DNA of 64,000 nt, from contig JANQRB010000044.1 in assembly GCA_028284775.1 (NCBI GenBank), forward strand, positions 65,342 to 129,341, in the 5' to 3' direction. This stretch comes from Candidatus Kapaibacterium sp. (GTDB taxonomy: Bacteria; Bacteroidota; Ignavibacteria; Kapaibacteriales; UBA7675). A program made the translations under genes and the position numbers. The notes beneath the pieces were generated by a model. That model had not been told where the DNA came from. It saw only the letters and a list, made by a program, of their open reading frames with translations, and made no database searches. Positions 1 through 64,000 of this stretch are shown here, piece after piece. Positions within the stretch are counted from its first letter, which is position 1; the number at the start of each line of letters is the position of its first letter.

Positions 1-512
1 TTCTGTACATCGAGCGCGGCGGCATTGTTTAAGGCGGTCGCTGTTTGACCGGGCGGCTGCAATTGCGTAAAATTGCCGCCGACGTAGAGCGTATTGCCAT
101 TAAGCGCCAGCGCGTTGACCGGGCCGTTGGGATTCGGCAGCCAGCTAGTCGTTACATTGCCGTTGTCGTCTACATGCGCAAGATTGTTAAGCACTGTGCC
201 GTCGACATTGCTAAAGTTGCCGCCGAGGAAAAAACCGCCGACGCCGTCCGGCACTGCGGCATTAACAGCGCCGTTTGCAATGGGCACCGGATTGACCACG
301 GCAAAGTCCCGCGGGAAAAAGGCGGTCGTCGTTACGAGCGCTGCGTTACCGGTAAACTGCTCAACGCTCTGAAAGTTGCCGCCGAAAATTAAGGTATTAT
401 TGTGGACGACTACGCTGCGCACTTCGCCGTTAACGTTCGGCACTTGCGCCTTAACATCGCATACAAGCCAGCACAGCAACATAGTGCAGGCAATACTCCA
501 TCGCTTAAGCAT
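1..512 (-). CDS. Secreted repeat protein, N-terminal part (delta-60 / DUF5122-like beta-propeller repeats); ATG at 512..510, 3' end lies beyond window start
   Basis: Minus-strand translation from ATG (plus 'cat' at 510-512) gives MLKRWSIACTMLLCWLVCDVKAQ (signal peptide, AQ cleavage) followed by repeated ~35-aa units each containing GGNF (LIFGGNFQSV, FFLGGNFSNV, LYVGGNFTQL). AAGGAGA Shine-Dalgarno 5 nt upstream (revcomp of 517-523). Not in ORF track because it is truncated by the window edge. Confidence 0.55.
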   Translation of the reverse strand, partial: MLKRWSIACTMLLCWLVCDVKAQVPNVNGEVRSVVVHNNTLIFGGNFQSVEQFTGNAALVTTTAFFPRDFAVVNPVPIANGAVNAAVPDGVGGFFLGGNFSNVDGTVLNNLAHVDDNGNVTTSWLPNPNGPVNALALNGNTLYVGGNFTQLQPPGQTATALNNAAALDVQ

Positions 513-1319
513 GGAATGATTCTCCTTAACAAAGTGGAATAATGCTCCGTCGGGCACAGGCCGGACGAAGTTGATCTTGAATTGTCTGATCGTAGTAAGT
601 CTGCCGGCAGGCATGCGATTCACAGCGCCGGCGGGAATTACAGTCAGAGCACAATACTCTCGTCGGGGCCTGAGGGAAAGCCCGATGAAAAGTGCTTAGT
701 GTCAGTTCTAGAGGGAAATACCTGCAGCCTGCTCCACCAATGTGATCAGGAGCGACTGTTCCGGCCTGCAACTTGCTCAGCGCCTGAGATATGCCGGCGG
801 AGCGGAAGCAGGGATGTGAGTGCTTTCGTAGCTTCGACGCCGCACGGAATGAAATCCGCGCAGCTCCATCATCGATGTGCCGATGCTGACAGGGCCGGCG
901 CCGACTGAGCGCCGTTCTTGTCGCCGGACACGAATTGCAGGACGTTTAACAGCGAAGAGCTCAAAGTCAATCTGTCTGTCTACGCGCTGGATAAAGCCCA
1001 AAGCGCTGTTGTCACTCGGACAAATTTCACACAATGGACGCGGAGCGGAAAATTATTATCCGGCCCCAGTGAGAATTCTACACTTGAGTTCGACGGCAAT
1101 TCGTGTTGCACAAATTTCGATTTCAGCCTGTTTCAGCCCTTTTTTGACTGGTAAAAGAAAGATTTCTATTTTATTTTGCTCCTCAAGAAACCTTCTTCAT
1201 AGCAGCGCACTCTCTCAACTATCGATTTGCAGATTGATGTATTCCGGAAAAACTCTTTTTGGAACGCTATGCTTTGCTGCGGTTTCGCCGAAGCAGTAAA
1301 CTGATAATGGAGACGTCGC

Positions 1320-2909
1320 ATGCCAAGGAGACGCAAATCAGATCTGTTTGATCTTGTCAAGTCGCTGACAAAATCAGAAAAACGCTATTTCAAGCTCTAT
1401 GCGACGCGTCAAAAGAAAAACGCCAGTAACAAGTACGTACTGCTGTTCAATACACTGGATGAGCAGGAGGAGTATGACGAAGCCGGCATTCTGGCGGCGA
1501 ATATTTCGAGGGATGAGAAAGGTTTGGCAAGCCTGAAGAAATATCTTTACGACCTGATTCTCAAGGCGCTACAGGATTTTCACACGGTCAGCTCCAGGAG
1601 CGTACGGCTGGAAATCAAAGACAAGATTGCGCGCGCATCCTTCCTTTTCAACAAAGGACTATTTAAACAATGCGCTACGCTTGTCGCCAAGGCGAAGAAA
1701 CTTGCCTTGGAGCACAATGAACTCATCCAGCTCCTTGAGCTCTACGACCTGGAGTCCATGCTTGCGACCAAAAAGGCCGGCTATTCATCCCAACTTAACA
1801 CCACTCTGGAAGGATTGCAGGAATTAGACCACGCCCGGATGAAGACACTGGACAGCCTTCGGACAGAACTGCACCTTCACAACCTGCTCGCGCAGCTTAA
1901 ACTCATCCTTTACAACGCTGACCACAGCTTTACAGGAGATCAGATTCAAAGGCTGGACGCGCTTATGGCCGACAAGCTGCTTGAGGACGAATCCAATGCC
2001 CGGACCTTTTTGTCGAAAGTATATTTTTATGCTATCCATGCTCTAAACTATCAGACATTAAACGACCTTGACAAGGCGCACACTTACTCGGGCAAACTTG
2101 TCGACCTGTATCGCAATGCGCCGGCGAAAGTCAGGAGCGGCCATGGACTGATCAATGTGATCGCCGCCTTTGGCCAGCATGCCGACAACTGCCTTTTGCT
2201 CGGACATTACGAGGAGTGCAAATCCCTGGTTGAAGAAGCGCGACTGCTTCAGCCGCACACCGATCATGACAAGGGACTGCTCTTTAGCTGCATTAACATT
2301 AATTTGCTCAACTGCTGGAGGGAATTGGGACAACTGCAGGAGTTCGGCGAGGGTCTGGCAGATATCGAAGCAGCGCTGGAGCGTTTCGGCGATAAGATTC
2401 ATCCCGGCAATCAACTCGTAATCGCCTATAACATCGTCATCAATCTAATTTGTATGAATCGTCACGCCGAGGCACTGGACTGGGCCAACAAGGTGTTGTA
2501 CAATCCATCCTTACAATTTCATCGGGATTTCGACGGGCTCATCCGTCTGATTATACTTGTTATTCACTACGAACTGCAAAACTTCGACGTGCTGGAATCT
2601 CTTGTACCTTCAACATTTCGCTACTTCGCCCAACATCGGACTGACAGCAAATTCGAGCAGTCCGTGCTGCGTTTTTTGCGGACGCTTCAACAGCGGACAT
2701 CCCATTCGTCGCTGATGTCGGGCTTTATGGATTTAAAGCGTGAACTGGAGCAACACCTGCGCCATGAAGAGTATCAGCGTGTTCTGCAGTATTTTGACTT
2801 CATCGCATGGCTGGAAAGCAAAATCAGCGGGCGTCCTTTTATGGAGGTATTCCTGGAACATGCGCCGCTGCGAAATGGACTTTGTCACGCTGCGGCTGCT
2901 GAATTATGA
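1320..2909 (+). CDS. Conserved hypothetical protein (529 aa), alpha-helical/TPR-like, basic N-terminus; function unknown
   Basis: Long uninterrupted ORF from ATG at 1320 with GGAGA 7 nt upstream. N-terminus MPRRRKSDLFDLVKSLTKSEKRYFKLY; no signal peptide; helical repeat-like composition. No catalytic motif recognised. Confidence 0.65.
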   Translation: MPRRRKSDLFDLVKSLTKSEKRYFKLYATRQKKNASNKYVLLFNTLDEQEEYDEAGILAANISRDEKGLASLKKYLYDLILKALQDFHTVSSRSVRLEIKDKIARASFLFNKGLFKQCATLVAKAKKLALEHNELIQLLELYDLESMLATKKAGYSSQLNTTLEGLQELDHARMKTLDSLRTELHLHNLLAQLKLILYNADHSFTGDQIQRLDALMADKLLEDESNARTFLSKVYFYAIHALNYQTLNDLDKAHTYSGKLVDLYRNAPAKVRSGHGLINVIAAFGQHADNCLLLGHYEECKSLVEEARLLQPHTDHDKGLLFSCININLLNCWRELGQLQEFGEGLADIEAALERFGDKIHPGNQLVIAYNIVINLICMNRHAEALDWANKVLYNPSLQFHRDFDGLIRLIILVIHYELQNFDVLESLVPSTFRYFAQHRTDSKFEQSVLRFLRTLQQRTSHSSLMSGFMDLKRELEQHLRHEEYQRVLQYFDFIAWLESKISGRPFMEVFLEHAPLRNGLCHAAAAEL

Positions 2910-2913
2910 TGTT

Positions 2914-3555
2914 TTACGAGTCCAATTCGTAAGCGCGCCGCAGCCAGTGCAGCACCGTGTCATCGATGTCTTCGATCGATGTCAGCGGAAATCGATGCGT
3001 AATACGATCCCCCTTCTGCAGTCCGCCCGTGGCGATCAGGCCCGCGGGCAGTTCTTCTCTCGAGTGTTTTAATGCCAGACCCAGGTCAATGCGTCTGCGC
3101 GTGGTCGGCTTGATTTGCGCAAAGACATTGTTGCGATAGAGCGGCACTGTTGTTTTAGTCGGGCTGGCTTTTACGGCCGGCCCGATATCCAGAGCAATGC
3201 CCAATATGTGCTCATACAATGAACGCAAGCCGCTTTTGGCTCCGGCATACATCGCATCCACGAGAGCTTCGGGTTTGTAATCATCAACGCCGCCGCGACC
3301 TTCGGCACGCCGGGCGATCAGCTCGGCCGTGGTCGTACCCAGGCCGAATTCCGCTTTGAGCCATTGGACGCGTTCGCCCTCCGTAGCGGCATCGGCCTCC
3401 GTAATGACCGCGATCCATTCGGCCAGCGTCCGGCCTGTTTTCTGCGGCAGATTATCTTCGATGGACTGCAGCCATGCAAAAGAAGGATGCAGCGTGTAAA
3501 CCGATTTTCGATTGCGAGGGGGCATAATCCGATTGTCGATTAGTCCAAAAGTCAT
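2914..3555 (-). CDS. DUF4287/DUF5655 family protein
   Basis: ATG confirmed (plus 'cat' 3553-3555). N-terminal segment SFAWLQSIEDNLPQKTGRTLAEWIAVI matches the DUF4287 signature (SFQAYLDxIxxKTGKTPxEF...). The C-terminal half (RIDLGLAL...RITHRFPLTSIEDIDDTVLHWLRRAYELD) resembles DUF5655. Confidence 0.7.
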   Translation of the reverse strand: MTFGLIDNRIMPPRNRKSVYTLHPSFAWLQSIEDNLPQKTGRTLAEWIAVITEADAATEGERVQWLKAEFGLGTTTAELIARRAEGRGGVDDYKPEALVDAMYAGAKSGLRSLYEHILGIALDIGPAVKASPTKTTVPLYRNNVFAQIKPTTRRRIDLGLALKHSREELPAGLIATGGLQKGDRITHRFPLTSIEDIDDTVLHWLRRAYELDS

Positions 3556-3638
3556 GTTCTTGAGTTGGATACGGGCACTGCGAAGCTACGACCGCATCAT
3601 CTAAGGTCATTGTACATTTTGGACATCGATTCGCCGGC

Positions 3639-4352
3639 TTAATCCAGATAGAAAAGCTTGCCCAGCACCCAGGCGACTCCGTTCGCCACCGCCGTCACCG
3701 GTCCCGGCGTACGATCGCGTTCCAGAATCAGGCGAATCGTGGTGTAAGCCACCTGAGCGCGCAGCGTCCGCAGTTGCGCTTCCAGCGTTTCAATCTTGAC
3801 CTGCACGCGGCTGAGCTCGTGTTCCAATGTGAGCAGATCTTTAAGGTTCTCCGCGCGTTCACCGAGCGCCTCCAGTCGAGACCGCAGCGCAATGGCGCTC
3901 TTGAGGCGTGCTTCCAGGTCAATGTAACGGCCTGTAACCTCGTCGGATGAAATGCGCCGATCGGTTTCGCGGCCCTGCTGCGCCAGTACATCCATCAGTG
4001 AGGTAAACTGCTCAACCGGCACACGCAGTTGCAGGTCGGCGTGGTCCTCATCGCCGGTACTGGATGATTCGACATAGCCGCCGGCTTCTTCCGTGGCCTG
4101 GCGGGCGACGGACACTGCCGGCTCCACCTCATCGACCTCCAGCGTTTGCGAGGCACGCCAGATAACCTGACGCTTAAGGTCGGCGGCCTGACTTTCTTTG
4201 TCGAGAGTGTTCGGTTGATTGGCCTGCGCTATTCTGTGCGGCGACGTCGCCTGACGCGCTACTTGCGAACAGGCGCTCAGCAGGACGGCGCAGCAGGCAA
4301 TTGCGAGGAAATTTCTTAGGAGGGCAGTCGATCCAGGGCGGGGGCAATACAT
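3639..4352 (-). CDS. DUF4349-like coiled-coil lipoprotein (start reassigned to internal ATG at 4352)
   Basis: The ORF track extends to 4754, but the first 134 residues are featureless. Met135 (plus 'cat' 4350-4352) begins MYCPRPGSTALLRNFLAIACCAVLLSAC, a lipoprotein signal with an LSAC lipobox. The C-terminal region (RISSDEVTGRYIDLEARLKSAIALRSRLEAL...LEHELSRVQVKIETLEAQL) is typical of DUF4349. Confidence 0.6.
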   Translation of the reverse strand: MYCPRPGSTALLRNFLAIACCAVLLSACSQVARQATSPHRIAQANQPNTLDKESQAADLKRQVIWRASQTLEVDEVEPAVSVARQATEEAGGYVESSSTGDEDHADLQLRVPVEQFTSLMDVLAQQGRETDRRISSDEVTGRYIDLEARLKSAIALRSRLEALGERAENLKDLLTLEHELSRVQVKIETLEAQLRTLRAQVAYTTIRLILERDRTPGPVTAVANGVAWVLGKLFYLD

Positions 4353-4654
4353 TGGCAGTTCCCGTTTAGCTGATAGATAAACGCCGACGCCTGCCTGGCC
4401 GACACAGCTCACCGTCATTCGGGGCCATGGATAGGGCAGCGGGCATCCGGCATGGATTGCGGCCCCCATTCGCTGCCGTTCGGAGGATATTGAACTTTTT
4501 TTGGGGCCAGTTGAAAAAAGCTGCGGCTCGGGAGCGGCTTCAGGCGAAACGCAGCAAGGCAGTGACGAATCCCCCCGAGGGAGAAGATCCGTCACTGCCT
4601 TGCAAATACTGGCTTGTGCGAAACAAAGCTCTCCGAATGAGCTGTCGGCCGGCC

Positions 4655-7600
4655 TTATCTCGTGACAACGAATGTCGTGGCCATGCTGCGCTCTCCGACC
4701 TGCAGCGTACAGAGATACCAGCCCTCGGACAGTGCGCCTGTCGCGATCACACAACGATGTTCGCCCGCGCTGTAGATTCGACGGCTGCAGGGGCGCGCCA
4801 CCTCGACGCCGAGGGCGTTACGGATTACGATTGTGACTGGCTGTTCGGCCTCCGTCCTGAAGCGCAGCGCGGCGGCATCGGCGACGGGGTTTGGGAATAT
4901 CACCACATCGGTGGCGGGCGGGCGGGTCTCGCTAATGTCTGTGGTCAATTTAAAGTCGAAGGGGGTTGAACGCGATGAGCAGCCCTGGTCATTATACACC
5001 TCCACCTGATAGAGCCCACTGCTTGTCGGCTGGTATTCTCGCTCCGTGGCGCCCGGTATCACGCTTCCGTCTAGGAACCACTGATAAGCGGCGTGAGCTG
5101 TCGTACCGAGCCGGTCGCCGTCCTGCGTGATCAGCGGAAGCGCCGGCAGAGGAATGACATTAAGGGTACGGCTGACCGTAGCAACGCATCCCTCGGCACT
5201 GCTGTAGCGGTAGATAATCGTGTGCGCGCCCGGCCCAGCGACGGCGGCATTGAAGAGCGCGTCCATAACGCCCGGGCCTTCGTAGCTGCCGCCGGCAGGC
5301 GTACCGCCGGACAAGGACAATGGCTCGGCATCGACGCAGATATCCTCGATGGGCGCCAGAGATACCGCAGGCAAGGCATGAATCTGAAAGGAGTCGTCGT
5401 TTGTCAGGCTGCTGACCGGAGGATTGGTTCCGCGAAGACGGATGCGGTACTGCGTCCCGGCTTCGAGGTCCGGCGGCAGCGAAACCGCGATACTTCCCGC
5501 CGCCAGGGAGCGAAGGCGTCCCAGTTCCAGCACCGCGCTGAATTCACCTTGCGGATCGGAAAGCTCCGCCACAAACTCGTTGCCCTCCTCAAAAACGCGG
5601 CTGACGTCGTAGTCAATTACCATGTCATCGCCCGCGCAATAGGATAATTCTTCAAGCGCCTGCACAGCCAGCACCGGCTGCGGCGCTGCGGCAACGTTGA
5701 AATAGATTGTGTCGGACAGGTTTTTGTAGCTCGCGATGGCGAATGTCTCGCCTTCGGCAAGGGCGGTGAAGTGGGACTGATCCTCATCAAAAGAAATGAT
5801 TGAAGGATTATCGATTGTAATGCTTATGAAGTTGTTATTGTCGTTAAGCTCCGAGCTGAATGTCTCATAATAGACGCGGATTGTCGGTTGATAGGTCTCG
5901 CCCTTAACCAGGTTCACCGATGGAAGCTCGTTAACAATTGTAGTAGGTGCTTCTTCGCTCGTTGCGCTGAAGTCGAGTGTCCGCAGCGAATACAGCAGTG
6001 TGTCGCTGCTGCTGAAGGTAGCCAAAATTTCCAGAATCTGGTTGTCAATGAAGCTGCCGGAAATCGGTATGTTAACCCGCCAGCTTGTAGTGGAATTGTT
6101 CAAAATAATGACATCGTCGGGCGTGGCGACTTTCACTTCCTGTAAGAAAGCGGCCAAGGAAGTGTCGGCCAAATCCACTTCCACTTCCATAATACCGCCG
6201 ATTCGCAGGTCGGCGACAGGCGTCAAAATTTTGGCTGTAAGTTGGGTGCTGTCGTCGATAACGACAGGCTCGCCGGCGGCAATACGGTCACCCGGCCGAT
6301 GTTTTTCCTGCCTGAGATGCCGCGCGTTCGATGCCGGAATCGGCGCAAAGAAGTTCTGTGAGCTGCGCGAATTCAGCAGCTTGTTAACCAGATTGCCGAC
6401 CGCTATATCTTCCGTGACCGGCATAAACAGGGTATGGCCGATCGCGTCAAAGAAGGAATAATTCGGTCTGACGATCCATTCACTGTGCGGGAGTCCCGCA
6501 AGCTGACTGCCGCGGCCTACGATCAAGTCGCTTTCCCAAAAGAAGTCGGGGCTGATATTGTTTGCTCGCAGCACCGGTTCGAGTATCAAGGCCATGGCAT
6601 TCATCGAACGGGCGCGAATCGATCGGTCGCCGTCATTCAGCAGCCAGAACAATTCGGAGCGCAGGCCCCGGTAGTTAACGTCGGCGAAGGCACGCGCCAG
6701 ACGCCATACCACGAGCTGTTTAGACCACAAGGGAATCGTTTCCTCGATAGCGCCGTCATGAAGTGGGCCGTTGCCGGAGAACAGGTCCGTCCCGATCAGA
6801 TGCGTCGGCACCGGCGTTGCAGCAAAACGCACGCCCTGCCCAACACTAAGATCGTAAATTGCCGCCGGTGCAAAGAAACGCGCGTTACGACCTCGCCCCG
6901 CCATTTGAATATAATCTCGCAGCCAATCGGTCCTAATTGCCACCGTCCGGATGGCCGAGTGAACTCGCCGGAAACTGTGGTCATTGAGGCTAAGCTCGCG
7001 ATTCATGTGCGCAAGAAAATCGATCAGCAAATCGGCAAAGGGCGAGCCATTGTGCGGGGTATTGAGCGTAACTGCCCGATTAACATAGCCCTTGTTGCGA
7101 TTAAACAATGTGTTGTAGCCCGGCATCGCGGCGGCCTGCCGCAGAATCGAGCCTCCCATACTGTGCGCCACATAATCAAGCCGGCAGGCGGCAAAACCCG
7201 CGCGGTGCGCTACTCCAAGTGCGTTGAGGAATGAGCGTGCATTCCAGGCGCCGCCATTGCGATGGTACAAGAGAATTTCGGCATTGGCGCGGAAAGAAGC
7301 GCGCGGGGACAGCGAAGGTACCTGCAAGGAAACAAAACGCGGATCGCTGGCAAAGGCCTGGTTACGCAGGAAGGGCCTTTCGTAGCGGAAGTTGTCCCAG
7401 CTTGAGCTGCTGCCCCCCAGCCCATGCACCAGCATCAGGGGAGGACGGCAGATCTGAACCTGTTTCGCAGCCTCGCTCTGTGTGCCGTCCTGGTATTTGA
7501 CAGTCGCCAGCGCTTCGACCTCGCGAAGGCGGGCGTCGTCAAGATCGGAATCGACGCTAAAATCGTCCGGCGCAACATACCAGAAATAGTAGGCCTCCTG

Positions 7601-9547
7601 GTGCGCGATGCTCTGGCTTGCACTGACCGCCCGCGTCCCGTCGGCCTCGGAGCTATACAGGCCGCGGTAGTCACGTCGCGCCATCACCTTGCCCAGGGCT
7701 TCCGGGTCCCGGCTTTCGTAGCGATCGCGCAGTTGCAGCGAGACGGAAGCAACAGGCTTGCTTCCGCCTTCAACCCGGATAAAGATACGCGCAAGGCCGT
7801 CAGCTGCCACGCCCTGGGGCTCATCCGCCTGATAATCGTAAATATTGTCCCATTCCAGGCTGATGGCGGCATCGGAGGAAGCGCGCGCGGCAATCAGGAG
7901 CGATACGATGTTCGAGTAGGGATGGGGACGCACAATCAGACCGGCGGCAATCCGGTCGTCGGCATCGGATTTGCGCGTGCCGTCGTCGGCAACCGGCGTG
8001 ATGTCCTGCACCCGAAAGCTGAGATTACCGATGTGATCGGCCTTGACTATAAAAGACTTTCTGAAGGCGGCTGTACGGCCCAGCGCCGCGTAACCGGAGT
8101 GTGTTGCCAGGGAAACCCAGGAAGCGCCGTCGTTGCGGGAGTATTGTATCTCGTATTCGAAGTATCGTTTTGTGCCGGCGCCGTTGAGCCTATCCTCCGA
8201 ACGACGGCGGATAGCGTCCTTCCATTCCACAAAAATGACATCGCCCTGATAGTAGGTCTTGCCGTTTTCCGGCGCAAGCAGGTCGATGCGTCCCGCCGAC
8301 GCTTCGTCTTCGCGTAGTTCAAACTGATGACGGCTGCTGCTTTTACCGGAAGTATTGTCAGTACCGCGGACATAGTAGACACCGGACGGACTCGTCGCGA
8401 GGCTGTTGAAGCTAAAGTTAAAACGTCCCTCGGCATCGACTGTCACTTCCTCTTCGCTGTGATACAGACCGACATTGGTGATAAACAGCGTGGCCGCGGC
8501 ACCGGGAGTAAAGCCCGTCCCGCTGATGATCACATTGTCACCCGCCTCGATCTGCGCCGATGAAAGCGTCAGGGCCGGATTGCTAGGCGCGAAGACGTAG
8601 CCTACCCGGATGGAAACTTCCTGCCCGAGCTCGGAGCGGAGCTTAATCTCGCCGCTCGCGTCTCTCGGCGTCGTGCGGACATCTTTTTCTACGAGCGTCA
8701 GGGTCTGCTGCGCGCCGTCCTGCAGGTAGCCTTCGCTGATGGGCGAGATTACCAGCCAGTCGGGCTGCTCGACGATACTCCACTTCTGATTTATGCCGCT
8801 GCCGTTCGTGATCGTTATTGTGGCCGCCTGTCCCGAGAGCAGATTAAGTACGGCGGGAGACAGCGAAAAGGCCGGCGGCTGATAGTTAACCGTCACTTCT
8901 TTGTTGCCTACGCCGCTGCTCACCGTAAATGTTCCGAGCGGATTGCCGGCGGGCGGAGCGGTCTTTTCCGATACGCTGATCGTTTGAGATTCGCCGGGGC
9001 CCAATTCACCCTCCGTCAGCGAGAGCTTCAGCCAGGGCGTAATCTTGGTCGGCGCGACGTTCCACGTTATGCGTCCCGTGCCGCTGTTTTTGACCGTCAC
9101 CGTCGCCGAGCCGCCGGCAGGCAAGTCGACAGCAAGCGGTTCAACCGAGAGGACGGGAGATCCGCCGGCGCGGTAGATCAGGCGCCCAATCGATGGATCG
9201 TACCAGAAACCGTCGTTCTTATTGCGATAGCGGACCGCCCAGTAGTACTTTTTGCCTGGACTGAGATCTTTCCAGCGCGCCGTCCAGCCCGGGTTGTCCG
9301 GCGTAACGGTCTTCGAGCCTACATTCTCGCTGATCAAAACATTGTCCATATCCGGAGCATCGGCTATCAGGATGGTGTAGCTGCTTGCATCCGCATGCTC
9401 GCTCCAGTGGAAGGTCGGCATTGCCGAGAAGGAAGCTCCATTGACGGGACTGAGAAGAATTACGTCGGCGGCCAGTATCTTGTCGGTCGTCGAAAAACCG
9501 AACAAGGTCAGAATCGAGCTAAGTAGAATTGCCGATGAGCGATACAT
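4655..9547 (-). CDS. Giant secreted multidomain protein: class-2 lipase/PGAP1-like alpha/beta-hydrolase domain, multiple Ig-like domains and a T9SS C-terminal sorting domain (~1630 aa)
   Basis: Start set at ATG 9547 (plus 'cat' 9545-9547), with GGGAGG SD 9 nt upstream and signal peptide MYRSSAILLSSILTLFGFS. Hydrolase motifs LMLVHGLGGSSSSW and VAHSMGGSILRQ (GxSxG nucleophile elbow). The C-terminal ~80 aa (IFPNPVADAAALRF...GWYLCTLQV...) match the Por/T9SS CTD pattern. Confidence 0.85.
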   Translation of the reverse strand: MYRSSAILLSSILTLFGFSTTDKILAADVILLSPVNGASFSAMPTFHWSEHADASSYTILIADAPDMDNVLISENVGSKTVTPDNPGWTARWKDLSPGKKYYWAVRYRNKNDGFWYDPSIGRLIYRAGGSPVLSVEPLAVDLPAGGSATVTVKNSGTGRITWNVAPTKITPWLKLSLTEGELGPGESQTISVSEKTAPPAGNPLGTFTVSSGVGNKEVTVNYQPPAFSLSPAVLNLLSGQAATITITNGSGINQKWSIVEQPDWLVISPISEGYLQDGAQQTLTLVEKDVRTTPRDASGEIKLRSELGQEVSIRVGYVFAPSNPALTLSSAQIEAGDNVIISGTGFTPGAAATLFITNVGLYHSEEEVTVDAEGRFNFSFNSLATSPSGVYYVRGTDNTSGKSSSRHQFELREDEASAGRIDLLAPENGKTYYQGDVIFVEWKDAIRRRSEDRLNGAGTKRYFEYEIQYSRNDGASWVSLATHSGYAALGRTAAFRKSFIVKADHIGNLSFRVQDITPVADDGTRKSDADDRIAAGLIVRPHPYSNIVSLLIAARASSDAAISLEWDNIYDYQADEPQGVAADGLARIFIRVEGGSKPVASVSLQLRDRYESRDPEALGKVMARRDYRGLYSSEADGTRAVSASQSIAHQEAYYFWYVAPDDFSVDSDLDDARLREVEALATVKYQDGTQSEAAKQVQICRPPLMLVHGLGGSSSSWDNFRYERPFLRNQAFASDPRFVSLQVPSLSPRASFRANAEILLYHRNGGAWNARSFLNALGVAHRAGFAACRLDYVAHSMGGSILRQAAAMPGYNTLFNRNKGYVNRAVTLNTPHNGSPFADLLIDFLAHMNRELSLNDHSFRRVHSAIRTVAIRTDWLRDYIQMAGRGRNARFFAPAAIYDLSVGQGVRFAATPVPTHLIGTDLFSGNGPLHDGAIEETIPLWSKQLVVWRLARAFADVNYRGLRSELFWLLNDGDRSIRARSMNAMALILEPVLRANNISPDFFWESDLIVGRGSQLAGLPHSEWIVRPNYSFFDAIGHTLFMPVTEDIAVGNLVNKLLNSRSSQNFFAPIPASNARHLRQEKHRPGDRIAAGEPVVIDDSTQLTAKILTPVADLRIGGIMEVEVDLADTSLAAFLQEVKVATPDDVIILNNSTTSWRVNIPISGSFIDNQILEILATFSSSDTLLYSLRTLDFSATSEEAPTTIVNELPSVNLVKGETYQPTIRVYYETFSSELNDNNNFISITIDNPSIISFDEDQSHFTALAEGETFAIASYKNLSDTIYFNVAAAPQPVLAVQALEELSYCAGDDMVIDYDVSRVFEEGNEFVAELSDPQGEFSAVLELGRLRSLAAGSIAVSLPPDLEAGTQYRIRLRGTNPPVSSLTNDDSFQIHALPAVSLAPIEDICVDAEPLSLSGGTPAGGSYEGPGVMDALFNAAVAGPGAHTIIYRYSSAEGCVATVSRTLNVIPLPALPLITQDGDRLGTTAHAAYQWFLDGSVIPGATEREYQPTSSGLYQVEVYNDQGCSSRSTPFDFKLTTDISETRPPATDVVIFPNPVADAAALRFRTEAEQPVTIVIRNALGVEVARPCSRRIYSAGEHRCVIATGALSEGWYLCTLQVGERSMATTFVVTR

Positions 9548-9798
9548 TGAGCAGCCTCCCGAATTGAAAGGTGAGAAATTCTCTGGCATGCTTCAGGCAT
9601 GTAAGCTTGCGCACGAAGGAATAATTAACTGATACAAGCTAATTGCTACAAAGTTGGTCCGCAATACGGATGCGCTACTTACATGAGCATTATCGCCGTT
9701 TTTGAGCTTGATTCGAAGTATTTAAGTTGTCTAGCGGAATGTGCAATGGCACATTTTCGCATCGTGGCCACTCTTGATGATATATGATGGGCAGCCAT

Positions 9799-11634
9799 TC
9801 AGGCAGTGTCTTTTCCCAGATCCAATCCTATGAAGAATGACATCAGGTCGGTATCGCTCTCGAGAGCAAGCTTCTTGCGGATGCGAAGCCTGTGCGTTTC
9901 GATGGTGCGGGCCGAATTGTTCAGCACTTCCGCCATTTCCTTCGATGTCAACTTGTTGTAGATCATCTTACAGATGAGAATTTCTCTGGTTGTTAAGGCG
10001 GAACAGCGTTCGATGAGACGTGCGTGAAACATAGGATGATTCTGCTCGAAGACGCTTTCCAATTGCTGCAGTTCAGTTGTCGTTGAAATCGCGCGACGAA
10101 TCTCGTTCGGCATCGCTGCCAATTGTTCTGACAATTCGTCCCGCGACGCGGAGGATTCGATCGCCTGGTCAATTCGCTTCGCGAGCGAGTGGAGCAGCAC
10201 CCGCAGTTCTTCAATTTTCTCAAAGGATACTGCCAGAATCTGCGTCTTCGATTGGAGGTCGCCCCGCAGATCGGTGATAGCATGGTCGAGACGCGCCAGC
10301 TTTTGATCGTATTCTTCCGTCTCGAGTCGCAGCCGCAGGGCCAGCATCATTTGCCGCTTCCTTTCATTCTCGAAAGCCTGGTAATACTCGAAATGTCTTT
10401 CGTGATGATCAAAAGCCCTGGCCGTAGCTTCGGGCGTCGAGAGCTTTTTATAACAGCTACAGAGGTTCAGATGCAGTTTGTGTAGCATTTCCGGCGCGGG
10501 AACCTCTAATCTCTCCACGATAGCGAGTGAACGCCGGAGCAGTGTAAGGGCATCTTCGACCTCCCCGATAGCGCGACGGGTTTGCGCGGCGAACATCAGG
10601 CTGACGGCTACGGTATGCTGATCGTCGATCGCTTCGCTAATCCGCAGGGCGTCGGCGAAGCACTGCAGCGCCTCCTGCATTAGCTCCTGGCGTTCGTAAT
10701 GGAGTCCGATTTCATTCAGGAGAATCGCAAGATCACCGTTTTGTCCACTGGCCTCGCGAAGGCGGCGGCTCTCTTCCAGCAATGGTCCGGCCCGGGTGTA
10801 GTCACCTGTTTCGGAGGCGATGACGCCCAGGTATCTAAGGATGAAAGCCTTGCGTGAGACCAGACCGATACTCTTCGCGATCTCGAGGCTTTCTTCGAAA
10901 TAGCGCAGAGCGCGCTCATTGTCTTCCAGGATATTATAGATGACGCCGATATTGGCCTGCACCGCCGATTCAGCCGGGCGGTTGTCCGTCGCGCGCGCCA
11001 GTTTCAAGCGCCGCTCGTTGTATTCCAGCGCCGCCGGATAATCGCCAAGATTGTGGTACACATTGGCAAAGATTCCCAGCGCCTCATCCAGCCCCGTATG
11101 AAAATCGGCCTCTTCAAAAAGTGGCAGCGCAGCGCCCGCTTGCCGCAGTGCCGCGGTATAATTCTCACGCATGCAATCCAGCAGCGCAATGTTGACGAGC
11201 GCCTGAGCCTCATCGAGCGTATCGGCCCGCGACCGACTGTTTTGAAGCGCCGTTTCATAGGAACGCTGCGCTTGTTCGAGTTCACGGCGGCGTTCATAGC
11301 AGACTCCTTCGAGCAGCAGCCAGCGGAACACTTCTCGCGCAGTGTCCTCTTTTGCTTGTGATTGGCGGGGATCGTTGAGATGGAGCAGACTCAATGCCCG
11401 ATCATACTGCGCCAGGGCATAGTGGCAGCGGGCCGCCCAATAGGCGGAGCTTCTGGCGACTTCGGGATTGTCGCATTCGGCGGCCAGCGACAGGGCCTGC
11501 TGTGCGAGGCTTAAACAATCGGCCGGCTGCGACAGCCAATGCTCTTCTACGTAGGCTGTTAAAATCTGCGCCTTTTTGTGCGGCTTGCGCAGACGCCGAA
11601 GGCTTTGATGGAGTTCAGATAATGTAGTCGCCAT
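9799..11634 (-). CDS. TPR-repeat transcriptional regulator with C-terminal LuxR-type HTH
   Basis: The C-terminus TREILICKMIYNKLTSKEMAEVLNNSARTIETHRLRIRKKL is a LuxR/GerE HTH. The upstream ~450 aa are TPR-like helical repeats (AxxxYxxxG patterns). Start moved to the second ATG (11634), because GGAGA lies 9 nt upstream of it but abuts the first ATG at 11643. Confidence 0.8.
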   Translation of the reverse strand: MATTLSELHQSLRRLRKPHKKAQILTAYVEEHWLSQPADCLSLAQQALSLAAECDNPEVARSSAYWAARCHYALAQYDRALSLLHLNDPRQSQAKEDTAREVFRWLLLEGVCYERRRELEQAQRSYETALQNSRSRADTLDEAQALVNIALLDCMRENYTAALRQAGAALPLFEEADFHTGLDEALGIFANVYHNLGDYPAALEYNERRLKLARATDNRPAESAVQANIGVIYNILEDNERALRYFEESLEIAKSIGLVSRKAFILRYLGVIASETGDYTRAGPLLEESRRLREASGQNGDLAILLNEIGLHYERQELMQEALQCFADALRISEAIDDQHTVAVSLMFAAQTRRAIGEVEDALTLLRRSLAIVERLEVPAPEMLHKLHLNLCSCYKKLSTPEATARAFDHHERHFEYYQAFENERKRQMMLALRLRLETEEYDQKLARLDHAITDLRGDLQSKTQILAVSFEKIEELRVLLHSLAKRIDQAIESSASRDELSEQLAAMPNEIRRAISTTTELQQLESVFEQNHPMFHARLIERCSALTTREILICKMIYNKLTSKEMAEVLNNSARTIETHRLRIRKKLALESDTDLMSFFIGLDLGKDTA

Positions 11635-11881
11635 AAGCCGCATTCTCCAACCGAGCCGACCCAGTCATGGCCCAATGAAAATCGCGAAACGCAGTATGTC
11701 CCAAGCAGTGCAAACGCAGACGCTACTAATATAGCGCTGCAGGGCGGAACTCCCGACACATTCCGCCGATTCCGATTTTCAAACCCGGTTTATTGTTTGG
11801 CGCGGCCTGTCCGCTGTGCAGATTCGGACTCTGCGGCCTGCGGTAGAAGAGAACATCGCCCTCCGCTCGCCGCCCTCCACC

Positions 11882-13072
11882 TTAGAGTTCCCAGACGGAG
11901 ACATCTTCGATGACTTCGTTAAGGGCTTGCGGCAGCGAGGCCAGGGCGTGCCGCAAATCCGCAATCAGATCCTCGATGTCTTCGATACCGACCGACAGCC
12001 GGATCAGGTTATCGCTGATGCCGGCCAGGAGACGCTGTTCGGGCCGCATCGAGGCGTGACTCATCGTGGCGGGATGCTCGATGAGCGATTCCACGCCCCC
12101 GACCGACACCGCCAGATTAAACACGCGCACTGTTCGCAAGACATGTTCCGCGGCGGCCTGATCGCCGGTTACGGTAAACGAAAGGATGCCGCCGAAGCCT
12201 TCCTGCTGCCGGCAGGCCAGTTCGTGATCGTCATGGCTTGCGAGTCCGGGATAGAGCACGCGTTCAACCGCCGGATGATCTTCCAGGAAGCGCGCCACCG
12301 CCAGGGCGTTTGCTTCATGCCGGCGCATGCGCAGTGGCAGGGTTTTCATGCCGCGCAGCACCAGCCAGCAATCGAAGGGCGCGGCCCCCGTACCGTAGGC
12401 ATTGGCCAGAAAACGGATCTTTTCAGCCAACTCGTCCGTCGCGGCCACCAGCGCGCCGCCGATGACATCGGAATGGCCGTTTAAGTATTTTGTGGTTGAA
12501 TGAACGACAATGTCCGCTCCATACTGAAGCGGCTTCTGCAAAAGAGGTGAGAGAAAGGTATTGTCAACAATCAGCAGCAAACCCTGTTCTTGGGCCAGAT
12601 CGGCCAGATAGCCGAGGTCGACGACGCGAAGAAGTGGATTGGAAGGAGTTTCGACCCAGAGCGCCTTCGTCTCCGGTCGCAGGGCTGCCCGCAGCGCGGC
12701 GCTGTCGCGAAGATCGACGTAGTCTACATCGATCTTGGCCTGCGAGGCCAGGTGAGTCAGCAGGCGTTCAGTGCCGCCGTAACAGTCATGGGAACAAATG
12801 ATATGAGCGCCGGCATCCAGCACATGGAGGGCGGTGGCGATTGCCGCCATTCCGCTGGACAGTGCCACGGCGTCCGCGCCGCCTTCCAGGGCAGCCAGCG
12901 ACTCTTCCAGCGCGCTGCGGGTGGGGTTGCCGCTGCGCGTGTAGTCATAACCTTTGTCGCTGCCGACATCGTCAAATCGGAAAACGGCTGTTTGATAAAT
13001 CGGCGGTGCAATGGAGTTAAAGGCGGTATCGGTATCGCGGCCGGCCAGGGCCAGGCGTGTACTGTGTTGCAT
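11882..13072 (-). CDS. Cys/Met-metabolism PLP-dependent enzyme (cystathionine gamma-synthase / beta-lyase family)
   Basis: 396 aa. The N-terminus MQHSTRLALAGRD...IAPPIYQTAVF and the PLP-lysine region HSTTKYLNGHSDVIGGALV are characteristic of the Cys_Met_Meta_PP family. An in-frame TAG upstream fixes the ATG at 13072. Confidence 0.9.
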   Translation of the reverse strand: MQHSTRLALAGRDTDTAFNSIAPPIYQTAVFRFDDVGSDKGYDYTRSGNPTRSALEESLAALEGGADAVALSSGMAAIATALHVLDAGAHIICSHDCYGGTERLLTHLASQAKIDVDYVDLRDSAALRAALRPETKALWVETPSNPLLRVVDLGYLADLAQEQGLLLIVDNTFLSPLLQKPLQYGADIVVHSTTKYLNGHSDVIGGALVAATDELAEKIRFLANAYGTGAAPFDCWLVLRGMKTLPLRMRRHEANALAVARFLEDHPAVERVLYPGLASHDDHELACRQQEGFGGILSFTVTGDQAAAEHVLRTVRVFNLAVSVGGVESLIEHPATMSHASMRPEQRLLAGISDNLIRLSVGIEDIEDLIADLRHALASLPQALNEVIEDVSVWEL

Positions 13073-13196
13073 GTCATTCTCCCGCTGGTCTATAGTAATG
13101 AAACGTTTATTTTCGCTTCATCGTGAACTGCGAGAGATGAGCCGGCGCGGGTGCGCAAATGCTCTGCCTGCGGCAGTACCCATCATTCCCTTAAAC

Positions 13197-13223
13197 AGAA
13201 AAACCTCCCGCTGAGGGAGGTTT
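13197..13223 (-). terminator. Rho-independent terminator hairpin (CCTCCC-GCTGA-GGGAGG) with U-run on the minus strand
   Basis: Plus 13204-13220 cctcccgctgagggagg is a perfect 6-bp GC stem with a 5-nt loop. It is preceded on the plus strand by agaaaaa (a UUUUUCU run on the minus-strand transcript) and followed by ttt. It lies ~600 bp downstream of the minus-strand hydrolase gene and 125 bp upstream of the metB-like start. Confidence 0.55.
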
Positions 13224-13831
13224 GCACAAGCTTTGGCAGCATTGATTGAAACTCCGCTCATCGTTCCCGTTTCTGCTTCGGGCAGGATTTAGCACCATGA
13301 CGGAGTTTCGCTTTTGGCGAAGCCCCCGGTTGCTACGACGTCTTCGGGCCTGATCCCTCGGTCGTTCTCGATGAGAGCGCCGCAAATATACAGCGCTTGC
13401 TTCGCACAATGCAAATTTTTTTGTAAAAGCTGAAGCTCGTGCGAAGGCTAGCAGCACAGATATCCGCGCAGACCGAGCAGACCATTAACGACTTGCCGAA
13501 TGCCGCTATAGCGTGAGTCTGCTGCATGGTTGCTTAACATATCTTCCACATTTTCAAGTCCAGCAGCACGGCCTCTACAGTCGATTGACTGCGATCACAG
13601 CCGCCCGACAGTTTGCTGAAATCGAAGTGAACCAACCTTTTTATGTTTAAATAGCAGAACAGCGATTTTTCAAATTAGTTTCTTGTATATTTTTACCCTC
13701 TTAAAACAAGGAAGTGCGACGCAGACTGAGCGTTGAATGGAAGAAATTATGAATTTTCAGCGGATTCTTAACTCCCCTAGCCCTTCTTTCAAAAAAGAGG
13801 CGGACTTGAAAATTACTTGGTTGACAAAGCA

Positions 13832-15220
13832 CTAATCAGTAATCAGAACGGGCAGAGATTTTGTTGTCTCTTCTGTTAACAGATAGCAGACGTAGACACC
13901 TGCTGGCAGTGAATGAGTTGCAAAAGTCGCAACGTGGTCACCCGCCTGCTGCTCGGCTGTTTGGAGGCCGAGTGTGCTGGTCCCGGTCATGCTTACGAGT
14001 CGCAAGCGAACCGTCTGCGGTTCCGGAAGACGATAGTGGATGTTAAGGACACTACGGGCGGGGTTTGGCGCCGCTGCCAGACCGTAATCGAGGCGCTCGA
14101 AGTCCGTCACGGCAGTGACCGAGGACGGCACGGCCTCGCGTATAAGTTGTTTAAGTCGGAAGTAAGTCGGATAGATCTTCTGATAGTCATTGAAGACGGA
14201 GAGGACGCCCGCGAGATTGCGCTGCAGATCGATCCAGGGGCTAAAGCCGAAGCGACCCTGCGAGGCGGCCTCCTGCAGAGCGCCGTCCTCAGCGTCGAGT
14301 CGCTCGCGCCACACGCCGACGCCATAGCGTGTTTGCGGAAGGGCCGGATCCAGGTAGCCAAAGCCGAAATAGGGCGAATAGACGATCGTGGCGTCGCCGG
14401 TCTGATCGCTCAGCATCGCGGCGATCGATTGTTCCGAAAGAATTCGCTGTCCGTCGAAACGACCGCCGTTCAGCAGCATCTGCAGAAAGTTCATGTACTC
14501 AGCGCCGGTTGACCAGACGCCGCCGTCGATCCGCGGGTTATCGGTGGGCCGCAAGGGACCTTCGTAGCGGCTGCGCTCCATGCCCAGCGGCCGGGCAAGC
14601 AGACGCTGGAAAAGCGAATCCCAGACCTGACCGCTGCCATAATCCCATCCGCTGGCCAGCTCGGCGATCCGCCCCGCTACATGCATCGAGTTGCTGCCGT
14701 AGCTGAAGAATCGACCGGGCCGGCCGATCAATTCCTCCGCCAAAACTTCCTCCACGCATTCAGCCAGGCTGATGTCGGCCCCGCTATCCTCCACACAATC
14801 GCTGGGACCGCCGACATTGCCGGGCAAGCCGGAGGTATGCGAAAACAACTGCCCTAAGGTTATGTCGGCGTGTTCACCCGCCAGCGCGGGAAAGTAGTCG
14901 CCGGCCCGGGCATCCAGCCTCAGCTTGCCTTCATCCACAAGGGCCATGATTACTGCGCCCGAGAGCCATTTACTGGCGGATGCGATCGGGATAAAACTGT
15001 CTTCATCGAAGCGTTTGCCCGGCAGAGTCAGGGACCGACGGTAAATCAGCTCACCATTCTGCTGCAGAAGCAGCGACAGTCCCCCGCCGGGGCCCGCCAG
15101 CACTTCCAGGGAGTCTTCCAGTAGCCGGTCAACGGCGCTGAAGTCATACATTGCAGCGCCGGGCCGTGCTACAAACACCGGCAATACCAGCAGCATAAGG
15201 CCTAATAACCTGGGGCTCAT
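13832..15220 (-). CDS. Serine hydrolase of the beta-lactamase/transpeptidase superfamily (class C-like) with T9SS C-terminal sorting domain
   Basis: Start reassigned to ATG 15220 (plus 'cat' 15218-15220), with TGGAGGA SD 8 nt upstream and signal peptide MSPRLLGLMLLVLPVFVARPGAA. SxxK motif in IASASKWLSGAVIMAL. C-terminus LAAAPNPARSVLNIHYRLPEPQTVRLRLVSMTG...GVYVCYLLTEE matches the T9SS CTD. Confidence 0.85.
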   Translation of the reverse strand: MSPRLLGLMLLVLPVFVARPGAAMYDFSAVDRLLEDSLEVLAGPGGGLSLLLQQNGELIYRRSLTLPGKRFDEDSFIPIASASKWLSGAVIMALVDEGKLRLDARAGDYFPALAGEHADITLGQLFSHTSGLPGNVGGPSDCVEDSGADISLAECVEEVLAEELIGRPGRFFSYGSNSMHVAGRIAELASGWDYGSGQVWDSLFQRLLARPLGMERSRYEGPLRPTDNPRIDGGVWSTGAEYMNFLQMLLNGGRFDGQRILSEQSIAAMLSDQTGDATIVYSPYFGFGYLDPALPQTRYGVGVWRERLDAEDGALQEAASQGRFGFSPWIDLQRNLAGVLSVFNDYQKIYPTYFRLKQLIREAVPSSVTAVTDFERLDYGLAAAPNPARSVLNIHYRLPEPQTVRLRLVSMTGTSTLGLQTAEQQAGDHVATFATHSLPAGVYVCYLLTEETTKSLPVLITD

Positions 15221-15519
15221 CGAACAGTCCTCCACAGCGTTGAAGCTAGAGTTTCGGTTTCTTGCACATCGACGGGACTCACTGTCGTGTGATCTGCTTT
15301 GCGGCAAACTACGATTTTCAGCGCAGCTCTGTTACAAGCGCCGCCCGGTTTATGTCGCCGCCGGACGCGCCTGCCGGTGGCGCCTGGCTTCAGCCATAGG
15401 AAATACCTCATTCGTAAATTCGACCGCAGGGATTTCAGACTTGTTATGCTGCTGCGTAATGGCCTATTTTTAAGACTACCACTACTGTAGTGATACGGCA
15501 CATTTGAGGAGATTCGACA

Positions 15520-18500
15520 ATGCCATGCTCCTTCCGGCACGTCAGGACGGCAATTGACGGCAATCCATGGCGCGCGCAGGTCGCAATTGTTCTATGCGTT
15601 ATTTGCCTTTGCGGCCTTCCTCTTTCCGCCCTGCCGCTTATCGACCCGCCTGTCCGAGAATCCGACCTGAGCGTTCAACGCTTTGGCACCAAAGACGGTC
15701 TGTCTAATAGCGACGTCCGGGCCATCATGCGGGATTCTAAAGGCTTCATGTGGTTTGCTACCGGTGACGGCCTCAACAAATTCGACGGTTATCAATTCAC
15801 AGAATACAAGCCGGAACGCCATGACTCGAATTCGATCTCGGAAAACAGTATTGCCGCACTTTGTGAAGCCAGCGACGGCCTGCTGTGGATCGGCACGTCC
15901 GACGGCAGGCTCAATTCTTTTGACCGCCTGACCGAAGATTTTCGGTGCTATGACATTGACGGCTCCACGATTCAGGGCACCGCCGTCAGCAGTATTATTA
16001 AAATAATCGAGGACCGGCAGCGGCAGCTCTGGCTGATCACCCAGGGCGGACAGATCTTCCGCTTTGATCCCGCGACCGCCGGATGCCTTGCGCTAAACGA
16101 GCGTTTTACGCAGGTCTACCCGGAAGCCCTCAGCCGGCGTTTTGCCCTCGACGTCATTGAAGACCGGAGCGGTGCGATTTGGCTCGGCACCGTGGTGGGG
16201 CTTGTCCGATATCTGCCCGAATCGGGACGGATAGATCAATTTCTGCCGCAGCCCAATCCCCTGAGTCGTGCACACAGTCATTTTGTTATGAAAATAATCT
16301 GCCAGGAAGATAGCAGTATCGCGCTCTGTACGCAGTCCAGCCTTTATACTTTCAACCCGGCTGACCAGAGTTTTACGACTCTCCTGCACATCAAACTACC
16401 GCAATTCGCCCCCGGCGCATACTGTTTTTCGACCTTCGCCCGTCAGGCCGACGGCAGTTACTGGCTCGGTACTTTCAACAACGGATTGCTGCATTTCTCG
16501 ACACATAACCAAGAAGTGATCAGGCATGAGCGCCACGCGCTGAACCCCAACAGCCTGAGCGGCAATTCCATCAGAGCGCTGGCGACGGACAACCTGGGTA
16601 CCCTCTGGTGCGGTACGCGCTTCGGACTCAACAAGTTATCCGCGGCATCGCAGCAATTCAGCGGCATTAACGGTGAGAGGGCCTACATTAAAGGAATGCG
16701 CCATAGCGTTGTGAGATCTCTGTATCACGATAGCGACGGCGAGCTCCTGATCGGTACGGACGGCGGGCTGTATTCTACTCGCGATAAGGGCGGAGACAGC
16801 ATTCGCCGGCGCGAGGAATTGGCGCCCAGCGACGGCGAGAACTATCCCCTGAATGCCATCTACAGGGATCGGCTGGGGTGGATGTGGTTCGGCTATACCG
16901 GGATAGAGCTGATCGCCCATCATCCGGCGACAGAGCAGGTTCGGCGCTACAGAAATCTCTCCGACACTTCCAGCCAGCTCATTGGCCACGTGTTCTGTTT
17001 CGAGGAAAATCGCCATGGAACACTGTATATCGGCACCGGCCGCGGTCTGCTGCGTTTCAATCGCGCGACGGAGACTTTCGATATTTACAAGCTTAACGAA
17101 ACGATGCATGCGGATCCGGTGCTGTATGTATTCGATATTCTGGAAGTCAGCGAGGGAATGCTGTGGCTCGCCACCAACGACGGCATCTGCGTTTTCGATC
17201 AGCGAAGCGCCAGCTTCGTAAAGCACTATGAGTTCGACGAGCGGGATTCGGGATCCTTGAGCTCCGATGAGGTATGGTGCCTGCACCGCGACAAGCGGGG
17301 ACGATTGTGGGTCTGTACCTTTGGCCAGGGTATCAATCTCTATGACCCGCAGAGCGATACTTTCCGCTGCTACAATGAAGCACAAGGGCTGCCGGGCGGC
17401 GCGGCGCTGGGTATGCTGGAGGACTCTCGCGCCAGGCTCTGGATAAGCACCACGAAGGGGTTGTCGCGCTTCGATCCGCAGACCGACGTCTTTCGCAATT
17501 TCGATGTCCATGATGGTCTGCAGAGCAATGAATTCTACTTCGGCGCCTATCACCGCAGCCGGCACACCGGCGAACTGTTCTTCGGCAGTGTTAACGGATT
17601 CAACCGTTTTCATCCCGACAGTATTCGCGATAACCCGCACCCGCCGCCGCTGGCAATCACTGGCCTGAAGGTATTCGGCCGCAGACTGCGCCCGGAGATG
17701 TTCAACGGCGACAGCGTACAACTCTCTTACCGTGAAAATTTTGTTTCATTCACTTTCGCGGCCCTCGATTACACCAACCCTGGCCAACATCAGTATGCCT
17801 ATATTCTCGAAGGCGTCGACCCCGAATGGGTTAACTGCGGCACGCGGCGTTATGCCGAATACACGAATCTGCCGGGCGGCAGCTACACGTTTCGCGTTAA
17901 GGGCTCGAACAACGACGGCGTCTGGAACGAGCCGGGAATCGCCATTAGCCTGACTATTACTCCGCCAATCTGGCAAACGCTCGCTTTTCGCATCGGCCTT
18001 GCCCTCCTCCTGATCGGCATTGCGGCATGCGGCATGCGCCTGCGGATCAAGGCCGTGCAGCGCAAGGCGGCACTGCAGCACAAGGTACTGGAGTCCGAAC
18101 TGGAGGCATTGCGTTTGCAGATGAATCCACACTTTATGTTTAACTCGCTGCACTCGATTCAAAACTATATTATTAAACACGATCAGGACAGGGCCTACAC
18201 CTACCTGGCGCGCTTCGCCAGCCTCATGCGCATGACGCTTGAAAACTCCGGTGAACAGGAGATTACGCTCGCGCGCGAACTCAGGACATTGGAACTGTAC
18301 CTGGAGCTCGAAACCCTGCGCTTTGAGCATAAAATCCGTTATGACATCGAGCTCGACCGTACGATCGACCGCGATCGGCTGATGGTGCCGCCCCTGCTCT
18401 TGCAGCCCTACGTCGAAAACGCAATCGTCCATGGTCTGCAGCCCAAACGCGGCCAGGGCGTGGTAAAAATCCGGGTGCGCCGGCGAGGCCGGCATATCGT

Positions 18501-18765
18501 CTGCACGGTAGAAGATGACGGCGCCGGCCGCGCCTACGCCCGCCGCCTGAAACAGCGCAATACCAACCGGCACCTGTCCATCGGGACGAGGGTGGCTCGA
18601 AAGCGTCTCGAACGTCTCAGCACTCAACATCAGCAGTCGATGCATGTCAGCGTCACCGATTTATACGATTTTCACGGTCAGGCCGCCGGCACCCGTGTCG
18701 ACATCACGCTTGCGGCAACGATACGTTCCGATGGCCACGACAAGGGTCGGTCTGTGCTTGCCTGA
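15520..18765 (+). CDS. Sensor histidine kinase, periplasmic two-component-regulator-propeller repeats + Y_Y_Y domain + TM + LytS/YehU-type His_kinase + HATPase_c (paralog 1 of 3)
   Basis: ATG 15520 with GAGGAG SD 9 nt upstream. N-terminal TM/signal, repeated ...IWIGTxxGLxxFD... propeller units, the Y_Y_Y signature YAYILEGVDPEWVNCGTRRYAEYTNLPGGSYTFRVKGSNNDGVW, a TM helix LAFRIGLALLLIGIAA, LytS-type H-box LQMNPHFMFNSLHSIQ, and ATPase region LLLQPYVENAIVHGL...VEDDGAG. Confidence 0.9.
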   Translation: MPCSFRHVRTAIDGNPWRAQVAIVLCVICLCGLPLSALPLIDPPVRESDLSVQRFGTKDGLSNSDVRAIMRDSKGFMWFATGDGLNKFDGYQFTEYKPERHDSNSISENSIAALCEASDGLLWIGTSDGRLNSFDRLTEDFRCYDIDGSTIQGTAVSSIIKIIEDRQRQLWLITQGGQIFRFDPATAGCLALNERFTQVYPEALSRRFALDVIEDRSGAIWLGTVVGLVRYLPESGRIDQFLPQPNPLSRAHSHFVMKIICQEDSSIALCTQSSLYTFNPADQSFTTLLHIKLPQFAPGAYCFSTFARQADGSYWLGTFNNGLLHFSTHNQEVIRHERHALNPNSLSGNSIRALATDNLGTLWCGTRFGLNKLSAASQQFSGINGERAYIKGMRHSVVRSLYHDSDGELLIGTDGGLYSTRDKGGDSIRRREELAPSDGENYPLNAIYRDRLGWMWFGYTGIELIAHHPATEQVRRYRNLSDTSSQLIGHVFCFEENRHGTLYIGTGRGLLRFNRATETFDIYKLNETMHADPVLYVFDILEVSEGMLWLATNDGICVFDQRSASFVKHYEFDERDSGSLSSDEVWCLHRDKRGRLWVCTFGQGINLYDPQSDTFRCYNEAQGLPGGAALGMLEDSRARLWISTTKGLSRFDPQTDVFRNFDVHDGLQSNEFYFGAYHRSRHTGELFFGSVNGFNRFHPDSIRDNPHPPPLAITGLKVFGRRLRPEMFNGDSVQLSYRENFVSFTFAALDYTNPGQHQYAYILEGVDPEWVNCGTRRYAEYTNLPGGSYTFRVKGSNNDGVWNEPGIAISLTITPPIWQTLAFRIGLALLLIGIAACGMRLRIKAVQRKAALQHKVLESELEALRLQMNPHFMFNSLHSIQNYIIKHDQDRAYTYLARFASLMRMTLENSGEQEITLARELRTLELYLELETLRFEHKIRYDIELDRTIDRDRLMVPPLLLQPYVENAIVHGLQPKRGQGVVKIRVRRRGRHIVCTVEDDGAGRAYARRLKQRNTNRHLSIGTRVARKRLERLSTQHQQSMHVSVTDLYDFHGQAAGTRVDITLAATIRSDGHDKGRSVLA

Positions 18766-18820
18766 CTTTGTTCCGATCACATCGCTTCGCTGTCTGGCCC
18801 GGACGATCGGAACACAGTCA
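18763..18820 (+). other. Long imperfect hairpin spanning the HK1 stop codon (16-bp arms TGACTTTGTTCCGATC / GATCGGAACACAGTCA, 26-nt loop), possible intercistronic terminator/attenuator
   Basis: The arms are reverse complements with one mismatch. No canonical U-run follows. Confidence 0.35.
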
Positions 18821-19143
18821 AAGCCACTCGGCTTTGTCGTCCTTTACATGATCGCATATTGTTAACTGACGAGCTGAAAGAAGACTCCGCCGGCATCGGA
18901 TTTTCTTCCGCGCGCATCGCAGTCGAACGCGGCTATCGCGCAGCGCGTTAAGCCGAGCCCTTAGATGCAGAAAGAAGCAGAATGATAAAACAATAGCCGC
19001 GGCGGCGACACCTCCTGTTTTCCAGAGGCCGGACAAAGGAAAATACGGCGCAAGCAATTCTTAACTGGAATTCATCTCGCATTTGGTCTATTTTTCGGCA
19101 CCACTGCTTTCGCGAAACTGTTCATTACTTGGAGATCTTCCGG

Positions 19144-22100
19144 ATGAAATCCGCTTTTCGTTCCACAACGCGGACTTGCACGCTCTTCCGGCACAGGCTA
19201 GCGACGATCTGGCGCAGCCTACTTGCCATCCTCTGTTGCGTCGCATCCGCAATGGCGCAGAACAATCCGCCAATCCGGGAGTCGCAACGCGACTTTCAGC
19301 ACTACGGCACGCGCGACGGGCTTTCCAACAGCGAGGTACGTGTGATTCTGCGGGACAGCATGGGTTTCATGTGGTTCGGCACCAGCGATGGTCTGAACAA
19401 ATTCGACGGATATGATTTCACGGTGTACAAACCCGACCGTCTTGACACGCACTCGATCGCGGGCAACAGCATCGACGCTCTTCACGAATCGTCCAACGGC
19501 ATACTATGGATCGGCACGTCCGAGGGCCGGCTCTGTTCCTTCGACCGGACAAGGGAAGTGTTTCGCAATTATGTAGTCGACTCGTCCGGGACAGGCGGCG
19601 CCTTCGGCAGCGGCATCACCAAAATTATCGAAGATCGCCATGGCAAACTCTGGTTGATCACTATGGCCGGTCGTCTCATTCATTTCGACCCGGTTGACGG
19701 AAACTGTACTGCCCGCAATGCGACTTTCGCGGATTTCAAAGCAGTCACCCTTTCGAACCGCTTAGTGTATGACGCGCTTGAAGACAGCACGGGCGCGCTC
19801 TGGCTTGGTACTTCGGCGGGTTTATTGCGCTATCAACCCGCCACCGGCAGCACACAACGATTCAAGCCGCCGCAAAATTCAAGGGTGGAGCCGCGCTATA
19901 ACGACGCAGCATACAGGCTGATGAAAATCCCCAACGGCAACATTGTAGCTGTCAACAACGTTTGCCTGTTCGAGTTCGACCTTAGCAGCGAATCGTTTAC
20001 GACCCTTCTGACGAGCGACTATGTCACAACGAAAAATTCCAACCAACACTTTACTGCCATCAGCTATCAGCCGGACGGCACCTACTGGATCGGAACCATC
20101 GGCGCGGGGTTGCTGCAGTTTACGCCAAGAAGTGACGAGCTGCTGCTACATCAGCATCACGAGCTTTTTCCCGGCAGCCTGAGCGGCAACTCGGTCCGCT
20201 CACTGTCGGTCGACGATAGCGGCATGCTGTGGTGTGGAACGCGCTTCGGCATCGATATGCTCGCCCTGACCTCGCGGCACATCACGAAGGTAGGCGGCGA
20301 ACGAGCCTTTACGCAAGGCCTGCGGAATCTCGTCGTGCGCTCGCTGCTTCACGACCGCAGACGGAATATCTGGATCGGGACGGACGCCGGCGCCTATGTC
20401 ATGCGAGATAGCGATGACGGTACAATCCGCGCGCGTCCTGATGTAAGCCCCCTGGGCGACACTAAGTATCCCTTGAATGCCTTATATGAAGACATTCACG
20501 GTTGGATCTGGTTCGGCTACAGCAGTCCGGAGCTCATTGTCTATCAGCCTGACTCCAGGCGCGTGAAACGCTACTCTTCGCTGTCCGTCAATTCCGGCAT
20601 CACCTTCGATTATGTGTATAGCTTCACGGAAAGCAGCGCGGGGGAGCTCTGGTTCGGCACGCGGAGAGGGCTGGTCATTTATGATCGCGACGCGGATCGT
20701 TTTGAAGCGTTCAGACGCGAAATGCAGAATGACAATCTCTTATACGTCTTCGACCTGCTCGAACTGGAGGATGGTAAATGGTGGCTTGCCACCAACGAAG
20801 GCATCTGGGTTTTTGATGCAAAAACAAGGAGTTATGTCCATCGCTATGAATTCAAGATCGGGGACAGCGGCGCGCTCAGCTCCAACGAAGTATGGTGTCT
20901 GCACCGCGACAGGCAGGACCGAATCTGGGTATGTACCTATGGACAGGGGATCAATCTTTACGATCCGCAAAGCGATTCCTTCCGTTGTTTTGGCGAGAGT
21001 GAAGGGCTGCCGAGCGGTGCCACGTTCGGTATGCTGGAAGACGGACAGGGCCGGTTCTGGCTTAGCACGACCAAAGGACTGTCACGATTCGATCCCGCCG
21101 GTGGTATTTTTCGCAACTTCGACGAACGCGACGGCCTGCAAAGCAATGAGTTTTACTTCGGCGCTTATCACCGCAGCAGGTACAGCGGAGAAATGTTTTT
21201 CGGCGGCGTTAAAGGGTTAAACCGCTTTTACCCGGACAGCATTCGCGATAACTCACAGCCGCCGCCGCTGGCGATCACGGGCTTGCAGGTTTTCGGTCAC
21301 ACACGGCGTCGCGAGCTGGTCGACGGAGACAGCCTGCGACTCTCGTACAGCGACAATTTTATCTCACTCACCTTCGCGGCGCTCGACTACAGCAACCCGG
21401 GCAAACAGCACTATGCTTATGTTCTGGAGGGCGTCGATCCCGATTGGGTTTATTGCGGCACACGGCGCTATGCCGCTTACACCGATCTGCCGGGTGGAAG
21501 CTATACCTTTCGTGTTAAAGGCTCGAATTGCGACGGCGTCTGGAACGAAGAGGGTATCGCCATTACGCTCATCATTACGCCGCCTTTCTGGAATACACTG
21601 CTCTTTCGCGCCGCCGTCGTGCTGTTGCTGATCGCCGGGGTTGCCGGCGGACTGCGAGTTCGTATCAGAGCGATTCAGCGCAAGGCGGAGCTGCGACGCA
21701 AAATGCTGGAGTCCGAGCTGGAAGCCCTGCGATTACAGATGAATCCGCATTTTATGTTTAACTCGCTGCATTCGATCCAGAATTTTATCATTAAACACGA
21801 CCAGGATACGGCCTATTCCTATCTGGCGCGTTTTGCATGCCTGATGCGTATGACGCTCGAAAATTCCGGCGCCAAGGAAATCACGCTGGCGCGCGAGCTG
21901 CAGACGCTGAAGCTGTATCTCGAACTTGAAACACTGCGTTTCGAGCATAGAATACGCTATGTCATCGACGTCGATAACTCGATCGACGTCGAACGACAAT
22001 TACTGCCGCCCCTGCTTTTGCAGCCTTACGTCGAAAACGCCATTGTCCACGGTCTGCAGCCCAAGTACGGCAAGGGGCTCATTACGGTCAGAATTCGCCG

Positions 22101-22383
22101 TCAGGCTCATCAGATCATCTGCTCGGTGGAAGATGACGGCGCAGGTCGCGCATTCGCACGCCGGGCGGTACAGAAAAACAATGCCAGGCACCTGTCGATC
22201 GGCATGAAAGTGGCACGCAAACGGCTGGAACGCCTCAACGCACAGTTCCAACAATCAATGGCGGTCCGGGTCACTGATTTGTACGATGCGCTCGGCAAGG
22301 CCGCCGGTACGCGTGTCGATATTACGCTGGCAGCTACCGCCTTTCACGAAAACCGGGATAATCGGGAGTCCATTCCAGCCTGA
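19144..22383 (+). CDS. Sensor histidine kinase, propeller + Y_Y_Y + TM + LytS-type His_kinase + HATPase_c (paralog 2 of 3)
   Basis: The ORF-track start 19129 is TTG. ATG at 19144 (MKSAFRS...) has GGAGA 8 nt upstream. Same architecture as HK1: Y_Y_Y YAYVLEGVDPDWVYCGTRRYAAYTDLPGGSYTFRVKGSNCDGVW; H-box LQMNPHFMFNSLHSIQNF. The kinase core is ~80% identical to HK1 by eye. Confidence 0.9.
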   Translation: MKSAFRSTTRTCTLFRHRLATIWRSLLAILCCVASAMAQNNPPIRESQRDFQHYGTRDGLSNSEVRVILRDSMGFMWFGTSDGLNKFDGYDFTVYKPDRLDTHSIAGNSIDALHESSNGILWIGTSEGRLCSFDRTREVFRNYVVDSSGTGGAFGSGITKIIEDRHGKLWLITMAGRLIHFDPVDGNCTARNATFADFKAVTLSNRLVYDALEDSTGALWLGTSAGLLRYQPATGSTQRFKPPQNSRVEPRYNDAAYRLMKIPNGNIVAVNNVCLFEFDLSSESFTTLLTSDYVTTKNSNQHFTAISYQPDGTYWIGTIGAGLLQFTPRSDELLLHQHHELFPGSLSGNSVRSLSVDDSGMLWCGTRFGIDMLALTSRHITKVGGERAFTQGLRNLVVRSLLHDRRRNIWIGTDAGAYVMRDSDDGTIRARPDVSPLGDTKYPLNALYEDIHGWIWFGYSSPELIVYQPDSRRVKRYSSLSVNSGITFDYVYSFTESSAGELWFGTRRGLVIYDRDADRFEAFRREMQNDNLLYVFDLLELEDGKWWLATNEGIWVFDAKTRSYVHRYEFKIGDSGALSSNEVWCLHRDRQDRIWVCTYGQGINLYDPQSDSFRCFGESEGLPSGATFGMLEDGQGRFWLSTTKGLSRFDPAGGIFRNFDERDGLQSNEFYFGAYHRSRYSGEMFFGGVKGLNRFYPDSIRDNSQPPPLAITGLQVFGHTRRRELVDGDSLRLSYSDNFISLTFAALDYSNPGKQHYAYVLEGVDPDWVYCGTRRYAAYTDLPGGSYTFRVKGSNCDGVWNEEGIAITLIITPPFWNTLLFRAAVVLLLIAGVAGGLRVRIRAIQRKAELRRKMLESELEALRLQMNPHFMFNSLHSIQNFIIKHDQDTAYSYLARFACLMRMTLENSGAKEITLARELQTLKLYLELETLRFEHRIRYVIDVDNSIDVERQLLPPLLLQPYVENAIVHGLQPKYGKGLITVRIRRQAHQIICSVEDDGAGRAFARRAVQKNNARHLSIGMKVARKRLERLNAQFQQSMAVRVTDLYDALGKAAGTRVDITLAATAFHENRDNRESIPA

Positions 22384-22474
22384 CATTTGCGGTATTCGCT
22401 TCCCCGCACACCGGCAGCCTCCCGGCGCTGCCGGCCGTAATGTACTGCCGCGGCCGACGTCGGTCGCCAAAATC

Positions 22475-22492
22475 AACAGCGTCGCTGTTTTT
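22475..22492 (+). terminator. Weak terminator-like hairpin (AACAGC-GTC-GCTGTT + TTT) downstream of HK2
   Basis: 6-bp stem, 3-nt loop, followed by tttta. Marginal stability; listed only as a possibility. Confidence 0.2.
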
Positions 22493-22683
22493 AGGGTGAT
22501 CTCATCGCTCCAGTCGATGAGTATCCGACCGAAGTGGAGAATCGGATGCTGGAAATCCACCATTGTCCCACAATGAATATTGAGCCTTCGGCCATTCTTC
22601 ATTGTATGGCATCGTCCTTGGACGTAATTTTTCCGTCAACCACTGGAACCTCCGACGCTGATCACAATCAGGAGAAGGACTCG

Positions 22684-25600
22684 ATGTCGGGAGCGCTACG
22701 TTTTTTCACTGCGTCCGGGGGGGCTCGTCCCTGGTCCGACTTTCTACGTATGTACTGCTTAGTCCTTGTATTTTTTTGTTGTTGCGCCCAGTCAGCGGCG
22801 CAGATTGCAGCCATTAGCACGAAGTCCGACCGGGACTTCCAACGTATCGGCACGGAGCATGGACTTTCCAACAGCTACGTTGAAGTAATGTTACAGGATA
22901 GCAAGGGATTCATGTGGTTCGGAACCAGCGACGGCCTTAACAAATATGACGGTTATGAGTTCACGGTCTACAAGCCGGACCGCAGCAATCCGCATTCGAT
23001 TACCGACAATACCGTCACTGCGCTGCTCGAAGCGTCAGACGGTTTATTGTGGATGGGTACGTCCGAAGGCAAACTGTGTTCATTTGACCGCCGAGATGAA
23101 AAGTTTACAACCTACTCAATCGAATCGACGCCGATCTTCGGCACCGCAATCAGCAGCATCACCGGCATTGTCGAAGATCAACACCGAAAGCTCTGGCTGA
23201 CAAACTATGCCAACAGGTTCTTCTGTTTTGATCCGGACAGCGGTGTCTTCAGCGAGCACAGCGCTATTTTCAGGGGCCCGCGCGGTGACGAGGATGTTTA
23301 CTTTAACGTCGAAAGCCTGCTGGCGGACGGCGGCGGCGTTTGGATCGGTACATCGAAGGGCCTGTTGCATTATCAGCCATACAGCGGCAGAGCAGACCAC
23401 TACCCGCAGCCATCCGATACGGATACCTCGCTGTACCATACCGAGGTAATAAGTATTCTCAAGGCCGCCGAAGGAAAATTTATCGTATTAACGAAAGTCG
23501 GCTTGTACAGCTTTGACCCCGCACTGGAAACTTTTACTCCGCTGCTCAGATGCGATCGCGAGCCGGATGCGCCACCTCTCGGCTTTTTTCATGTTTTGGC
23601 TCCCGGCAGCGACGGTAGCTATTGGATTGGTACAATCGCCCATGGTTTATATCAGTTTCTGCCGCAGTCAAATAAACTGATTCATCACGAACATCATCCG
23701 CTGTATCCCAACAGTTTGAGCAGCAATTCGATTTTTGCCCTCGAGGTCGACCGCTTTGGCACGCTGTGGGCCGGTACTCGTTTTGGTGTTAACAAGCTTT
23801 CCGTCTCAGCGAAGAATTTCAGAACAATCGGCGGCGAACGCGCCTTCACTCAAGGAATGCGCAATCGCGTCGTGCGCGCACTGTGCCACGATCGACGGGG
23901 CTACCTCTGGATTGGAACCGACGGCGGACCATACTATATTCACGATAGCGCGACGGAGATGGCTATCGGGCGTCCGAAAGCCGGCGCCCGCGCGTTTTAT
24001 GACAGTCCCGTTAACGCGATTTACGAAGATAGCTACGGCTGGATATGGATCGGATACTCCAACCTGCATCAGACGGCTTACCATCCGGACAAAGGTGAAA
24101 TCAGGCAGTATGCTTTTCTGTCGGATTCATGCCGGCAGGTTCTCGGCCCCATCTATTGCTTCGCGGAGGATCACGAAGGCCGATTATGGACCGGAACCCG
24201 CAAGGGATTGCGGCGTTTCGACAGGGATGCGGATCGATTCGAGGAATTCGGATACGGCATCCTGCAACTCCATAGAACATACTTTTATGTTTTTGACATT
24301 CTGGAAGTGGAAAACGGCATACTGTGGCTCGCCACTAACGAAGGGCTTTATGTCTTTAACACGCGAATAGGGCGCTACATCCGACGTTACACAATGGATG
24401 CGCAGGACAGCAGCTCGATCAGTTCCAATGAAACATGGTGTTTGCATCGCGATCGTCGGGGGCGTATCTGGGTAGGAACGTTCGGACAGGGAATTAATCT
24501 TTACGATCCCCAAAGCGATTCCTTTCGCAGCTTTAACGAAGCGGAAGGACTGCCCAGCGGCGCAACCTTCGGTATACTGGAAGATGATCGCGGACGACTG
24601 TGGATCAGTACCGCCAGAGGTCTTTCCCGCTTCGACCCTCGCAGCGGCATTTTTCGCAATTACGATGTACAGGATGGCCTGCAAAGCAATGCTTTCTACT
24701 TCGGCGCCTACCATCACAGTAAGTACAGCGGCGAAATGTTCTTCGGCGGCGAAAACGGTGTTAACCGCTTTCACCCCGACAGTGTGCGCTATAATCCGCA
24801 CGAGCCGCTGCTCGCGATAACCGAGCTCCAGGTATCAGACAGCACATGGCGCAGAGAAATGCTCGATGGCGACAGCCTGAATCTCTCGTATCGCGACAAT
24901 TTCATCACATTCACGTTTGCCGCGCTTGACTACAACAATCCCGGTAAACATCAATATCGATACATGCTCGAAGGCGTTGACGACAAGTGGGTGGAGTGCG
25001 GCACCCGTCGCTTTGCCGCTTATACCAAACTACCGGCCGGTGACTATACCTTCCGTTTGCAGGGTTCGAACAGCGACGGAGTTTGGAATCATCGCGGCAT
25101 CACCATTCCGGTGAGGATTGCGCCGCCATTCTGGAATACGCTGCTCTTTCGCAGCGGCGTCGCGCTGCTGCTGATTGCTCTGGTAGGCTGGGGGGCACAC
25201 CGGTGGACCAAAGCGGTACAGCGCAAAGCGGATCTTAAACGCCAGGTGCTGGAATCCGAGTTGGAAGCATTGCGTTTGCAGATGAATCCGCACTTCATGT
25301 TTAATTCGCTGCATTCGATTCAACACTTTATCATTAAACATGACCAGGACACGGCCTATACCTATCTGGCGCGTTTTGCCAGTCTGATGCGTATGACACT
25401 GGAAAACTCGCGCAAACAAGAAATATCGCTTGCGCGCGAGTTAATGACGCTGGAATTGTATCTCGAGCTCGAAACACTGCGCTTCGGACACAAGATACGA
25501 TATGTTATTGACCTTGATTGCACGATTGACAGCGAGCAGCTGATGCTGCCGCCGATGCTTCTGCAGCCATTTGTAGAAAATGCCATTGTTCACGGTCTGC

Positions 25601-25899
25601 AACCGAAAATCGGCCCCTGTCTTCTCACAATTGCCGTTCGCCGGCAGGGCGACCAGATTGTCTGCACGGTGGAAGACAACGGCGTCGGCCGCACCTTTGC
25701 CCGCCGGCAGAAACAGAAAAACCGCAACCGGCATCTGTCGATCGGAATGAAGGTCGCGCGCAAGCGACTCGAACGCCTCACCGCCCAAATGCAACAATCC
25801 ATGAGTATACATGTCACCGATCTGTTCGACGCGCATGGTCAGGCCTCCGGCACCCGCGTCGACATCACCCTTGCGGCGAGTGAGATCTCCCGTGTTTAA
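22684..25899 (+). CDS. Sensor histidine kinase, propeller + Y_Y_Y + TM + LytS-type His_kinase + HATPase_c (paralog 3 of 3)
   Basis: Start reassigned to ATG 22684 (MSGALRFF...) with AGGAGAAGG SD 6 nt upstream. Signal/TM MYCLVLVFFCCCAQSAAQ. Y_Y_Y YRYMLEGVDDKWVECGTRRFAAYTKLPAGDYTFRLQGSNSDGVW; H-box LQMNPHFMFNSLHSIQHF. Confidence 0.9.
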   Translation: MSGALRFFTASGGARPWSDFLRMYCLVLVFFCCCAQSAAQIAAISTKSDRDFQRIGTEHGLSNSYVEVMLQDSKGFMWFGTSDGLNKYDGYEFTVYKPDRSNPHSITDNTVTALLEASDGLLWMGTSEGKLCSFDRRDEKFTTYSIESTPIFGTAISSITGIVEDQHRKLWLTNYANRFFCFDPDSGVFSEHSAIFRGPRGDEDVYFNVESLLADGGGVWIGTSKGLLHYQPYSGRADHYPQPSDTDTSLYHTEVISILKAAEGKFIVLTKVGLYSFDPALETFTPLLRCDREPDAPPLGFFHVLAPGSDGSYWIGTIAHGLYQFLPQSNKLIHHEHHPLYPNSLSSNSIFALEVDRFGTLWAGTRFGVNKLSVSAKNFRTIGGERAFTQGMRNRVVRALCHDRRGYLWIGTDGGPYYIHDSATEMAIGRPKAGARAFYDSPVNAIYEDSYGWIWIGYSNLHQTAYHPDKGEIRQYAFLSDSCRQVLGPIYCFAEDHEGRLWTGTRKGLRRFDRDADRFEEFGYGILQLHRTYFYVFDILEVENGILWLATNEGLYVFNTRIGRYIRRYTMDAQDSSSISSNETWCLHRDRRGRIWVGTFGQGINLYDPQSDSFRSFNEAEGLPSGATFGILEDDRGRLWISTARGLSRFDPRSGIFRNYDVQDGLQSNAFYFGAYHHSKYSGEMFFGGENGVNRFHPDSVRYNPHEPLLAITELQVSDSTWRREMLDGDSLNLSYRDNFITFTFAALDYNNPGKHQYRYMLEGVDDKWVECGTRRFAAYTKLPAGDYTFRLQGSNSDGVWNHRGITIPVRIAPPFWNTLLFRSGVALLLIALVGWGAHRWTKAVQRKADLKRQVLESELEALRLQMNPHFMFNSLHSIQHFIIKHDQDTAYTYLARFASLMRMTLENSRKQEISLARELMTLELYLELETLRFGHKIRYVIDLDCTIDSEQLMLPPMLLQPFVENAIVHGLQPKIGPCLLTIAVRRQGDQIVCTVEDNGVGRTFARRQKQKNRNRHLSIGMKVARKRLERLTAQMQQSMSIHVTDLFDAHGQASGTRVDITLAASEISRV

Positions 25900-25940
25900 C
25901 AAAGCCCGGTATTGTCAGGTATATCAAGGCTCAGGAAGCA

Positions 25941-27101
25941 TTAGCCGCCGACCAGATAAGAGAGCTGCGCCGTCAGAACAGCAAGATAGTTACCGGCGGC
26001 GTAGCCGACCATGGCCATGAGAATGGCTGCCGGCACCAGCGCCTGACGATGATGAGCGGCGACGATCGGTGCGGAAGCAATTCCGCCGATGTTGGCGGCT
26101 GAAGCAATTGCGGCGCTGTGAAGATCCACGCGCAGCAGCCGGGCGCCGAGCAGGCAGACAGCGCCGTGAATGAAGATCATCAGAAACGAGGCGAGCAGAA
26201 AGATCGGCGCATCGTCGAGCCCCTGCAGGGAGGCGCGAGCCCCCATTCCGGCCAGAAAGAGATATACCAGGGCGAGCCCGATTGCCCGCGAGCCGGGGAT
26301 ACGCCGGGCCGGACTGAAGGAGAGGGCCAGGGCAAAGGTCGTCAGCAGCAGCGTACGCCAAGTTCCGGTACTGACAACCGGTGGCAGCTCCGGCAGCAGC
26401 GGCGCCAGCTCGCGTGCCGCCCAGGTCACGGCGGCGACAATCGTTAACAGATAGAGCACATGATGGATCTGCAGCGGTTCTTCGCTTGTGTTGCCTGTTT
26501 CCAGGGCAGCCGCCTCCAGTTGCCGGATACGCGCCGGGTCCACGCCGGCCCATGCGTTGAAACGCTCCGCCAGTGCACGCGAAGAGAGCAAGAGCGGCAA
26601 CCAGACAATGTACACGATGTTATCGGCCAGAATCGCAACCCCCAGGTCATCGGGCTTCAGGCCTAAGCCGGCGGCGGTAGCGGCCATATTGGCTGTGCCG
26701 CCGATCCAGGAGCCGGCCAGGCTGCCGATCAGTTTCCAGCCATCGCCGGCGAGCCAGGCGCTACACAAGGCATAGGCCAGTGTGCCGCCCAGCACTATGC
26801 CAAAGCTGCCGATCAGCATCACGCCAATGCCGCGGCCCATCGTTCGCAGGGCGGCGGGCAAGTCGACCGAAATAAGCATCAGCACCAGGAATGCCGGGAG
26901 CACAAAGTCCGACAAAGCATCATAAGCCGCCGACTTTGCCGGCAGAACGCCGACGTTATTCAGCACAACCGGCAAGGCATAGATCCAGAGCAAAGGAGGA
27001 AAATACCGGAAGCCGCGCCAGCCGGTACTGCGATCCAGATAAAAGAAAAGCATGCACACGGCTGACAGAATGGCGAAAACAGCGGCCGGCGAGCTAATCA
27101 T
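25941..27101 (-). CDS. Polytopic inner-membrane protein, DUF819-like (putative)
   Basis: Start placed at ATG 27101 (MISSPAAVFAILSAVCMLFFYL, first TM helix), because the 71 upstream residues of the track ORF are non-hydrophobic and would overlap the S41 gene. At least 10 hydrophobic segments. Family call is from overall resemblance only. Confidence 0.55.
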   Translation of the reverse strand: MISSPAAVFAILSAVCMLFFYLDRSTGWRGFRYFPPLLWIYALPVVLNNVGVLPAKSAAYDALSDFVLPAFLVLMLISVDLPAALRTMGRGIGVMLIGSFGIVLGGTLAYALCSAWLAGDGWKLIGSLAGSWIGGTANMAATAAGLGLKPDDLGVAILADNIVYIVWLPLLLSSRALAERFNAWAGVDPARIRQLEAAALETGNTSEEPLQIHHVLYLLTIVAAVTWAARELAPLLPELPPVVSTGTWRTLLLTTFALALSFSPARRIPGSRAIGLALVYLFLAGMGARASLQGLDDAPIFLLASFLMIFIHGAVCLLGARLLRVDLHSAAIASAANIGGIASAPIVAAHHRQALVPAAILMAMVGYAAGNYLAVLTAQLSYLVGG

Positions 27102-27192
27102 ATCGAAGCGTAGTAAATAGATGGAAGAAGGAGTCGAATGCAAGATAGCAGTGGCCACGGGGATATGAAACTTTAATGCGACCGGATTCCCT

Positions 27193-28698
27193 TCACCAGT
27201 TCCGATCGGCTTCCCACAGCAAAGGATCTTCATCCGGCCGCCCTGGCTTGCTCTCCGGCACGAGACGGTCGACGGGAATGCCATTGCCTTCGATGCAGCG
27301 CCCATTGCGGTCATAGGTCAGTGCGGTACTGACTGTCAGGCGCCAGCCCGGCAGGAGGCGAATCGTGCGCACCCGACCACTGCCGCCGCCGCTCGGCGTC
27401 CCCAACACTTCCACATGATCGAGCCCCTGTAAGCCAAGCAGCGCGTCTTCGGCGGCCGAATAGCTGAGGGCGTCGGTCAGAAAACGGACCGGACCCATCC
27501 AGCGTTGCCGCTCCGGGGCAGGATGCGCGTAAATCGGCGCGGGTGCGCTAAGTCCACCTCCCGGCAGGCTGGTACGCAGACTGCCCATCAGCCCCGGCCG
27601 TCGCAGAAATCGGTCGCGCACTCGCAGGGCCAGCGGAAAGTTGCCGCCCGGGTTGCCGCGCAGATCGACCACCAGGCCGGGCGCTCCGGCAAAAGCTGAG
27701 ATGGCATCGTCAAGCGATTCCTCGATACCCTGACCGGCAAGGAAAGCCTTGAGCTTAAGATAACCGGCGCCCGACGGCAGACGACGCCAGGTCAGCGGCG
27801 GCAACCACTGTCGCTCGCGGGGCGGCACACGTTCTTCCCAACTCACGCGCCGACCCGATGGTGAGACTGCGCTAAAACGCCGTAAGGTATCGACCGGCGC
27901 TGCGAGCAAGCGTTTGCCGGCGACATAGGGACGGGAATGGGCTGTTGCTGCCGTACGCCGCCAGCAGCCGCGCAGATCTTCGTCCAGCAGTAGATAGCCG
28001 GGCCGGACACCCGCCTCCCAGGCCGTGCTGTCCGGCGGCAACGAGGTGAAAAGCGCTCGATCGCCATCGATCCGCAGGCCATAGGGCAATTCACCCCAGG
28101 CGGGGACAGGACGCAGCCAGGTGTGCGCGTCTTCCAGCACAGCCAGCCACTCCTGGATCGCGGCGACAGGTTCGGCCGCCGCGCGTACCCGCGGCACATG
28201 CTCGGCGCAGATTCTCTCCCAGTCCAGCGCACGCAGCTCGAAAGAAGGGTAGCTGAGAGCAACCTCGCGAACGATAACTTCGATCGCCTCATCGAGATTG
28301 CCGCAGTCGCCGACCTCAAATACTCCATCCGCCAAACGATAAAGGCTGCGCAGATAACTGAATGTCTCAATGACCGCCGCCGCATCGGCTCCATTCGTGA
28401 TAAGCAGCTGTCGTCCGCGATCCAGATACAGGTAGGCTGCGTCGGGAGCGGGATGGATGAGTCCTGCGATCGCCGGATTGCAATGCGCCGGACCTATCAG
28501 CCATCGCGCACCCTCGCCTGGATCGTGCTCGCTGATGACAAGCGGCGCGCCAAGTTCGGTTTCGAGAGCGGTCTGATTTTCGCGGATCAGGGCGGGGAGG
28601 TCGCGCAGGATGCGGGCTTCAGACGCGGAAATATCCTTGAATTGCGTGGGAACAACGACAGTCACGGTGCTTGTCCCTGTAAATGGAAGTCCACTCAT
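27193..28698 (-). CDS. S41-family (C-terminal processing/tail-specific-like) serine peptidase
   Basis: DLRGNPGGN motif and SYSAAE catalytic-serine motif. The track start 28719 is GTG; the first ATG is at 28698 (MSGLPFTG). Start uncertain (no SD). Confidence 0.75.
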   Translation of the reverse strand: MSGLPFTGTSTVTVVVPTQFKDISASEARILRDLPALIRENQTALETELGAPLVISEHDPGEGARWLIGPAHCNPAIAGLIHPAPDAAYLYLDRGRQLLITNGADAAAVIETFSYLRSLYRLADGVFEVGDCGNLDEAIEVIVREVALSYPSFELRALDWERICAEHVPRVRAAAEPVAAIQEWLAVLEDAHTWLRPVPAWGELPYGLRIDGDRALFTSLPPDSTAWEAGVRPGYLLLDEDLRGCWRRTAATAHSRPYVAGKRLLAAPVDTLRRFSAVSPSGRRVSWEERVPPRERQWLPPLTWRRLPSGAGYLKLKAFLAGQGIEESLDDAISAFAGAPGLVVDLRGNPGGNFPLALRVRDRFLRRPGLMGSLRTSLPGGGLSAPAPIYAHPAPERQRWMGPVRFLTDALSYSAAEDALLGLQGLDHVEVLGTPSGGGSGRVRTIRLLPGWRLTVSTALTYDRNGRCIEGNGIPVDRLVPESKPGRPDEDPLLWEADRNW

Positions 28699-29511
28699 GG
28701 TATCGGGGCCTGTATTCACTACCCAGCCTGCGTGTTCGAAGTAGCATTGATTAGTTTTCTGAAATGTAACACAATTCTTTCCAGTTCAAGCAAACGCTTG
28801 TGTTGTTTGTCTATGGCTTTCGCCGTTTTGCGCGGTCTATCCCAGTGTTTTGTGTTGAGCCTGGAATCGTTTATCAGGGAGATGCTCCGAGAAAAATTCC
28901 GCTAAACGAAGGCCTGGCCGGCAAACTAAAGGCGACCTGGGTCACGGGCCGGTGATGAAAACATCGCGAGAAGGGCCGGCGCAAAACATTTACCGGATCA
29001 CTTGCAACGTCAGTCTTCGGATCACATAGCTAAAAACAGCTACACGATATAGCTAAAACAGGCTATTTACACAGAGCGCATTTTTGTGTACTTTGTACGT
29101 GTGGCTTGAAGGCTTCTTTGTTGTCGCCCCACGGCAAGGCCTGATTTGATTCCACTACCACTGCCAATAATTCCGGATGCGCCGCAGCATTCGGCGGATA
29201 GTCAGATCGGTACAGTTCAAACAGAAAGCTCTTCATGGGACACTGAAGATGCAGAGAACATTTTGTTTAGTGTTTAGCAGCCGGCGCAGTTGACAGAACA
29301 ACAACGCGCTCCTACGTAGTCAGTCGTGATCGCTAGCATGGGCTAAGTTGACTTGCTTCCGGCCAAGGACACAACAAGCACAGCTTCACGATACTTTTGT
29401 GCAATGCTGCAATCAAATTACAGTAGACATGACAAGAAAGAGGCAATCGATCGACGCTCGTTACGGACAAGCTTCAAAATCACATTACGGCTTCGAAAAA
29501 GGGAGGCATCT

Positions 29512-32500
29512 ATGACCCGCCAACTAGTTTACTTGCTAGTATCTGCACTGTTTGCACCAATTGCGACCGTTTATGCCGATGAATTTCCGGACGGACCCGG
29601 CGACCCCTCTTGTCCCGATGATATGGCGACCGGCGCCATCTTCAAAATTTCGCTGCTCAACCAGGGTGTTAATCTAGTAGTGGAGTTGTCGGACGATCAT
29701 ACGATAGTCGGTCGCAGTAATCCGCACAAAGAGGGTGACGCAGCCGACGATGGCGCTCTGATATGCGGCGCAGGTGTTGCGCCTTTCGAGGACATGCTCC
29801 AGTTAGTACCCGACCCATGTCGTCAGCCTAATGATTGGGTGGAATCACCCGTCAGCCGGCGTGAAGTGCACACACAAATACTCGCATTGGAGTTAAAAAG
29901 TGACGACAACAGTGTTATTGTGCGGGCTGGGCAGCCCTTCCTGAATTCGGTTAAGGGCACAGCCCAAGAACGCTTTTTTCGCTATAGTATTGGTGAAGTT
30001 GCCTCAGAATATGACGGCAGTCCGGTCGATTTTTCAAAAGACTTCAGTGCCAAGAGTTATTTCAATGTTTACATCGAAGTTGAAATATTGCTTGGGCCCG
30101 GCCAGACTGTTAAACTCTACAACAAATCGCCAATGGTGCTCAGCTCAGAGCTCACGCAGTTCCCACCGGATTTCGATCTTCCGCAATCGACTTACATTCA
30201 CGATCCCTCGTTCGGTCCGGTTGCACTCTACGATGCGGCCGGTAATCTCTACGCTTATCTCTCGAGCGCGGGCCACGGTTCAACCACGCCTTCAACAAAC
30301 CAGGGCTTCAACAATATCTCCAATGCCGATCCATTGACAAGTCCAGTGTGTTTCGCTGTTGACCGGCAAAGTGACGGCACGAGTGTCGCCATACCAAATC
30401 ATGTCGCGGAGGACTTTGGCCATACTTCACATGTCCTGACGATCTATCAGTCCGCGACAACGGCCAGTGGCGGCGCACCGAATTTGCGAAACGTCCGCAA
30501 GCTTGTCGGCGCTACGGGTGGCACGATCCCGCCAAACTTCGCCACTGACGATGCGATTAACAGCATATCCTTCGGAGTGGACGGCACTATCCGTCCCTAT
30601 CAACCTGCCACAGTATGTTCGCAGCACCCAGGCGTACTGTTCTTTTCCGTTTCGCGTCAATCAACCGGTGTTTCCTGTTCGGATGTCCACCGTAACGCAA
30701 CCGGTTTATCGATTGCTATCGGCGAAGCCGCGGCCGACATTTACGCCTCGCGCGTCGGCAGTTTCGGTCACTACAGTACAACTGATGCAGTCAGCCCGCC
30801 TACCGGCAATAATGTACTGGTGACGGACAATACAGACCTGGGGCTCGTGAGTATGAGTTCCGGTGTTACGCAAGCGAACCTCACAAGCCTGGAGTTGGCA
30901 AACTTCAGCACCACGGGCAGCAGACGCAGTTTTGTGTATCTCAGCCTGACCGGTCCCTCCTTCACCGATAGTCGCGCCACGATTTATGTTTACGATCCCG
31001 CCGACGGCGTTTTTCATCAAAGCAATCTCACGACCTTTGCAACTTTGGCGTCGCTTGGCTTGCAGACGGGTGATATTATCGATGCTTTAGCCGTCTCCGA
31101 CGTCGACCCCTCACAGCAATGTCCACCCACTTCCAATCGAACGATGGATGCAGGTGTAGACCAGGTCTTGTTTTCACTGGCGCCGGGTTCACCCAGCCTG
31201 ACAGGTCAGCGTTCCGCCGCCGACATATTCAAATCGGATTTTGATGGTAGTTTTGCCGAGTTTTGCTCCTACGCCGATTTGGGTTTGTTGCCAACGGACG
31301 ATGTCGATGCGATCGACATCAAACCGATCACGGCGCCCTTTCTACGCTACGACTACCAGAGCTCGGGCGCCAAGACGAGCCTGGATGTCACACTCACGGT
31401 TTCACAGATTGTCAATATTAACTCGGAACGCAGAGGAGGTCGTTATCCATTTGCCTATACAACAATCTCGGGCAGCTTGCCGGGTGGTTTAGCGCTCAAT
31501 CCTCTCACGGGCAATATCAGTGGATCTCCGACTTCAGCACAGGTTAGTCCTCAATCTGTCGATTTTCGTGTGACGGATTTTGACAATTTCACATCCGATG
31601 CTCAAATAGTGTTTATCATCAACCCCGCGCCTACGATCAGCTATCCTACGTCGAATACGATTGCCACAAATCAATCGGTGAGCATCCCGGCAATTGTTAG
31701 CGGCGGCACAGGACCATTTACATTTGGCACGATCGCCGGCGCTCTGCCCGACGGCCTCAGCCTGAATGTGTCGGACGGTACGGTCAGCGGCATTCCCTTA
31801 ATGAATGGAAGCTACACGACAACAATCGAATTGACGGATGCCAATGGTGTAGTGTCAAGTGCAAGTCTTACGATTCATGTCGTTACACAAGCCACAATCC
31901 CCACGGCCATTAATCTCAGGCTTGCGCTGCAGGGGGCGCAAAACGGCGCAAGCTCCGGTACGATAATGAATACCGGATTAAACAATGTTAACCTGCTGCC
32001 ATTAAGCGACCCATACACCGCCTCGGTAACGCTGGCTAGCATACCCTCGACGGTCGTGGATTGGGTTGCGGTTCAACTTCGCAGCGGCACGGGGGCAACA
32101 ACGGCTCTGGCGGAGGGCGTGGGGTTTGTACGCAGCGACGGTCTTGTAACGGGCAGTGACGGCATCTCGCAGCTTCTCTTCGACCAATCGACGCTCCCGC
32201 CGGGCGACTATTACATTGTTGTTAAACACCGCAACCACCTGTGGCTGATGAGCAGCGGCAAAACGCCTCTCGCGACTAATGCCAGCATTGAATACAATTT
32301 TACGTCTTCACAGGCACAGGCATTCAGCAGTTTTCAGGATCCGATGATTCACGACGGCGCGTTCGGGATGGTTACAGGCGATGCTTCCAATGGCGCAGGA
32401 CAGCTCGGCATTATCAATGCCGCGGACCGCGTGGCCGTCCGCAATGCCTCGGGCAGCGTCGGTTACCTGGATGAAGACCTGACGCTCGACGGCCTCGTCA

Positions 32501-32559
32501 GTGCGCCCGACCGCGTTCTTGTGCAAAACAACTCCTTCAGATTTACCCAGGTGCCCTAA
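29512..32559 (+). CDS. Large secreted protein with 'putative Ig' (He_PIG-like) domains
   Basis: ATG 29512 with AAGGGAGG SD 7 nt upstream (strongest SD in the window) and signal peptide MTRQLVYLLVSALFAPIATVYA. Repeats TISGSLPGGLALNPLTGNISGSP and GTIAGALPDGLSLNVSDGTVSGIP are typical He_PIG motifs. No T9SS CTD at the C-terminus. Confidence 0.75.
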   Translation: MTRQLVYLLVSALFAPIATVYADEFPDGPGDPSCPDDMATGAIFKISLLNQGVNLVVELSDDHTIVGRSNPHKEGDAADDGALICGAGVAPFEDMLQLVPDPCRQPNDWVESPVSRREVHTQILALELKSDDNSVIVRAGQPFLNSVKGTAQERFFRYSIGEVASEYDGSPVDFSKDFSAKSYFNVYIEVEILLGPGQTVKLYNKSPMVLSSELTQFPPDFDLPQSTYIHDPSFGPVALYDAAGNLYAYLSSAGHGSTTPSTNQGFNNISNADPLTSPVCFAVDRQSDGTSVAIPNHVAEDFGHTSHVLTIYQSATTASGGAPNLRNVRKLVGATGGTIPPNFATDDAINSISFGVDGTIRPYQPATVCSQHPGVLFFSVSRQSTGVSCSDVHRNATGLSIAIGEAAADIYASRVGSFGHYSTTDAVSPPTGNNVLVTDNTDLGLVSMSSGVTQANLTSLELANFSTTGSRRSFVYLSLTGPSFTDSRATIYVYDPADGVFHQSNLTTFATLASLGLQTGDIIDALAVSDVDPSQQCPPTSNRTMDAGVDQVLFSLAPGSPSLTGQRSAADIFKSDFDGSFAEFCSYADLGLLPTDDVDAIDIKPITAPFLRYDYQSSGAKTSLDVTLTVSQIVNINSERRGGRYPFAYTTISGSLPGGLALNPLTGNISGSPTSAQVSPQSVDFRVTDFDNFTSDAQIVFIINPAPTISYPTSNTIATNQSVSIPAIVSGGTGPFTFGTIAGALPDGLSLNVSDGTVSGIPLMNGSYTTTIELTDANGVVSSASLTIHVVTQATIPTAINLRLALQGAQNGASSGTIMNTGLNNVNLLPLSDPYTASVTLASIPSTVVDWVAVQLRSGTGATTALAEGVGFVRSDGLVTGSDGISQLLFDQSTLPPGDYYIVVKHRNHLWLMSSGKTPLATNASIEYNFTSSQAQAFSSFQDPMIHDGAFGMVTGDASNGAGQLGIINAADRVAVRNASGSVGYLDEDLTLDGLVSAPDRVLVQNNSFRFTQVP

Positions 32560-32904
32560 GTGTAGCCGCTTTTTGTGGTCGGCAAGCAGATCCACTATCC
32601 CTGTGATCTGCTTGCCGGCGGCTGCTGAATAGAGTAGTAAAGCGAGCAAGCAGCCTTCAATTGAACTGTTGTGAAGACAAAGTCTCTCATTAGACTGCTC
32701 GCCGGAACTGAATGGAAGAATAGCACAGCTGTTGATCTTCGCTTTTTTCATCGATCGTGCCACAAGTATGCAATGCTCCAAACATTTGAATCCGGTTTAA
32801 TTTTTGCATTGGAAGTTGGCTGAATTATCCATAGCCTTGCGCAACCTTACAGGCAGCCTGATTAATTACACTTTCCTATCAGAGTTCGTAAAAGGAAAAA
32901 AATT

Positions 32905-33270
32905 ATGAAAGGCACTCTCCTTATCCGCCTGTTTTCCCTGGTTATAGGCTTTTTTCTGTTAAGCGGCCCTTCCCAATTCGTCGCTGCCCAATGCAGCATG
33001 TACGCTCTCGAGACGCTGGTCAACGATACCGATTGCAGTTTCTACCTGACCTTCGATGATTGTGATGAACAGTCTTTTCAGGCTACTTGGGGTCTTTGCT
33101 GCCGCAATACCAGCACTAGCATAACAGTTGATGCCGGTAGAGTTCGCTACGACGGCATTTGGTACACCCTGCCCGCGCCGGGCGGCAATGTTGCGATTGC
33201 TTCCAGCAGCACCTGCTCCGCGATTATCATGAGCCTCAGCTCCGACGGAACAACACTGAGCTTTCATTAA
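32905..33270 (+). CDS. Small secreted Cys-rich protein (121 aa), unknown function
   Basis: ATG 32905 with AAAGGA 8 nt upstream. Signal peptide MKGTLLIRLFSLVIGFFLLSGPSQFVAAQ. 8 Cys in the mature region (CSMY..CSFY..DDCDE..GLCC..CS). Confidence 0.5.
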   Translation: MKGTLLIRLFSLVIGFFLLSGPSQFVAAQCSMYALETLVNDTDCSFYLTFDDCDEQSFQATWGLCCRNTSTSITVDAGRVRYDGIWYTLPAPGGNVAIASSSTCSAIIMSLSSDGTTLSFH

Positions 33271-33288
33271 ACAAACGATGCCGACTGA

Positions 33289-34122
33289 TTACTCGGCGGC
33301 GTGCCATGCGGCGCGCTGATACACATAGGCCGTTTTCGTCGTCAGCGCAGGATCATACCAGTGCTCCAGCGTCTGTAACACCTCAAAGGTGTCAAGGGCT
33401 ATCGTCGCCAGTTCGCCCGAGTAATGCTCTTTGCTGTCTTTGTAGCGAAAGCTGAATTCGGCGAGCAGCGGCCGGCTGTGGTCGCCCTCGTGCTCATACC
33501 ACAGAATCAGCGCGCATTCGGCCTGCATTCCGGCGGCAGCGCCGAAGTCGAAGGAGCCGCCGGTCAGCACCAGCTCGCGAATACTGAGGTCGCCGACGAT
33601 CAACAGGGCGTCGTCTTCATTGCAGTGGTCGAGCTGCGCCTCCAGGTCGGGAAACAGCCGCAATGGCTCTATCATGGACTCGAGCCTTGCGCTCGCGGCA
33701 ACGGCTGTGCTGGCGGAATAAGAATAAAGGGAGATAAAGGGCGGCTTGATGTCTTCTTCAAATTTAGCTATGCCGTGCCCTTCAAACGCGCTGGCCATGC
33801 AGCGGTCCAGCGTAACGAAGCGGTCGCGGTGACGGAATTTGAGAGTGAGCTCCCGCCGCATCGATTCGAGATCGAGGCGCTCGCGAAAACGGTAATTGTT
33901 ACAGTGCAGAACGCCGGCGCTCGTATCATAGAAGCGGATACGACGCCGGCGGCCGATTGTCGAGGGCGAGCCCTTGAGATCGATCGCAGACGTCTCAAGG
34001 GCGTCCTTGCAGGCATACCAGAAAAGCCCGGTCGCATCCATCATCCGGGCTTCAGGGCCTTCGAACAAATCTGCCTTCAGCAGCATCTTGTATTCACGGG
34101 CGCAAATGGGGCACTCTGCCAT
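33289..34122 (-). CDS. Hypothetical cytoplasmic protein (277 aa) with N-terminal CPIC motif
   Basis: The track start 34131 is GTG. ATG at 34122 (plus 'cat' 34120-34122) with AGGTGA 6 nt upstream, giving MAECPICAREYKML. No recognisable domain. Confidence 0.55.
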   Translation of the reverse strand: MAECPICAREYKMLLKADLFEGPEARMMDATGLFWYACKDALETSAIDLKGSPSTIGRRRRIRFYDTSAGVLHCNNYRFRERLDLESMRRELTLKFRHRDRFVTLDRCMASAFEGHGIAKFEEDIKPPFISLYSYSASTAVAASARLESMIEPLRLFPDLEAQLDHCNEDDALLIVGDLSIRELVLTGGSFDFGAAAGMQAECALILWYEHEGDHSRPLLAEFSFRYKDSKEHYSGELATIALDTFEVLQTLEHWYDPALTTKTAYVYQRAAWHAAE

Positions 34123-34283
34123 ATCGATCACCTGTCTGCAATTGAATCTCGGAATTCATAATATGCGTCCCCTTGTGGACGGCAGGCAGTGATGGAATCA
34201 ATATAGCATTTCCGCCAATTCCGCGAGGGCCGGATTGCGGACAAATCGTCGCCGGCGCGAGCGCTTCGGCAGACGCCGGCCAA

Positions 34284-34622
34284 TCAGTCGGAAGACCCGG
34301 GGCGCCCCCTGAAGCTGATTTCCTCCGGGCCGTACCACGGAAGTAGCTCGAAACTGAAGCGTCCGGCTTTGACGGCGGGGTCAGCGCCCATCAGGTCCTC
34401 GGCTTCCTTCTGCGTTGCCACATCGAGCAAAAAGATACCGGCCAGACTGCCTGCGGGGGCGTCGTCCGGCTGCAGAAAGGGACCGGCGAGGACCAGTTTG
34501 CCGCTCGCGACAAGGCGCTGAATGTTCTGCATGTGCCCCTGGCCGATCGCAAGCGTTGCCGGCGTTTGTTCAGACGTCCAGGCTGCGCCGCGGCGAAGAA
34601 AAGCCATAAAATAGACGCGCAT
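34284..34622 (-). CDS. YciI-like (Dabb-fold) small protein
   Basis: MRVYFMAFLRRG...LVASGKLVLAGPFL...GSLAGIFLLDVATQKEAEDLMGADPAVKAGRFSFELLPW fits the YciI family pattern (GKL..AGP...G..F.L.....EA......DP.VKAG.....PW). The track ORF begins at a TTG (34793) with a 57-aa extension containing no ATG. I chose ATG 34622; the N-terminus is uncertain. Confidence 0.65.
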   Translation of the reverse strand: MRVYFMAFLRRGAAWTSEQTPATLAIGQGHMQNIQRLVASGKLVLAGPFLQPDDAPAGSLAGIFLLDVATQKEAEDLMGADPAVKAGRFSFELLPWYGPEEISFRGRPGSSD

Positions 34623-35246
34623 GACGCTCGCCGCGGCACTGTCCGTCTTTAGCAGACCATCACTTTCGGACGGGGGAGCCGGGGCGGCACACTCGAGAAT
34701 AAGAGTGGCGCAAATAACAAGAATGCAAGTGTCGTCAGAGTTCGCTGCATGGAAGCGCTCCCAAATAGTCAGAGATAGCCAGGCCAATTGCAAGCTGAGC
34801 CCGGTTTGTCGCTTACTGTTCTATTCAACGGAATTGCCTGTTCCTTTACCCTTGCGACCGGGCACAAAAAAGCGCGCCGCCGACATCTCCCCTCTGGCTT
34901 GTAACGATTTCCGGATACCAACAGGCTGCCTAAAAAATGACCTGTTCAGGCTATTTCGCAATCGCGCCGATTTCCGTAATTTTTCGAACACCCACAATTA
35001 AACAAGCGAATCGTCCATTCACAGTGAGCTTAGAAGCACGCCTGGTCTTCTTATGTCATTAACAAACTGGTAATCAGCCGGCAGATCACATGCCTCGGCA
35101 GGCGAGGAGGCTTCGCCTGTCCAATGGACGCAAGGCTGATTACACCACTGCTGGGTCCGCGAAACCGACGACAGACAGCGCGCTGCCGATATGGGCTGCC
35201 GTGGAATGGAGTTATTGTCATTTTTTAACCACTGGTAATTGTAAAC

Positions 35247-38201
35247 ATGAAAACAAAGTATGACGCTCAATTGAAAGGTCATCTTTCCTTTGATGATCAG
35301 AACGTGGTCAGGTACATCAATCACAATCAGCAGTACTGGCTTGCCGCAACGAATAATCCACGGCAGCTTGCCTGCGAATATGTACAGCAGGTGGCGGCTA
35401 CTTTTCACATCGGCGAGAGCCAGGTTAATCATTTACATCAGCGCGTCGATTTTCTCAATCCCCGCAAGCAGGCCATCGAATTCCGTCTAAGCGATGAGAA
35501 GAGCCAGTTCGATGCTACAACAATCGGCTTTTATCAAACCTGTAATAATGTACCGGTCTGGCGCGCGGGACTTTCCGTCAGTGTTAAACAGAATCCGGCC
35601 CGGGTCGTTTTTGCCGTCAACAATGCGCAGCAGAATGTTGCCTGCAGCATGCCGTCAAGCAAACTGATCGATACCTACAAGCGGCTGTTCGAGCAAATTC
35701 AGAAGACCGGGTCCGGCGGTGAAACAGGGGAGGGGGGCGACGAGGGAGATGCTACTTCCACCTTTCTGGAGCAGATACTAAAATCCGGCAGGACCGGTAA
35801 GGTCGGCGGCGGCAAAAAGGCCGGCGAAACGGCCGCCGGCACTCCGCGGGCGCGGCTGAATCGCGGACGCTTTTATGTCTACCGCTACGATAGTTCGCAA
35901 CGACTGGCGGATCATGATCATCAGACGCACGACCCGAGCACAGGCGGTGAAACGGAAGGCCCGCATCCTACACTGCCGCTGCCGGCGGTGCCGGACGCCA
36001 TCAAGGACAAAGAATATTACCTGGTGGCGGAGCTCCTGTTTACATTACCGTATCCGGGCTACGGCAGCATGAACTGGCGGGCCCTTGTGGATGTCGGCAG
36101 CAACACGGTATTATACCTGCGCTCGCTCGTGGATAATGTTAATGGCCTCGTGTTTAAGCAAGATCCGATCACTTCGACCGGCATTCTGTCCAATTCGGCG
36201 GACAAGGACAATATGACGCTCAACCCGCTCCGCAGCGACGAGCTGCTCAGCAACCTGGATGCGCCTGTCGACGACGTTCAATCCTTGCGCGGCAGTTTCG
36301 TTCAATTAGTCGATGACAACCTCCCCACTATCGACGCTCCGACGCAGCCGGGTGGAGATGATTTCGATTATGAAGTGCGCACGAACAACTTCGCGGCCGT
36401 CAGCGCCTACTATCATTCCAACAATCTCTTTGCGACGATCGAAGACCTCGGCTTTAACGTGGCCAGCTATTTCGACGGAACGAGCTTCCCGGTACGCGTG
36501 GACCACAGAGGCAAAAACGGCACGGTTAATGCGTCCTGCAGCGGCGATGCGCAAGGCGATGGTATCGGTCTGGTCGCTTTCGGCCTGGGCCACGCCGCCG
36601 ACACTATGAATCCGATCGGTCGCGCAGTCGATAATTATGTACACTGGCATGAAATCGGTGGCCACGGAATTCTGTGGGATCATGTGGAATCGCCGAACTT
36701 CGGCTTCGCGCACAGTGCCGGCGACTCATTAGCGGCAATCCAGAACGACCCGACCTCGATGCTGCGTGACAAGCCTGAGCGCTTCCGCTACGCGCCTTTT
36801 CGTCCTTTGCGCCGGCTGGACCGTGATGTGACGGCGGGCTGGGCCTGGGGCGGCGCGTTTGATGCCGGTGGCTACCTGAGTGAGGAGATTCTTGCGACCA
36901 CCCTCTTCCGCATTTACCGCGCGCTGGGCGGTGATGCCGATTCACTTAATCGCCGGCGCTTCACTTCACGCGTCGTTTCCTATCTCATTCTGCGGGCGGT
37001 CGGTACATTAACGCCCGGCACCAACCCCTCTGACGCGCTTGGGTTCTGCAATGCGCTTATTGCGGTCGACCTTTTAAACTGGACTTCAGAAGGCATCTTC
37101 GGCGGCGCGTACAACAAAGTGATTCGCTGGGCTTTTGAAAAGCAGGGGCTCTATCAGCCGCCGGCCGCTCCGATGCCGGTGGTATCGGAGGGCGCGCCAC
37201 CGGAAATCGATGTTTACATCAATGACGGTCGCGACGGCGAGTACGAATACCAGAAAGTGCATTGGCATACAACCACAATCTGGAATCGATACGAAGATGA
37301 CGGACTGACAGGCCATCAGCCGCCCAAGCTTGATGAAGTTAACTACGCCTATGTAAAAATCAAAAACCGCGGGACGGAGAATGCGACGAACAATGTGCTG
37401 GTGAAAGGCTTTCACTGTCTGCCCGGTGCCGGTCTCGTCTGGCCCAATGATTTTAACCAGATGGGACCGAATGCGGGCATCAGCGTTCCCAGCGTGGCGG
37501 CCGATGACGCCGAAGAAGTGATCGTCGGTCCCTTCGAATGGTCGCCCAATGAAAACGTCTACGGTCACGACTGTATGCTGATGATTGTCTCGGCGGACGG
37601 CGACCCCAGTAATATCGACAACTTTACGGTGGGTGAGTCGATCGACGAGTGGCGTCTGGTGCCGCACGACAACAATGTCGGCCAACGCAATGTTAACCTG
37701 GTGCCGGGCGACGGCGAAAGCAGAGGACTGATGCTCGGCTTGCATAATGTGGTATTCTGGGCCGGCAACACCAGCCGTCGCCGGGCAGAGATGGAATTGA
37801 AAGTTGCGCTGCCCCGCGTGTTAGCGCAGAAAGGCTGGTCAGTTGGCTTTAAGGACATTCCCGACAGCAGGTTTACGCTTGCGGCCGGCGAACGACGCGC
37901 CGTGGCGCTCCAGGTCACGCCGGGACTGAATTTCAGCAGAGATGACATCGACAATACGCTCGACCGCGACATCAGAGTCGAGCTCTACGGCGATGGCGCG
38001 CTTTTCGGCGGAATGACTTATCGCATCGATCCGAACATGAAGGAGCCGGTCAACTTTCCAGGCAAGGTCAGCGACAGCTGTAATGACAAAGCGCAGGACC
38101 TGCTGGATTGTCTGGACCTGGGCGCTCAAAAAGTCAAAAAGATATGTGTGAAGAAAGTCTCGCTCGATATCGAGCTTGACAATGACTGCGGCTGTGATTA
38201 G
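35247..38201 (+). CDS. Large signal-less hypothetical protein (984 aa) with atypical HEIGGHGILWDH motif and C-terminal Cys cluster
   Basis: Single long ORF from ATG 35247 (no SD). No signal peptide (MKTKYDAQLKGHLSFDDQNV). Gly/Glu-rich linker (GSGGETGEGGDEGD...GKVGGGKKAGE). VHWHEIGGHGILWDHVES is metzincin-like only if one residue is deleted. C-terminus CNDKAQDLLDCLDLGAQKVKKICVKKVSLDIELDNDCGCD. Followed by a strong terminator. Confidence 0.75.
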   Translation: MKTKYDAQLKGHLSFDDQNVVRYINHNQQYWLAATNNPRQLACEYVQQVAATFHIGESQVNHLHQRVDFLNPRKQAIEFRLSDEKSQFDATTIGFYQTCNNVPVWRAGLSVSVKQNPARVVFAVNNAQQNVACSMPSSKLIDTYKRLFEQIQKTGSGGETGEGGDEGDATSTFLEQILKSGRTGKVGGGKKAGETAAGTPRARLNRGRFYVYRYDSSQRLADHDHQTHDPSTGGETEGPHPTLPLPAVPDAIKDKEYYLVAELLFTLPYPGYGSMNWRALVDVGSNTVLYLRSLVDNVNGLVFKQDPITSTGILSNSADKDNMTLNPLRSDELLSNLDAPVDDVQSLRGSFVQLVDDNLPTIDAPTQPGGDDFDYEVRTNNFAAVSAYYHSNNLFATIEDLGFNVASYFDGTSFPVRVDHRGKNGTVNASCSGDAQGDGIGLVAFGLGHAADTMNPIGRAVDNYVHWHEIGGHGILWDHVESPNFGFAHSAGDSLAAIQNDPTSMLRDKPERFRYAPFRPLRRLDRDVTAGWAWGGAFDAGGYLSEEILATTLFRIYRALGGDADSLNRRRFTSRVVSYLILRAVGTLTPGTNPSDALGFCNALIAVDLLNWTSEGIFGGAYNKVIRWAFEKQGLYQPPAAPMPVVSEGAPPEIDVYINDGRDGEYEYQKVHWHTTTIWNRYEDDGLTGHQPPKLDEVNYAYVKIKNRGTENATNNVLVKGFHCLPGAGLVWPNDFNQMGPNAGISVPSVAADDAEEVIVGPFEWSPNENVYGHDCMLMIVSADGDPSNIDNFTVGESIDEWRLVPHDNNVGQRNVNLVPGDGESRGLMLGLHNVVFWAGNTSRRRAEMELKVALPRVLAQKGWSVGFKDIPDSRFTLAAGERRAVALQVTPGLNFSRDDIDNTLDRDIRVELYGDGALFGGMTYRIDPNMKEPVNFPGKVSDSCNDKAQDLLDCLDLGAQKVKKICVKKVSLDIELDNDCGCD

Positions 38202-38231
38202 AAACCATCTTGCAGTTTTTTGGCTTGAAAT

Positions 38232-38271
38232 CAGCAGCCTCTTCGTTGGAAGGGGCTGCTGGTTCTTTTTT
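38232..38271 (+). terminator. Rho-independent terminator of the 984-aa gene
   Basis: cagcagcc-tcttcgttggaagg-ggctgctg hairpin (8-bp outer stem plus 4-bp inner stem), followed by gttctttttt. Confidence 0.8.
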
Positions 38272-38759
38272 GATCTGTAGCTACTTAAGCGGTGAAGCGG
38301 GAAAGATCAATTGTATTCGAACAAACTCAGGTCTAACGTAACACTATCATCATTCCCTGTTGAAGCTGCTGCTTAGCAAAGTTGTCTGGAACACACTGTC
38401 TTGCAGAAGGCAACATATGGCTGATTTCACACCAATGCCAGGTTGACTGTGTTTGACCGATTCTGAAATCGGGAAATCCATTTCAAACCACATCCATGTT
38501 AGAATCGGCACACTTATGTAGTATATGAGTACAGATATACACTAAAGATTGCTTTTGAATCTGCGCGATTCTACCTTAAAACTACTGCCCGATCCTCACA
38601 ATTTGCTACTACGGCACAACGCTGCCATGTATCCCCGTGAGTGAGTTGTTTTTGATCGATAACACAGATTAAACATTGGGAGCGGTATCGTTTTTTTGGA
38701 AGCGCAGCCATGCCGTACACCTGAGTATTAAGACTTTGCCACGCTAATTGGAGTCTGTT

Positions 38760-41597
38760 ATGTTCAGAAAGTTTACTTTGGCTTTTGTTACTTTGACTTT
38801 TTGTTCGCTCTTCACTCTTGAAGCTGCCAATGAACGCACGCACAATTGGTACTTCGGGCAAAATGCTGGATTAACTTTTTCCTCAGGTGCACCTGCGGTA
38901 TTAACAAATGGAGCGATGAATACGGGAGAAGGTTGTTCTTCCATAAGTGACAAAAGCGGCAATCTCGAGTTTTACACTAGCGGTATCAATGTGTATACTC
39001 GCAACCATACCGTAATGGTTAACGGCACAGGCTTGGGAGGAGACAATTCCTCAACTCAATCGGCGCTCATCGTGCCTAAGCCCGGCAGTACAAGCATCTA
39101 CTACATTTTCACCGCCGACGCCTGGGGTCGCCCGCGCGGCATCCGCTATTCCGAAGTGGATATGACTCTGCAGGGCGGTCTGGGCGAAGTGACCGTTAAG
39201 AATGTTCAACTCATTACGCCGGCGCATGAAAAGCTGACAGCTGTTTGCCATGCCAATGGCAGCGACTATTGGGTAATTGCGCACGAACGCAACCACAATA
39301 GATTCAGCGCCTATCTCGTGAGCAACACAGGCGTCAACACCACTCCGGTGACCAGTACCAGCGCACCCACCGCAATGAGCAATATGCACGACATGCCCGG
39401 TGCGCTCAAAGCTTCCCCGGACGGCACGAAGCTGGTACAGGCGATATATACGCGAGGTTTGTTTGAACTCTACGATTTCGACAATTCAACCGGAATGGCT
39501 TCCAATCGAATTCAATTAGCGCCCGCACCGGCGCATAGAAACGCATATGGAGTAGAGTTCTCGCCAAATAGCCAGGTTGTTTACTGCGCTTACCAGACCG
39601 ACTGGATTTACCAATATGATCTTAACGCGGGTTCCGCGAGTGCCATAGTCAACTCCGCGACAGCAATCGGCAATTCCGTTGACATGCACACTTCACTTCA
39701 ATTGGGATCTGACGGCAAAATTTATGTCGCTCGGCCCGGTAGCGTATACCTTGCTGTTATCAATCAACCCAATACTTTAGGCCTGGGCTGCAGTTTCGTT
39801 GATAATGGGATAAATCTTGGTTCGGGCAAATCAAGAGCTGGTTTGCCGAACTTTGCGTCGTGTTTTCTGGCTCCCTGCGACATCCCCTGGCCCCGACATC
39901 CCTTGGGTCCTTTAAGCGGTGGTTCAGACTATGACTTCGAATACGGTTATGCCGTAACGGCTGACCCTGACGGCAACATCTACAACACGGGCCATATTAC
40001 AGGAACAACGGACTTCGAGGATGGCATCAGTGTAACACCGAAAGGCGGCCAGGATCTGTTCCTATCGAAATACAATGACTGCGAAACCGAATGGGCTATC
40101 AGCGGTGGCGGTGCAGATGATGTACTTGTCTATGCTACATCTGTCGACCATGATGGGGTGGACGATATGATTTACCTTAGCGGTGTTACAGATGGTCCCA
40201 TGACCTTCGGCGGAATATTTCTTAATGTGACTACAACGAAAGGGGTGGTTGCCAAGGTAGATCCCAATGGGAATGTTATCTGGGCTCGAGCGATCGATGG
40301 CGCTTCGGCTCACCCGAATAAGGTATATGATGTTAAATATGATGAAAATACTCAGGAAGTCTATGTTGTAGGCGCATTTAACAAAGAAATCGAGTTCGCC
40401 GACTTTTCAGAGACTAGTTTTGGCTATGGCGAATGGATCGCAGGTCGCCAGTTGAGCTGGCCGCAGCACGACAATGACTGGGATATGTTTATCGCAAAGT
40501 TCGATCAAAACGGCAACGAACTATGGCTGGACACTTACGGTGGCTATTTAGATGATGAAGCCTATGCTTTGGACATCGATATTAACACAAGCGATGTCTA
40601 CATCACCGGCTATACGATGGATCCTAATCCTAATTCCTTCGGAAGCGGCAGCCCCTTAAACTGGGGACAGGAAGATATTTTTATCGGTAAATACGACGCT
40701 TCCGGATCGCGCCAGTGGTCGGATTTCGTTGGCGGGAACAGCCGGGACGTCGGAAACGATATCGTGGTTGAAGGCAACAGCGGCAACGGCCAGGTCTTTG
40801 TCGCCGGCAGTTTCGAAGACCTTCTCTCGGGTTCGGGGGTAGCCAGCGCGGGACAATCGGATGTTCTCGTGCTTTCCTATGATCAGAATGGTTCGCAGCT
40901 CTGGTTTGATCATGGCGGATGGCAGGCAGTTGATGAAGCTATGGCCATAGACTTAACGCCTGGTGGGGAAGTGATCGTCACCGGCAATTTCGACCATGAG
41001 CTGTCCTTCCCGAACAATCCCATACTCGACATTGCGACACTCACGGGCGAGAACATCTTTCTCGCCGCCTATGACCCCGGCGGCAGCGGCTTGTGGTCAA
41101 TTCCCGCGACGCCCATGGGTGGCTGGACAAGAGTGAAGGATGTGGTGGTGAGCGGTGAATACTCCTTTATAACCGGAGGTGTTTGGGATGGCTCGGTACA
41201 GTTCGGCACGGCGCCAGTCATCAGCACAACGCCTGGTACGGATATCTATGTCGCGCGCCTGAATAATGATGCGATAGTATTTCAGAAACCGACGTCGCGG
41301 GACCGATTCACTCCAGCCGAAACGGCGACAGTACTACGAATGGAGACCGAAGCGGGGGTCTCTCCTAATCCGACGACCGGCAAAATTGTCATCACGCCGC
41401 CGGTTGCAGATGAATCCCGGCTCCGGGAAGTTCGCATCAGCGACATCTTCGGCAATGAGGTACAGTGCCCGGTCAGATTTAACAGGTTGGACAACACAAT
41501 TGACATCGACTTAAACGGCAATGCGCCCGGACTCTATTTCTATTCGCTTCGGTACGACAATTGCCTGCTCAGCGGAAAGTCGATGCTGATCGAATAA
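38760..41597 (+). CDS. Secreted beta-propeller repeat (SBBP-like) protein with T9SS C-terminal sorting domain
   Basis: The track start 38748 is TTG. ATG 38760 (MFRKFTLAFVTLTFCSLFTLEAANE signal) with TGGAG SD 8 nt upstream. Repeated ...YxTGxT.GxxDF...GG.D.F..K.. units. C-terminus GVSPNPTTGKIVITPP...GLYFYSLRYDNCLLSGKSMLIE matches the T9SS CTD. Confidence 0.8.
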   Translation: MFRKFTLAFVTLTFCSLFTLEAANERTHNWYFGQNAGLTFSSGAPAVLTNGAMNTGEGCSSISDKSGNLEFYTSGINVYTRNHTVMVNGTGLGGDNSSTQSALIVPKPGSTSIYYIFTADAWGRPRGIRYSEVDMTLQGGLGEVTVKNVQLITPAHEKLTAVCHANGSDYWVIAHERNHNRFSAYLVSNTGVNTTPVTSTSAPTAMSNMHDMPGALKASPDGTKLVQAIYTRGLFELYDFDNSTGMASNRIQLAPAPAHRNAYGVEFSPNSQVVYCAYQTDWIYQYDLNAGSASAIVNSATAIGNSVDMHTSLQLGSDGKIYVARPGSVYLAVINQPNTLGLGCSFVDNGINLGSGKSRAGLPNFASCFLAPCDIPWPRHPLGPLSGGSDYDFEYGYAVTADPDGNIYNTGHITGTTDFEDGISVTPKGGQDLFLSKYNDCETEWAISGGGADDVLVYATSVDHDGVDDMIYLSGVTDGPMTFGGIFLNVTTTKGVVAKVDPNGNVIWARAIDGASAHPNKVYDVKYDENTQEVYVVGAFNKEIEFADFSETSFGYGEWIAGRQLSWPQHDNDWDMFIAKFDQNGNELWLDTYGGYLDDEAYALDIDINTSDVYITGYTMDPNPNSFGSGSPLNWGQEDIFIGKYDASGSRQWSDFVGGNSRDVGNDIVVEGNSGNGQVFVAGSFEDLLSGSGVASAGQSDVLVLSYDQNGSQLWFDHGGWQAVDEAMAIDLTPGGEVIVTGNFDHELSFPNNPILDIATLTGENIFLAAYDPGGSGLWSIPATPMGGWTRVKDVVVSGEYSFITGGVWDGSVQFGTAPVISTTPGTDIYVARLNNDAIVFQKPTSRDRFTPAETATVLRMETEAGVSPNPTTGKIVITPPVADESRLREVRISDIFGNEVQCPVRFNRLDNTIDIDLNGNAPGLYFYSLRYDNCLLSGKSMLIE

Positions 41598-41667
41598 GAA
41601 CAACACGCCGTTGCCTTGATAGTGTTAAAAGCCGCCAACGCTGTATGCTATGAATGCGCCGGATAGA

Positions 41668-41727
41668 GGAAACATCACCCTTGGAATTTCACGATTAGTG
41701 CGTGAAGAAAGGGTGATGTTTCTTTTT
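41668..41727 (+). terminator. Putative terminator: 12-bp stem (GAAACATCACCC/GGGTGATGTTTC) with a large loop, followed by TTTTT
   Basis: Perfect 12-bp inverted repeat 41669-41680 / 41711-41722 followed by ctttttata. The ~30-nt loop is unusual for a simple terminator. Confidence 0.45.
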
Positions 41728-41952
41728 ATATTCCGGCCTGCACTTCATAATCTTTTGCTCTGAGATAGCAAAAGCATATCAGGTTATACGAGTTAACAGA
41801 TTCAATATTCAGCCTTACTGAGAGCGGATGCCTTCAGCGGAAAGAGATGCTGATGCTTTGGAATGAGCTAAGCAGAAAGAACTGTTACGTCCCGCCACGG
41901 ATACGAAGCTCTGCAAGTTTCCTCAAGCAGAGGAATTCTATGACTGCCTGAT

Positions 41953-44073
41953 TCAGCGAACAACGACAACCCTTGCAGCCGGCTGCAATTCCGCGCTGTG
42001 CAGGCTGACGATGTACACGCCGGCGTTCAGCCTGTCTGTCGCCCATGTAATCCGATGGCTGCCGGGGGCGAAGTGACCTTGCCGCAGGGTTCGGACGAGG
42101 CGACCGAAGGTGTCATGAATTGTCAAGCGAGCCTCCGTCGCAGCTGTCAGATAAAACTCGATTTGGGCGACGCCGACTGTAACGGGGGTCGGGTGAACCG
42201 ACAGCACGACGGACGACGGAGCCTCGCGAAAATCCCGATCCACGGATGTCGGTATACGCCGGCGATAGAGATTACGGCGACCATCCTCCAATGCCAGGAT
42301 GCTGCCGCGACGATTGACGACAATTCGTTCGATGGCTTCATTGCCCGGTGCGTCTGCAATTTTGCGCCAGCCATTCGCTTTATGATATACATAGATTCCC
42401 GAATTCGCCGCCAAGGTCATAGATCCGTCGTCACTCGTCGTCATTGCCCAGGGCAGCAGCTTGTTTGCGCCGGGATTGAGGATCTGCCAGGTTTGACCGC
42501 CGTCGCCGGAGTGCATCAGATTGTCATCGCGCTGCTGATCGACATGGCCGACAAAAATGTCGCCGTCGACCGTTACCGCGAGGGTATTGCGCTCGCTGAC
42601 CGCCTCGTCATACAGCCGCCGCTCGGTCCAGGATCCGCAAGCATTTTCAGTGTGAAAAAGCAAACCGCTTTGCGTCAGGGCATAGGCCGAAACATCAGGG
42701 CCGCGCTGCAAGGCAAGGACCTGGTGCCCTTCCAGCTCCGGCGCGCGGCACCAACTGCCTCTATAATAGGCCAGACCCGAGCTTTCAGCGATCAGCAAAC
42801 TACGGTGATTGTGGCCGAGAATGCCCAGAATCCGTGTTTCTTCATCGGGCGGCTCGTACAGAGGCCACCAGTCCCCGCCGTCGGTAGAGCTGAGAATCGC
42901 CATCGAGCGGCCGTCGAGGGCCTGCCCATAGGCAAACCATGCCGCCTGATCAGGGCTGAGGACAAATCCACGCATGCCATCATCCGCCAGAGGCGGGCGT
43001 CCGAAGTAGCTCCATGAACTTCCTTCGTCAGCGCTGATTGCTATACCCGCGGTCGCCAGACTGAGAATGAAATTGTCATCAGGCAGAATGCTGAGATCCG
43101 TGATTTCTTCTTCGACCGGAAGGCCGATGCGTTGCCAGGACTCGCCCTTGTCTTGCGACTGAAGGAGCCCCGCGTGGCGATAGCCGAGCAGCAGCGTATT
43201 ATCGGCGGCGACACTAAGGCTGAGAGGAATCCCCGCAGGTATCGTCAGTTCTTCGGCACCGCTGCCATTGTTGAGAATTCGAAAGACCTCTTTGTTTTCC
43301 AGCAGCGCAAAAATTACTCCCTGTTGGTTGACGGCAAGTTTGGCGATGCTCTTCTGAGCGAGCGCAAAGCTGCTCCAGCTAGCGCCCCGGTCGTCGGAAC
43401 GCAGTATGCCCCCGTTCAGCGTGCCCGCCAGCAAGCTGCCGCCGGCGCGAATCAGCAGCTGCTGAACGCCATAGCCGGGATCGATGCTCTGCCAGTCCAA
43501 GCCATCATCATCGCTGCGGCTCAGGCCCGCCCCCGCGACGAAGGCGTAGACGGCATCGTCGGAGCCTCCGTAGACCCGACATGCATTGCCGATCGAATTA
43601 CTGAGGACCAGCGACCAGCTCAGTCCCTTATCCGTGGAACGCAGCACTCCCTGATTGCCGGCGACAAGCAAACTACCGCCCGGACTCTGTGCGGCGACAT
43701 TAAAGGTTCCGACCGGCGCAGCGATGTTCAACTGGCGAAAACTACTGCCGCCATCGACCGACAAATAAAGAATTCCCTCCGCACTATTCACCGCTATGAT
43801 AGTTCCATCTTCACCAAGCAGCACCGGTACGCCGGAGGCTTGCAAAGGAGTCCAGGTGGCTCCTCCGTCCCAGGATCGTAGGCCGCGAAATTTCGTATCA
43901 AGTTGCTGACCGGCAATAATACCGTCGTCCGGCGTCGGCATCAGATGAAGAATGGTTCCTCCCTGCTGCGGATCGAGCAGTTCCCAGGATATCGTCTGTG
44001 CCTTTGCCGAAAGACAGAATGCCAGGCAGCTCAGCACAACTATGACGCTAGCTTTGTGATTTTTACAATGCAT
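41953..44073 (-). CDS. BNR/Asp-box repeat (sialidase/sortilin-like beta-propeller) protein with T9SS C-terminal sorting domain
   Basis: Start reassigned to ATG 44073 (plus 'cat' 44071-44073) with GAGAGGA SD 6 nt upstream. Signal peptide MHCKNHKASVIVVLSCLAFCLSAKAQ. Multiple S-x-D-x-G-x-(T/S)-W Asp-box units (SWDGGATW, STDKGLSW, SDDDGLDW, SDDRGASW, SQDKGESW, ADEGSSW, STDGGDWW, SGDGGQTW). C-terminus SVHPTPVTVGVAQIEFYL...GVYIVSLHS matches the T9SS CTD. Confidence 0.8.
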   Translation of the reverse strand: MHCKNHKASVIVVLSCLAFCLSAKAQTISWELLDPQQGGTILHLMPTPDDGIIAGQQLDTKFRGLRSWDGGATWTPLQASGVPVLLGEDGTIIAVNSAEGILYLSVDGGSSFRQLNIAAPVGTFNVAAQSPGGSLLVAGNQGVLRSTDKGLSWSLVLSNSIGNACRVYGGSDDAVYAFVAGAGLSRSDDDGLDWQSIDPGYGVQQLLIRAGGSLLAGTLNGGILRSDDRGASWSSFALAQKSIAKLAVNQQGVIFALLENKEVFRILNNGSGAEELTIPAGIPLSLSVAADNTLLLGYRHAGLLQSQDKGESWQRIGLPVEEEITDLSILPDDNFILSLATAGIAISADEGSSWSYFGRPPLADDGMRGFVLSPDQAAWFAYGQALDGRSMAILSSTDGGDWWPLYEPPDEETRILGILGHNHRSLLIAESSGLAYYRGSWCRAPELEGHQVLALQRGPDVSAYALTQSGLLFHTENACGSWTERRLYDEAVSERNTLAVTVDGDIFVGHVDQQRDDNLMHSGDGGQTWQILNPGANKLLPWAMTTSDDGSMTLAANSGIYVYHKANGWRKIADAPGNEAIERIVVNRRGSILALEDGRRNLYRRRIPTSVDRDFREAPSSVVLSVHPTPVTVGVAQIEFYLTAATEARLTIHDTFGRLVRTLRQGHFAPGSHRITWATDRLNAGVYIVSLHSAELQPAARVVVVR

Positions 44074-44423
44074 AGTTCCTCTCAAGTTCAATTTGAGCTT
44101 AGAAAAAGAGCTGTGCACGTAAGCTTGCCGGAAGATTCTTGAGGATTCGCCAATGTAGGATGTTTCATGCTTTTCTCCAACTTTGGCTGACTGCCGGCGG
44201 CTAGTTTGAAAGCGACGCAGTCTTAATCTACAATGGACCAGTCTGTTCAAGGGTAGTCTCCCGGATCCGGATGTAGGCAGACGGACCGGGCTTTGGCATT
44301 TGATTTCTGCAGCACTTTCCGATTGCGAACTTCTTTAAGGCGGTGATTGCAACAATTATTGCGATTCTACGACCTTTGAACGGACCGACATCATAATACA
44401 CTCAATCAAAATGGCAGGACACT

Positions 44424-45812
44424 ATGACGGAATTGCTGCAGGACCTCCAATCGATCGAATTGTTCAGCAAGCTACCGCCGGAACAACTGAAGTGGCTCGT
44501 GGAAAAGTCGGAATTGCGCGGATTTGATGTGGGGGATATCATGTTCAATATCGGCGATCCGATCGACAACATGGGAGTGATCCTGGAGGGAGCATTTGCG
44601 CTTAAATTCAAGCAGGGCGATCAATTCAAGGAGTTCGCGCAATCAGAAAAGGGCAGCATCACCGGCAAGCTGCCATATTCGCGCGCTAAAGTAGCGTCGG
44701 CCCTGGCCGTGGCGATTGAGCCGGCGCGGGTGCTCATTATGCACGAACGCCATCTGCCGGAGATGATCCGCAGTCAGCACGAAATGACCGAAGCCCTGGT
44801 TCACACGATGCTGACGCGCATCCGCGACTTCACTAAGTCGCAGCAGATGAACGAAAAGCTGATGGCTCTCGGCAAACTTTCGGCCGGATTGGCGCACGAG
44901 CTGAATAATCCTTCGTCAGCAGTCGTCCGCAGCGCCGGCGAGCTCAAAAAGCACCTGGCATTGGTACCGGAAAAATTCAAGCGCGTGATTTCCATCCGGC
45001 TGGACAACAGCCAAATCGACATCCTGAACCGGATTTTGTTCAGCAGAGTTCAGCAAGGCATCGCTGAGGGCATGAGCCTGATGGAGCGCAGTGAACGCGA
45101 AGAAGAGCTTACAGACTGGTTGGATGATCATGAGGTTGACAATTCCGACGGCATCGCAGAGACCCTGACGGATTTTGCTTTTAATACCGACGATCTCGAG
45201 GCGATTCGCGAAGCGACAACTGATGAGTATCTCGACGACGCCGTTGCCTGGCTGGAAGACGTCCTCACAACCGAAAAGCTGGTGCAGGAAATTCAAGACG
45301 CCTCGAAACGCATCGCCGACCTTGTAAAATCCGTCAAAACCTACACTCACATGGATCAGGCACCCGACAAACAGAAGATCGACATTCGCAAGGGAATCGA
45401 AAGCACGCTGGTCATGCTGAATCACAAGGCGCGGCGAAAGAACATCACCTTGCAATGCGAGCTGCCGGATGATTTGCCTCTCATCAACGCCTTTCCCAGC
45501 GAGCTGAACCAGGTATGGACCAACCTGATCGACAATGCCATCGATGCGGTGGATCAGGACGGCACCCTTACGCTGCGCGCGCGCCGGGAACGCGAATTCG
45601 TGATGATAGACATCATCGACGATGGCAAGGGTATTCCGGAAGAAATTCAATCACGGATCTTCGAACCGTTTTTCACGACGAAACCGCAGGGACAGGGCAC
45701 CGGCCTGGGGCTCGACATTGTCCAGCGTATCATACAGCATCACAATGCCGATATCAAAGTTGAATCACAGCCGGGAGAGACGAAATTCAAATTGTGCTTT
45801 CCGATGGAGTAG
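44424..45812 (+). CDS. Orphan histidine kinase with N-terminal cyclic-nucleotide-binding (cNMP/CAP-effector) domain
   Basis: ATG 44424 (GGCAGGA 5 nt upstream). cNMP-binding-like N-terminus (FSKLPPEQLKWLVEKSELRGFDVGDIMFNIGDP...). HisKA H-box LSAGLAHELNNPSSAV. HATPase N/G1/G2 boxes (LIDNAIDAV, DDGKGIP, GTGLGLDIV). No adjacent response regulator. Confidence 0.85.
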   Translation: MTELLQDLQSIELFSKLPPEQLKWLVEKSELRGFDVGDIMFNIGDPIDNMGVILEGAFALKFKQGDQFKEFAQSEKGSITGKLPYSRAKVASALAVAIEPARVLIMHERHLPEMIRSQHEMTEALVHTMLTRIRDFTKSQQMNEKLMALGKLSAGLAHELNNPSSAVVRSAGELKKHLALVPEKFKRVISIRLDNSQIDILNRILFSRVQQGIAEGMSLMERSEREEELTDWLDDHEVDNSDGIAETLTDFAFNTDDLEAIREATTDEYLDDAVAWLEDVLTTEKLVQEIQDASKRIADLVKSVKTYTHMDQAPDKQKIDIRKGIESTLVMLNHKARRKNITLQCELPDDLPLINAFPSELNQVWTNLIDNAIDAVDQDGTLTLRARREREFVMIDIIDDGKGIPEEIQSRIFEPFFTTKPQGQGTGLGLDIVQRIIQHHNADIKVESQPGETKFKLCFPME

Positions 45813-47339
45813 GGCAGGTTTTTTTGATTAAGAATTAAGCTTATGCTGCACAGAAGGCAACATCAAAACGCCGGGATCCAGGTGGCATCACGGCCGGAAT
45901 TAACACCTTAATTGTTTTGCTTTTCGATGGGATGATAAGTAGACATGGAGGAGTCCTCCGTCTGCTGTCATACGCGCCACTATAATTGCAGACAAGGGCC
46001 AGAAGAGAAATTTGCAAAATCAGGCTAAAGCAAACTGTAAGGTAAACGGATAGGCTTACGGTCATTCACTATCGAGCGCCGCTCGCCATCGGTAGCATGC
46101 TTGTCGATCCTGATTGACTTCGCGGTGACAGGACGTTAAAGTGACCGTTAGCCTGGTTGAACAGCCCGTTGAGTATTTTTGTCGTATAGCGGATGTTTTC
46201 ACGGCGGTTTGAAGGACAAGTATTTGTATTGTTGTAGCAAATCCGTACGGGGTTTAGCAATCGAGACTGAATGTTTAGTGCAGTGGTGCTGATTAATGGG
46301 TGAGTTGGCGGTGCTGTGGTATGGCTTGGTCTGGCTGCGGATTTCTGGAGGTGGTGGAGGGGAGGCACGCCGCAGGCGAGGTTTATGTGAGGAGATCTGT
46401 TAATTCGACAACTATTATTACGACACTCAGCCTAAAATCCTCAGCCCCTCACAAGTTCACCATCTCACACACCACTCCACCAGACCATCCATACAATCTT
46501 CCCACCCGCCCGTCCTGCGACCAGAAACGTAGCCGCGGTCAATGATCGGCAGCACATTTCTTGTGAAAATGCGTTTAAGACACCGGCGATCAACCATACT
46601 ATCGGCCGACATCGTCAGATCTTCCTACAAGAGCTCCGCAGTGTATACTCCCTAAGCCGGACCTTCCCGCTCAACATTTTACTACTGCTCGGCCAAATAG
46701 AGCGACATAGTTGGACTCATTTGCATAACAACTCTCTCATGAAATGCATCCGACTCATGGCGGATATCGATACGCGGTTCTTCTGCAAAAATAATTTCGC
46801 AGAGGCAGTCCCATGGGCCAAACCCATGTCTCTGCCCCGCAACTCGAATCACCGCAATTCACTGCGGTCAATGTTTTGCGGCCGAACTGTAACACTGACG
46901 CGGCTTCTGTATCATTATGCCGCTTCGAATGCTGGCGACGATGCACTCCAAGAGAATAATCTATGGATCTCCGGTGTCGATTTATGAGTACTTTTGCGGC
47001 AGTGCCCCACTCTCAGGTCGGAGCCGTTCAAACGATTTCCGGCGCTCAATTGGAAGAGGATGCACTCGGAATTTCCGGGACAGCTGCTCCCGCTGATATT
47101 GCCGGTGGAATTCAACGGCAGATAAGTCCGAGACAAATGTGCTACCCGCGATTCAAAACCGCGGCGCTCATCCGGCTGTCGGAAGGAACTGGCAAGGTAG
47201 GGGCAGAACTTGCCGAATCGTTGACAAGAACGACATTCGCAAAATTGTGTTCAAATTCTATGCGTCTGGCGGTAAGCTGATTTGTGACAAAGCCTAATCA
47301 CGAGGGCACCTGCCGCTTTTAGACAATTCTAGGTATGCT

Positions 47340-50300
47340 ATGCGAGGCAAAATTTCGCAATTCCTTCATGCGATGGCCCCTCCGGCCGATACCAAAGGGT
47401 CTACACTCCGACGCTTACCACTCCTGCTGGTCGTTCTGCTTGCCCTCCATCAGCTTCAGGCACAGGAGTTCGTTGCTAATGTAGGCCAATGGCCGGAGCA
47501 GGTTCTCTTCCGCACGCATGCATGTCAGCCGGAGCTTTGGATCACTGAGCAGGGCTTCGTGACCGACCTCCGTAATGAAAAATTGGGGTCAGCCGCTGCA
47601 ATGCACTATTCTTTTGTTGCCGGCAGATTTCAATCCGCAGAAGGACAGCAGCCTCTTCCCGGCCGGTATAATTATCTGCAGGGCGACCGGGTTCGAGGGC
47701 TCAGCCCCCGCTATCGGCGTGTACTCCTGCGAAATGTTTATCCTGACATCGACATGGTCTGGTATTTTGAAGAAGGCAAAGCGCGCTACGATCTTCTTGT
47801 CCATCCGGGCGCCAATCCCTCCTCAATCAGGATGAATATTACCGGCGCAGCGACAGCCGGCGTCACCTTGGCGGGTGATCTGCAGCTTGCCAGCGAAGCC
47901 GGCACTTTGCAGCAGCGCGGATTACGCGCCTATCAGCTTGATGCCAATCGCAATCAGCTGGAAATCAAGTGCTGCTTCAAGATTGATGAGTCCCGCTCGC
48001 CCATAACCGTTGCTTTCGAATGCGGTGATTATGATAAGAAGCGTACGCTTGTCATCGATCCACTGGTGTACAGCAGCTATCTCGGCGGCGCCGATCGCGA
48101 CGAAATATTGGCAATGTCAATCGACAGCCAGGGCTATACTTATGTGGCGGGAGTGACGAACTCGGCGCAATTTCCGACAGTACCCGGCTCCTACGATACC
48201 GATGGTAAAGGTGACCGCTCGGCTTTTGTCAGCAAGCTGAGTCAAGACGGGTCAACGCTGATATGGTCCACCTTTCTCGGCGGCGGCGCGGACGATCAGG
48301 CCAATGCCATTGCTCTGGGTCCTGACAATGATGTTTTTGTCGCCGGAATGACAAAATCGACTGATTTTCCATCGACGGCACGCTTCGGCAGGGAACTGGA
48401 AAGATCCATTGCCTTTGTTGCGCGCTTAAGCGCCGATGGCGGCAGCCTACGCTACGGCGTGCTCTTTGGCGGCGAGAAAGATGATGTGATTAGCGCTGTG
48501 ACAGTTGATCCTTCCGGTAATGCCTATGTAACCGGCAGCACCAGCTCTGATGAGTATTTCCCTCTTCGCAATGCCTTCGACTCAGACTACAACGGCGGCA
48601 TCGATGCCTTTCTCCTGGCACTTAACCCCGCCGGCGATGCCTTGCTTTTTGCGAGTTATCTGGGCGGCAACGGTCACGATGCAGGGCAGGATGTTTCACT
48701 CTCCGCCGAGGGCAGCGTCATCCTTTGCGGAAACACGGAATCGGAAAACTTTCCCGCTACTGTGGGTACCCCGATCAATGATTCTGATGCTTTTCTCGCC
48801 GTTTTCGATCCGGATGGTTCACGCCGCCTTATCCGCCTCTTTGGAGGTGAGAAGGATGATGTCCCGCTTGCACTTATCGAGGGCAAGGACAAGGACATCT
48901 ATGTGGCCGGCTATACCGCTTCCGATGATTTTCCCGTGACGCCGGGCAGCTATGGGCAGAACCCGGTCGGCAAAGACGACGCCTTTGTTGCACGTATTGA
49001 TCGTGCAGGTGAAATCCTATTTGCGCGGCGTTTGGGCGGAATCGAGCGTGACTACGCGACGGCCATCGACCTGGACAAAAGCGGAGGCATCTTCCTAAGC
49101 GGCGCAACGGAATCGTCGTCGTTTCCGATAAGCGATAATGCACCCTGGCCTGATTGGCGGGGCGGGCGAGATGCCTTTGTGGCACATCTGCACCCCGACA
49201 GCAGCGCCCTGCTTTTCGCCACATTTATTGGCGGCAGCGACGACGACGAGGCTGTGGCAGTTGCTGTTGACGACCAGAGCAATATTTATGTCGCCGGCAG
49301 CAGTGAATCCGACGACTTTCCCACAACAGATAATGTCTTGTTGCCGCTTTTTCAGCAAGACCGGGACGGCTTCATCACCAAGTTCAGCATTGACGCCGTC
49401 GCACGACGGCCGCTCTTGCGTGTAAGCGCCGCCGATTTGGATTTTGGCACTGTGTCCCTTGGTGAAAAGCTTGTTGAGCGAGTAGCAATCTCGAATGTTG
49501 GCAATGCACCGGCATTGTTGCAAAAATTGTCATTCAGCGACAATGACGAAAATGCTTTCAGCGATATCTTCGGCAGCGAACTGCCCATCACTATCGAGCC
49601 GGGAACCGAGTACAGCGCTGCTTTTGGCTTTCATCCGCTTTCAGAAGGACCAAAAACAGCTGCGTTGACAATCAGCGGCACTGCGAATCCGATTCTCCTG
49701 CGTCTGAAAGGCAGTGCAACAGAGGATGATGGAAGCAGGGATTCGGCTATTGTGGCCCTACCGGCTCTCGAGGCGGCTTCCGGCGACACGGTCCTTCTGC
49801 CCCTGCGCATACTCCGTATTCCGGCATCTTTCGATCAGCGTTCCGCGACCGGCTTCAGAGCTGAATTTCATTTCAATGCCAGCCTCTTGACACCGCTCGA
49901 CCCGGCACTCCGTGGACAGATAAACGATGGCAGACAGCACATTGTCATCGAAGGCGTTTACCTGGGCGGTTCCTCTAACGATGTGTTAGCAGAGTTGCCG
50001 ATGATCTGCGGCCTCGGGGATGCCGAACAAAGTGAACTGATTCTGGATTGTTCTTCGATACGATGGGAGGTTGACGGCAGTACTATCGATCAGGCCAATG
50101 TATGCCGCGACGGCAGCTTTCGTTTAACTGACATCTGGCGCTTCCGCGAAGATAGGCTGGTTAACAGCAACAAAGGCAACCTGGCACTGGATATACAGCC
50201 CAATCCGGTTGGCGATGCGGCAACAATTCAGGCAAGGATTTCCTCAGCGCCGGCTCACCTGCGGCTGCACGATGCGCTCGGTCGGCCCCTCATCGACCTG

Positions 50301-50432
50301 AGTGACAGACTGCCGGCAGCGGCTGGAAACCTTCGTTTCACTTTCGTAACTGCCGGCCTGGCCTCCGGCACATATTATCTGCGACTGACCTCCGGAACTT
50401 TTGTCCTGCTACGAGTTATGCAGGTTAAATAG
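47340..50432 (+). CDS. SBBP beta-propeller repeat protein (DUF7948-like N-terminus) with T9SS C-terminal sorting domain
   Basis: ATG 47340. Signal ...LRRLPLLLVVLLALHQLQAQ. SBBP-type repeats (DIYVAGYTASDDFPVTPGSY; NAYVTGSTSSDEYFPLRNAF; NIYVAGSSESDDFPTTDN...). C-terminus LDIQPNPVGDAATIQARIS...GTYYLRLTSGTFVLLRVMQVK matches the T9SS CTD. Confidence 0.85.
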   Translation: MRGKISQFLHAMAPPADTKGSTLRRLPLLLVVLLALHQLQAQEFVANVGQWPEQVLFRTHACQPELWITEQGFVTDLRNEKLGSAAAMHYSFVAGRFQSAEGQQPLPGRYNYLQGDRVRGLSPRYRRVLLRNVYPDIDMVWYFEEGKARYDLLVHPGANPSSIRMNITGAATAGVTLAGDLQLASEAGTLQQRGLRAYQLDANRNQLEIKCCFKIDESRSPITVAFECGDYDKKRTLVIDPLVYSSYLGGADRDEILAMSIDSQGYTYVAGVTNSAQFPTVPGSYDTDGKGDRSAFVSKLSQDGSTLIWSTFLGGGADDQANAIALGPDNDVFVAGMTKSTDFPSTARFGRELERSIAFVARLSADGGSLRYGVLFGGEKDDVISAVTVDPSGNAYVTGSTSSDEYFPLRNAFDSDYNGGIDAFLLALNPAGDALLFASYLGGNGHDAGQDVSLSAEGSVILCGNTESENFPATVGTPINDSDAFLAVFDPDGSRRLIRLFGGEKDDVPLALIEGKDKDIYVAGYTASDDFPVTPGSYGQNPVGKDDAFVARIDRAGEILFARRLGGIERDYATAIDLDKSGGIFLSGATESSSFPISDNAPWPDWRGGRDAFVAHLHPDSSALLFATFIGGSDDDEAVAVAVDDQSNIYVAGSSESDDFPTTDNVLLPLFQQDRDGFITKFSIDAVARRPLLRVSAADLDFGTVSLGEKLVERVAISNVGNAPALLQKLSFSDNDENAFSDIFGSELPITIEPGTEYSAAFGFHPLSEGPKTAALTISGTANPILLRLKGSATEDDGSRDSAIVALPALEAASGDTVLLPLRILRIPASFDQRSATGFRAEFHFNASLLTPLDPALRGQINDGRQHIVIEGVYLGGSSNDVLAELPMICGLGDAEQSELILDCSSIRWEVDGSTIDQANVCRDGSFRLTDIWRFREDRLVNSNKGNLALDIQPNPVGDAATIQARISSAPAHLRLHDALGRPLIDLSDRLPAAAGNLRFTFVTAGLASGTYYLRLTSGTFVLLRVMQVK

Positions 50433-51322
50433 CGGCATTGCATTAATGGCATACGGCGAAGTCCTATCACGCCAAGCGTCATGAATTTGAATTGATGCCA
50501 AGAACAGGCAGCGGTGAATCACCGTTTCATTATCATCAGAATGAACGAAATATCGTTGACAGCGGTACAATGAAGATTGTGGCGGTCTTTAACAATCTTG
50601 CCGCACTTCCATTCCTGAACCGTGTTCTTCACAATGTCGTCGGATCACTGTTTTCAAACCGACCTGCTTTGTTAAAGTCAGAGATCATTCGAAAGAGTTT
50701 ATCTTCTAGCAGTGGCAAATCGGTTTTTTTGTTGTTTCCAGCTTGTTAAGCTCCTTCTTCCCAACAATGTCGATTAACAGCACAAGTCTCGCCAATGTCG
50801 GAGCAGGCAGCAATATAGCCATTCTCTAGGTCGGCAGCAGCATAGTCGTGTTTGAAGCAAGGGCCTTCCGGTCGATATCAGCGGCTGCGCCACGGCATGT
50901 CCCGTCGCACATGGCCTTATAAGCTTCCATAGAATCAGCTATGAACTGCGGACGCCAAGCATCCTGAGCTTGAGGCCCGAGTTAAATTCTGCCGACGGGC
51001 ATCGACAAGGTGACCTCGTCACTTTAGAAAGGTACATTTGCCCCGGCTTTAGGGAATTTTGCAATCGAAGGGAAAGGCGACAGGCGGGCAGTCAGGGAGG
51101 TAAGAACATCATTATCAGCTTAACTCTTAGTGGTGCTTGCGGCGGCATCTACATCCAATCCTAGCTTAAGATCGTCGTTCGACGTCGCCGGCGTTCTATC
51201 CGATGGAATGCTGCGGATTCACTATCGACGGTCGTAGAAAAACTTAAAAGTAAGGGCCTCTTGATCATCGCCGGACCAGCCGCTCTTCGGCCGGAGAACA
51301 TAAGTGTACGAGTTGTTTCCCT

Positions 51323-51859
51323 TCAGCTGGCGGGAAAGCGAATTGTCAGCTCCTCCCGTCCGGCGGCATAACTCGCAGGATAACGACGCAGATCGCTCGT
51401 TACCAGTGGCGAATCGCGCCAGCCGCCGTCGCTGGAAGAGAATTCAGCCCCGTGGCATGGGCATATCATATTGGCGCCGGGTTCGGCCGGCAAATTTACT
51501 TCACAAACCTGGTGCGTACAAAGGGCGGTGACGACCAGAAATTCGCTTTCACTCTTCCGGATGATAATCAATCGCCGGCCGTCGTTAAAGGGTGGTATTG
51601 CGATTTTGATTGCACCGCCAACCGATCCTAGTGCCGGATAGTCACTCAGGAGCAGCGTCGCAGCAGCATCCGGCTGAAGGGCATCGCCGGTAGATGGCCC
51701 GACGATCTTAACGACACGCGGTTCACACGAAGACAGGAGCTGGCCGAGCGCTCCACTGCAACATGCAGTACAGCAAAGCGTTCCTGCGCTGCGCAGAAAC
51801 TCCCGTCGTTGCTGCCTGCGTCTTGCTTGTACCTTTTTCGATTTAGCATTCGTTTGCAT
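51323..51859 (-). CDS. Rieske [2Fe-2S] domain protein with twin-arginine (Tat) signal
   Basis: ATG 51859 with GGAG SD 8 nt upstream. Tat-type motif RRRQQRREFLRSAGTL. Rieske cluster ligands CTHQVCEV ... CPCHGAEF (CxH...CxxH). Confidence 0.85.
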   Translation of the reverse strand: MQTNAKSKKVQARRRQQRREFLRSAGTLCCTACCSGALGQLLSSCEPRVVKIVGPSTGDALQPDAAATLLLSDYPALGSVGGAIKIAIPPFNDGRRLIIIRKSESEFLVVTALCTHQVCEVNLPAEPGANMICPCHGAEFSSSDGGWRDSPLVTSDLRRYPASYAAGREELTIRFPAS

Positions 51860-52115
51860 CGCCTGACTCCGGAACCGTTAAACACTTATTCGCCCGATAA
51901 CTCTGCTCAGCAAGGGTGATACATTTACGGGACGAATGTTACAGGCACACGCTGCAAGTCTCGTCCCTGCCTGAATGTTCGCCTTTTCCCAACGACGGGA
52001 TGTAATGAAGGCGGTCTTCAAAATACCGAGTCGGTCCAGACCCTTAACGCTTGTCGGCAAGTGCAGCAATCATATTTTTTGCAACGAAGATTGCAGTTTG
52101 AGTATTTTTGGTTCT

Positions 52116-54266
52116 ATGTGTCCAAGGTTAAGCACCGCCGTCCTCAGCTGCATCTTTCTTACTTTCAACCTGCTTGACGCCGCCGGCACCGACAGCAGCG
52201 CCCTTTCCTGGCGATACAGCCTGAGCGCTGCCCTGAGCTACAGCAGCCACTCGCCCGCGTTCGGGACTTTCGTGGACGAAGGCATCGAGCTGCCCGCAGA
52301 AGCAGGGATCTTCGATTCGGGCGATGATACGGGCCTCGGTCTATTCTTCGATGGCGCCGCTCAGCTGCATGACCGCCTCTGGCTGGGCTTGGCGCTTGAC
52401 TTTCGCAATGCCGACGGCGACATAAGTACGACCGAAGAAAAGACCTATATCATCCAGGGTGTGCCCACCAGTGGTGTTAACAATCACACTGTCTCATTTA
52501 CAATCCGTTCACTCGGCCTGACGCCCAGTCTGAGTTATGATTTACCCGGCAGCTTGTACCTGCGTGCCGGTCTGCGTCTGGCCTTTGTTATCGACGCTCC
52601 CTTCACACAACGTGAAACGATTCAATCACCGGAGGGGCTTGAATTCCCCAACGGCAGTTCACGACGCGTGCTGAGCGAGGCATCCGCCGGTTTTGATGAT
52701 GTTCAGATTCCCGGCGTCGCCGCTTTGCTGGGGCTGGGTGTTCATCTGCCGCTTAATGAAGCTGGCTCCTTGGGCCTACGGGGGGAGATGCACTATCAGA
52801 CCGATCTGACGAGTATCACCCACGATGTTGAATGGAAGGCTGCCACGCTGGCCCTGGCTTTGGGTATCACAATAACGCCGACTACCTCCATACCTGTCCT
52901 GCGCGACACCATCATCATGCGTGATACTATAATCGACAGGCGCGCCGACATCGAAACGGAGATAACACGGCTGGAAGAGCGAAACAGCAGCACCGAACGT
53001 AAGACGAGCGCCGAGCACATCCGCGAGACCCTGCGCATCACGGAACGCTATCGGCGCAGCGAGCCGAAAAAACCGCCGCTGCTCCTGCCTTCACTGAAGC
53101 TTCGCTTTGCGCTGCCTGATGGTAGTGAAGCGGAAGCGGTAGCCTTGCAGATTCGCCGCCGCCGGGAGAAATTTCGCGCACCGCTGCTGCCATACATCTT
53201 TTTCGCGGAAGGTTCCGATAGCCTGCCACAGCGGTATCGCTCCCAGGGAACCGCCTCGCCCGATGAATTCACCGAGTCTGATCTGGATAGGGTATCGCTG
53301 CCGGGCATGTACCGGGAGCTGCTGAACATCGTTGGCAGTCGATTGCGTCAACGCCCCGGAGCTACCCTCGTCATAACGGGTTGCAATGACGGCGGCCTTT
53401 CTGAAGCAGGCGACAGCGCTTTGTCGCAAAGGCGGGCGGCAGCAGTCCGTGACTTTTTGCGGGATCACTGGCAGATCAACCCCGAGCGCATGCCGCTCCG
53501 GTCGCGCCTGCTGCCGGAACGAGCTTCCTCCTTGCGCCATGCCAGCGGACGCGCCGAAAACCGTCGCGCCGAGCTCAGCTCTGATGATTCCGCCATCCTG
53601 GCTCCGGTTCGTCTGCAGCTAACGAGCTTCGAAGCGAATCCACCCGAGCTTCTATTGTACCCGGAGGTACTGACTACATCACTGTTGAGCCATTGGTCGA
53701 TTGCAGTGACCGCGGGCGATGCGTCGACGCGTCTGATACAACGCTGGGAAGGTGTCGGCAGCTTACCCCCGCTCCTGCGCTGGTCGATCGCTGAGGACAG
53801 CAGCGCCATGCGGCTTGTCCAGGGTGAGGAGCGCATGCAAAGCTTTCTCACGGTACAGGATACAGCGGGTTTCATCGCCATTAGTGACACGGGCAGCATT
53901 CGCTTTCGCCATTCGCAGCGCGACGTCGCGGCGGACGTCGAATTACGGGAGCGCTATTCGCTCCTGTTTTTTGGCTTCGACGATGCGGACCTCAGAACCG
54001 ACCAGCAGGATTATCTGCAAAGCATTCGGCCGGCGTTGCTGCAGGCAGACAGCATAGTAATCAGCGGTACGACGGACAACAGCGGCAGTGTATCTTACAA
54101 TCGGGCTCTTGCTCTGCAACGCGCAGAGAATGTCGCCGACTTGCTCGGTCTGCCGTCCTCGATACCGGTCAGCATCAAGGCGGCAAACGGCAGTCTGTCC
54201 AATGAGCTGCCTGAGGGACGCTGCTATAATCGCAGTGTGAGTATCCTGGTCGACCGAGGCGACTGA
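52116..54266 (+). CDS. Outer-membrane protein with two C-terminal OmpA-like domains
   Basis: Start tentatively at ATG 52116 (MCPRLSTAVLSCIFLTFNLLDAAG, signal-like). The track start 51975 adds 47 residues without a signal peptide. Two OmpA_C-like segments (GRAENRRAELS ; NRALALQRAENVADLL...GRCYNRSVSILV). Confidence 0.7.
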   Translation: MCPRLSTAVLSCIFLTFNLLDAAGTDSSALSWRYSLSAALSYSSHSPAFGTFVDEGIELPAEAGIFDSGDDTGLGLFFDGAAQLHDRLWLGLALDFRNADGDISTTEEKTYIIQGVPTSGVNNHTVSFTIRSLGLTPSLSYDLPGSLYLRAGLRLAFVIDAPFTQRETIQSPEGLEFPNGSSRRVLSEASAGFDDVQIPGVAALLGLGVHLPLNEAGSLGLRGEMHYQTDLTSITHDVEWKAATLALALGITITPTTSIPVLRDTIIMRDTIIDRRADIETEITRLEERNSSTERKTSAEHIRETLRITERYRRSEPKKPPLLLPSLKLRFALPDGSEAEAVALQIRRRREKFRAPLLPYIFFAEGSDSLPQRYRSQGTASPDEFTESDLDRVSLPGMYRELLNIVGSRLRQRPGATLVITGCNDGGLSEAGDSALSQRRAAAVRDFLRDHWQINPERMPLRSRLLPERASSLRHASGRAENRRAELSSDDSAILAPVRLQLTSFEANPPELLLYPEVLTTSLLSHWSIAVTAGDASTRLIQRWEGVGSLPPLLRWSIAEDSSAMRLVQGEERMQSFLTVQDTAGFIAISDTGSIRFRHSQRDVAADVELRERYSLLFFGFDDADLRTDQQDYLQSIRPALLQADSIVISGTTDNSGSVSYNRALALQRAENVADLLGLPSSIPVSIKAANGSLSNELPEGRCYNRSVSILVDRGD

Positions 54267-54276
54267 TTGTCAAGGC

Positions 54277-55272
54277 TCAATCTTTAAGATGCTGCAGTCG
54301 TGCGATCCAGTATTGTTCTTTGTCGCTGCCGGCGGCACGCAGGGCAGCCAGAGACCGCGACTTCAGTTGCAGCGCATCGGCCCGACGACCTTCCTGACCG
54401 GCGCCGAATGCCAATTCTCCCAATAGCTCGCCCTGTAGCTCCCGCCATTGGCCTGATTCCGCCAAAGCAAGCGCGCGTTTCAGTATGCTGCGACTGCTAT
54501 CCGGGTGGCCGAGCTGACGGTGAGCAACGCCAATCTGGCGCAGGCTGCGAACCCGATCCGCCGAGCCGGGCGGCGGCAGGTGCTCCCAGAGACCTAGAAT
54601 GACTTCTTCGATCTTCTGCGCTTTCGCTCCACCGCTTTCCACAAAGCCGTGCATTCGCTGTGATGCGTCGGAGGCCGATTTTGGCACTGTGTTTGCGTTG
54701 CGGGAACTGTCTGTTTGCGCCGCTTCTGCATCCGAAGGCGTCGGTACGTCGGGGATCTGACGCTCCGGCTCGACGGCTGACGGGCTGGGGGCCGGTACCG
54801 CCGCGGGCTGCGAATGTGAAATCGCCTCATCGACGGACTCCGTTTGATGGAAAGAACTGAAATTCTCCGACGGTGTCGCGGTCTGGTCATCACGCGTGGC
54901 GACCGGAAGAGGCGTCTTCTCCGTTGGAGCCGGCAGGACGTCACCAGCGGCGCCGGTATCATCGCCGGGTGCGAGCCATAGCAGCGAGCTGAGAATTATC
55001 ACACCCGCGCCGGCAAACCACAGCCAGAGCGGAGGCCGCCGCCGCTGGATCTGCAGTGCTGCCCGAATGCTTTCTTTAGTCGCAGCGCGATAATCAAGGG
55101 CGCGCGCGTCGCGGGACTGCTGTTCCGCCGTCAGGATTGTTTCCAGTCGCTGAAGGTCATGCAGTTCCTCAGCCAGAGAGCTGTCGTGCATCAGCAAGGC
55201 ATCGAGCTCGGCCTGCTCGGCGGGACTGAGGCTGCCGTCCAAAGCTTTAGCGATTAATTCATCATGTCTCAT
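54277..55272 (-). CDS. Membrane-anchored anti-sigma factor (putative), single TM, periplasmic C-terminal helical domain
   Basis: ATGA start/stop overlap with the upstream ECF sigma gene (55269-55272). N-terminus MRHDELIAKALDGSLSPAEQAELDALL resembles an anti-sigma N-domain. TM helix LWLWFAGAGVIILSSLLWLA. Pro/Ala-rich linker, then a helical C-terminus. Confidence 0.6.
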   Translation of the reverse strand: MRHDELIAKALDGSLSPAEQAELDALLMHDSSLAEELHDLQRLETILTAEQQSRDARALDYRAATKESIRAALQIQRRRPPLWLWFAGAGVIILSSLLWLAPGDDTGAAGDVLPAPTEKTPLPVATRDDQTATPSENFSSFHQTESVDEAISHSQPAAVPAPSPSAVEPERQIPDVPTPSDAEAAQTDSSRNANTVPKSASDASQRMHGFVESGGAKAQKIEEVILGLWEHLPPPGSADRVRSLRQIGVAHRQLGHPDSSRSILKRALALAESGQWRELQGELLGELAFGAGQEGRRADALQLKSRSLAALRAAGSDKEQYWIARLQHLKD

Positions 55273-55826
55273 TCTTCATCTGATAAATAGGGTTGCAGAC
55301 TTGTACGAAGCATTTTCTTGGCGCGATGGATGCGCACTTTCACGAGCGCCATCGAAATATCGAGCCGCTGCGCTATTTCGTGATAGGCAAAGCCATCCCT
55401 GTATTTTAACTCGAAAGCAGCGCGGAACTCCTCCGGGAGTGCGGCGATCGCTTTGTTCAAAGCTTCAGCGAAAAAAATATCCTTATCCGGTCCTCTCTCC
55501 GGAGCCGCGAGTGCATAGCCCGCGTCATCGATGTCGGTCGTCTGCAATTGGTTGCGTACCGACAGCAGACAGTTGTTCCGCGCGATGGTAAACATCCAGC
55601 CGGCAAAGTTGCCTCCCTTGAATTGTTCCGCTTTCTGAAACACCGTCATCAAGGTCGATTGATAGATATCTTCGGCAACCTGCCGGTTCTTCGTCGCTGC
55701 CAGACAGTAGGCATACAACCGCCGATCATAACGCCGGTACAACTCGTCGAAAGCAGCCTCATCCCTCTGTTGTATAAGGGTCAGGAGCGCTTCGTCTGTC
55801 TGACACTGGTACGCCGCTTTGTTCAT
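55269..55826 (-). CDS. ECF-subfamily RNA polymerase sigma-70 factor
   Basis: 185 aa. Region-2-like YRRYDRRLYAYCLAATKNRQVAEDIYQSTLMTVF and a region-4 HTH near the C-terminus (FAYHEIAQRLDISMALVKVRIHRAKKMLR). Confidence 0.85.
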   Translation of the reverse strand: MNKAAYQCQTDEALLTLIQQRDEAAFDELYRRYDRRLYAYCLAATKNRQVAEDIYQSTLMTVFQKAEQFKGGNFAGWMFTIARNNCLLSVRNQLQTTDIDDAGYALAAPERGPDKDIFFAEALNKAIAALPEEFRAAFELKYRDGFAYHEIAQRLDISMALVKVRIHRAKKMLRTSLQPYLSDEE

Positions 55827-55894
55827 TCTTCGCAGTCCGTTTCATTGCTTCGGGGGCAGGAATACACAATATCGGCAATTGTTACAAGGGTATT

Positions 55895-56069
55895 CTTGTG
55901 GATTGAGATTATTTAGGATTGGTCGGGGGTGGTTTGTGGGGCGACCACGGGGGACACGGAGGCACGGGGGACACTTCAGTTGGCGGGCTCTTGTGGATGG
56001 AGATTATTCAGGATTGGTCGGAGGTGGTTTGTGGGGCGACCACGGGGGACACGGAGGCACGGGGGACAT
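55895..56069 (+). repeat. Tandem direct repeat: two ~80-bp G-tract-rich units with 95-bp period in the sigma/heme-cluster divergent intergenic region
   Basis: Unit 1 is 55895-55974 (cttgtggattgagattatttaggattggtcgggggtggtttgtggggcgaccacgggggacacggaggcacgggggacac). Unit 2 is 55990-56069, differing at ~4 positions, with a 15-bp spacer. Each unit has G5/G4/G5/G5 tracts. GGATTGG occurs in each unit and again at ~56141. Confidence 0.9.
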
Positions 56070-56273
56070 TTTAGCGGCTGCGGCTTTGGGTGAAGATGGC
56101 GGTTGCCTGTTAAGAAAAATGGGCGGGACTGTAACAATCGGATTGGATTTACATTCCTGGCGCAAGTTTTATTATTGCTTCGGCGGAATTAACAAATAGC
56201 ATCGCGTGGAGTATTGTGAAGGGTGCTATGTCGGCGGCGGCAATTTTTTCGGATTATTCGGATGCAAAGTTGT

Positions 56274-57518
56274 ATGATTAAACAACAGACCATCAAGGCG
56301 CTGGCATTAAGTCTGGCGATCGTGCTCCTGCCGCACTGCAGTTCAGACGAGGACGGCGGTAGTCCGAGCTCTCCTTCCCTGGAAGATGCCGTGATAATTG
56401 ATCCCGCGGATGCTGCGATCGCGATAGGTGAGCAGCTTCAACTACAGGCCCGGCATGCAGGCGCAGCGGTTGAAGTTCATTGGAAGGTGGCGCAAGGGCC
56501 GGGCAGCATCGACGACAGCGGCGTCTACAGCGCGCCCGCGAGCCTGACGGTTCGTTCGGTAACCGCCACCATTCGGGCCACGATGCAGCGTGACGAGTCG
56601 ATTCGCGGCTTTGCGCAGATTGTCGTCAGCACTAACGAACCCGACCCAAATGACGATCCCGGTACAACGGTCTCCCTGGCAGTACAGCCTGAGTCGGCCG
56701 CGCTCAATCTTAACGAAGAGCTGCAGTGCCAGGCATTTTTCAACGGCCAGCCTGCAAGCGGCGTTTCCTGGGCAGTGACGGAAGGGCCCGGAACGGTCGA
56801 TGCCAATGGACTCTACCGCGCGCCATCCTCAATTGACGCGTCAAAGCTGCGCGCCCTCATCGAGGTCCGTAGCGCGGGATCGCCGCCACTCACGCGCAGC
56901 GTAGAAGTTCAAGTATACAACTACATGCCCGGCACGGTCTGTTTTCAGCGCGACGTGATGCCGATGCTCTTGTCGAACTGCGCTATGAGCGGCTGTCACG
57001 ACGCCAAGACACATGCCGATGGCATAGACCTCTCCAGTTATGAAGCGATGATGCGCTCGCATGAAACGGTACGGCCGTACAATGCGGGAGACAGTGAACT
57101 CTACGAGTCGATCACCGACTTCGGCGATGACGACCTGATGCCGCCGCCGCCCCGCGATCCGTTGTCAAAAGAGCAGATTGCACTGGTCCGACGCTGGATC
57201 AATGAAGGCGCCCCGGACTCGGATTGCGCTCCGCCGGACGGCAGCAACTGCGATACGGTCGATGTCGGCTTCCGTTCTACCATTCAGCCTCTGATGCAAA
57301 GCTATTGCGTCGGCTGCCACAGCAATGCCGCGCCGGCAGACAATCTTGCTCTGGAAAGCTACGAACAGGTCCGCAACTCAGCTCGCGATGGCGGCCTCCT
57401 GGGATCGATCGTCCACGATCCGGCTTACAAAGCCATGCCGTCAAAGGATCTGAAGCTGAACGACTGCCAGATCAAACAGATCCGGGTCTGGATTGCTGCC
57501 GGTACACCGGATAACTAA
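56274..57518 (+). CDS. Lipoprotein with two Ig-like (Big_2-type) domains and two PSCyt1-type (Planctomycete cytochrome c) c-heme-binding modules
   Basis: Start tentatively at ATG 56274 (MIKQQTIKALALSLAIVLLPHCSS); the track start is GTG 56223. Module 1 is FQRDVMPMLLSNCAMSGCHDAK...LMPPPP...WINEGAP (C-x4-CH). Module 2 is FRSTIQPLMQSYCVGCHSNAAP...AMPS...WIAAGTP (canonical CxxCH). Both follow the PSCyt1 pattern F..V.P.L...C..CH...MPP...WI..G. Confidence 0.75.
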   Translation: MIKQQTIKALALSLAIVLLPHCSSDEDGGSPSSPSLEDAVIIDPADAAIAIGEQLQLQARHAGAAVEVHWKVAQGPGSIDDSGVYSAPASLTVRSVTATIRATMQRDESIRGFAQIVVSTNEPDPNDDPGTTVSLAVQPESAALNLNEELQCQAFFNGQPASGVSWAVTEGPGTVDANGLYRAPSSIDASKLRALIEVRSAGSPPLTRSVEVQVYNYMPGTVCFQRDVMPMLLSNCAMSGCHDAKTHADGIDLSSYEAMMRSHETVRPYNAGDSELYESITDFGDDDLMPPPPRDPLSKEQIALVRRWINEGAPDSDCAPPDGSNCDTVDVGFRSTIQPLMQSYCVGCHSNAAPADNLALESYEQVRNSARDGGLLGSIVHDPAYKAMPSKDLKLNDCQIKQIRVWIAAGTPDN

Positions 57519-57753
57519 ATCCTGTCCGCTTCCGCAAGAAGATAATCTCTCTTCGTTTGTCCGTTCCCCCCGACACTTCTTTGCCCGGGCAAAGAATGGC
57601 GTCGGGGGTCGTTTTTTCGGCAATAATTGGCCGGAAGAAAAAATTCATTCCCAGATTGGTCGGGATTGATGAACTTTGCGGTCAGAAAGACCTCCGGCAA
57701 GGACTAGTGCTCAATCGTTCAGTACTATTCACCAGAAAGGAGAAGTTGCGACC

Positions 57754-58281
57754 GTGAAATCCAACAAAGCAGGCAACTGGAGACGATGGATACTTTGGGG
57801 ACTGCTGGCGCTCGTCATTGTCATTCAGCTGATTCCGGTGGAACGCGGTAATCCGCCCGTTGAAACGACCATCGGTGCACCCGAGGCCGTAATGGCTATT
57901 CTGCGCAGCGCCTGTTACGACTGTCATTCCAATGAATCGCATTGGCCCTGGTACAGTTATGTTGCGCCTGTTTCCTGGCTTATTGCGCACGATGTGGAGG
58001 AAGGCCGCGAGCATCTCAACTTTTCGACCTGGAACCGATTCAGCGACAAAGACCGCGTTGAGCTGCGCGAGGAGATATGGGAGGAAGTCGAAGAGGGCGA
58101 AATGCCGCTCGCAATTTATTTGCCATTGCACCCCGAAGCCGAGCTGAGTGAGAGCCAGAAAGCCACGTTACGCAGTTGGGCTCTCGGCAGCGCACACAGT
58201 GGCAACCGGGACGCGCGTCTGGAGCCGAGCCAGGCCCGCAGCGGCGAGGAGCATCAAGACGCAAGCCATGAAACACATTAA
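57754..58281 (+). CDS. Membrane-anchored Haem_bd (PF14376-like) heme-binding domain protein
   Basis: GTG 57754 with AAAGGAGAAG SD ~8 nt upstream (the track ORF starts at TTG 57676). N-terminal TM WRRWILWGLLALVIVIQLIPV. CYDCHSNESHWPWYSYVAPVSWLIAHDVEEGREHLNFSTW matches the Haem_bd signature, including CxxCH. Confidence 0.7.
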   Translation: MKSNKAGNWRRWILWGLLALVIVIQLIPVERGNPPVETTIGAPEAVMAILRSACYDCHSNESHWPWYSYVAPVSWLIAHDVEEGREHLNFSTWNRFSDKDRVELREEIWEEVEEGEMPLAIYLPLHPEAELSESQKATLRSWALGSAHSGNRDARLEPSQARSGEEHQDASHETH

Positions 58282-58401
58282 AAAACACTAGACTTTCGGA
58301 AGGCTTAAGGCCGTTCGGCCCAGGGCCCCTACGGCAAGCTCGAAGATCGTGTTTACCGGTCGCGAAAGGACCGGCATAATTTTCAGGAAAGGATTGTAAC
58401 G

Positions 58402-60063
58402 ATGAAAAAGCCGCTGATAGTTGCACTTGACGACGACCCGCAGGTGCTCAGAGCGATCCGACGCGATCTACGCAATGAATACCGCGAAGAGTATCGCATA
58501 CTTTCCACGACCTCGGCGCGGGAAGCATTGGAGTCCTTGAAAGAGTTGAAGCTGCGTGGCGAGAAAATCGCGCTTTTCATTTCCGACCAGCGGATGCCAG
58601 AAATGGAGGGCGTCGACTATCTGGAGCGGGCCAAGGAGATTTTCCCCGAGGCGCGGCGCGTGCTCCTGACGGCATATTCCGATACGGAAGCGGCCATTAA
58701 AGCGATCAATGACGTGCAGCTCGACTACTATCTGATGAAACCCTGGGATCCGCCGGAAGAAAAATTGTACCCTGTGCTGAACGACCTGCTCGACGAATGG
58801 CAGGCGAGCTACCGGCCGGACTTCGAAGGCATCAAAATCGTAGGCTATCAGTGGTCGCCGCGCTCGCATGGCATTAAGGACTTTCTGGCGGGCAACCTGA
58901 TTCCTTACCTTTGGCTGGATATCGAATCGAATGAGGAAGCACGCCGCTTGATCGACGCTGCCGGCGTGGCGCATAAAGAGTTGCCGGCGGTGTTTTTCGA
59001 GGACGGCAGCCACATGGAGAATCCCACAGCAACCCGGATCGCCGCAAAAATTGGCATGAATGCCCACGCTTCCGACACGATGTACGACGTCGTGATTGTT
59101 GGCGCCGGCCCGGCGGGTCTGGCTGCGGCCGTTTATGGCGCATCGGAAGGCCTCAAAACGCTGCTGGTGGAAAAGCGGGCGCCGGGCGGGCAGGCGGGCA
59201 CAAGTTCGCGCATCGAAAATTACCTCGGCTTCCCGAAAGGTCTGAGCGGCTCGCAGCTCACGCAACGCGCCATCACCCAGGCCACTCGACTGGGGGCGGA
59301 GTTCCTGCTGCCGCAGGAAGTCAAAAGCATCAGCCTGCGCGATAAATACAAAATCATTACACTCGCCGACGGTGCTGAGATCCACGCGCTCAGCGTCATC
59401 ACGACTACAGGCGTGGACTACCGCAAGCTCGCGACCAAGGGCATTGCTGATTTCACCGGGGCGGGCGTTTATTACGGCGCGGCGACGACGGAGGCGGCAG
59501 CCTGCCGCGATAAGGACGTCTATATCGTCGGCGGCGGCAACTCGGCCGGACAGGCTGCCATGTATCTCTCGACATTCGCCAGCAATGTCTACATTCTTAT
59601 CCGCCGCGACTCGTTGAAACACTCGATGTCGCAGTACCTTATAGACCAGATTGCCGGCACAGCCAATATCGTGCTGCAGCCGCATACGGTGGTAGAAGAA
59701 GCTATCGGCAACGGCAACCTGAGCGCCCTGGTGCTGAAAGACCTGAATAGCAATGAATGCCGCAGGGTAGAGGCGGGCTCGCTCTTCATCTTTATCGGCG
59801 CACGCCCCTATACCGAGTGGCTGGAAGCCGATATCATCAAGAATCAGCGCGGCTTTATCGAAACTGGACGCGACCTGATCCGGCATCCGGACTTTAAGAA
59901 AGTCTGGAAACTCGATCGCGAGCCTTTCCTGCTGGAATCGAGCTCGCCCGGCCTCTTTGCCGCCGGCGACGTGCGCGCCGGCGCCATGAACCGCGTCGCT
60001 TCGGCCGTCGGCGAAGGATCGATGGCCATCAAATTTGTCCACGAGTACCTGGCTCAGCTCTGA
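58402..60063 (+). CDS. Response-regulator receiver (REC) domain fused to a thioredoxin-reductase-fold FAD/NAD(P)H flavoprotein that lacks the CxxC redox centre
   Basis: ATG 58402 with AAAGGA SD. REC has LDDD (res 9-12), phosphoacceptor Asp in FISDQRMPEMEG, T in VLLTAY and K in YYLMKPW. The C-terminal ~330 aa have TrxB-like Rossmann motifs (VVIVGAGPAGLAAAVY ; YIVGGGNSAGQAAMYL). TrxB 'CATC' aligns to AATTEAAAC, so there is no CxxC. Confidence 0.85.
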   Translation: MKKPLIVALDDDPQVLRAIRRDLRNEYREEYRILSTTSAREALESLKELKLRGEKIALFISDQRMPEMEGVDYLERAKEIFPEARRVLLTAYSDTEAAIKAINDVQLDYYLMKPWDPPEEKLYPVLNDLLDEWQASYRPDFEGIKIVGYQWSPRSHGIKDFLAGNLIPYLWLDIESNEEARRLIDAAGVAHKELPAVFFEDGSHMENPTATRIAAKIGMNAHASDTMYDVVIVGAGPAGLAAAVYGASEGLKTLLVEKRAPGGQAGTSSRIENYLGFPKGLSGSQLTQRAITQATRLGAEFLLPQEVKSISLRDKYKIITLADGAEIHALSVITTTGVDYRKLATKGIADFTGAGVYYGAATTEAAACRDKDVYIVGGGNSAGQAAMYLSTFASNVYILIRRDSLKHSMSQYLIDQIAGTANIVLQPHTVVEEAIGNGNLSALVLKDLNSNECRRVEAGSLFIFIGARPYTEWLEADIIKNQRGFIETGRDLIRHPDFKKVWKLDREPFLLESSSPGLFAAGDVRAGAMNRVASAVGEGSMAIKFVHEYLAQL

Positions 60064-60723
60064 CTACGTGCGGCCATCAGCAAGTGTCGGCAGACGCGGC
60101 CGTTAGCCCGCCCGCTTCGCAGATTTCGCAATATCTCACCCATACCGACATGGCCGGCGACGGTATTTTGCGGCCGTAGGAAAGAAATGCGAAAGCGGAC
60201 ACCGTCACTGGCGAAATGCGCGCCACCGCCGAAATAATACCAGGGAAAGACGGCATTATCAAGATCGGCGATCTTCCAGTCGAAGAGTGTCACATGGTGA
60301 TTTTGCCGCAGCCGGTCTGCCACGTCGGGCAGAGCGCACATTCGCTCGATGCGCCGCAGATGCCGCCGGCTAAGCGCGCCGCAGCCCCGCGCCGTAAAGG
60401 CGATGCGCCCGTTGGCAATCCGCAGGCTGCCGGAGGTGCTGCCCGACAAACCCACCAGCAGCCAGGCCTCGCACAGTAAGGATTGTTTTGATTCGTTGTA
60501 TCTGCTTTGCGCCATTGCCGTTTCGCTCCATAAGCCGAAAATCTCACAAATTTAGCATTATTTTGTGCGGATCGCAGCTGGGAGACCGACCGACCGGATG
60601 GCGGTGATACCAGAAGCCTGCGCCAGTGTCTCGTGCAGTCCTAATTGATCGGGGCAGCAGGTTGAACTCAATCTCAAGCTTTCAATAACTCTTCACGGAT
60701 AAATAAAACAGAAGGACGTCAAT

Positions 60724-61164
60724 ATGTCAATCTTGCAAAAAATGATTCATCCTCTGGGGGCCGGTTCGCGGGGGCTGTTCAGCGATCTGGGCTTACTGCT
60801 GCTGCGGCTCTTCTTCGGAGGGATTATGTTGTTCGGCCACGGCTGGGGAAAGCTGACGGGTTTTGGCCAGATCGCCGGCGGTTTCCCTGATCCCCTCGGC
60901 GTAGGCAGTACTCTTTCCCTGAGCCTGACGGTGTTTGCGGAGTTCTTTTGTTCCTTGGCACTGATTTTCGGCTTCATGACACGGCTCGCCTCGCTACCGC
61001 TGATAGTGACAATGCTGGTCGCCGTCTTTGTCATTCACATCGACGATCCTTTCGGCAAGCAGGAATTGGCCTTACTCTACCTGGGCGCCTACTTTACTCT
61101 GTTTCTGGCCGGTCCCGGACGCTTTGCAGTGGATGCTCGGCTTTCCGACAAAAACGCTGCCTGA
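60724..61164 (+). CDS. DoxX-family membrane protein
   Basis: ATG 60724 with GAAGGA SD 8 nt upstream. 146 aa, 4 predicted TM segments. LLLLRLFFGGIMLFGHGWGKL is typical of DoxX. Confidence 0.75.
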   Translation: MSILQKMIHPLGAGSRGLFSDLGLLLLRLFFGGIMLFGHGWGKLTGFGQIAGGFPDPLGVGSTLSLSLTVFAEFFCSLALIFGFMTRLASLPLIVTMLVAVFVIHIDDPFGKQELALLYLGAYFTLFLAGPGRFAVDARLSDKNAA

Positions 61165-61354
61165 TCCAAGGGGCAGGCGCAACCGGGTCTTATGAAGAGC
61201 GGTCGAGTCGCAACTGCCTTAAGAGCCAGGGAAGGTCGTTGTGGAGTATGAATTGCGCATCGGGAATAGTTGTTGCCGTTGACGGAAACGCGAGCGCCAG
61301 TGGCGCCGACTTGCCGAAGGTCGTGGGCAGGGCTTATGATCTTCCGATATAATA

Positions 61355-61389
61355 AAGCCCGACGGAAACGCTGTTCCATCGGGCTTTTT
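61355..61389. terminator. Bidirectional Rho-independent terminator between convergent DoxX and OmpA-family genes
   Basis: aagcccgacgg-aaacgctgttc-ccatcgggctt hairpin (11-bp stem, one mismatch) followed by ttttt on the plus strand and preceded by aataa (a U/A-rich run on the minus-strand transcript). Confidence 0.7.
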
Positions 61390-61442
61390 CGATTGTATTC
61401 CGGTCAGCGGTCAGTCAAAGGCCAAGGCCGCTGCGGTCTGCT

Positions 61443-63410
61443 TTACGATGCTTCGATTATCTCGATCACGACCGTACGGTTGTAAAAGCGGCCTTCCGGC
61501 AAACTGTTGTCGAACAGCGGACGGGTGCCGTCTTCGCCGAAGCCGACGCTCTCGATCTTAACCCTGCGACCGAGTTTGCGCAATTCATCGCGCAGGACAT
61601 CGGCGGTTTCGCGGGCGCGTTTTTGCGACAAACGAAAATTGCCGTCGGCATCGCCAACATTGTCCGTGTAGCCGTGGATAATGACTTTTTGCCCTTGCTG
61701 GGTCTGAGCCGCCACGACATTGCGCAGGAAGCGATCGTAGGTCTTGACGGCGTCTTTCTGTCCGTATTCAAACACGATCGAATAACGGCGGGCTCCTTCT
61801 CCGGTGTCGGCACGCACGACCAAATCGAATTCGCGCCGTTCCCGCAGCACCTGGTCGTCATTGGTCGTCACAATGACTTCCGCCGTATAGCGCCCCTGTT
61901 CGATATCTTTCATCAGGTCGCCGGGATTAATACGTTGCGACGCGCGCCGAAAAGGCCCGAAATTGAAGTTGCGACCTTCGCCTTCCAGCTTAACCTGCCA
62001 TGACTTGATGCCGCCGCCTTCGTCAACCGCAAGCACCAGATCGTTATCGATCGGATTGTTTTGCACAAGACGCATACGGACAGGCTGCAGCAGAATATCG
62101 TTGTTGGTCACAAACTCGACGCGCCGGTTTTCTTCATCCACCAGCGGGCGGTCTTCTTTCGGCGTGCCGGCCGAGCCAGATGGACGCCGGGGAAGCTTTT
62201 GACTCTTGATCGAAATACGATCCGGGTCGATGCCGAAGGAGTTAGTCAGATAGGATTTGACGTTTTCGGCCAGAATGTGACCGTCGTCCTTGTCACCGCC
62301 GGAGCCGATCAGGGTAACTTTCTGCTCGGGGTTATCACGCATACGGGCGCCAATAATATTCATCACATTGTAATAGGTATTCATCTGGCGCTGAGAACGC
62401 TGGCGCTCCGTCAGATTGCCGATCTCATCTTCATCGAGCAGATCGTTCTCCGAAAAGTCGCCGGCATCACCCTGGTCGAGTTGCACATAGCGTCCCGGAA
62501 TGGCCGTGCTGTTGCTGTCGAAAAAGACATTCGCCACCAGGGGGAAGTATTCTTCCACTTTACGGGAGCGAATAATGCCGCCGGTAGGTGTCAGCAGCGA
62601 AAGGTTGATAAGTGGATTGGAGGCATCGATTTCCACCAGCTCCACCGGCGGAGCGGCACCGAACATAAAATGAACGCCCGCGCGCAGGGTCACCGTACTC
62701 CAGATGTCGTCGATCGAATTCTGGTCGAGATCTTCGAAGCTTGTTCCACGCTGATTAACCATCCACGAGCCTTCCAGATAGGGCGTCAGATAGAACCAGG
62801 TTTCCTCGCGGCGGTCATTGAGCAGAATGTCATAGCCGACGCCCGCCGAAATGCCGAGCGTCAGCGACGACAGTTCGGGAAACTCCACTCCTGTGGCCGT
62901 GGCCGGACCGTCTTTGTCCGGTTTATAATCATATTCGCCTGTCAGGTTGATGCCAATCAGCGGGCCGGCGGTAAAATGCAGACCGGGCGTGATTTCCGGA
63001 TAGATACGCAGAAGAGGCTCAATGGTAAAATAGCTGAAGTTGGCGTCGAATTCCTTCTCCGGCGTGAAGCTGGCATCATTGACGACCGCATTGCGCATAT
63101 CATAGCTGAGCCGGAGCTGCGCCCCCCACCAGGAATCGGAATTGTACTCGGCCAGCAGACCGCCGTAAAGACCGACACCGCTGCCGTCATTTACTTCGAG
63201 CGGGATGAAGTTACCGATTGATGTATTGCCCGGCGGCGCCAGGTTCTGGTAGCCGGCACCGGCGAAGTTCAGGTTGAGTCCCGCATTAAGACCGAATTTC
63301 CAGATCGGCTGCCGGTATTCATCCTGCGCCGACCCAGGTGAGCTCAGCGCAAAAAAGGCAATGAGAAGTATTCGTAATACTGTTCCACGGCCAAGGGTAC
63401 CATTCGTCAT
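61443..63410 (-). CDS. Outer-membrane beta-barrel protein with two C-terminal OmpA-like domains
   Basis: The track start 63416 is GTG. ATG 63410 (plus 'cat' 63408-63410) with GGAGA SD 9 nt upstream, giving signal peptide MTNGTLGRGTVLRILLIAFFALSSPGSAQ. OmpA_C segments (...ENRRVEFVTNN ; IIHGYTDNVGDADGNFRLSQKRARETADVL...GRFYNRTVVIEI). Paralogous in architecture to 52116..54266. Confidence 0.85.
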   Translation of the reverse strand: MTNGTLGRGTVLRILLIAFFALSSPGSAQDEYRQPIWKFGLNAGLNLNFAGAGYQNLAPPGNTSIGNFIPLEVNDGSGVGLYGGLLAEYNSDSWWGAQLRLSYDMRNAVVNDASFTPEKEFDANFSYFTIEPLLRIYPEITPGLHFTAGPLIGINLTGEYDYKPDKDGPATATGVEFPELSSLTLGISAGVGYDILLNDRREETWFYLTPYLEGSWMVNQRGTSFEDLDQNSIDDIWSTVTLRAGVHFMFGAAPPVELVEIDASNPLINLSLLTPTGGIIRSRKVEEYFPLVANVFFDSNSTAIPGRYVQLDQGDAGDFSENDLLDEDEIGNLTERQRSQRQMNTYYNVMNIIGARMRDNPEQKVTLIGSGGDKDDGHILAENVKSYLTNSFGIDPDRISIKSQKLPRRPSGSAGTPKEDRPLVDEENRRVEFVTNNDILLQPVRMRLVQNNPIDNDLVLAVDEGGGIKSWQVKLEGEGRNFNFGPFRRASQRINPGDLMKDIEQGRYTAEVIVTTNDDQVLRERREFDLVVRADTGEGARRYSIVFEYGQKDAVKTYDRFLRNVVAAQTQQGQKVIIHGYTDNVGDADGNFRLSQKRARETADVLRDELRKLGRRVKIESVGFGEDGTRPLFDNSLPEGRFYNRTVVIEIIEAS

Positions 63411-63615
63411 TGACACGCTCTCCAGGATTTTTGAGTATGATGTTGGTATAGCTTCTGCTTGTTTGATTTGTAGCGGGAAATCTTCAGGGGATTCGGCCCG
63501 CTTTTTCCGCTATCGTTGTCGGCACATCATCGATAGCTTCGGCGAGCCACAATTACAGACAGGTCGCTTCAATGTTGGTATATCTTACAAAACTAGTGGT
63601 TTTTTTATCACCATG

Positions 63616-64000
63616 CTACGATTTCGGTCGCACCTGCGGTTTGAGCATATTCTTTGGGTCGAGTACGGTATCCAGCTCTTCCTTGGAAAGCAGCTTCTGC
63701 TCCACCACCAGATCGTAGATGCCGCGCTTGCTCTCCAGCGCTTCCTTCGCCAGCTTGCTGCAGACTTCATAGCCCAGCAGCGGACTGAGTGCCGTTACGA
63801 TACCGATACTGTTCTGCACATAACGCCAGCAGACGTCTTCATTGGCCGTAATGCCGTCGATACAGCGATGTTTCAAGGTAACGATGCCGTTTTTAAGCAT
63901 CTGGATCGACTCCAGGATGCAGGCGGCGATAACAGGCTCCATCACATTCAGTTCTAACTGACCGGCCTCCGCCGCCATAGAAACCGTGGTATTGTTACCC
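63616..64000 (-). CDS. Class-II fumarase / aspartate ammonia-lyase family enzyme, C-terminal ~128 aa (5' end beyond window)
   Basis: AAEAGQLELNVMEPVIA...VTALSPLLGYEVCSKLAKEAL...LSKEELDTVLDPKNM matches the conserved C-terminal region of the FumC/AspA lyase family. The reading frame continues to the window edge. Confidence 0.8.
   Translation of the reverse strand, partial: GNNTTVSMAAEAGQLELNVMEPVIAACILESIQMLKNGIVTLKHRCIDGITANEDVCWRYVQNSIGIVTALSPLLGYEVCSKLAKEALESKRGIYDLVVEQKLLSKEELDTVLDPKNMLKPQVRPKS

Follow-up and report, generated by a model that had tools for sequence, protein, structure and literature searches.

Three tandem sensor kinases and their neighbours

Three histidine kinase genes (HK1-HK3) lie back to back on the plus strand of the window, i.e., the whole 64,000-nucleotide stretch analysed here. 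HK1 (15520..18765; 1081 aa) was delimited by its ORF, Pfam matches, alignment of domain limits and hydropathy. HK2 (19144..22383) encodes 1079 aa from ATG 19144 and HK3 (22684..25899) encodes 1071 aa from ATG 22684; longer mechanical ORFs open at TTG 19129 (19129-22383) and at GTG 22534 (22534-25899). The later start of HK3 is favoured because a conserved upstream motif (see below) falls inside the extended ORF. With these ATG starts, the intergenic gaps are exactly 378 and 300 bp, and the three protein lengths equal those of the public gene calls (P0001-P0003). ORFs and Pfam matches agree with a previous, sequence-only reading of this DNA, which described three same-strand paralogs of one architecture separated by these gaps.

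The same reading named the flanking genes as a serine hydrolase and a DUF819 permease, and both have the corresponding Pfam matches. Upstream of HK1, and divergent from it, a minus-strand gene (13832..15307) encodes a beta-lactamase-fold serine hydrolase (PF00144, E 1.6e-31) with a T9SS C-terminal sorting domain (Por_Secre_tail), which may at most be a putative member of the kinase system. Downstream of HK3, a convergent gene for a DUF819 membrane protein (25941..27314, minus strand; PF05684, E 2e-77) begins 41 nt past the HK3 stop. When compared with foreign loci, this gene occupies the slot where homologous loci hold a LytTR regulator.

HK1-HK3 share one domain order, comprising an N-terminal anchor, a Reg_prop double propeller, Y_Y_Y, a transmembrane (TM) segment, a PF06580 His_kinase domain and a weak HATPase_c. 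In HK1 (plus strand), the layout is approximate: the anchor spans residues 16-45 by hydropathy, and alignment limits place the double-propeller sensor at nt 15661-17640, Y_Y_Y at 17641-17961, TM at 17962-18048, DHp/His_kinase at 18049-18381 and CA/HATPase at 18382-18720. In each of the kinases, Pfam recorded Reg_prop (E 5e-41 to 2e-48), Y_Y_Y (E 5e-17 to 8e-15; 55-62 bits) and PF06580 (E about 1e-21; 75-77 bits, cut-off 25.2), with no matches to HisKA, Response_reg or HTH_AraC/HTH_18. Two hydrophobic segments per protein (~16-45 and ~815-845) flank a periplasmic domain of ~770 aa, and the multi-pass 5TM-5TMR_LYT sensor of classical LytS was found in none of the three by Pfam or among these segments. 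The C-terminus lies ~15-25 residues past the ATPase domain. The sensor (residues 53-821) matches PDB 4A2L, the BT4663 sensor (E 1.3e-92; chain residues 32-788 of 795), and all three proteins carry this BT4663-type module of two propellers and Y_Y_Y between the anchor and TM.

HK1, HK2 and HK3 each contain the QMNPHFMFNSLHSIQ motif and QMNPHFMFNSL, in which the NPHF motif holds the phospho-accepting His, and each has a PF06580 DHp domain with this His. HATPase_c scored 21-23 bits, below its Pfam cut-off of 26.4, and is likewise unrecorded for most homologs of the same architecture. Nonetheless, we assign a GHKL ATPase to all three because the N box and G boxes are invariant and residues 867-1004 match the kinase core of PDB 6SWJ ('Histidine kinase'; E 2e-15). 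H871, E966-N967, D999/G1001/G1003 and S1020/G1022 are invariant in nine members (the trio and six distant homologs).

Divergence and age of the copies

Pairwise amino-acid identity among the three kinases is 57-60% over the whole protein (55-58% in the protein database search) and is not uniform across domains, with 49.5-52% in the propeller, 64-75% in Y_Y_Y, 79-84% in DHp and 72-73% in the CA domain. The by-eye estimates of the sequence-only reading (kinase ~80%, propeller ~45-55%) were thus accurate, and domain-wise alignment confirms its observation that conservation is lower in the sensor than in the kinase core. The copies have diverged most within the N-terminal propeller. Specifically, identity is 27-43% in a stretch of ~150 aa located between 150 and 300 residues from the beginning of the sensor, as against 56-78% in its first 100 residues and in the final blades of the second propeller. 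Unrelated members of the family show the same order (22/30/38/42% identity for propeller, Y_Y_Y, CA and DHp), and the gradient between sensor and kinase therefore reflects normal rate differences. Alone, it is no sign of recent duplication or diversifying selection.

The earlier reading had proposed a recent triplication, with the sensor under diversifying selection and with nucleotide repeats that form a recombination/copy-number hotspot. The clearly lower conservation of the sensor could be taken that way, as could the DNA identity of the kinase segment (74-80% over 300-nt blocks) and the 4-fold identity of HK2-HK3 in TM+DHp (0.65, compared with 0.44 overall), an excess that hints at old partial gene conversion. 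We consider this scenario very improbable, considering that synonymous sites approach saturation in each of the large domains (dS 1.1 to above 3, Nei-Gojobori), that 4-fold sites are 44-45% identical vs. 29-32% expected by composition, and that whole genes share 64-65% of nucleotides. Nor does the family-wide gradient set these three copies apart. dN/dS is 0.03-0.23 across the large domains (DHp 0.03-0.09; CA 0.12-0.18), remaining <0.25 in sensor and kinase domains and reaching at most 0.56 in TM, a stretch of 29 codons only. The propeller values of 0.13-0.22 indicate purifying selection and lend no support to the notion of diversifying sensor domains. With regard to recombination, the longest exact DNA runs common to the copies are 19-23 nt, and pairs share 0-4 20-mers. 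Such lengths are at or below the minimum generally cited for RecA-dependent recombination, and DNA identity of 75-80% alone makes no recombination hotspot. In addition, a short-read assembly (Logan SRR20820731) agrees with the window at 0 mismatches from HK1 through HK2 into the start of HK3. Neither the low synonymous divergence nor the long identical tracts of a recent segmental duplication were found.

Could the array instead be a mis-assembled repeat, or a set of pseudogenes decaying after loss of their regulator? The sub-threshold HATPase_c and the missing regulator would be in line with this, but we find it scarcely credible. The copies are neither collapsed nor mis-joined because they differ at 35% of nucleotides, the three reading frames are intact over ~3.2 kb, neither the catalytic His nor the N and G boxes vary, and the dN/dS of the large domains (0.03-0.23) is low. 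All three copies have been retained under purifying selection with their catalytic motifs intact, and the dN/dS of the kinase core (0.03-0.18) lends no more than indirect support to putative autophosphorylation and phosphotransfer activity. The next-best relative, in a search of 5.8 billion proteins, reached ≤34% identity over most of the length, and the triplication appears to be lineage-specific. The locus is fairly ordinary in the sense that the triplicates are ancient and conserved, neither recent nor unstable.

Upstream motif, recognition helices and the partner regulator

Each kinase gene is preceded by the same motif on the plus strand: ATTTTT-N6-ACCACT before HK1 (15466..15483, ending 36 nt ahead of the start), ATTTTT-N4-ACCACT before HK2 (19090..19105, ending 38 nt ahead of the ATG) and ATTTTT-N6-ACCACT before HK3 (22627..22644, ending 39 nt ahead of the ATG). 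In the 64 kb window, three sites and no others match the pattern ATTTTT-N3-6-ACCACT, vs. 0 in 100 shuffles, and the pattern is absent upstream of foreign homologs. Its location and its loose resemblance to the Bacteroidota -7 box make it a putative promoter or leader element. What is new here is that an identical promoter-like motif has been kept 36-39 nt ahead of each kinase and that the DHp helices (see below) have remained almost the same at positions that vary across the family. The duplicated unit consists of this element and the kinase alone (3.5-3.6 kb), without a regulator gene.

This differs from what is usual in the family. In 25 foreign loci, 21/26 assessable homologous kinases adjoin a LytTR regulator and 3 are orphans, in keeping with the statement of the sequence-only reading that LytTR is the usual adjacent partner. 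The partner is encoded no more than 300 bp away, in most cases on the same strand and 0-90 bp downstream; its LytTR assignment was borne out in all 10 cases tested by Pfam, and every adjacent full-length partner found was a LytTR protein. None of HK1-HK3 has an adjacent cognate LytTR (or AraC-type) regulator. The absence of a nearby LytTR, also noted before, now extends beyond the window by 2.6 kb on the left and 9.4 kb on the right (-2615 to +73410; ~76 kb of the 174.7 kb contig). Within this region, no LytTR was found in ORFs of at least 180 aa (apart from shadow ORFs inside longer assigned genes, in another frame or strand) or in 97 gap ORFs, and none emerged when all six frames were searched with a profile of the regulators that partner this kinase family (best E 0.39).

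The receiver domains within reach belong to two proteins only, and it is on this ground that a nearby non-LytTR partner might be proposed. One is a Response_reg + Pyr_redox_2 fusion (58402..60063, plus strand), the only receiver domain in the window, 32 kb from HK3 and unlikely as the kinase partner. The other is an OmpR-type regulator that begins 2.3 kb left of the window, 18 kb from the array. PF06580 kinases also pair with AraC-type regulators, e.g., B. subtilis YesM/YesN, and LytTR is therefore not obligatory for them. Still, many unrelated genes separate both candidates from the array, the proteins most closely related to the left-hand fragment carry OmpR/PhoP-family names, and the adjacent full-length partners found for homologs are all LytTR. 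The OmpR/PhoP class is not known to partner PF06580 kinases, and we hold a partnership with either protein to be very doubtful.

The DHp recognition helices bear on whether the kinases share a partner. At 21 family-variable helix positions, trio pairs agree at 15-17 (71-81%), compared with 6 and 9 (29% and 43%) for co-resident paralogs with a regulator apiece and 18-20 for cross-genome near-orthologs. In this respect the trio is like orthologs rather than insulated paralogs, which hints at a shared partner. High DHp identity is no proof of one, as the comparison is confounded by age, the control paralog pairs being older than the trio. Private LytTR (or AraC-type) regulators, one per kinase, could be encoded farther on the 174.7 kb contig or elsewhere, considering that the inspected region covers ~76 kb around the array and that the LytTR regulator of one homolog (L008) lies 4.3 kb off. 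Unlinked kinase-regulator pairs are also common in bacteria. We regard private partners as unlikely, given that LytTR is absent within 18 kb upstream of HK1 and 47 kb downstream of HK3 and that the trio helices are far more alike than those of privately partnered paralogs.

Taken as a whole, the three genes are probably old tandem triplicates, specific to this lineage, of a transmembrane sensor histidine kinase from a widespread Bacteroidota family, and would signal to a shared regulator. By analogy with BT4663, a kinase dimer would bind a periplasmic ligand, probably a glycan fragment, at its propeller entry faces, and movement of Y_Y_Y and TM would then switch autophosphorylation at the conserved NPHF His. 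The three kinases would be co-regulated and sense related yet different ligands, and the phosphate would pass to a response regulator encoded elsewhere. A single shared LytTR-type regulator is the most likely recipient, given the near-identity that persists in the partner-recognition helices. The conserved motif and the near-identical DHp helices fit, without proving, co-regulated kinases that feed one unlinked regulator. In its full form, this proposal has three co-regulated sensors with their own conserved promoters, diverged N-terminal propellers and conserved helices converging on one unlinked LytTR regulator, and we put it forward as a tentative possibility.

Comparison with known systems

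The closest counterparts are the Reg_prop/Y_Y_Y/PF06580 kinases of Bacteroidota (e.g., MBK9292212.1, P0006; 27 kinases in loci L003-L080), which have the same domain order, ~1000-1170 aa, and the same conserved NPHF histidine motif, N box and G1 box. These members are annotated 'histidine kinase', and no experimental characterisation was found in the literature. The trio differs from them in that no LytTR adjoins any of HK1-HK3. A direct tandem of such kinases was found in none of the 25 foreign loci, and in the only locus that contains two of them (L041), each is followed by a regulator. Tandem arrays of the Reg_prop/Y_Y_Y sensor module are common, with at least two such sensors in 10/79 foreign loci. 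L033 (Ginsengibacter, three HisKA kinases) and L067 (Ignavibacteriae, three SpoIIE phosphatases) resemble the trio in having same-strand back-to-back paralogs of ~1100 aa, spaced 16-93 bp, but their outputs are HisKA/HATPase or SpoIIE rather than PF06580. The present locus shows that genes with PF06580 output expand in tandem like other Reg_prop sensors.

BT4663 of Bacteroides thetaiotaomicron (PDB 4A2L/4A2M) has the same periplasmic sensor of two seven-bladed propellers and Y_Y_Y. It is dimeric, with a disaccharide bound on the propeller entry faces and a scissor-like signalling movement (PMC5121618, PMC8534201). BT4663 combines HisKA, HATPase, receiver and AraC DNA-binding domains in one chain, whereas the trio has a PF06580 kinase core, no receiver and no DNA-binding domain. 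It also adjoins a polysaccharide-utilisation locus under its control, unlike the trio, which has no neighbouring PUL; scans of window ORFs returned neither SusC/SusD nor any glycoside hydrolase family, and no CAZyme genes adjoin the array. Neither the one-chain fusion nor the SusC/SusD neighbourhood of Bacteroides HTCS is present.

With LytS/LytR, BtsS/BtsR (YehU/YehT) and YpdA/YpdB, the trio shares the DHp family (PF06580) and the expected partner class. Classical PF06580 members have a multi-pass 5TM membrane sensor and are encoded beside their regulator. The trio departs from LytS, BtsS and YpdA in its large periplasmic propeller sensor and in having no adjacent regulator.

Networks in which many kinases feed one regulator include Bacillus KinA-E with Spo0F and Vibrio LuxN/LuxQ/CqsS with LuxU. 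Their logic of differing inputs, similar output surfaces and a receiver encoded elsewhere is that proposed for the trio, although here we infer the convergence, and the kinase family, sensor fold and phylum differ. If the convergent reading is true, this many-to-one phosphorelay type would be new to this Bacteroidota sensor family; the compact locus would suit the study of one regulator integrating several periplasmic signals in Bacteroidota and would show how duplicated kinase paralogs avoid or keep cross-talk. The locus mainly shows a BT4663-type sensor module reused with a LytS-type kinase output.

Architecture and upstream regions of the kinase genes

Three paralogous sensor kinase genes (HK1, HK2 and HK3) lie head to tail on the + strand. 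HK1 (15520–18765) encodes a product of 1081 aa. The HK2 ORF (19129–22383) opens at a TTG and the HK3 ORF (22534–25899) at a GTG, with in-frame ATG codons at 19144 and 22684 that give products of 1079 and 1071 aa, respectively. A hydrophobic anchor follows the ATG in both, and 1081, 1079 and 1071 aa are the lengths of the public gene calls (P0001–P0003) on identical DNA (locus L001). With these starts, the intergenic gaps of 378 and 300 bp given in an earlier, sequence-only reading hold, as does its description of the three paralogs as identical in architecture. All share the same Pfam domain set: Reg_prop repeats (E 5e-41 to 2e-48), a Y_Y_Y domain (55–62 bits) and a His_kinase domain (PF06580, 75–77 bits; hereafter DHp), followed by a sub-threshold HATPase_c match (21–23 bits vs. 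a cut-off of 26.4). Exactly two strongly hydrophobic segments per protein, near residues 16–45 and 815–845, bracket a periplasmic domain of ~770 residues. The sensor fold is settled by the sequence match of this domain to PDB 4A2L, the BT4663 sensor of Bacteroides thetaiotaomicron (E 1.3e-92, almost the entire chain aligned), and the kinase core aligns to PDB 6SWJ. Catalytic residues (H871, E966-N967, D999/G1001/G1003 and S1020/G1022) are invariant in the trio and in six distant homologs.

Alignment of the 120 nt before each start revealed a motif common to the three upstream regions, ATTTTT-N3-6-ACCACT. The 64-kb window contains exactly three matches, which end 36, 38 and 39 nt ahead of the respective starts, and 100 shuffles contained none; the count speaks to specificity and is not an independent test, as the pattern was derived from these very sequences. 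Only two stray matches were found in ~1.5 Mb of foreign loci. Since the motif has kept its spacing to the start codon despite saturation of synonymous sites, selection on it is indicated. The -7 promoter element of Bacteroidota is TAnnTTTG, which the T-rich box of the motif loosely resembles. A scan for sigma-70 promoters and terminators gave no more matches than shuffled sequence and is uninformative for Bacteroidota-type promoters. We interpret the motif as giving each copy its own, similar putative promoter or leader, implying that HK1–HK3 are co-regulated; its position also favours the ATG codons at 19144 and 22684 as starts.

Origin, age and divergence of the copies

The three kinases are mutually nearest relatives by a wide margin, with 55–58% identity to each other and at most 34% identity, over most of their length, to any other of 5.8 billion proteins. 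No protein between 58% and 34% identity was found in the protein search, which included JGI data. Each window protein looked up forms a singleton cluster at 90% identity, with no occurrence beyond a single NCBI contig and the Logan assemblies of one sequencing run (SRR20820731); the triplication therefore arose inside a poorly sampled lineage. An affiliation with Bacteroidota or a close relative is suggested by T9SS sorting domains, found in four proteins, and by the nearest homologs. The repeat period of 3.5–3.6 kb comprises promoter plus kinase only.

The duplication had been taken to be recent, which is contradicted by the synonymous divergence between the copies. Nei-Gojobori dS values were 1.8–3.2 in the propeller, 1.3–2.7 in the DHp and 1.1–1.6 in the ATPase domain, with the lowest value among these and the Y_Y_Y domain (0.76) in the HK1–HK2 comparison of Y_Y_Y; divergence is thus at or near saturation in all large domains. 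As an independent check, 4-fold degenerate sites were 44–45% identical overall, compared with 29–32% expected from base composition alone. This corresponds to about one substitution per site and, beside the near-saturated dS, indicates that the duplication is old.

Amino-acid identities from a codon-aware alignment agreed with the by-eye estimates made for the kinase core and the propeller. The copies share 79–84% identity in the DHp, 72–73% in the ATPase domain, 64–75% in Y_Y_Y and 49.5–52% across the whole propeller region (43–48% in its N-terminal half, 55–56% in its C-terminal half), with 57–60% over the whole protein. Divergence is concentrated in a stretch of ~150 aa starting ~150 residues into the sensor (27–43% identity), against 56–78% in the first 100 residues of the sensor and in the final blades of the second propeller. 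The sensor is thus less conserved than the kinase, as had been proposed, but the proposed diversifying selection on the sensor is contradicted by the dN/dS values. These were 0.03–0.09 in the DHp, 0.12–0.18 in the ATPase domain, 0.13–0.21 in Y_Y_Y, 0.13–0.22 in the propeller and 0.36–0.56 in the TM segment (29 codons), and purifying selection acts on all domains. The same gradient was also present among 24 full-length foreign homologs of identical architecture recovered from other genomes, in the same order as in the trio (mean pairwise identity 22% in the propeller, 30% in Y_Y_Y, 38% in the ATPase domain and 42% in the DHp). In near-orthologs at a divergence comparable to that of the trio it was equal or steeper; for example, identity between the kinases of foreign loci L078 and L045 rises from 60% in the propeller to 92% in the DHp. 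We therefore consider the gradient to be ordinary rate heterogeneity of the family, and it provides no evidence of diversifying selection.

The view of the array as a recombination or copy-number hotspot does not survive comparison of the copies at the DNA level. In 300-nt blocks compared in register, the kinase segment shows 74–80% identity, and the longest exact matches for the three pairs are 20, 23 and 19 nt, with only 1, 4 and 0 shared 20-mers, respectively. Lengths of 19–23 nt do not exceed the minimum homology commonly cited for RecA-dependent exchange. In the TM and DHp segments of HK2 and HK3 (21700–22050 and 25240–25590), identity at 4-fold sites is 0.65 (n=48) vs. 0.44 for the whole gene, possibly the remnant of an old partial gene conversion; the signal is marginal after correction for twelve comparisons. 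Assembly collapse or mis-joining is of no concern because the copies differ by 35% in their DNA. A 29-kb Logan contig from an independent short-read assembly (SRR20820731) covers HK1 and HK2, extends into the beginning of HK3 and matches the window without a single mismatch.

Search for a LytTR partner regulator

The earlier statement that no LytTR regulator lies nearby was borne out within the sequence inspected, namely the window plus 2.6 kb to its left and 9.4 kb to its right (~76 kb of the 174,718-bp source contig). No LytTR domain or LytTR-type response regulator was detected in window ORFs of at least 180 aa (shadow frames left out), nor any LytTR in 97 stop-to-stop ORFs of at least 60 aa that cover the unassigned window DNA. 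The ORF directly downstream of homologous foreign kinases encoded Response_reg plus LytTR in 10/10 cases tested, and a family-specific profile built from these ten partner regulators gave no hit against the window translated in six frames (best E 0.39). Its receiver half matched only a 553-aa fusion of Response_reg and Pyr_redox_2 (58402–60063, + strand), in which the receiver, the sole one in the window, is joined to a thioredoxin-reductase-like flavoprotein.

Just outside the window, the 2.6 kb on the left encode a DUF5122 protein of 850 aa and a response regulator that the contig end truncates after its first 104 residues (window -2614 to -2279, i.e., 2–337 of source locus L002; - strand; Response_reg E 4.5e-25). 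This fragment was rejected as the missing partner, its nearest relatives in a homology search, which retrieved no full-length version of the fragment itself, being named as OmpR/PhoP family members. The 9.4 kb on the right encode a cNMP-binding fumarase, a DUF1684 protein, a sigma factor and T9SS cargo proteins, with no receiver and no LytTR. Accordingly, LytTR is absent within 18 kb upstream of HK1 and 47 kb downstream of HK3. The position held by the regulator in homologous loci is occupied here by a DUF819 gene, convergent with HK3 and starting 41 nt past it.

Several other genes were noted in and around the window. A 614-aa TPR (MalT-like) and GerE/LuxR HTH regulator without a receiver (9799–11643, - strand) lies 4 kb upstream of the array, and no evidence ties it to HK1–HK3. 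A SAM riboswitch (RF00162, 71 bits, E 1.3e-14; 13255–13377, - strand) sits just upstream of a Cys/Met-metabolism PLP enzyme (11882–13072, - strand), an ordinary arrangement. The fumarase gene on the right (63619–63999, - strand, continuing into source locus L083 at 7936–9795) encodes 619 aa with cNMP_binding, Lyase_1 and FumaraseC_C domains, an unusual fusion in which a class II fumarase is joined to a cyclic-nucleotide-binding domain, and only its C-terminus is inside the window. A cytoplasmic histidine kinase (44424–45812, + strand) combines an N-terminal cNMP_binding domain with HisKA and HATPase_c; its protein cluster is represented by a 57-aa peptide on 374 contigs, probably a clustering artefact from fragments. 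ORFs at 35247–38201 and 1320–2909 (both + strand; 984 and 529 aa) matched nothing in Pfam at E ≤ 0.001, and both are called as genes in public records.

Comparison with related sensor kinases

Adjacent kinase–regulator pairs of this family run into the thousands in public data. Among 27 foreign kinases sharing the HK1–HK3 architecture, 21 lie within 300 bp of a LytTR regulator, which in most cases is 0–90 bp downstream on the same strand. One regulator is 4.3 kb distant, one kinase is followed by a receiver truncated by a contig end, and one kinase was not assessable. The remaining three (Chitinophaga sp. RAB17, Chitinophaga ginsengisoli and Runella salmonicolor) have no regulator within 10 kb. 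Orphan kinases of this architecture therefore exist as a minority, about one in eight.

Whether the trio shares one partner was approached through the 21 DHp-helix positions with the greatest variation in the family. Any two trio members match at 15–17 of these and all three copies agree at 14. Co-resident paralog pairs with their own adjacent regulators agree at 6 (locus L041) and 9 (L005/L015, one MAG), and cross-genome near-orthologs at 18–20. It is suggestive, though not decisive because the control paralogs are older than the trio, that HK1–HK3 behave like kinases still recognising one and the same partner, and a shared distal regulator is plausible.

By homology, ligand binding by the periplasmic propeller sensor would lead to TM movement and, in turn, to autophosphorylation on the NPHF histidine, with the phosphate then passed to an unlinked regulator, most likely of the LytTR type. 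BT4663-type sensors are dimers that bind oligosaccharide on the propeller entry faces, with the Y_Y_Y domains serving as spacers and dimerisation elements (PMC5121618), and they signal through a scissor-like movement (PMC8534201). The array is not flanked by polysaccharide-utilisation genes, and a literature search returned no paper linking Reg_prop or Y_Y_Y to LytTR kinases.

Tandem expansion of the Reg_prop/Y_Y_Y module recurs across phyla, with two to four Reg_prop sensors in 10 of 79 foreign loci. Triple arrays with other outputs are present in a Ginsengibacter MAG (L033, 9917–20070), where three back-to-back HisKA kinases precede a receiver-PAS-kinase gene, and in an Ignavibacteriae MAG (L067, 8039–18436), which has three SpoIIE phosphatases. 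The foreign-locus sample contained no triple array of the LytS-type version that lacked a regulator altogether. The HK1–HK3 locus thus joins two features, tandem array and orphan status, each of which recurs elsewhere. It belongs to a widespread sensor kinase family, expanded here in tandem in a lineage-specific manner, and the absence of an adjacent regulator is its sole mildly unusual feature. The same sensor module is coupled to SpoIIE, GGDEF, HisKA and hybrid kinase outputs in our protein search, and BguR, a protein described recently (bioRxiv 10.64898/2026.01.10.698779), couples it to a GerE DNA-binding domain; in HK1–HK3 the output is a LytS-type kinase core.

What the first reader, a model, noticed from the sequence alone, without database searches (positions are those of the whole stretch)
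32905..38271. Block of unknowns: Cys-rich secreted mini-protein, CPIC-motif protein, YciI-like protein and a signal-less 984-aa protein with HEIGGHGILWDH and a Cys-rich tail
Seen in sequence: the 984-aa ORF has no signal peptide, a Gly/Glu-rich linker, the motif VHWHEIGGHGILWDHVE, and a C-terminal cluster C-x5-...-C-x...-C-x...-CGCD. It ends in the strongest terminator in the window. The motif is HExxxHxxxxxH; it becomes a metzincin HExxHxxGxxH only after deleting one Gly, and the following HVE is reminiscent of the astacin His-Glu. Neighbours are a 121-aa secreted protein with 8 Cys, a 277-aa protein starting MAECPICAREY, and a YciI-like protein. Inference: possibly a new zincin-like enzyme or toxin family with accessory partners, but I cannot place it in a known family by eye.
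Basis: partly seen in the sequence, partly recalled or inferred. Interest (0 to 1): 0.6.

Follow-up and report, generated by a model that had tools for sequence, protein, structure and literature searches.

The report
Signal-less thermolysin-fold zinc protease, uncharacterised family
The 984-residue protein belongs to a large, unstudied family of thermolysin/fungalysin-like zinc proteases that keep an inhibitory pro-domain but have no export signal and carry an altered zinc-binding motif; the three neighbouring genes are unrelated to it.

The parts
35247..35696 (+). N-terminal FTP/PepSY-like pro-domain (residues 1-150) of the 984-aa protein
35697..35996 (+). Mostly disordered Gly/Thr/Glu-rich linker (residues ~151-250) containing one conserved strand, RGRFYVYRYD (203-213)
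   Evidence: pLDDT 33-50 except for the strand. Length and sequence vary across homologues while R208, F209, Y212, Y214 and R219 are conserved.
35997..37181 (+). Thermolysin/fungalysin-fold catalytic domain (residues ~251-645)
36648..36665 (+). HEIGGH (H468, E469, H473): zinc-binding/catalytic motif with a one-residue Gly insertion
   Evidence: H, E and H are 100% conserved in 110 representatives. In the 269 sequences held, 155 read HExxxH and 100 read HExxH.
36711..36725 (+). HSAGD (H489...D493): inferred third zinc ligand and second-shell Asp, the counterpart of thermolysin E166...D170
   Evidence: H489 99% (the single exception is Glu, P0228 'FAESGGD'); G492 and D493 100%. Constant +16 spacing from the second His in both clades. 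Lies on the helix that follows the active-site helix.
37194..37721 (+). First β-sandwich (CARDB-like, residues ~650-825), the best-conserved part of the protein, rich in invariant Asp/Asn (DVYIDDGRxGEY, DNN) and carrying H774-D775-C776
   Evidence: invariant columns. PF07705 CARDB in 6 of 56 relatives. 2kut_A similarity. Homologous to the same module in the M1-like partner family (hhalign prob 97.7%, E 1.9e-12).
37734..38036 (+). Second β-sandwich (residues ~830-930, ends with GGMTYRxDP); absent from many relatives
38064..38201 (+). Cys-rich C-terminal tail (C945, C955, C967, C981, C983; a helix, then a KVKKxCVKKVSLDIELD strand, then CxC) and the stop codon
   Evidence: Conserved pattern in both clades; low model confidence.
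38229..38274 (+). Intrinsic terminator (16-bp stem plus T-run); the gene is monocistronic here
33289..34122 (-). Unrelated neighbour: 277-aa CYTH/triphosphate-tunnel-metalloenzyme-fold protein ('CPIC' itself is not conserved)
34284..34622 (-). Unrelated neighbour: 112-aa YciI-like protein
   Evidence: PF03795 E 1.2e-9, 39 bits against a cut-off of 24; called as a 112-aa gene.
32905..33270 (+). Unrelated neighbour: 121-aa orphan ORF with a signal-peptide-like N-terminus and 6 Cys
   Evidence: Only a self-hit in the 5.8-billion-cluster database; Cys count.

Best explanation
The 984-aa gene encodes a stand-alone, latent (zymogen-type) zinc endopeptidase of the thermolysin/fungalysin structural type, from a large family that has not been described. 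Proposed mechanism: the catalytic zinc is held by H468 and H473 of an HE-x-G-G-H motif. This is an ancestral HExxH with one inserted Gly, probably accommodated by a distorted helical turn as in TldD and DPP III. The third ligand is H489 on the next helix, standing where thermolysin has Glu166. E469 is the general base, and D493 plays the role of thermolysin Asp170. The N-terminal FTP/PepSY-like domain acts as an intramolecular chaperone and inhibitor, joined by a long disordered linker that is the likely site of (auto)processing. Two β-sandwich domains and a Cys-rich tail mediate targeting or assembly rather than catalysis. The first β-sandwich is a module shared with other hydrolases that sit next to the gene in other genomes. 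Because the family lacks signal peptides, the enzyme most likely works inside the cell, possibly at the inner face of the membrane, or leaves it by a non-classical route. Shown: the fold, the domain architecture, motif conservation, the clade history of the insertion, the absence of signal peptides, and the lack of conserved partners in this window. Inferred: the ligand assignment, latency, processing, localisation and substrate.
Against: No coordinates were available to me, so I could not measure whether H468, H473 and H489 cluster, or whether the pro-domain or the tail occupies the cleft. Sequence similarity to M4/M36 catalytic domains is below significance (no Pfam hit; hhalign prob 4.7%), so homology rests mainly on a predicted structure. 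The model around residues 420-490 has only moderate confidence (pLDDT 50-74). FTP/PepSY pro-domains, CARDB-like domains, Asp/Asn-rich possible Ca sites and fusions to a lectin or an S1/P1 nuclease are typical of extracellular enzymes, which conflicts with a cytoplasmic location. No substrate is indicated by gene context in this window.
Confidence: 0.72

Rival explanations
1. It is a secreted or extracellular protease after all, exported by a signal-peptide-independent route (vesicles, lysis, or an unrecognised signal such as the conserved Cys-rich C-terminal tail), and the pro-domain is removed outside the cell as in thermolysin and fungalysin.
For: The domain repertoire is that of secreted proteases: FTP/PepSY pro-domain, CARDB-like β-sandwiches and Asp/Asn-rich invariant loops resembling Ca sites. 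Relatives are fused to a fucose lectin, HYDIN/ASH Ig domains and an S1/P1 nuclease. Neighbours in the window and in Methanolobus are secreted proteins. The C-terminal tail is conserved.
Against: Essentially no member has a Sec/Tat-type N-terminus. The family occurs in monoderm and diderm bacteria and in archaea, so no single specialised secretion system can explain export. No secretion genes recur in the flanks. Some relatives are fused to HAD domains or end in tail-anchor-like TM segments.
Confidence: 0.25
2. It is a catalytically dead pseudo-protease: the Gly insertion in HExxH destroyed zinc binding, and the protein now serves as a binding or scaffold protein.
For: HExxxH is non-canonical for the thermolysin fold. 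The β-sandwich is better conserved than the catalytic domain.
Against: H, E, H, H489 and D493 stay invariant within the insertion clade over 43-60% overall identity, which would not be expected after loss of function. HExxxH enzymes (TldD, DPP III) are active.
Confidence: 0.08
3. It is a metzincin/astacin-like enzyme that uses H468, H473 and H479 as its three ligands.
For: H479 is 6 residues after H473, the metzincin spacing, and it is invariant within the close clade.
Confidence: 0.03
4. The four genes at 32905-38271 form a functional cassette: the protease plus accessory partners.
For: Physical proximity only.
Against: The genes lie on different strands, and the 984-aa gene has its own long upstream spacer and terminator. 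There is no co-occurrence in 85 other loci. The CPIC/TTM family is independently widespread, and the mini-protein is an orphan.
Confidence: 0.03

Closest known systems
Fungalysin (MEROPS M36) and thermolysin/pseudolysin (M4), clan MA(E)
   Different: No significant sequence similarity to the M4/M36 catalytic models. HExxxH instead of HExxH in this clade. His instead of Glu as the inferred third ligand (HxxGD versus ExxxD). No signal peptide. A different C-terminal extension (two β-sandwiches and a Cys tail).
Dipeptidyl-peptidase III (M49) and TldD (M103): HExxxH metallopeptidases
   Same: A six-residue HExxxH motif, here even HExxGH as in DPP III. In those enzymes both His still bind the metal through a distorted helical turn (PMC5810440).
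Metzincins/astacins (HExxHxxGxxH plus Met-turn)
   Same: A His lies 6 residues after the second His.
   Different: That His is not conserved across the family, the Gly at +3 is absent, and the fold is thermolysin-like.
CYTH / triphosphate tunnel metalloenzymes (E. coli YgiF, thiamine triphosphatase); applies to the CPIC neighbour only
   Different: No Pfam CYTH hit. The N-terminal motif reads S-R-E-Y-K rather than ExExK. About 90 extra residues.

Membership tests
Thermolysin-like Glu-zincins (MEROPS M4/M36, clan MA(E)) | Thermolysin-type catalytic fold | tested here: met
   [not shown]
Thermolysin-like Glu-zincins (MEROPS M4/M36, clan MA(E)) | HExxH on the active-site helix | tested here: not met
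   The window protein and its clade read HE-x-G-G-H (HExxxH). The sister clade of the same superfamily has HExxH.
Thermolysin-like Glu-zincins (MEROPS M4/M36, clan MA(E)) | Glu as third zinc ligand (ExxxD on the following helix) | tested here: not met
   The position is His in 109 of 110 representatives and Glu in one; the Asp four residues later is invariant. The ligand role itself is inferred, not measured.
Thermolysin-like Glu-zincins (MEROPS M4/M36, clan MA(E)) | Significant match to the Pfam/NCBIfam Peptidase_M4 or M36 catalytic models | tested here: not met
   No hit at E<=1 for the window protein, and none in 56 relatives at E<=0.01.
Thermolysin-like Glu-zincins (MEROPS M4/M36, clan MA(E)) | N-terminal FTP/PepSY propeptide | tested here: met
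   [not shown]
Thermolysin-like Glu-zincins (MEROPS M4/M36, clan MA(E)) | Signal peptide / secreted enzyme | tested here: not met
   No hydrophobic N-terminus in the window protein, and in about 268 of 269 relatives by a hydrophobicity heuristic.
Thermolysin-like Glu-zincins (MEROPS M4/M36, clan MA(E)) | Zinc-dependent endopeptidase activity | not testable with these tools
   Needs biochemistry.
Metzincins / astacins | HExxHxxGxxH with a conserved third His, and a Met-turn | tested here: not met
   [not shown]
DPP III (M49) | HEXXGH plus the second motif EEXR(K)AE(D), and the M49 fold | tested here: not met
   [not shown]
ZmpB (label given by JGI to some homologues) | Similarity to ZmpB-type peptidases | tested here: not met
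   [not shown]
CYTH/TTM (the CPIC neighbour) | Triphosphate-tunnel β-barrel fold | tested here: met
   [not shown]
CYTH/TTM (the CPIC neighbour) | N-terminal ExExK motif / Pfam CYTH match | tested here: inconclusive
   The family consensus is S8-R9-E10-Y11-K12, so only the second Glu and the Lys are present. No PF01928 hit at E<=1.
YciI-like (PF03795) | Pfam match above the gathering score | tested here: met
   39 bits against a cut-off of 24, E 1.2e-9.

The most novel reading that the evidence does not exclude
The protease is one member of a modular set of signal-less hydrolases: this thermolysin-fold endopeptidase, an M1-like peptidase, HAD or histidine phosphatases, and a protein-glutaminase. 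At least three of these enzyme types carry the same highly conserved CARDB-like β-sandwich. That module would target them to a common intracellular, or unconventionally exported, substrate or assembly. This would be a previously unrecognised protein-processing system spread by horizontal transfer across Bacteria and Archaea, with the window carrying a solitary copy.
Probability: 0.2. Interest if true: 0.7.

Novelty: new variant of a known kind. Interest (0 to 1): 0.5.

Why it matters
Thermolysin- and fungalysin-type proteases are textbook secreted enzymes and are defined as Glu-zincins. This family is very large, lacks export signals, and is found in both bacteria and archaea. It keeps the fold and the pro-domain but replaces the Glu ligand by His, and in one clade it lengthens HExxH to HExxxH. 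It would probably merit its own peptidase family. It offers a natural experiment on how much the zincin metal site can be altered. It also raises the question of what a zymogen-type thermolysin-fold enzyme does without a signal peptide. For annotation, more than 1,000 'hypothetical protein' or mislabelled 'ZmpB' entries could be renamed.

Tried and rejected
- Pfam, NCBIfam, PADLOC, PHROGs and PDB sequence searches with the window protein gave nothing.
- hhalign of the close-clade profile against thermolysin gave nothing. Only the broader profile gave a weak colinear match.
- DPP III-like origin of HExxGH was rejected: the fold differs, the second motif is missing, and the HExxH sister clade shows an independent insertion.
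- Defence-system or mobile-element reading: no PADLOC or PHROGs hit, absent from phages, only 2 of 72,556 plasmids (both non-mobilizable), and no mobile or defence genes seen nearby.
- T9SS or T1SS export was considered and set aside. T9SS needs a Sec signal, and the family also occurs in monoderm bacteria and archaea.
- The afdb50 Foldseek library was unavailable.
- Co-variation between C776 and a Cys-rich C-terminus (35 of 36; Fisher p=5e-9) is confounded by clade membership and is kept only as a lead.
- Literature searches for the family's motifs, and for operons combining a protein-glutaminase with a metalloprotease, found nothing relevant.

Full report
OBSERVATION. The four ORFs are as described. 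The 984-aa ORF (35247-38201, +) starts at the first possible start codon and has no hydrophobic N-terminus. It contains VHWHEIGGHGILWDHVE at residues 465-481, a Gly/Thr/Glu-rich segment at ~155-240, and a C-terminal Cys cluster (C945, C955, C967, C981, C983, ending DCGCD). It is preceded by about 450 nt of non-coding DNA. It is followed by a 16-bp hairpin plus T-run at 38229-38274, which has the lowest folding energy (-28.3 kcal/mol) of all hairpin/T-run sites in the window, narrowly ahead of two others. The only factual error is that the 121-aa protein has 6 Cys, not 8.

WHAT THE 984-aa PROTEIN IS. Sequence libraries are silent: no Pfam, NCBIfam, PADLOC, PHROGs or PDB sequence hit. It nevertheless has more than 1,000 close homologues that are 43-60% identical over the full length. 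A profile search finds 3,257 clusters at 50% identity with E<=1e-3, of which 863 have E<=1e-30. An AlphaFold2 model built on 36 homologues (pTM 0.82) shows:
- a compact N-terminal domain (residues 1-150);
- a disordered linker;
- an α/β catalytic domain (~251-645);
- two β-sandwiches (~650-825 and ~830-930);
- a poorly modelled tail.

THE MOTIF. Among the 269 family sequences held, 155 read HExxxH (HE[LIM]GGHG, including the window protein and all close hits) and 100 read canonical HExxH (HEFGHA). So the window's motif is an ancestral HExxH with one inserted Gly. Both clades are followed, at a constant +16 from the second His, by H-x-x-G-D. Across 110 diverse representatives, H468, E469, H473, G492 and D493 are 100% conserved and H489 is 99%. 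The single exception (P0228) has Glu, which gives E-x-x-G-D, the thermolysin ExxxD arrangement. It lies within a helix predicted to run from 463 to 480, with Leu where metzincins need Gly. I therefore infer that zinc is bound by H468, H473 and H489, with E469 as the base and D493 as the counterpart of thermolysin D170. By the published definitions (Glu-, Met- and Asp-zincins; PMC3890501), this is a thermolysin-fold enzyme that is not literally a Glu-zincin. HExxxH is compatible with catalysis: in TldD and DPP III both His bind the metal, and the extra residue is taken up by a distorted helical turn (PMC5810440). The resemblance to the DPP III HEXXGH motif is convergent, because the fold differs, the second DPP III motif is absent, and the HExxH sister clade shows an independent insertion. 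I had no model coordinates, so the ligand geometry is inferred and not measured.

DISTRIBUTION AND CONTEXT. A scan of one genome per species found relatives in 394 of 185,579 species. They are scattered over Cyanobacteria, Planctomycetota, Proteobacteria, Bacteroidota, Verrucomicrobiota, Nitrospirota, Chloroflexota, Actinomycetota, Acidobacteriota, Gemmatimonadota and the archaea Methanolobus, a Euryarchaeota MAG and Nitrososphaera. The combination of rarity, breadth and 43-60% identity suggests horizontal transfer. Even so, the gene is almost absent from plasmids (2 of 72,556) and absent from phages. A hydrophobicity heuristic finds essentially no signal peptide in 269 members, and the one clear exception seen by eye is P0228. 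C-termini are modular: proteins end after the first β-sandwich, after the second, or with the Cys tail, and some end in TM or basic amphipathic segments. The rest of the window is ordinary chromosome of an FCB/Bacteroidota-like organism: Reg_prop/Y_Y_Y kinases, OmpA, and a Por_Secre_tail neighbour.

REAL RECURRENT PARTNERS, ABSENT FROM THIS WINDOW. Unbiased clustering of flanking ORFs shows that in about 20 of 82 loci the homologue is followed on the same strand, after a gap of 7-90 nt, by a ~770-aa signal-less protein. That protein carries GGMEYEGG...HETFH-x18-E. Its best PDB matches are M1 peptidases (6a8z_A, E 0.01), which is weak support. It shares the first β-sandwich with the window's family (hhalign prob 97.7%, E 1.9e-12, window residues 654-820). 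In three loci a HAD-plus-β-sandwich protein lies between the two genes. In 8 loci a protein-glutaminase (PF18626, E down to 1e-33) is adjacent. Histidine-phosphatase and M28 genes, or fusions to them, also recur. The window has none of these within its 64 kb.

MECHANISM AND CONFIDENCE. Best explanation (0.72): a latent, pro-domain-bearing, thermolysin-fold zinc endopeptidase with an H/H/H metal site, acting alone in this genome. The β-sandwiches and tail would serve targeting or assembly. Localisation is unresolved. The absence of signal peptides, the tail anchors and the HAD fusions argue for the cytoplasm. The extracellular-type domains and possible Ca sites argue for unconventional export (rival, 0.25). 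The pseudo-enzyme (0.08), metzincin (0.03) and four-gene-cassette (0.03) readings are unlikely.

NOVELTY. This is a new variant of a known kind: a large uncharacterised family in the thermolysin-like zincin clan, with an unusual ligand set, an HExxxH clade and no export signal. Interest 0.5.

Noticed in passing
L011:7756-10074, L017:9004-11301, L025:9044-11359, L043:7596-9908, L048:8976-11270, L050:9048-11402, L078:9042-11345 and others: In about a quarter of the genomes with a homologue, the next gene on the same strand encodes a ~770-aa signal-less protein. It carries GGMEYEGG...HETFH-x18-E (M1-aminopeptidase-like; no Pfam hit; best PDB match an M1 peptidase at E 0.01) and shares the window protein's first β-sandwich (hhalign E 1.9e-12).
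   Followed up: partly
L022:11412-12692, L023:4648-5754, L025:11457-12395, L049:9012-10127, L059:7731-8879, L062:8990-10063, L065:11284-12357, L078:11453-12388: A ~310-430-aa signal-less protein with a protein-glutaminase domain (PF18626, E down to 1e-33) lies next to the protease, or next to the protease/M1-like pair, in 8 loci from different phyla.
   Followed up: partly
L040:5458-7116, L064:5533-7137, L082:5533-7167; also L088 (Mesorhizobium pOM4) 9358-11970 and L004:7376-7936: HAD-phosphatase-plus-β-sandwich proteins, histidine-phosphatase-family genes and M28 peptidases recur beside relatives or are fused to them. The same β-sandwich module is therefore attached to at least three different enzyme types.
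   Followed up: partly
window 37194-37721 (residues 650-825): The first β-sandwich is the most conserved part of the protein. D655, D660, G661, D786, D808, N809 and N810 are invariant even in distant relatives, and the H774-x-C776 motif is shared with the partner family. This suggests a metal (Ca or Zn) site or a binding surface of unknown function.
   Followed up: no
window 38064-38198 (residues 940-984) and the C-termini of relatives (P0236 ...WIECCC, P0215 ...NCYENCCF, P0208 ...CECQDCACGDCE): Cys-rich C-terminal ends recur in both clades. They occur almost only when the C776-equivalent is also Cys (35 of 36; confounded by phylogeny). Other relatives instead end in TM or basic amphipathic segments (P0162, P0185, P0233, P0139, P0147, P0167). 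The role of these tails is unexplained.
   Followed up: partly
window 33289-34122 (-): The 'CPIC' protein belongs to an uncharacterised ~270-aa family with a CYTH/TTM tunnel fold that escapes the Pfam CYTH model. One database member is attributed to the green alga Ostreobium quekettii (P0328).
   Followed up: partly
window 15520-25899 (+): Three tandem ~1,080-1,120-aa paralogues with Reg_prop β-propeller, Y_Y_Y and His_kinase domains (Bacteroidota-style hybrid sensor kinases).
   Followed up: no
window 29353-32559 (+) and 38748-41597 (+): The genes flanking the block encode large secreted proteins: a He_PIG-domain protein, and a protein with a weak Por_Secre_tail (T9SS) match. This points to an FCB-group host.
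   Followed up: no
[not shown]
   Followed up: yes

Follow-up and report, generated by a model that had tools for sequence, protein, structure and literature searches.

The 64-kb stretch of DNA analysed here (hereafter, the window) encodes a sensor histidine kinase with no receiver gene adjoining it and a response regulator with no kinase gene adjoining it, the two genes lying on the same strand, non-adjacent and 12.6 kb apart. The question raised by this locus is whether these two orphans are the cognate partners that the original prediction supposed them to be. Based on domain, structural and comparative genomic analyses, we consider it highly probable that the kinase and the regulator belong together as sensor and response regulator of a single conserved two-component system, split in this genome by inserted unrelated genes. 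The features on which the analysis was based are listed in Table 1.

Table 1. Location of the kinase, the regulator and their main features in the window
Feature	Positions	Strand	Evidence
Soluble sensor histidine kinase, 462 aa (CNB-fold, DHp with helical insert, CA)	44424..45812	+	ORF, Pfam, NCBIfam
CNB-fold (cNMP_binding-like) beta-barrel, residues ~29-117	44508..44774	+	Pfam, family profile, alignment, model
His158 codon, predicted phospho-acceptor, H-box GLAHELNNP	44895..44897	+	Translation, alignment
Helical insert, residues ~181-250, between DHp helix 1 and helix 2	44964..45173	+	Pfam/NCBIfam gaps, alignment, AF2
Catalytic ATP-binding domain, N/G1/F/G2 boxes intact	45372..45806	+	HATPase_c, alignment, Foldseek
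Spacer between kinase and regulator, 12.6 kb, about eight genes	45813..58401		Pfam scan, ORFs
Response regulator, 553 aa: REC, Trx-fold, TrxR-like flavoprotein	58402..60063	+	ORF, Pfam, NCBIfam
Asp62 codon, predicted phospho-acceptor, motif (S/A/V)-D-Q-R-M-P	58585..58587	+	Translation, alignment
Thioredoxin/glutaredoxin-fold domain, residues 144-217, CxxC position = S-P-R-S	58831..59052	+	TIGR02200, model
TrxR-like FAD/NAD(P)H domain, residues 228-552, CxxC -> G-A-A-T-T-E-A-A-A-C	59083..60057	+	TIGR01292, alignment

Domain architecture of the kinase

The ORF, Pfam and profile evidence agreed with the original description of a CNB domain placed N-terminal to HisKA and HATPase in a kinase without a neighbouring regulator. 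The best 120 of the 8000 homologues scored are mostly 459-482 aa long and share 47-57% identity with it (E <= 3e-145). At its C-terminus, the Pfam HATPase_c model matches residues 359-461 with 91 bits (cut-off 26.4), and the Foldseek matches of this ATP-binding domain are ZraS, HK853 and ThkA. The Pfam HisKA match, by comparison, is confined to residues 149-180, which correspond to helix 1, and scores 20.6 bits vs a cut-off of 26.9, while the NCBIfam kinase models match the protein in two stretches. In the AF2 model (mean pLDDT 82), the DHp is interrupted by an insert of ~70 aa folded into four helices, for which the Pfam scan gave no family and within which the alignment places an invariant tryptophan, W232. 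The contiguous two-helix DHp hairpin of the HisKA model is thus absent according to both Pfam and the AF2 model and, as judged from its sequence, the window kinase is an atypical variant of the HisKA kinases.

Its phosphotransfer and nucleotide-binding motifs are conserved. His158 is invariant in the alignment with 24 homologues, and so are N367, D399-x-G401-x-G403, FFTTK and G425-x-G427-x-G429 across the aligned homologues; with the H-box and the N, G1, F and G2 boxes all invariant, the kinase looks functional. The AF2 model also predicts that the C-helix of the CNB domain is continuous with DHp helix 1, forming a single helix (residues 119-179) on which His158 is located.

A response regulator with a cysteine-less TrxR-like module

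The receiver domain of the regulator comprises residues 7-118 (Pfam Response_reg, 55 bits vs a cut-off of 30.2). Its predicted phospho-acceptor, D62, is invariant in 30 family members across phyla; D10, D11, D12, T90 and K113 are likewise invariant across the aligned family, and the receiver therefore looks functional from its conserved residues. Homologues of the whole protein are ~70% identical across Bacteroidota-type relatives, and the folds closest to its AF2 model (mean pLDDT 78) are, according to Foldseek, AhpF and the TrxRs.

Downstream of the receiver, residues 144-217 resemble the glutaredoxins and mycoredoxins (TIGR02200, 1.5e-8) and adopt in the AF2 model the beta-alpha-beta-alpha-beta-beta-alpha topology. 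The Trx fold itself is present and the CxxC/CxxS glutaredoxin active site is absent: no cysteine is found at the CxxC position in the 30 aligned family members, which read W-S-x-x-(S/G/T). The remainder of the protein corresponds to a Pyr_redox_2/TrxR-like domain (residues 228-550 in Pfam/NCBIfam), whose TIGR01292 score of 226.2 bits lies below the curated cut-off of 343.45. Here, the CAVCDG motif of the Bacillus cereus TrxR (PDB 7aaw) aligns with GAATTE, and the TrxR-type CxxC is absent in the 30 family members and in all 150 module representatives examined. The GxGxxG motifs are kept, with GAGPAG, GGGNSAGQ and the C-terminal AAGDVR conserved across the family, and the HRRD motif is partly kept, as IRRD in the window regulator and as VR(G/A/K) in other members. 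Because both redox CxxC motifs are missing family-wide, the regulator is no true thioredoxin reductase; this function was considered and ruled out by the missing motif, and 'TrxR' is used here as the label of a fold, not of an activity.

Genomic context of the two genes

Upstream, the kinase is flanked by a divergent gene for a BNR/Sortilin secreted protein (41953-44250, minus strand) and, on its 3′ side, by 1.5 kb without a convincing gene. In this latter region (45813-47339), we found no Rfam family, no tRNA, no meaningful repeats and no similarity to the fetched loci by blastn or tblastx, and the promoter and terminator scans gave nothing informative. Beyond it, the spacer has genes for a secreted DUF7948/SBBP protein, for Rieske, OmpA-like and TPR proteins, the TPR one lying beside an ECF sigma factor and being possibly its anti-sigma partner, and for PSCyt1 (a cytochrome) and Haem_bd proteins; the Pfam scan detected no two-component proteins in it. 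The Haem_bd gene lies upstream of the regulator and a DoxX gene downstream, and the REC-TrxR-like protein was confirmed to have no kinase beside it. A tblastn search of the window with the REC domain and the kinase core detected neither family a second time. The window also has three kinase genes of the Reg_prop / Y_Y_Y / PF06580 His_kinase type, at positions 15520-25899 and likewise without regulators.

The same split was observed in a sister genome (GCA_964445695.1), where homologues of the kinase (56% identity) and of the regulator (71% identity) are likewise co-oriented and separated by 15.2 kb. The intervening region is partly collinear with that of the window, including the Rieske, secreted, TPR, ECF sigma factor, PSCyt1 and Haem_bd genes; of the genes surrounding the regulator, those for Haem_bd, PSCyt1 and DoxX are common only to these two genomes. 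Since the split is kept at such levels of divergence, both genes have been long retained in one neighbourhood.

Conserved adjacency of kinase and regulator homologues

Starting from the kinase, we analysed 27 genome loci with a full-length homologue, 25 of which carry a full-length REC / Trx-fold / TrxR-like homologue adjacent to it, on the same strand and with a gap of 3-120 nt. These regulator homologues are 49-65% identical to the window regulator, and the loci are labelled as coming from Bacteroidota, Gemmatimonadota, Chloroflexota, Actinomycetota, Cyanobacteria, Verrucomicrobia and Caballeronia. In three further pairs, the two genes overlap by 4 nt (Calditrichia), are separated by 170 nt (Balneola) or have one gene between them (Aquimarina). 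A nearby partner is missing at L008 and L011. Starting from the regulator, 80 metagenome loci were retrieved, of which 12 had too little flanking sequence, leaving 68 informative ones. A kinase gene lies next door in 63 of the 80 and, at L163, 440 nt away, which brings the total to 64 of the 68 informative loci. Three loci (L129, L159 and L167) have room on both flanks and no kinase, and at L130 the only kinase-like match, 2.3 kb away, is weak and partial.

Over their full length, the window kinase is 32-56% and the window regulator 49-71% identical to the members found at the paired loci and in the sister genome. Because their relatives stand side by side in more than 90% of the loci examined, the lone kinase and the lone REC-flavoprotein are most probably partners, as had been proposed. 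Relatives could have associated each protein with other partners; the context test favoured the pairing instead. The sole recurrent third gene encodes a small zf-UBP protein, present at 9 of the genome loci and three further pairs taken together and at 19 of the 80 metagenome loci; tblastn found no copy of it in the window, and the clustering of flanking ORFs from 26 loci revealed nothing besides zf-UBP that is common across phyla.

Co-variation analysis added less. The identity matrices of the kinase core and of the REC domain correlate with r = 0.886 over 26 pairs, a value confounded by phylogeny. Across 86 pairs, an association exists between the residue preceding the phospho-His (A/T/M) and the one that follows the phospho-Asp (Q/Y/H), with the window pair showing A-Q, the majority matched state; the signals of a mutual-information scan of these 86 pairs are all phylogeny-confounded as well. 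Because of this confounding, co-evolution is weak evidence for the pairing and does not count as independent proof.

One-component relatives of the flavoprotein module

The original prediction also considered the window pair to be a domain shuffle of CNB-flavoprotein fusions. We compared the 150 best-matching cluster representatives of the Trx-fold plus TrxR-like module. An N-terminal REC is present in 67 of them and an N-terminal CNB in at least 41, while forms of ~410-430 aa exist without any N-terminal regulatory domain; both CxxC motifs are absent in all 150. For the CNB-fused forms, the identity of the module is 38-51% (E <= 1e-85), and cNMP_binding exceeded the Pfam threshold in all seven fusions scanned. 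The coexistence of CNB-fused and REC-fused modules supports, from sequence comparison, the shuffle idea at the family level. The G-x-L-P-Y-S-R motif of the kinase CNB domain was found in a single one of the fusions examined (P0244), so that this support does not extend to a direct transfer of the CNB domain.

Proposed mechanism and alternative explanations

We infer the phosphotransfer between the two proteins, the kinase ligand and the enzymatic reaction as follows. The cytoplasmic kinase would bind a small ligand, maybe a cyclic nucleotide, in its N-terminal CNB-fold domain, and the signal would pass along the continuous CNB C-helix/DHp helix 1. Autophosphorylation would occur at His158, from which the phosphoryl group would be transferred to Asp62 of the regulator. 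The predicted output is not DNA binding; instead, receiver phosphorylation would switch the Trx-fold and TrxR-like FAD/NAD(P)H module by affecting its activity or its assembly state. The disulfide relay of thioredoxin reductase is impossible for the regulator, because both dithiol motifs are missing. More likely, the FAD would hand electrons received from NAD(P)H straight to an acceptor other than a disulfide; candidates include quinones, small metalloproteins and further redox partners.

The separation of the two genes could alternatively reflect a rewiring, in which the kinase and the regulator are no longer partners here and each has a different one; for instance, the regulator could now depend on a different kinase, possibly one of the three of the Reg_prop/Y_Y_Y type. 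The 12.6 kb between the genes, which make a shared transcript impossible, are consistent with this explanation, as are the presence of three regulator-less kinase genes in the window and the small minority of relatives without an adjacent partner. Nevertheless, every family-invariant residue of the phosphotransfer site is kept in both window proteins, i.e., LSAGLAHELNNP and R169 in the kinase, and D10-D12, V15, R21, D22, the LLTAY motif (T90) and the KPWDPPEEKLYP motif (K113) in the regulator. The sister genome has the same split, and the PF06580-type kinases, which normally pair with LytTR-type regulators, are of a different class from the CNB kinase, so that we regard rewiring as quite unlikely. 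The cognate pairing being preferred, what the kinase senses is less clear. The CNB fold assignment is sound, because a profile of the N-terminal domain built from 12 family members matches the solved CNB domains of PKA-R, PKG and CRP (E = 8e-15) and most homologues have a precomputed PF00027 match; in the kinase model, the CNB strands span residues 29-107. The ligand is uncertain because, in the HMMER register, the phosphate-binding cassette departs from the canonical one: in the alignment to the PKA/PKG domains, the position of the phosphate-binding Glu is variable in the kinase family and that of the Arg is taken by a near-invariant Ala. The domain might sense another small molecule, as other bacterial CNB-fold sensors of the CRP/FNR superfamily do by binding haem, chlorophenols or glutathione, or be a protein-interaction or dimerisation module, so that the input would not be a cyclic nucleotide; we give this reading appreciable weight, somewhat short of even. 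It agrees with the slightly sub-threshold cNMP_binding match of the window kinase (PF00027, residues 34-117, 27.0 bits vs a gathering score of 27.5), with the invariant motif of the kinase family itself (G81-x-L83-P84-x-S86-R87) and with the scarcity of that motif among the CNB-flavoprotein fusions examined. Pointing the other way, the nearest solved relatives are genuine cAMP/cGMP binders, and an alternative register, with ten residues from G77 to R87, brings the invariant R87 to the canonical Arg position; a homologue (P0083) reading G-E-I-S-G-L-L-P-Y-S-R-A in this register fits the canonical spacing.

As for the output, the public annotation would make the regulator a phosphorylation-controlled NADPH thioredoxin-disulfide reductase. 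Genuine TrxRs are indeed its best sequence and fold matches (7aaw, E = 8.6e-48; Foldseek), and SCO7298, its apparent Streptomyces coelicolor counterpart, appears in the literature as 'trxB3', with induction both by polysulfide and by acid shock (PMC9952706, PMC2631018). The loss of the CxxC redox centre from the window regulator and from every family member examined, its loss from the Trx-fold domain as well, and the sub-cut-off TIGR01292 score (226 vs 343 bits) render this activity extremely improbable. On another reading, the flavoprotein would be a second sensor, the FAD redox state modulating the phosphorylation or dephosphorylation of the receiver and thereby integrating a redox signal with that of the kinase, and the regulator would act as a phosphate sink or via protein-protein contacts. 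Neither domain has a recognisable substrate-handling dithiol, and no conserved enzymatic partner for the flavoprotein was found in the 64-kb window, the recurrent zf-UBP gene being present in a minority of loci; both observations are in line with a sensory role. We nevertheless consider this role unlikely, given that the regulator family strictly conserves the motifs for binding FAD and NAD(P)H, as active enzymes do, and that the existence of the module without an N-terminal regulatory domain suggests autonomous activity.

We thus favour a pair with an output of the enzyme type, a flavoprotein from which both redox dithiols have been lost, encoded by a two-gene unit conserved across at least seven major bacterial lineages. 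As a tentative extension, a ligand-gated kinase may switch this cysteine-less TrxR-like flavoenzyme by phosphorylation, with the small Cys/His-rich zf-UBP protein, whose gene is beside the pair in roughly one quarter of the loci examined, as a possible substrate; such an arrangement would resemble rubredoxin and rubredoxin reductase. If true, the two-component system would act directly through a redox enzyme, and one-component (CNB-fused) and two-component versions of this switch would coexist in nature. The CNB-fused and REC-fused modules offer a clean natural case of one- and two-component solutions to one regulatory problem, and the system is a reasonable target in the search for a new phosphorylation-controlled redox activity. 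For annotation, two "orphans" are removed and one signalling pathway is predicted, and "thioredoxin reductase" is a misnomer where the regulator is concerned. The window copy is ordinary except for the split.

Comparison with known systems

Among the closest described cases is the SCO7297/SCO7298 pair of S. coelicolor, catalogued in tables based on P2CS as an RR-HK pair of the 'TrxB' type (PMC9739842); REC-TrxR is also catalogued as a known architecture (PMC5847659). SCO7297 (kinase) and SCO7298 (trxB3) show the regulator-then-kinase order of the actinomycete loci (L009-L018) and are adjacent, whereas the window genes are not. Likened to the window pair by architecture and gene order only, they look like the same system. 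In the full-text literature, we found no functional study of a CNB-kinase/REC-TrxR-like system, only catalogue entries and expression data, those for SCO7298 being its induction by the two stresses mentioned above (PMC9952706, PMC2631018). The window pair is a positionally split member of this catalogued, functionally uncharacterised system.

The one-component CNB / Trx-fold / TrxR-like flavoproteins have the same module, with Y-Y-G-A...E-A in place of the CxxC and a Cys-less Trx-fold domain. In these proteins the sensor is fused to the enzyme, whereas in the window the sensor is on the kinase and the receiver is on the enzyme. Their public annotation is 'cyclic nucleotide-binding domain-containing thioredoxin-disulfide reductase'.

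AhpF and NTRC, like the window regulator, combine a Trx-fold domain and a TrxR-like reductase in one chain, and the complete regulator model finds its best Foldseek match in AhpF (4o5q, 1hyu). Both have a redox-active CxxC in each of these parts and relay electrons to peroxiredoxins; in the window regulator, in contrast, both CxxC motifs are missing and a receiver domain has been added. The TrxR-type ferredoxin-NADP+ reductases, such as Bacillus subtilis YumC (PDB 3lzw), are also TrxR-fold flavoproteins; they do without the CxxC centre and reduce an acceptor that is not a disulfide, which is chemistry of the kind proposed here for the regulator. These reductases are, however, far more distant from the regulator than the genuine TrxRs (E = 3e-17 vs 8.6e-48) and have neither a REC nor a Trx-fold domain.

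Finally, in the CheB, PleD/WspR, RpfG and RsbU types of response regulators, phosphorylation controls an enzyme rather than transcription, as we propose for the window regulator, whose REC domain resembles the RpfG/NosR-type receivers (NF053512, 114 bits, under the cut-off of this model). Unlike these regulators, that of the window has a flavin oxidoreductase as its predicted output.

Pairing of the kinase and the regulator in relatives

The original prediction described the histidine kinase as carrying a cyclic-nucleotide-binding (CNB) domain N-terminal to HisKA/HATPase with no response regulator beside it, and the receiver (REC)-thioredoxin reductase (TrxR)-like flavoprotein, hereafter the regulator, as having no kinase beside it. 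Both descriptions agree with the neighbouring genes, and the first also with Pfam. The kinase lies next to a divergent secreted BNR/Sortilin gene and is followed by 1.5 kb devoid of genes and then by a gene for a secreted DUF7948/SBBP protein, while the regulator has Haem_bd upstream and DoxX downstream (see the table). No second copy of either family is present within the 64-kb window. The three tandem kinase genes elsewhere in the window also have no adjacent response regulator and are unrelated to the CNB kinase; together with the helical insert of the kinase and the third domain of the regulator, they add to the earlier description.

Coordinates of the features in the window and in related loci
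Feature	Position	Strand	Basis or remark
Histidine kinase, 462 aa	44424-45812	+	ORF, Pfam
Beta-barrel	kinase residues 29-107		AlphaFold model
Single unbroken helix joining the CNB C-helix to the His158-bearing helix of the dimerisation/histidine-phosphotransfer domain (DHp)	kinase residues 119-179		AlphaFold model
Four-helix insert splitting the DHp	kinase residues 181-250 (44964-45173)	+	AlphaFold model
Second long DHp helix	kinase residues 255-312		AlphaFold model; catalytic domain follows
Regulator, 553 aa, three parts	58402-60063	+	ORF, Pfam, NCBIfam
REC	regulator residues 7-118		domain scan
Glutaredoxin/mycoredoxin-like stretch	regulator residues 144-217		domain scan
TrxR-like pyridine-nucleotide oxidoreductase	regulator residues 228-550		domain scan
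Three tandem paralogues, 1081/1084/1121 aa	15520-25899	+	each with Reg_prop repeats, Y_Y_Y and PF06580 His_kinase
zf-UBP genes in loci of relatives	L089 4516-4767; L088 10242-10526; L007, L010, L012, L013, L016, L018, L025; 19 of the metagenome loci L090-L169

Based on a scan of the kinase family alignment over one genome per species, we identified 27 loci with a full-length kinase homologue, distributed, going by their record titles, among Bacteroidota, Gemmatimonadota, Chloroflexota, Actinomycetota, Cyanobacteria, Verrucomicrobia and Caballeronia. A full-length REC-flavoprotein homologue (49-65% identical) adjoins the kinase in 25 of them, on the same strand and with a gap of 3-120 nt; the two exceptions are L011 and the 3.6 kb contig L008. 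The gene order is kinase-regulator in Bacteroidota-type genomes and regulator-kinase elsewhere. Direct look-ups agree with the pairing: the two genes overlap by 4 nt in Calditrichia, lie 170 nt apart in Balneola and are separated by one aldo-keto reductase gene in Aquimarina. From the regulator side, a scan with a regulator alignment retrieved 80 metagenome loci, 12 of them with too little flank to judge. The kinase adjoins the regulator on the same strand in 63 of the 80 and lies at 440 nt in one more (L163); L130 offers no more than a weak, partial kinase-like match at a distance of 2.3 kb, and three loci (L129, L159 and L167) have room on either side of the regulator and no kinase.

The surroundings of both phospho-sites are unusually conserved across phyla (LG-x-LSAGL-x-HELNNP...R in the kinase; DDD-x-x-V...RDLR, LLTAY-x-DT and KPWDPPE in the regulator), which fits a single specificity class. 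Weaker and phylogeny-confounded signals are the correlation between the identity matrices of kinase cores and receivers (r = 0.886, 26 pairs) and the association, over 86 pairs, of the residue preceding the phospho-His with that following the phospho-Asp. The combinations observed were A-Q (70 pairs, and also the window pair), T/M with Y/H (11) and others (5). Genomic context, which could have assigned each protein to other partners, came out for the pairing that had been proposed, and we regard the kinase and regulator of the window as probably cognate.

Additionally, an approximately 84-aa, Cys/His-rich zf-UBP gene accompanies the pair in many relatives across phyla (9 genome and look-up loci; 19 of the 80 metagenome loci). 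The window has no such gene. The zf-UBP protein is a candidate partner or substrate.

Origin of the split arrangement

Among relatives on long contigs, the sister genome GCA_964445695.1 is the closest; its homologues of the kinase (56% identity) and regulator (71%) are encoded on the same strand with 15.2 kb between them. The genes in between are partly those of the window (Rieske, secreted Ig/T9SS, TPR, ECF sigma factor, PSCyt1 cytochrome and Haem_bd), and DoxX, OmpA-like porin and fumarase genes follow the regulator in both. The split is shared and is therefore older than the divergence of the two organisms, and the two genes have been retained in one neighbourhood since. Upstream of the kinase, the window has gained extra blocks of secreted-protein and kinase genes relative to the sister genome; this region is accumulating insertions. 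The YCII gene upstream of the kinase is separated from it by approximately 640 nt in the sister genome (L082 8964-10001) and by approximately 9.6 kb in the window (34284-44250). The longer stretch holds three large genes, of which two or more encode secreted/T9SS-type proteins, and suggests repeated insertion of such genes in this region.

The surroundings of the regulator are redox- and envelope-flavoured, with a Rieske protein at 51323-51859, TPR, ECF sigma factor, PSCyt1 cytochrome and Haem_bd genes at 54277-58281 and DoxX at 60724-61164, a set that the sister genome shares and other relatives do not. The TPR protein beside the ECF sigma factor is a possible anti-sigma partner. Directly 3′ of the kinase, 45813-47339 has a GC content of 50% versus 55% for the whole window and yielded no convincing ORF, Rfam family, tRNA, repeat or similarity to related loci; an independent Logan assembly contig terminates within it, at about position 46374. 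A 153-aa ORF (60054-60515, minus strand) overlaps the regulator stop codon by 10 nt, has no Pfam match or sister-genome counterpart and may not be a real gene. At the window end, a class II fumarase gene (63616-64000, minus strand) is cut off; its sister-genome counterpart (L085 14619-16490) encodes a 623-aa cNMP_binding-fumarase fusion, which would make it another enzyme under CNB control in the vicinity of the regulator.

Domain organization of the kinase

The kinase has no hydrophobic segments. Its Pfam CNB match (residues 34-117) scores 27.0 bits against a threshold of 27.5. A profile built from 12 members of the family, each represented by its N-terminal 142 residues, matched CNB domains of PKA regulatory subunits, PKG and CRP-type regulators with E-values down to 8e-15, so that the predicted CNB fold is secure. 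The HisKA match is confined to the first helix (residues 149-180, with H-box GLAHELNNP including His158) and HATPase_c is strong at residues 359-461. The AlphaFold model of the kinase has a mean pLDDT of 82. The DHp insert matches no Pfam family; it is conserved across the family, with an invariant W232 inside and an invariant W276 on the next helix. The family is tight, the best 120 homologues listed being mostly 459-482 aa and 47-57% identical (E <= 3e-145), and all catalytic motifs are invariant in it and present in the window copy.

In the HMMER register against PKA domains, the phosphate-binding Glu corresponds to a variable column and the Arg to a near-invariant Ala; in a shifted register, the invariant Arg87 would take the canonical Arg position. 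Judging from these alignments, a cyclic nucleotide may or may not be the ligand. We infer both the ligand of the kinase and the enzymatic reaction of the regulator.

The regulator and its one-component relatives

The REC domain retains its acidic pocket, Asp62, Thr90 and Lys113, all invariant in the family. The model (mean pLDDT 78) confirmed a thioredoxin fold for the middle domain, and the best fold matches of the whole chain were AhpF and thioredoxin reductases. The FAD- and NAD(P)H-binding motifs are preserved. The CAVCDG redox centre of Bacillus cereus TrxR (7aaw) aligns with GAATTE of the regulator; the replacement V-Y-Y-G-A-x-x-T-E-A occurs in 30/30 aligned family members, and the 150 cluster representatives examined carry it too, with minor variants. 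The CxxC position of the thioredoxin-fold domain reads W-S-x-x-(S/G/T) in the 30 aligned members. Since CxxC is missing from both domains, the regulator is predicted to be a flavoprotein of TrxR ancestry for which a dithiol relay is impossible.

A full-library phmmer search with regulator residues 136-553 (Trx-fold and TrxR-like) returned 3021 cluster representatives (E <= 1e-30). Among the best 150, 67 carry an N-terminal REC and at least 41 an N-terminal CNB; the remainder include forms without a regulatory domain. The fused CNB domains score well above threshold (cNMP_binding 41-60 bits, 7/7 scanned), and in the 714-aa representative P0241 the REC, Trx-fold and TrxR-like domains are followed by a canonical cNMP_binding domain at the C-terminus (82 bits). 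Because both REC- and CNB-headed forms occur, the same enzyme module would thus be controlled either by a fused CNB or by a receiver via a CNB-carrying kinase. This supports the domain shuffle initially envisaged at the family level without proving a direct domain transfer: the kinase CNB signature, G-x-L-P-Y-S-R, was found only in P0244 among the CNB-flavoprotein fusions examined.

Comparison with known systems

The public label "thioredoxin reductase" is unjustified for the regulator family, given the replaced redox centre and a curated TrxR model score below cut-off (226 bits for the regulator versus a cut-off of 343). The same probably applies to "trxB3" for S. coelicolor SCO7298 (PMC9952706), if it belongs to the family. 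P2CS lists the REC-TrxR architecture as the "TrxB" regulator family, a Streptomyces review gives SCO7297/SCO7298 as a pair (PMC9739842), and an archaeal census names the architecture a "Mycobacterium-like combination" (PMC5847659). Since the architecture is already listed and no functional work on a REC-TrxR two-component system was found in the literature searched, the window genes represent a positionally split case of a catalogued yet functionally uncharacterised system.

Follow-up and report, generated by a model that had tools for sequence, protein, structure and literature searches.

A 1.5-kb non-coding spacer, probably ordinary intergenic DNA or a leftover of rearrangement, beside a histidine kinase gene separated from its usual partner

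The locus lies in a stretch of 64 kb, referred to here as the window, which is the whole of the DNA analysed. A 1.5-kb spacer separates two genes that point in the same direction, as the initial annotation had described them: a histidine kinase gene on its left and a gene for a secreted DUF7948/SBBP/ASH-Ig protein (hereafter SBBP) on its right (Table 1). The SBBP gene begins with an ATG that is not preceded by a Shine-Dalgarno sequence. Its other flank is likewise an empty spacer, of 890 bp, and no spacer in the window is as long as the one described here, the runners-up measuring 890 and 759 bp. The lower GC content that had been ascribed to the spacer is real in comparison with coding sequence (0.564), but its value is a usual one for intergenic DNA: the other intergenic stretches of the window lie between 0.43 and 0.58, so that the lower GC is normal for such DNA and does not mark it as foreign.

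Table 1. Features of the spacer and its surroundings, in positions of the window.
Feature	Position	Strand	Description
Histidine kinase (HK) gene, upstream flank	44424-45812	+	cNMP-binding, HisKA and HATPase domains (Pfam)
Non-coding spacer	45813-47339	.	1527 bp, GC 0.498; left edge of the 12.6-kb block 45813-58401
Weaker long hairpin	46015-46160	+	on an imperfect inverted repeat; dG -49 kcal/mol, z -2.8
G-rich segment	46141-46400	+	highest GC skew of the window (+0.50)
Contig overlap	46349-46374	.	26-nt overlap of two otherwise identical Logan contigs (run SRR20820731); assembly break inside the G-rich run
C-rich segment	46401-46680	+	lowest GC skew of the window (-0.43); pairing with the G-rich segment at chance level
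Stop-free stretch, 183 codons	46436-46984	+	first canonical start codon at 46721; GC1/2/3 0.54/0.44/0.54
51-aa ORF	46457-46612	-	in the NCBI annotation of the source genome; singleton; hexamer score +0.10 on just 52 codons
Hairpin cluster	46700-46935	.	~230 nt, perfect palindromes; fold z (see text); single copy found
Hairpin H1	46706-46759		
Closing stem	46774-46780/46884-46890		encloses H2, H3 and H4
Hairpin H2	46782-46803		
Hairpin H3	46804-46836		
Hairpin H4	46837-46881		
Hairpin H5	46900-46923		
105-aa ORF	46963-47280	+	in the gene calls for a Logan contig only; singleton; hexamer score -0.23
SBBP gene, downstream flank	47340-50432	+	secreted DUF7948/SBBP/ASH-Ig protein, 1030 aa
Displaced kinase partner	58402-60063	+	553 aa; Response_reg and Pyr_redox_2 domains

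The spacer had been described as free of ORFs, which holds in the sense that it contains no credible gene, but small ORFs have been called in it: the 51-aa ORF in the NCBI annotation, and both this and the 105-aa ORF, which is the longest with an ATG, GTG or TTG start, on Logan contig L002. Hexamer coding scores were flat or negative in all six frames of the spacer. With held-out training, real genes scored +0.07 to +0.37, apart from the Rieske gene at -0.07, while the ORFs of the spacer scored -0.05 to -0.37, the exception being the 51-aa ORF, which is too short for its positive score to be judged. Protein homology was assayed with profile libraries and with a protein search using the 183-aa stretch. 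Six-frame searches of the spacer against Pfam, PHROGs and NCBIfam gave no domains, and at E<=1 Pfam and NCBIfam returned just two chance matches (E 0.1-0.2); as a positive control, the six-frame profile search recovered the Rieske domain from an X-masked frame. Reading TGA, TAG or TAA as sense did not bring out a long gene either. The blastn comparison with related genomes that it had proposed found no similarity to the spacer in 29 fetched loci, and the same was true of tblastx and of both searches against the rest of the window.

That the 51-aa ORF or the 105-aa ORF is a real small protein is very improbable. Both were called on the Logan contig, the shorter one is also in the NCBI annotation, and its hexamer score is slightly positive; against this, both ORFs form singleton clusters among ~15 billion proteins, a domain search of both was empty, and the score of the 105-aa ORF is clearly on the non-coding side. 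The 51-aa ORF moreover sits on the G-rich strand of the C-rich run, where composition alone may lift the coding score.

It may be asked whether the 183-codon stop-free stretch is the relic of a recently decayed plus-strand gene without known relatives, or of one that lost its start, perhaps continuing by frameshift into a 106-codon stretch at 46960-47277. Shuffled sequence seldom gives a run of this length (P=0.012 for global shuffling, 0.013 for shuffling in 100-nt blocks, 0.022 on repetition), the GC content of the stretch over the three codon positions is a damped version of the shape of real genes (0.60/0.44/0.64), and the two open stretches share 46960-46984 and jointly end 60 nt 5' of the SBBP start. 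I nevertheless consider a decayed gene rather unlikely: a search of 1.84 billion representative proteins with the 183-codon stretch gave 0 matches at E<=1e-3, the profile libraries gave no domains, and the hexamer scores of the two stretches (-0.16 and -0.23) fall below the range of the held-out genes. Its first 95 codons contain no canonical start codon, and its first 100 nt are C-rich, a composition that disfavours stop codons. It is also unlike the products of the genes that neighbour the kinase in relatives: with these as queries, tblastn into the spacer gave nothing better than E about 0.1, and a remnant of the Rieske gene, the 560-aa ASH gene or the 553-aa regulator/oxidoreductase gene was rejected for want of a tblastn signal. 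A decayed gene and the explanation favoured below overlap in that both take the spacer as leftover DNA.

The switch from a G-rich to a C-rich strand turned out to be both real and extreme. Measured as GC skew in 200-nt windows, the two extremes of the entire 64 kb neighbour each other in the spacer, at 46201 and 46401, and each lies ~5 sd out (sd of the window 0.093). The two runs had also been described as partly complementary, and here the description did not hold up, as the two share no inverted repeat better than 16 nt at 81% and there is no meaningful hairpin. The 281-nt segment 46260-46540 folds like its dinucleotide shuffles (z -0.02 on the plus and -0.58 on the minus strand), so the complementarity is purely compositional, and with a fold z about 0 on both strands a G-rich/C-rich hairpin was ruled out. 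The adjoining runs amount to a quirk of composition, or possibly to decayed low-complexity sequence. Similarity between the spacer and the window's other G-rich spacer (55827-56222) was at the level of shuffles.

Two special functions that might go with such a sequence were tried and rejected. An origin of replication was defined as a cluster of TTATCCACA-like DnaA boxes within non-coding DNA where the skew switches; the window holds 6 such boxes (<=1 mismatch) where 8.5 are expected, none of them in the spacer, and the skew switch is local (~500 bp) and of the wrong sign for an origin. An inverton, which would call for near-perfect inverted repeats around a promoter segment and a site-specific recombinase close by, was rejected as well: the best candidate repeats are 13 nt with 1 mismatch (46579-91/46966-78), about chance level, and the neighbouring genes that were scanned encode no recombinase domain.

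The skew switch raises the question of whether the spacer, or the switch itself, is an assembly artefact, i.e. a false join of contigs at 46349-46374. An independent Logan assembly, 100% identical to the window, breaks at just this place, with a 26-nt overlap at the switch. The two Logan contigs, however, overlap and agree with the window, and the SBBP-like, Rieske and OmpA-like genes on the right of the break also neighbour the kinase in the related locus L023-25, so that synteny supports the adjacency seen in the window. The same Logan contig also ends in another G-rich repeat, at 55957, which is more in line with trouble from coverage or k-mers in G-rich DNA than with a chimera. An artefact is hardly credible on these grounds.

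Strong secondary structure was found in a separate part of the spacer, the hairpin cluster at 46700-46935. In 150-nt windows it reached z -4.6 to -5.3 on the plus strand and down to -6.15 on the minus strand, and over 251 nt it scored -3.4 and -3.6, respectively, with 0 of 200 shuffles folding as well on either strand; on the minus strand the centroid is near the MFE structure. Together, its closing stem and three hairpins make up a 117-nt four-way junction. Scores of z<-4.5 occur in just 0.47% of the strand-windows of the 64 kb, which puts the cluster in the top 0.5%. The suggestion that the spacer might be an sRNA locus thus fared in two ways: the G-rich/C-rich pair that had been pointed to is unstructured, and this other segment is significantly structured. 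A weaker long hairpin (46015-46160; Table 1) was chosen after viewing the list of repeats and is unexceptional against background.

Could the cluster, then, be a structured RNA not described before (from either strand) or an element acting in cis as RNA or DNA, for example an sRNA, a leader element lying far upstream of the SBBP gene or an array of protein-binding palindromes? The z values, the shuffles, the junction and the rarity of such scores all argue for it, but several observations make it improbable. In an Rfam scan, a check that had been proposed at the outset, none of 4227 families matched the spacer at gathering score or even at E<=10; between 45600 and 47600 the sole match at E<=10 was a 19-bit chance one inside the kinase gene. 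The scan was able to detect a known RNA, namely the window's SAM riboswitch (13255-13377), which was its sole match in the whole window at gathering scores. This riboswitch has a z of only about -2 to -3, and z therefore does not discriminate functional RNAs. The stems of the cluster are GC-rich perfect palindromes without G-U asymmetry, so nothing in them points to a strand or to selection at the RNA level. A single-sequence covariance model of the hairpin core, run on the window and 23 loci, found no further copy. Several comparable outliers with a terminator-like look occur at gene 3' ends: the other strong fold-z outliers are mostly at or near such ends (windows 32501, 41601 and 54101), and a further one is a 23-bp hairpin 3' of the stop at 4655. 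The stronger form of the idea, in which the cluster would be a novel non-coding RNA with a defined structure, or a novel cis-regulatory one, in the long region upstream of the SBBP gene and specific to a poorly sampled Bacteroidota-related lineage, appears slightly more doubtful still.

In comparison with known systems, the spacer resembles Rfam structured RNAs in being intergenic, upstream of a gene and in having one significantly structured sub-segment, but differs from them in the empty Rfam scan. A tRNA or rRNA had been denied for the spacer, correctly so, as ARAGORN found 0 tRNA or tmRNA genes in the window and Rfam none in the spacer; the four-way-junction shape of 46774-46890 did not yield a cloverleaf with ARAGORN. 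The run of GC-rich perfect palindromes is reminiscent of intrinsic terminators and of REP or BIME elements, and the stem at 46851-46868 is terminator-like. Unlike a terminator, however, the cluster lacks a clear T-tract, and the closest stop codon upstream is ~900 nt away. Many dispersed copies are what defines a REP element, whereas the cluster is without a second copy in the 64 kb or in related loci.

Searches of the spacer for a promoter or a canonical terminator identified none. There are 4 sigma-70-like sites where 1.7 are expected and 1 terminator-like site where 2.2 are expected, the latter being the stem just mentioned. The Bacteroidota-type -7 box TAnnTTTG occurs 3 times against ~0.5 expected, but none of these is near the SBBP start and the excess is not interpretable. 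A long structured leader of the SBBP gene, another of the options first considered, found no support, since the 400 nt 5' of the start codon fold like shuffles (47000-47345, fold z between -1.4 and +1.9). In L027-29, an SBBP homologue of the same domain composition is preceded by a short spacer of 178 bp, and the gene for the 820-aa protein of L023, which is 35% identical to the C-terminal part of SBBP over a 786-aa alignment, by one of 27 bp; all homologues of SBBP are <=39% identical and too distant for a fair comparison.

The remaining option offered at the outset was a decayed mobile element or phage remnant. Nothing of that kind was found, although the wider idea of leftover DNA fits the break in synteny described below. 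The spacer had no blastn match in 72,556 plasmid and 50,697 phage records, no match to PHROGs in six frames and no transposase remnant (Pfam and NCBIfam, six frames) at E<=1 apart from the two chance matches. Terminal inverted repeats and target-site duplications were checked at 45813 and 47339, and none pairs the two boundaries; the best inverted repeats of the spacer (13-26 nt) are internal and at chance level. The spacer has no second copy within the window or the related loci. It is like an IS, MITE or prophage remnant in being an ORF-poor, lower-GC stretch between intact genes, but unlike one in lacking terminal repeats, a target-site duplication, any trace of a transposase, integrase or phage protein, and a DNA match.

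A gene for a 553-aa regulator/oxidoreductase directly follows the kinase gene in 14 of 17 distinct related loci. Its counterpart in the window is 60-69% identical to these full-length partners and 70-77% identical to partial copies in L030 and L031, but begins only after a gap of 12.6 kb (45813-58401), and the spacer is accordingly the left edge of a lineage-specific block. The genes of this block encode the secreted SBBP protein, a Rieske protein, an OmpA-like protein, an ECF sigma factor, and cytochrome and haem-binding proteins; an uncharacterised gene beside the ECF sigma gene possibly encodes an anti-sigma factor. No repeats are common to the two ends of the block.

L023-25 is the only relative found with shared neighbouring genes. 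As in the window, its kinase is accompanied by Rieske, 820-aa ASH/T9SS and OmpA-like proteins, with the Rieske gene on the minus strand 10 bp after the kinase gene. No spacer there exceeds 185 bp, and the 1.5-kb spacer is missing from this nearest relative. No close relative turned up in public collections: the best kinase homologues in the protein database are 57% identical, and a search for close relatives gave at best 58% (partial match) or 52% (full length) in the genome collection and 49% in the metagenome collection. In clusters at 90% identity the SBBP protein is a singleton, and the cluster of the kinase adds just fragments of 41-57 aa.

With no coding signal, no homology, no extra folding of the G-rich/C-rich pair, a split gene pair at the locus and absence from the nearest relative, the spacer is probably an ordinary spacer or a leftover of rearrangement, and I regard it as reasonably likely that 45813-47339 is truly non-coding and was left behind when the genome was rearranged. 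In most relatives the kinase gene and the 553-aa response-regulator/FAD-oxidoreductase gene sit side by side in the same direction. In this lineage the block of 12.6 kb has come between the two, with the spacer as its left end, the spacer presumably being debris from that event. No dedicated element is recognisable in the spacer, and its present role would be that of any long intergenic region. It may serve to end or insulate transcription leaving the kinase gene, possibly at the hairpin cluster; most other strongly structured windows examined lie at gene 3' ends. The promoter and 5' leader of SBBP would also be expected to lie in the spacer.

The spacer is like a rearrangement scar in that it has neither coding signal nor homology, has intergenic-type GC content, lies exactly at the split gene pair and is missing in L023-25. 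It differs from a simple scar in being the longest spacer of the window and in carrying an extreme pair of GC skews and a significant hairpin cluster. In bacteria, 1.5 kb of function-less DNA is unusual, as deletion bias removes such DNA. Against the leftover-DNA reading, the persistence of the spacer hints at a recent origin or at a function, and the 183-codon run or the hairpin cluster could mark something more specific than a plain spacer. Only if one of these two were functional would there be a new RNA or gene to describe. If the rearrangement explanation is true, its significance is small, in that a long gap with a striking G-rich/C-rich pair can be a plain spacer. As a by-product, the analysis brought out a two-gene signalling unit, consisting of a cNMP-binding kinase and a receiver-domain FAD oxidoreductase, that is kept in most of the related loci examined and is parted here by 12.6 kb of envelope and secretion genes.

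Among 17 distinct loci that carry a homologue of the cNMP-binding kinase ending just upstream of the spacer 45813-47339, 14 have a 553-aa Response_reg + Pyr_redox_2 gene as the next gene, 10-140 bp away on the same strand. These loci come from Cytophagales, Chitinophagales-like genomes, Hymenobacter, Mucilaginibacter, and unclassified MAGs. The partner gene is also intact here (58402-60063, 60-69% identity to full-length relatives) and on the same strand as the kinase, 12.6 kb downstream of it. The intervening block opens with the spacer, then the SBBP gene and a second, empty spacer of 890 bp. Next come a Rieske gene (-), an OmpA-like protein and two (-) genes sharing a few bases, first a 331-aa uncharacterised gene and then an ECF sigma gene; a spacer with a G-rich tandem repeat, cytochrome c, and a haem-binding protein complete it. 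The kinase and its partner are thus set apart by envelope, secretion and redox genes. The best-supported reading is that the spacer is non-coding DNA left at a rearrangement breakpoint, which is considered probable. Features of the window are listed in the table.

Features of the window (hairpins of the spacer are predicted folds)
Feature	Position	Strand	Details
23-bp perfect hairpin	4490-4660	-	directly after the stop of a 1644-aa gene, 4655-9589 (-); z -6.9 (scan), -4.5 (200 shuffles)
SAM riboswitch RF00162	13255-13377	-	71 bits; upstream of Cys/Met-metabolism PLP enzyme gene 11882-13072 (-)
HK, 462 aa	44424-45812	+	cNMP-binding + HisKA + HATPase_c domains; upstream flank
54-nt hairpin	46706-46759		predicted fold
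Closing stem	46774-80/46884-90		encloses three hairpins; predicted fold
Three enclosed hairpins	46782-46803, 46804-46836, 46837-46881		predicted fold
Further hairpin	46900-46923		predicted fold
Secreted protein, 1030 aa	47340-50432	+	DUF7948 + SBBP repeats + ASH/Cep192-type Ig domain; downstream flank
Second long ORF-free spacer, 890 bp	50433-51322		GC 0.49; far side of SBBP gene, between convergent genes
G-rich tandem repeat	55894-56068		period 95 nt, 1.8 copies, 96% matches; in spacer 55827-56222, between ECF sigma gene (-) and cytochrome c gene (+)

Part of the block arrangement was found, in a different order, in one relative represented by GCA_964445695.1 and two runs of Logan, an independent assembly of sequencing runs. 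Downstream of its kinase (56% identical), a gap of 10 bp leads to a double-Rieske gene (-), after which come 560-aa and then 820-aa ASH/T9SS proteins, DUF1905, and an OmpA-like protein. Of the two ASH/T9SS proteins, the 820-aa one shows 35% identity to the C-terminal part of the SBBP protein over a 786-aa alignment. Because this relative shares the gene set beside the kinase, the adjacency is real and old, and the comparison indicates that gene order has been reshuffled since it arose. None of the relative's spacers exceeds 185 bp, and the long spacers flanking the SBBP gene are a peculiarity of the present genome. Spacer 45813-47339 retains nothing recognisable of the Rieske, 560-aa or regulator genes; neither blastn nor tblastx matched it to other parts of the window or to the loci fetched, and it has no repeat in common with the far end of the block. 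The second long spacer held a Pfam domain in no frame.

The collections searched contained no close relative. In species-representative genomes the kinase's top matches share 58% (partial) and 52% (full-length) identity with it; the best figure is 49% for JGI metagenome contigs and 57% for a set of 5.8 billion proteins. In 90%-identity clusters, the SBBP protein and both spacer ORFs were singletons, while the kinase was joined by just short 41-57-aa fragments; the source is a 174,718-bp NCBI genome contig together with one Logan run. Run SRR20820731 yields two Logan contigs that match the window at 100% identity; one ends at 46374 and the next begins at 46349, giving a 26-nt overlap within the G-rich run, where the skew switches. 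The other end of the second contig, at 55957, falls inside the G-rich tandem repeat of spacer 55827-56222, and the breaks are taken to reflect trouble with coverage or k-mers in G-rich DNA. Synteny with the relative argues against a chimeric join at 46349-46374, and it is very improbable that the spacer is an assembly artefact.

The initial annotation had described the interval, which is bounded on both sides by + strand genes, as free of ORFs, and this was confirmed as far as credible genes are concerned. The longest conventional ORF measures 105 aa, and reading one or other stop codon as sense, as under an alternative genetic code, still yielded no long ORF. A dicodon model trained on long genes of the window gave +0.4 to +0.9 per hexamer for both flanking genes and at most about +0.2 within the spacer in all six frames. 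Rerun with held-out genes and a stop-codon-free background, it scored real genes at +0.07 to +0.37, except for one Rieske gene at -0.07, and spacer ORFs and open stretches at -0.05 to -0.37. A 51-aa ORF reached +0.10, from 52 codons only, and it is very improbable that the spacer encodes real small proteins.

A recently decayed gene lacking known relatives would be compatible with the breakpoint reading and is unlikely, though the least unlikely of the alternatives. A stop-free run of 183 codons (46436-46984, +) was matched in length in only 1.2% (global), 1.3% (100-nt blocks) and 2.2% (repeat) of shuffled spacers, and in GC1/2/3 (0.54/0.44/0.54) it follows the gene pattern 0.60/0.44/0.64 in damped form. 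Its first 95 codons contain no canonical start, its hexamer score is negative, and a search of 1.84 billion representative proteins gave no match at E<=1e-3. Open stretches concatenated with X spacers gave no match among 5.8 billion proteins, but this query missed two spacer ORFs present in that collection and was not counted: an ordinary single-protein query does return its own self-match, so negatives from composite queries are not to be trusted.

The absence of a tRNA signature noted in the initial annotation was borne out, and no tmRNA was found either. At gathering score, the SAM riboswitch was the sole Rfam match in the whole window, and at E<=10 the region 45600-47600 returned only a 19-bit chance match inside the kinase gene. 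A mobile or phage remnant had also been suggested and found no support: blastn against plasmid and phage collections gave no match, six-frame translations held no Pfam, PHROGs or NCBIfam domain at E<=1 (two chance matches at E 0.1-0.2), and neither terminal inverted repeats nor duplications mark the spacer boundaries. As a positive control, the X-masked translation method recovered the adjacent Rieske domain at E 8e-9. The spacer contains no DnaA boxes.

The spacer is the longest intergenic region of the window, ahead of 890 bp (50433-51322) and 759 bp. It does have a lower GC than coding DNA (0.498 vs 0.564), but lies within the 0.43-0.58 of the remaining intergenic regions, so its composition is normal for intergenic DNA and not that of a foreign island. 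The G-rich to C-rich switch proved to be real and far from chance: against a mean GC skew of 0.00 (sd 0.093, 200-nt windows across 64 kb), the window-wide maximum (+0.50 at 46201) adjoins the minimum (-0.43 at 46401), both inside the spacer. The initial annotation was largely right in its description, but not in the complementarity it suggested. The best inverted repeat that joins one run to the other measures 16 nt (81%), and segment 46260-46540 (281 nt) folds at -90.2 (+) and -91.3 (-) kcal/mol, compared with means of -90.1 and -88.4 for dinucleotide shuffles (z -0.02 and -0.58). Pairing between the runs is explained by composition alone. Spacer 55827-56222 has the second-highest GC skew of the window (+0.48); it shows no similarity to spacer 45813-47339 above shuffles, its tandem repeat does not significantly resemble the G-rich run 46300-46380, and no other spacer in the window is strongly G-skewed.

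A sliding fold scan of the spacer (150-nt windows, both strands) picked out strong structure around 46700-46935, with z of -4.6 to -5.3 (+) and down to -6.15 (-). Over 251 nt, z was -3.4 and -3.6, and 0 of 200 shuffles folded as well. It is rather improbable that this segment is a new structured RNA or a new cis element. Of all strand-windows in the 64 kb, 0.47% have z<-4.5; the known SAM riboswitch gets no further than -2 to -3, so functional RNAs do not stand out by fold z. Because the main stems are perfect palindromes, they form equally well on both strands and do not indicate which one might be transcribed. When the core (46772-46892) was searched for with a covariance model, neither the window nor 23 loci yielded another copy. 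No discrete functional element is demonstrable in the spacer; the DNA and its skew pattern are themselves real. As breakpoint DNA, the spacer would now do no more than keep two unrelated transcription units apart. Its hairpin cluster may terminate or insulate transcription, and the promoter of the SBBP gene would be expected somewhere in the last few hundred bases.

The other strong structure outliers of the window, including 32501, 33901, 41601 and 54101, lie mostly at or near gene 3' ends and lack long T-tracts. Elsewhere in the window, three tandem paralogous genes of ~1100 aa each (15520-25899, +) carry Reg_prop beta-propeller, Y_Y_Y and His_kinase (LytS-type) domains.
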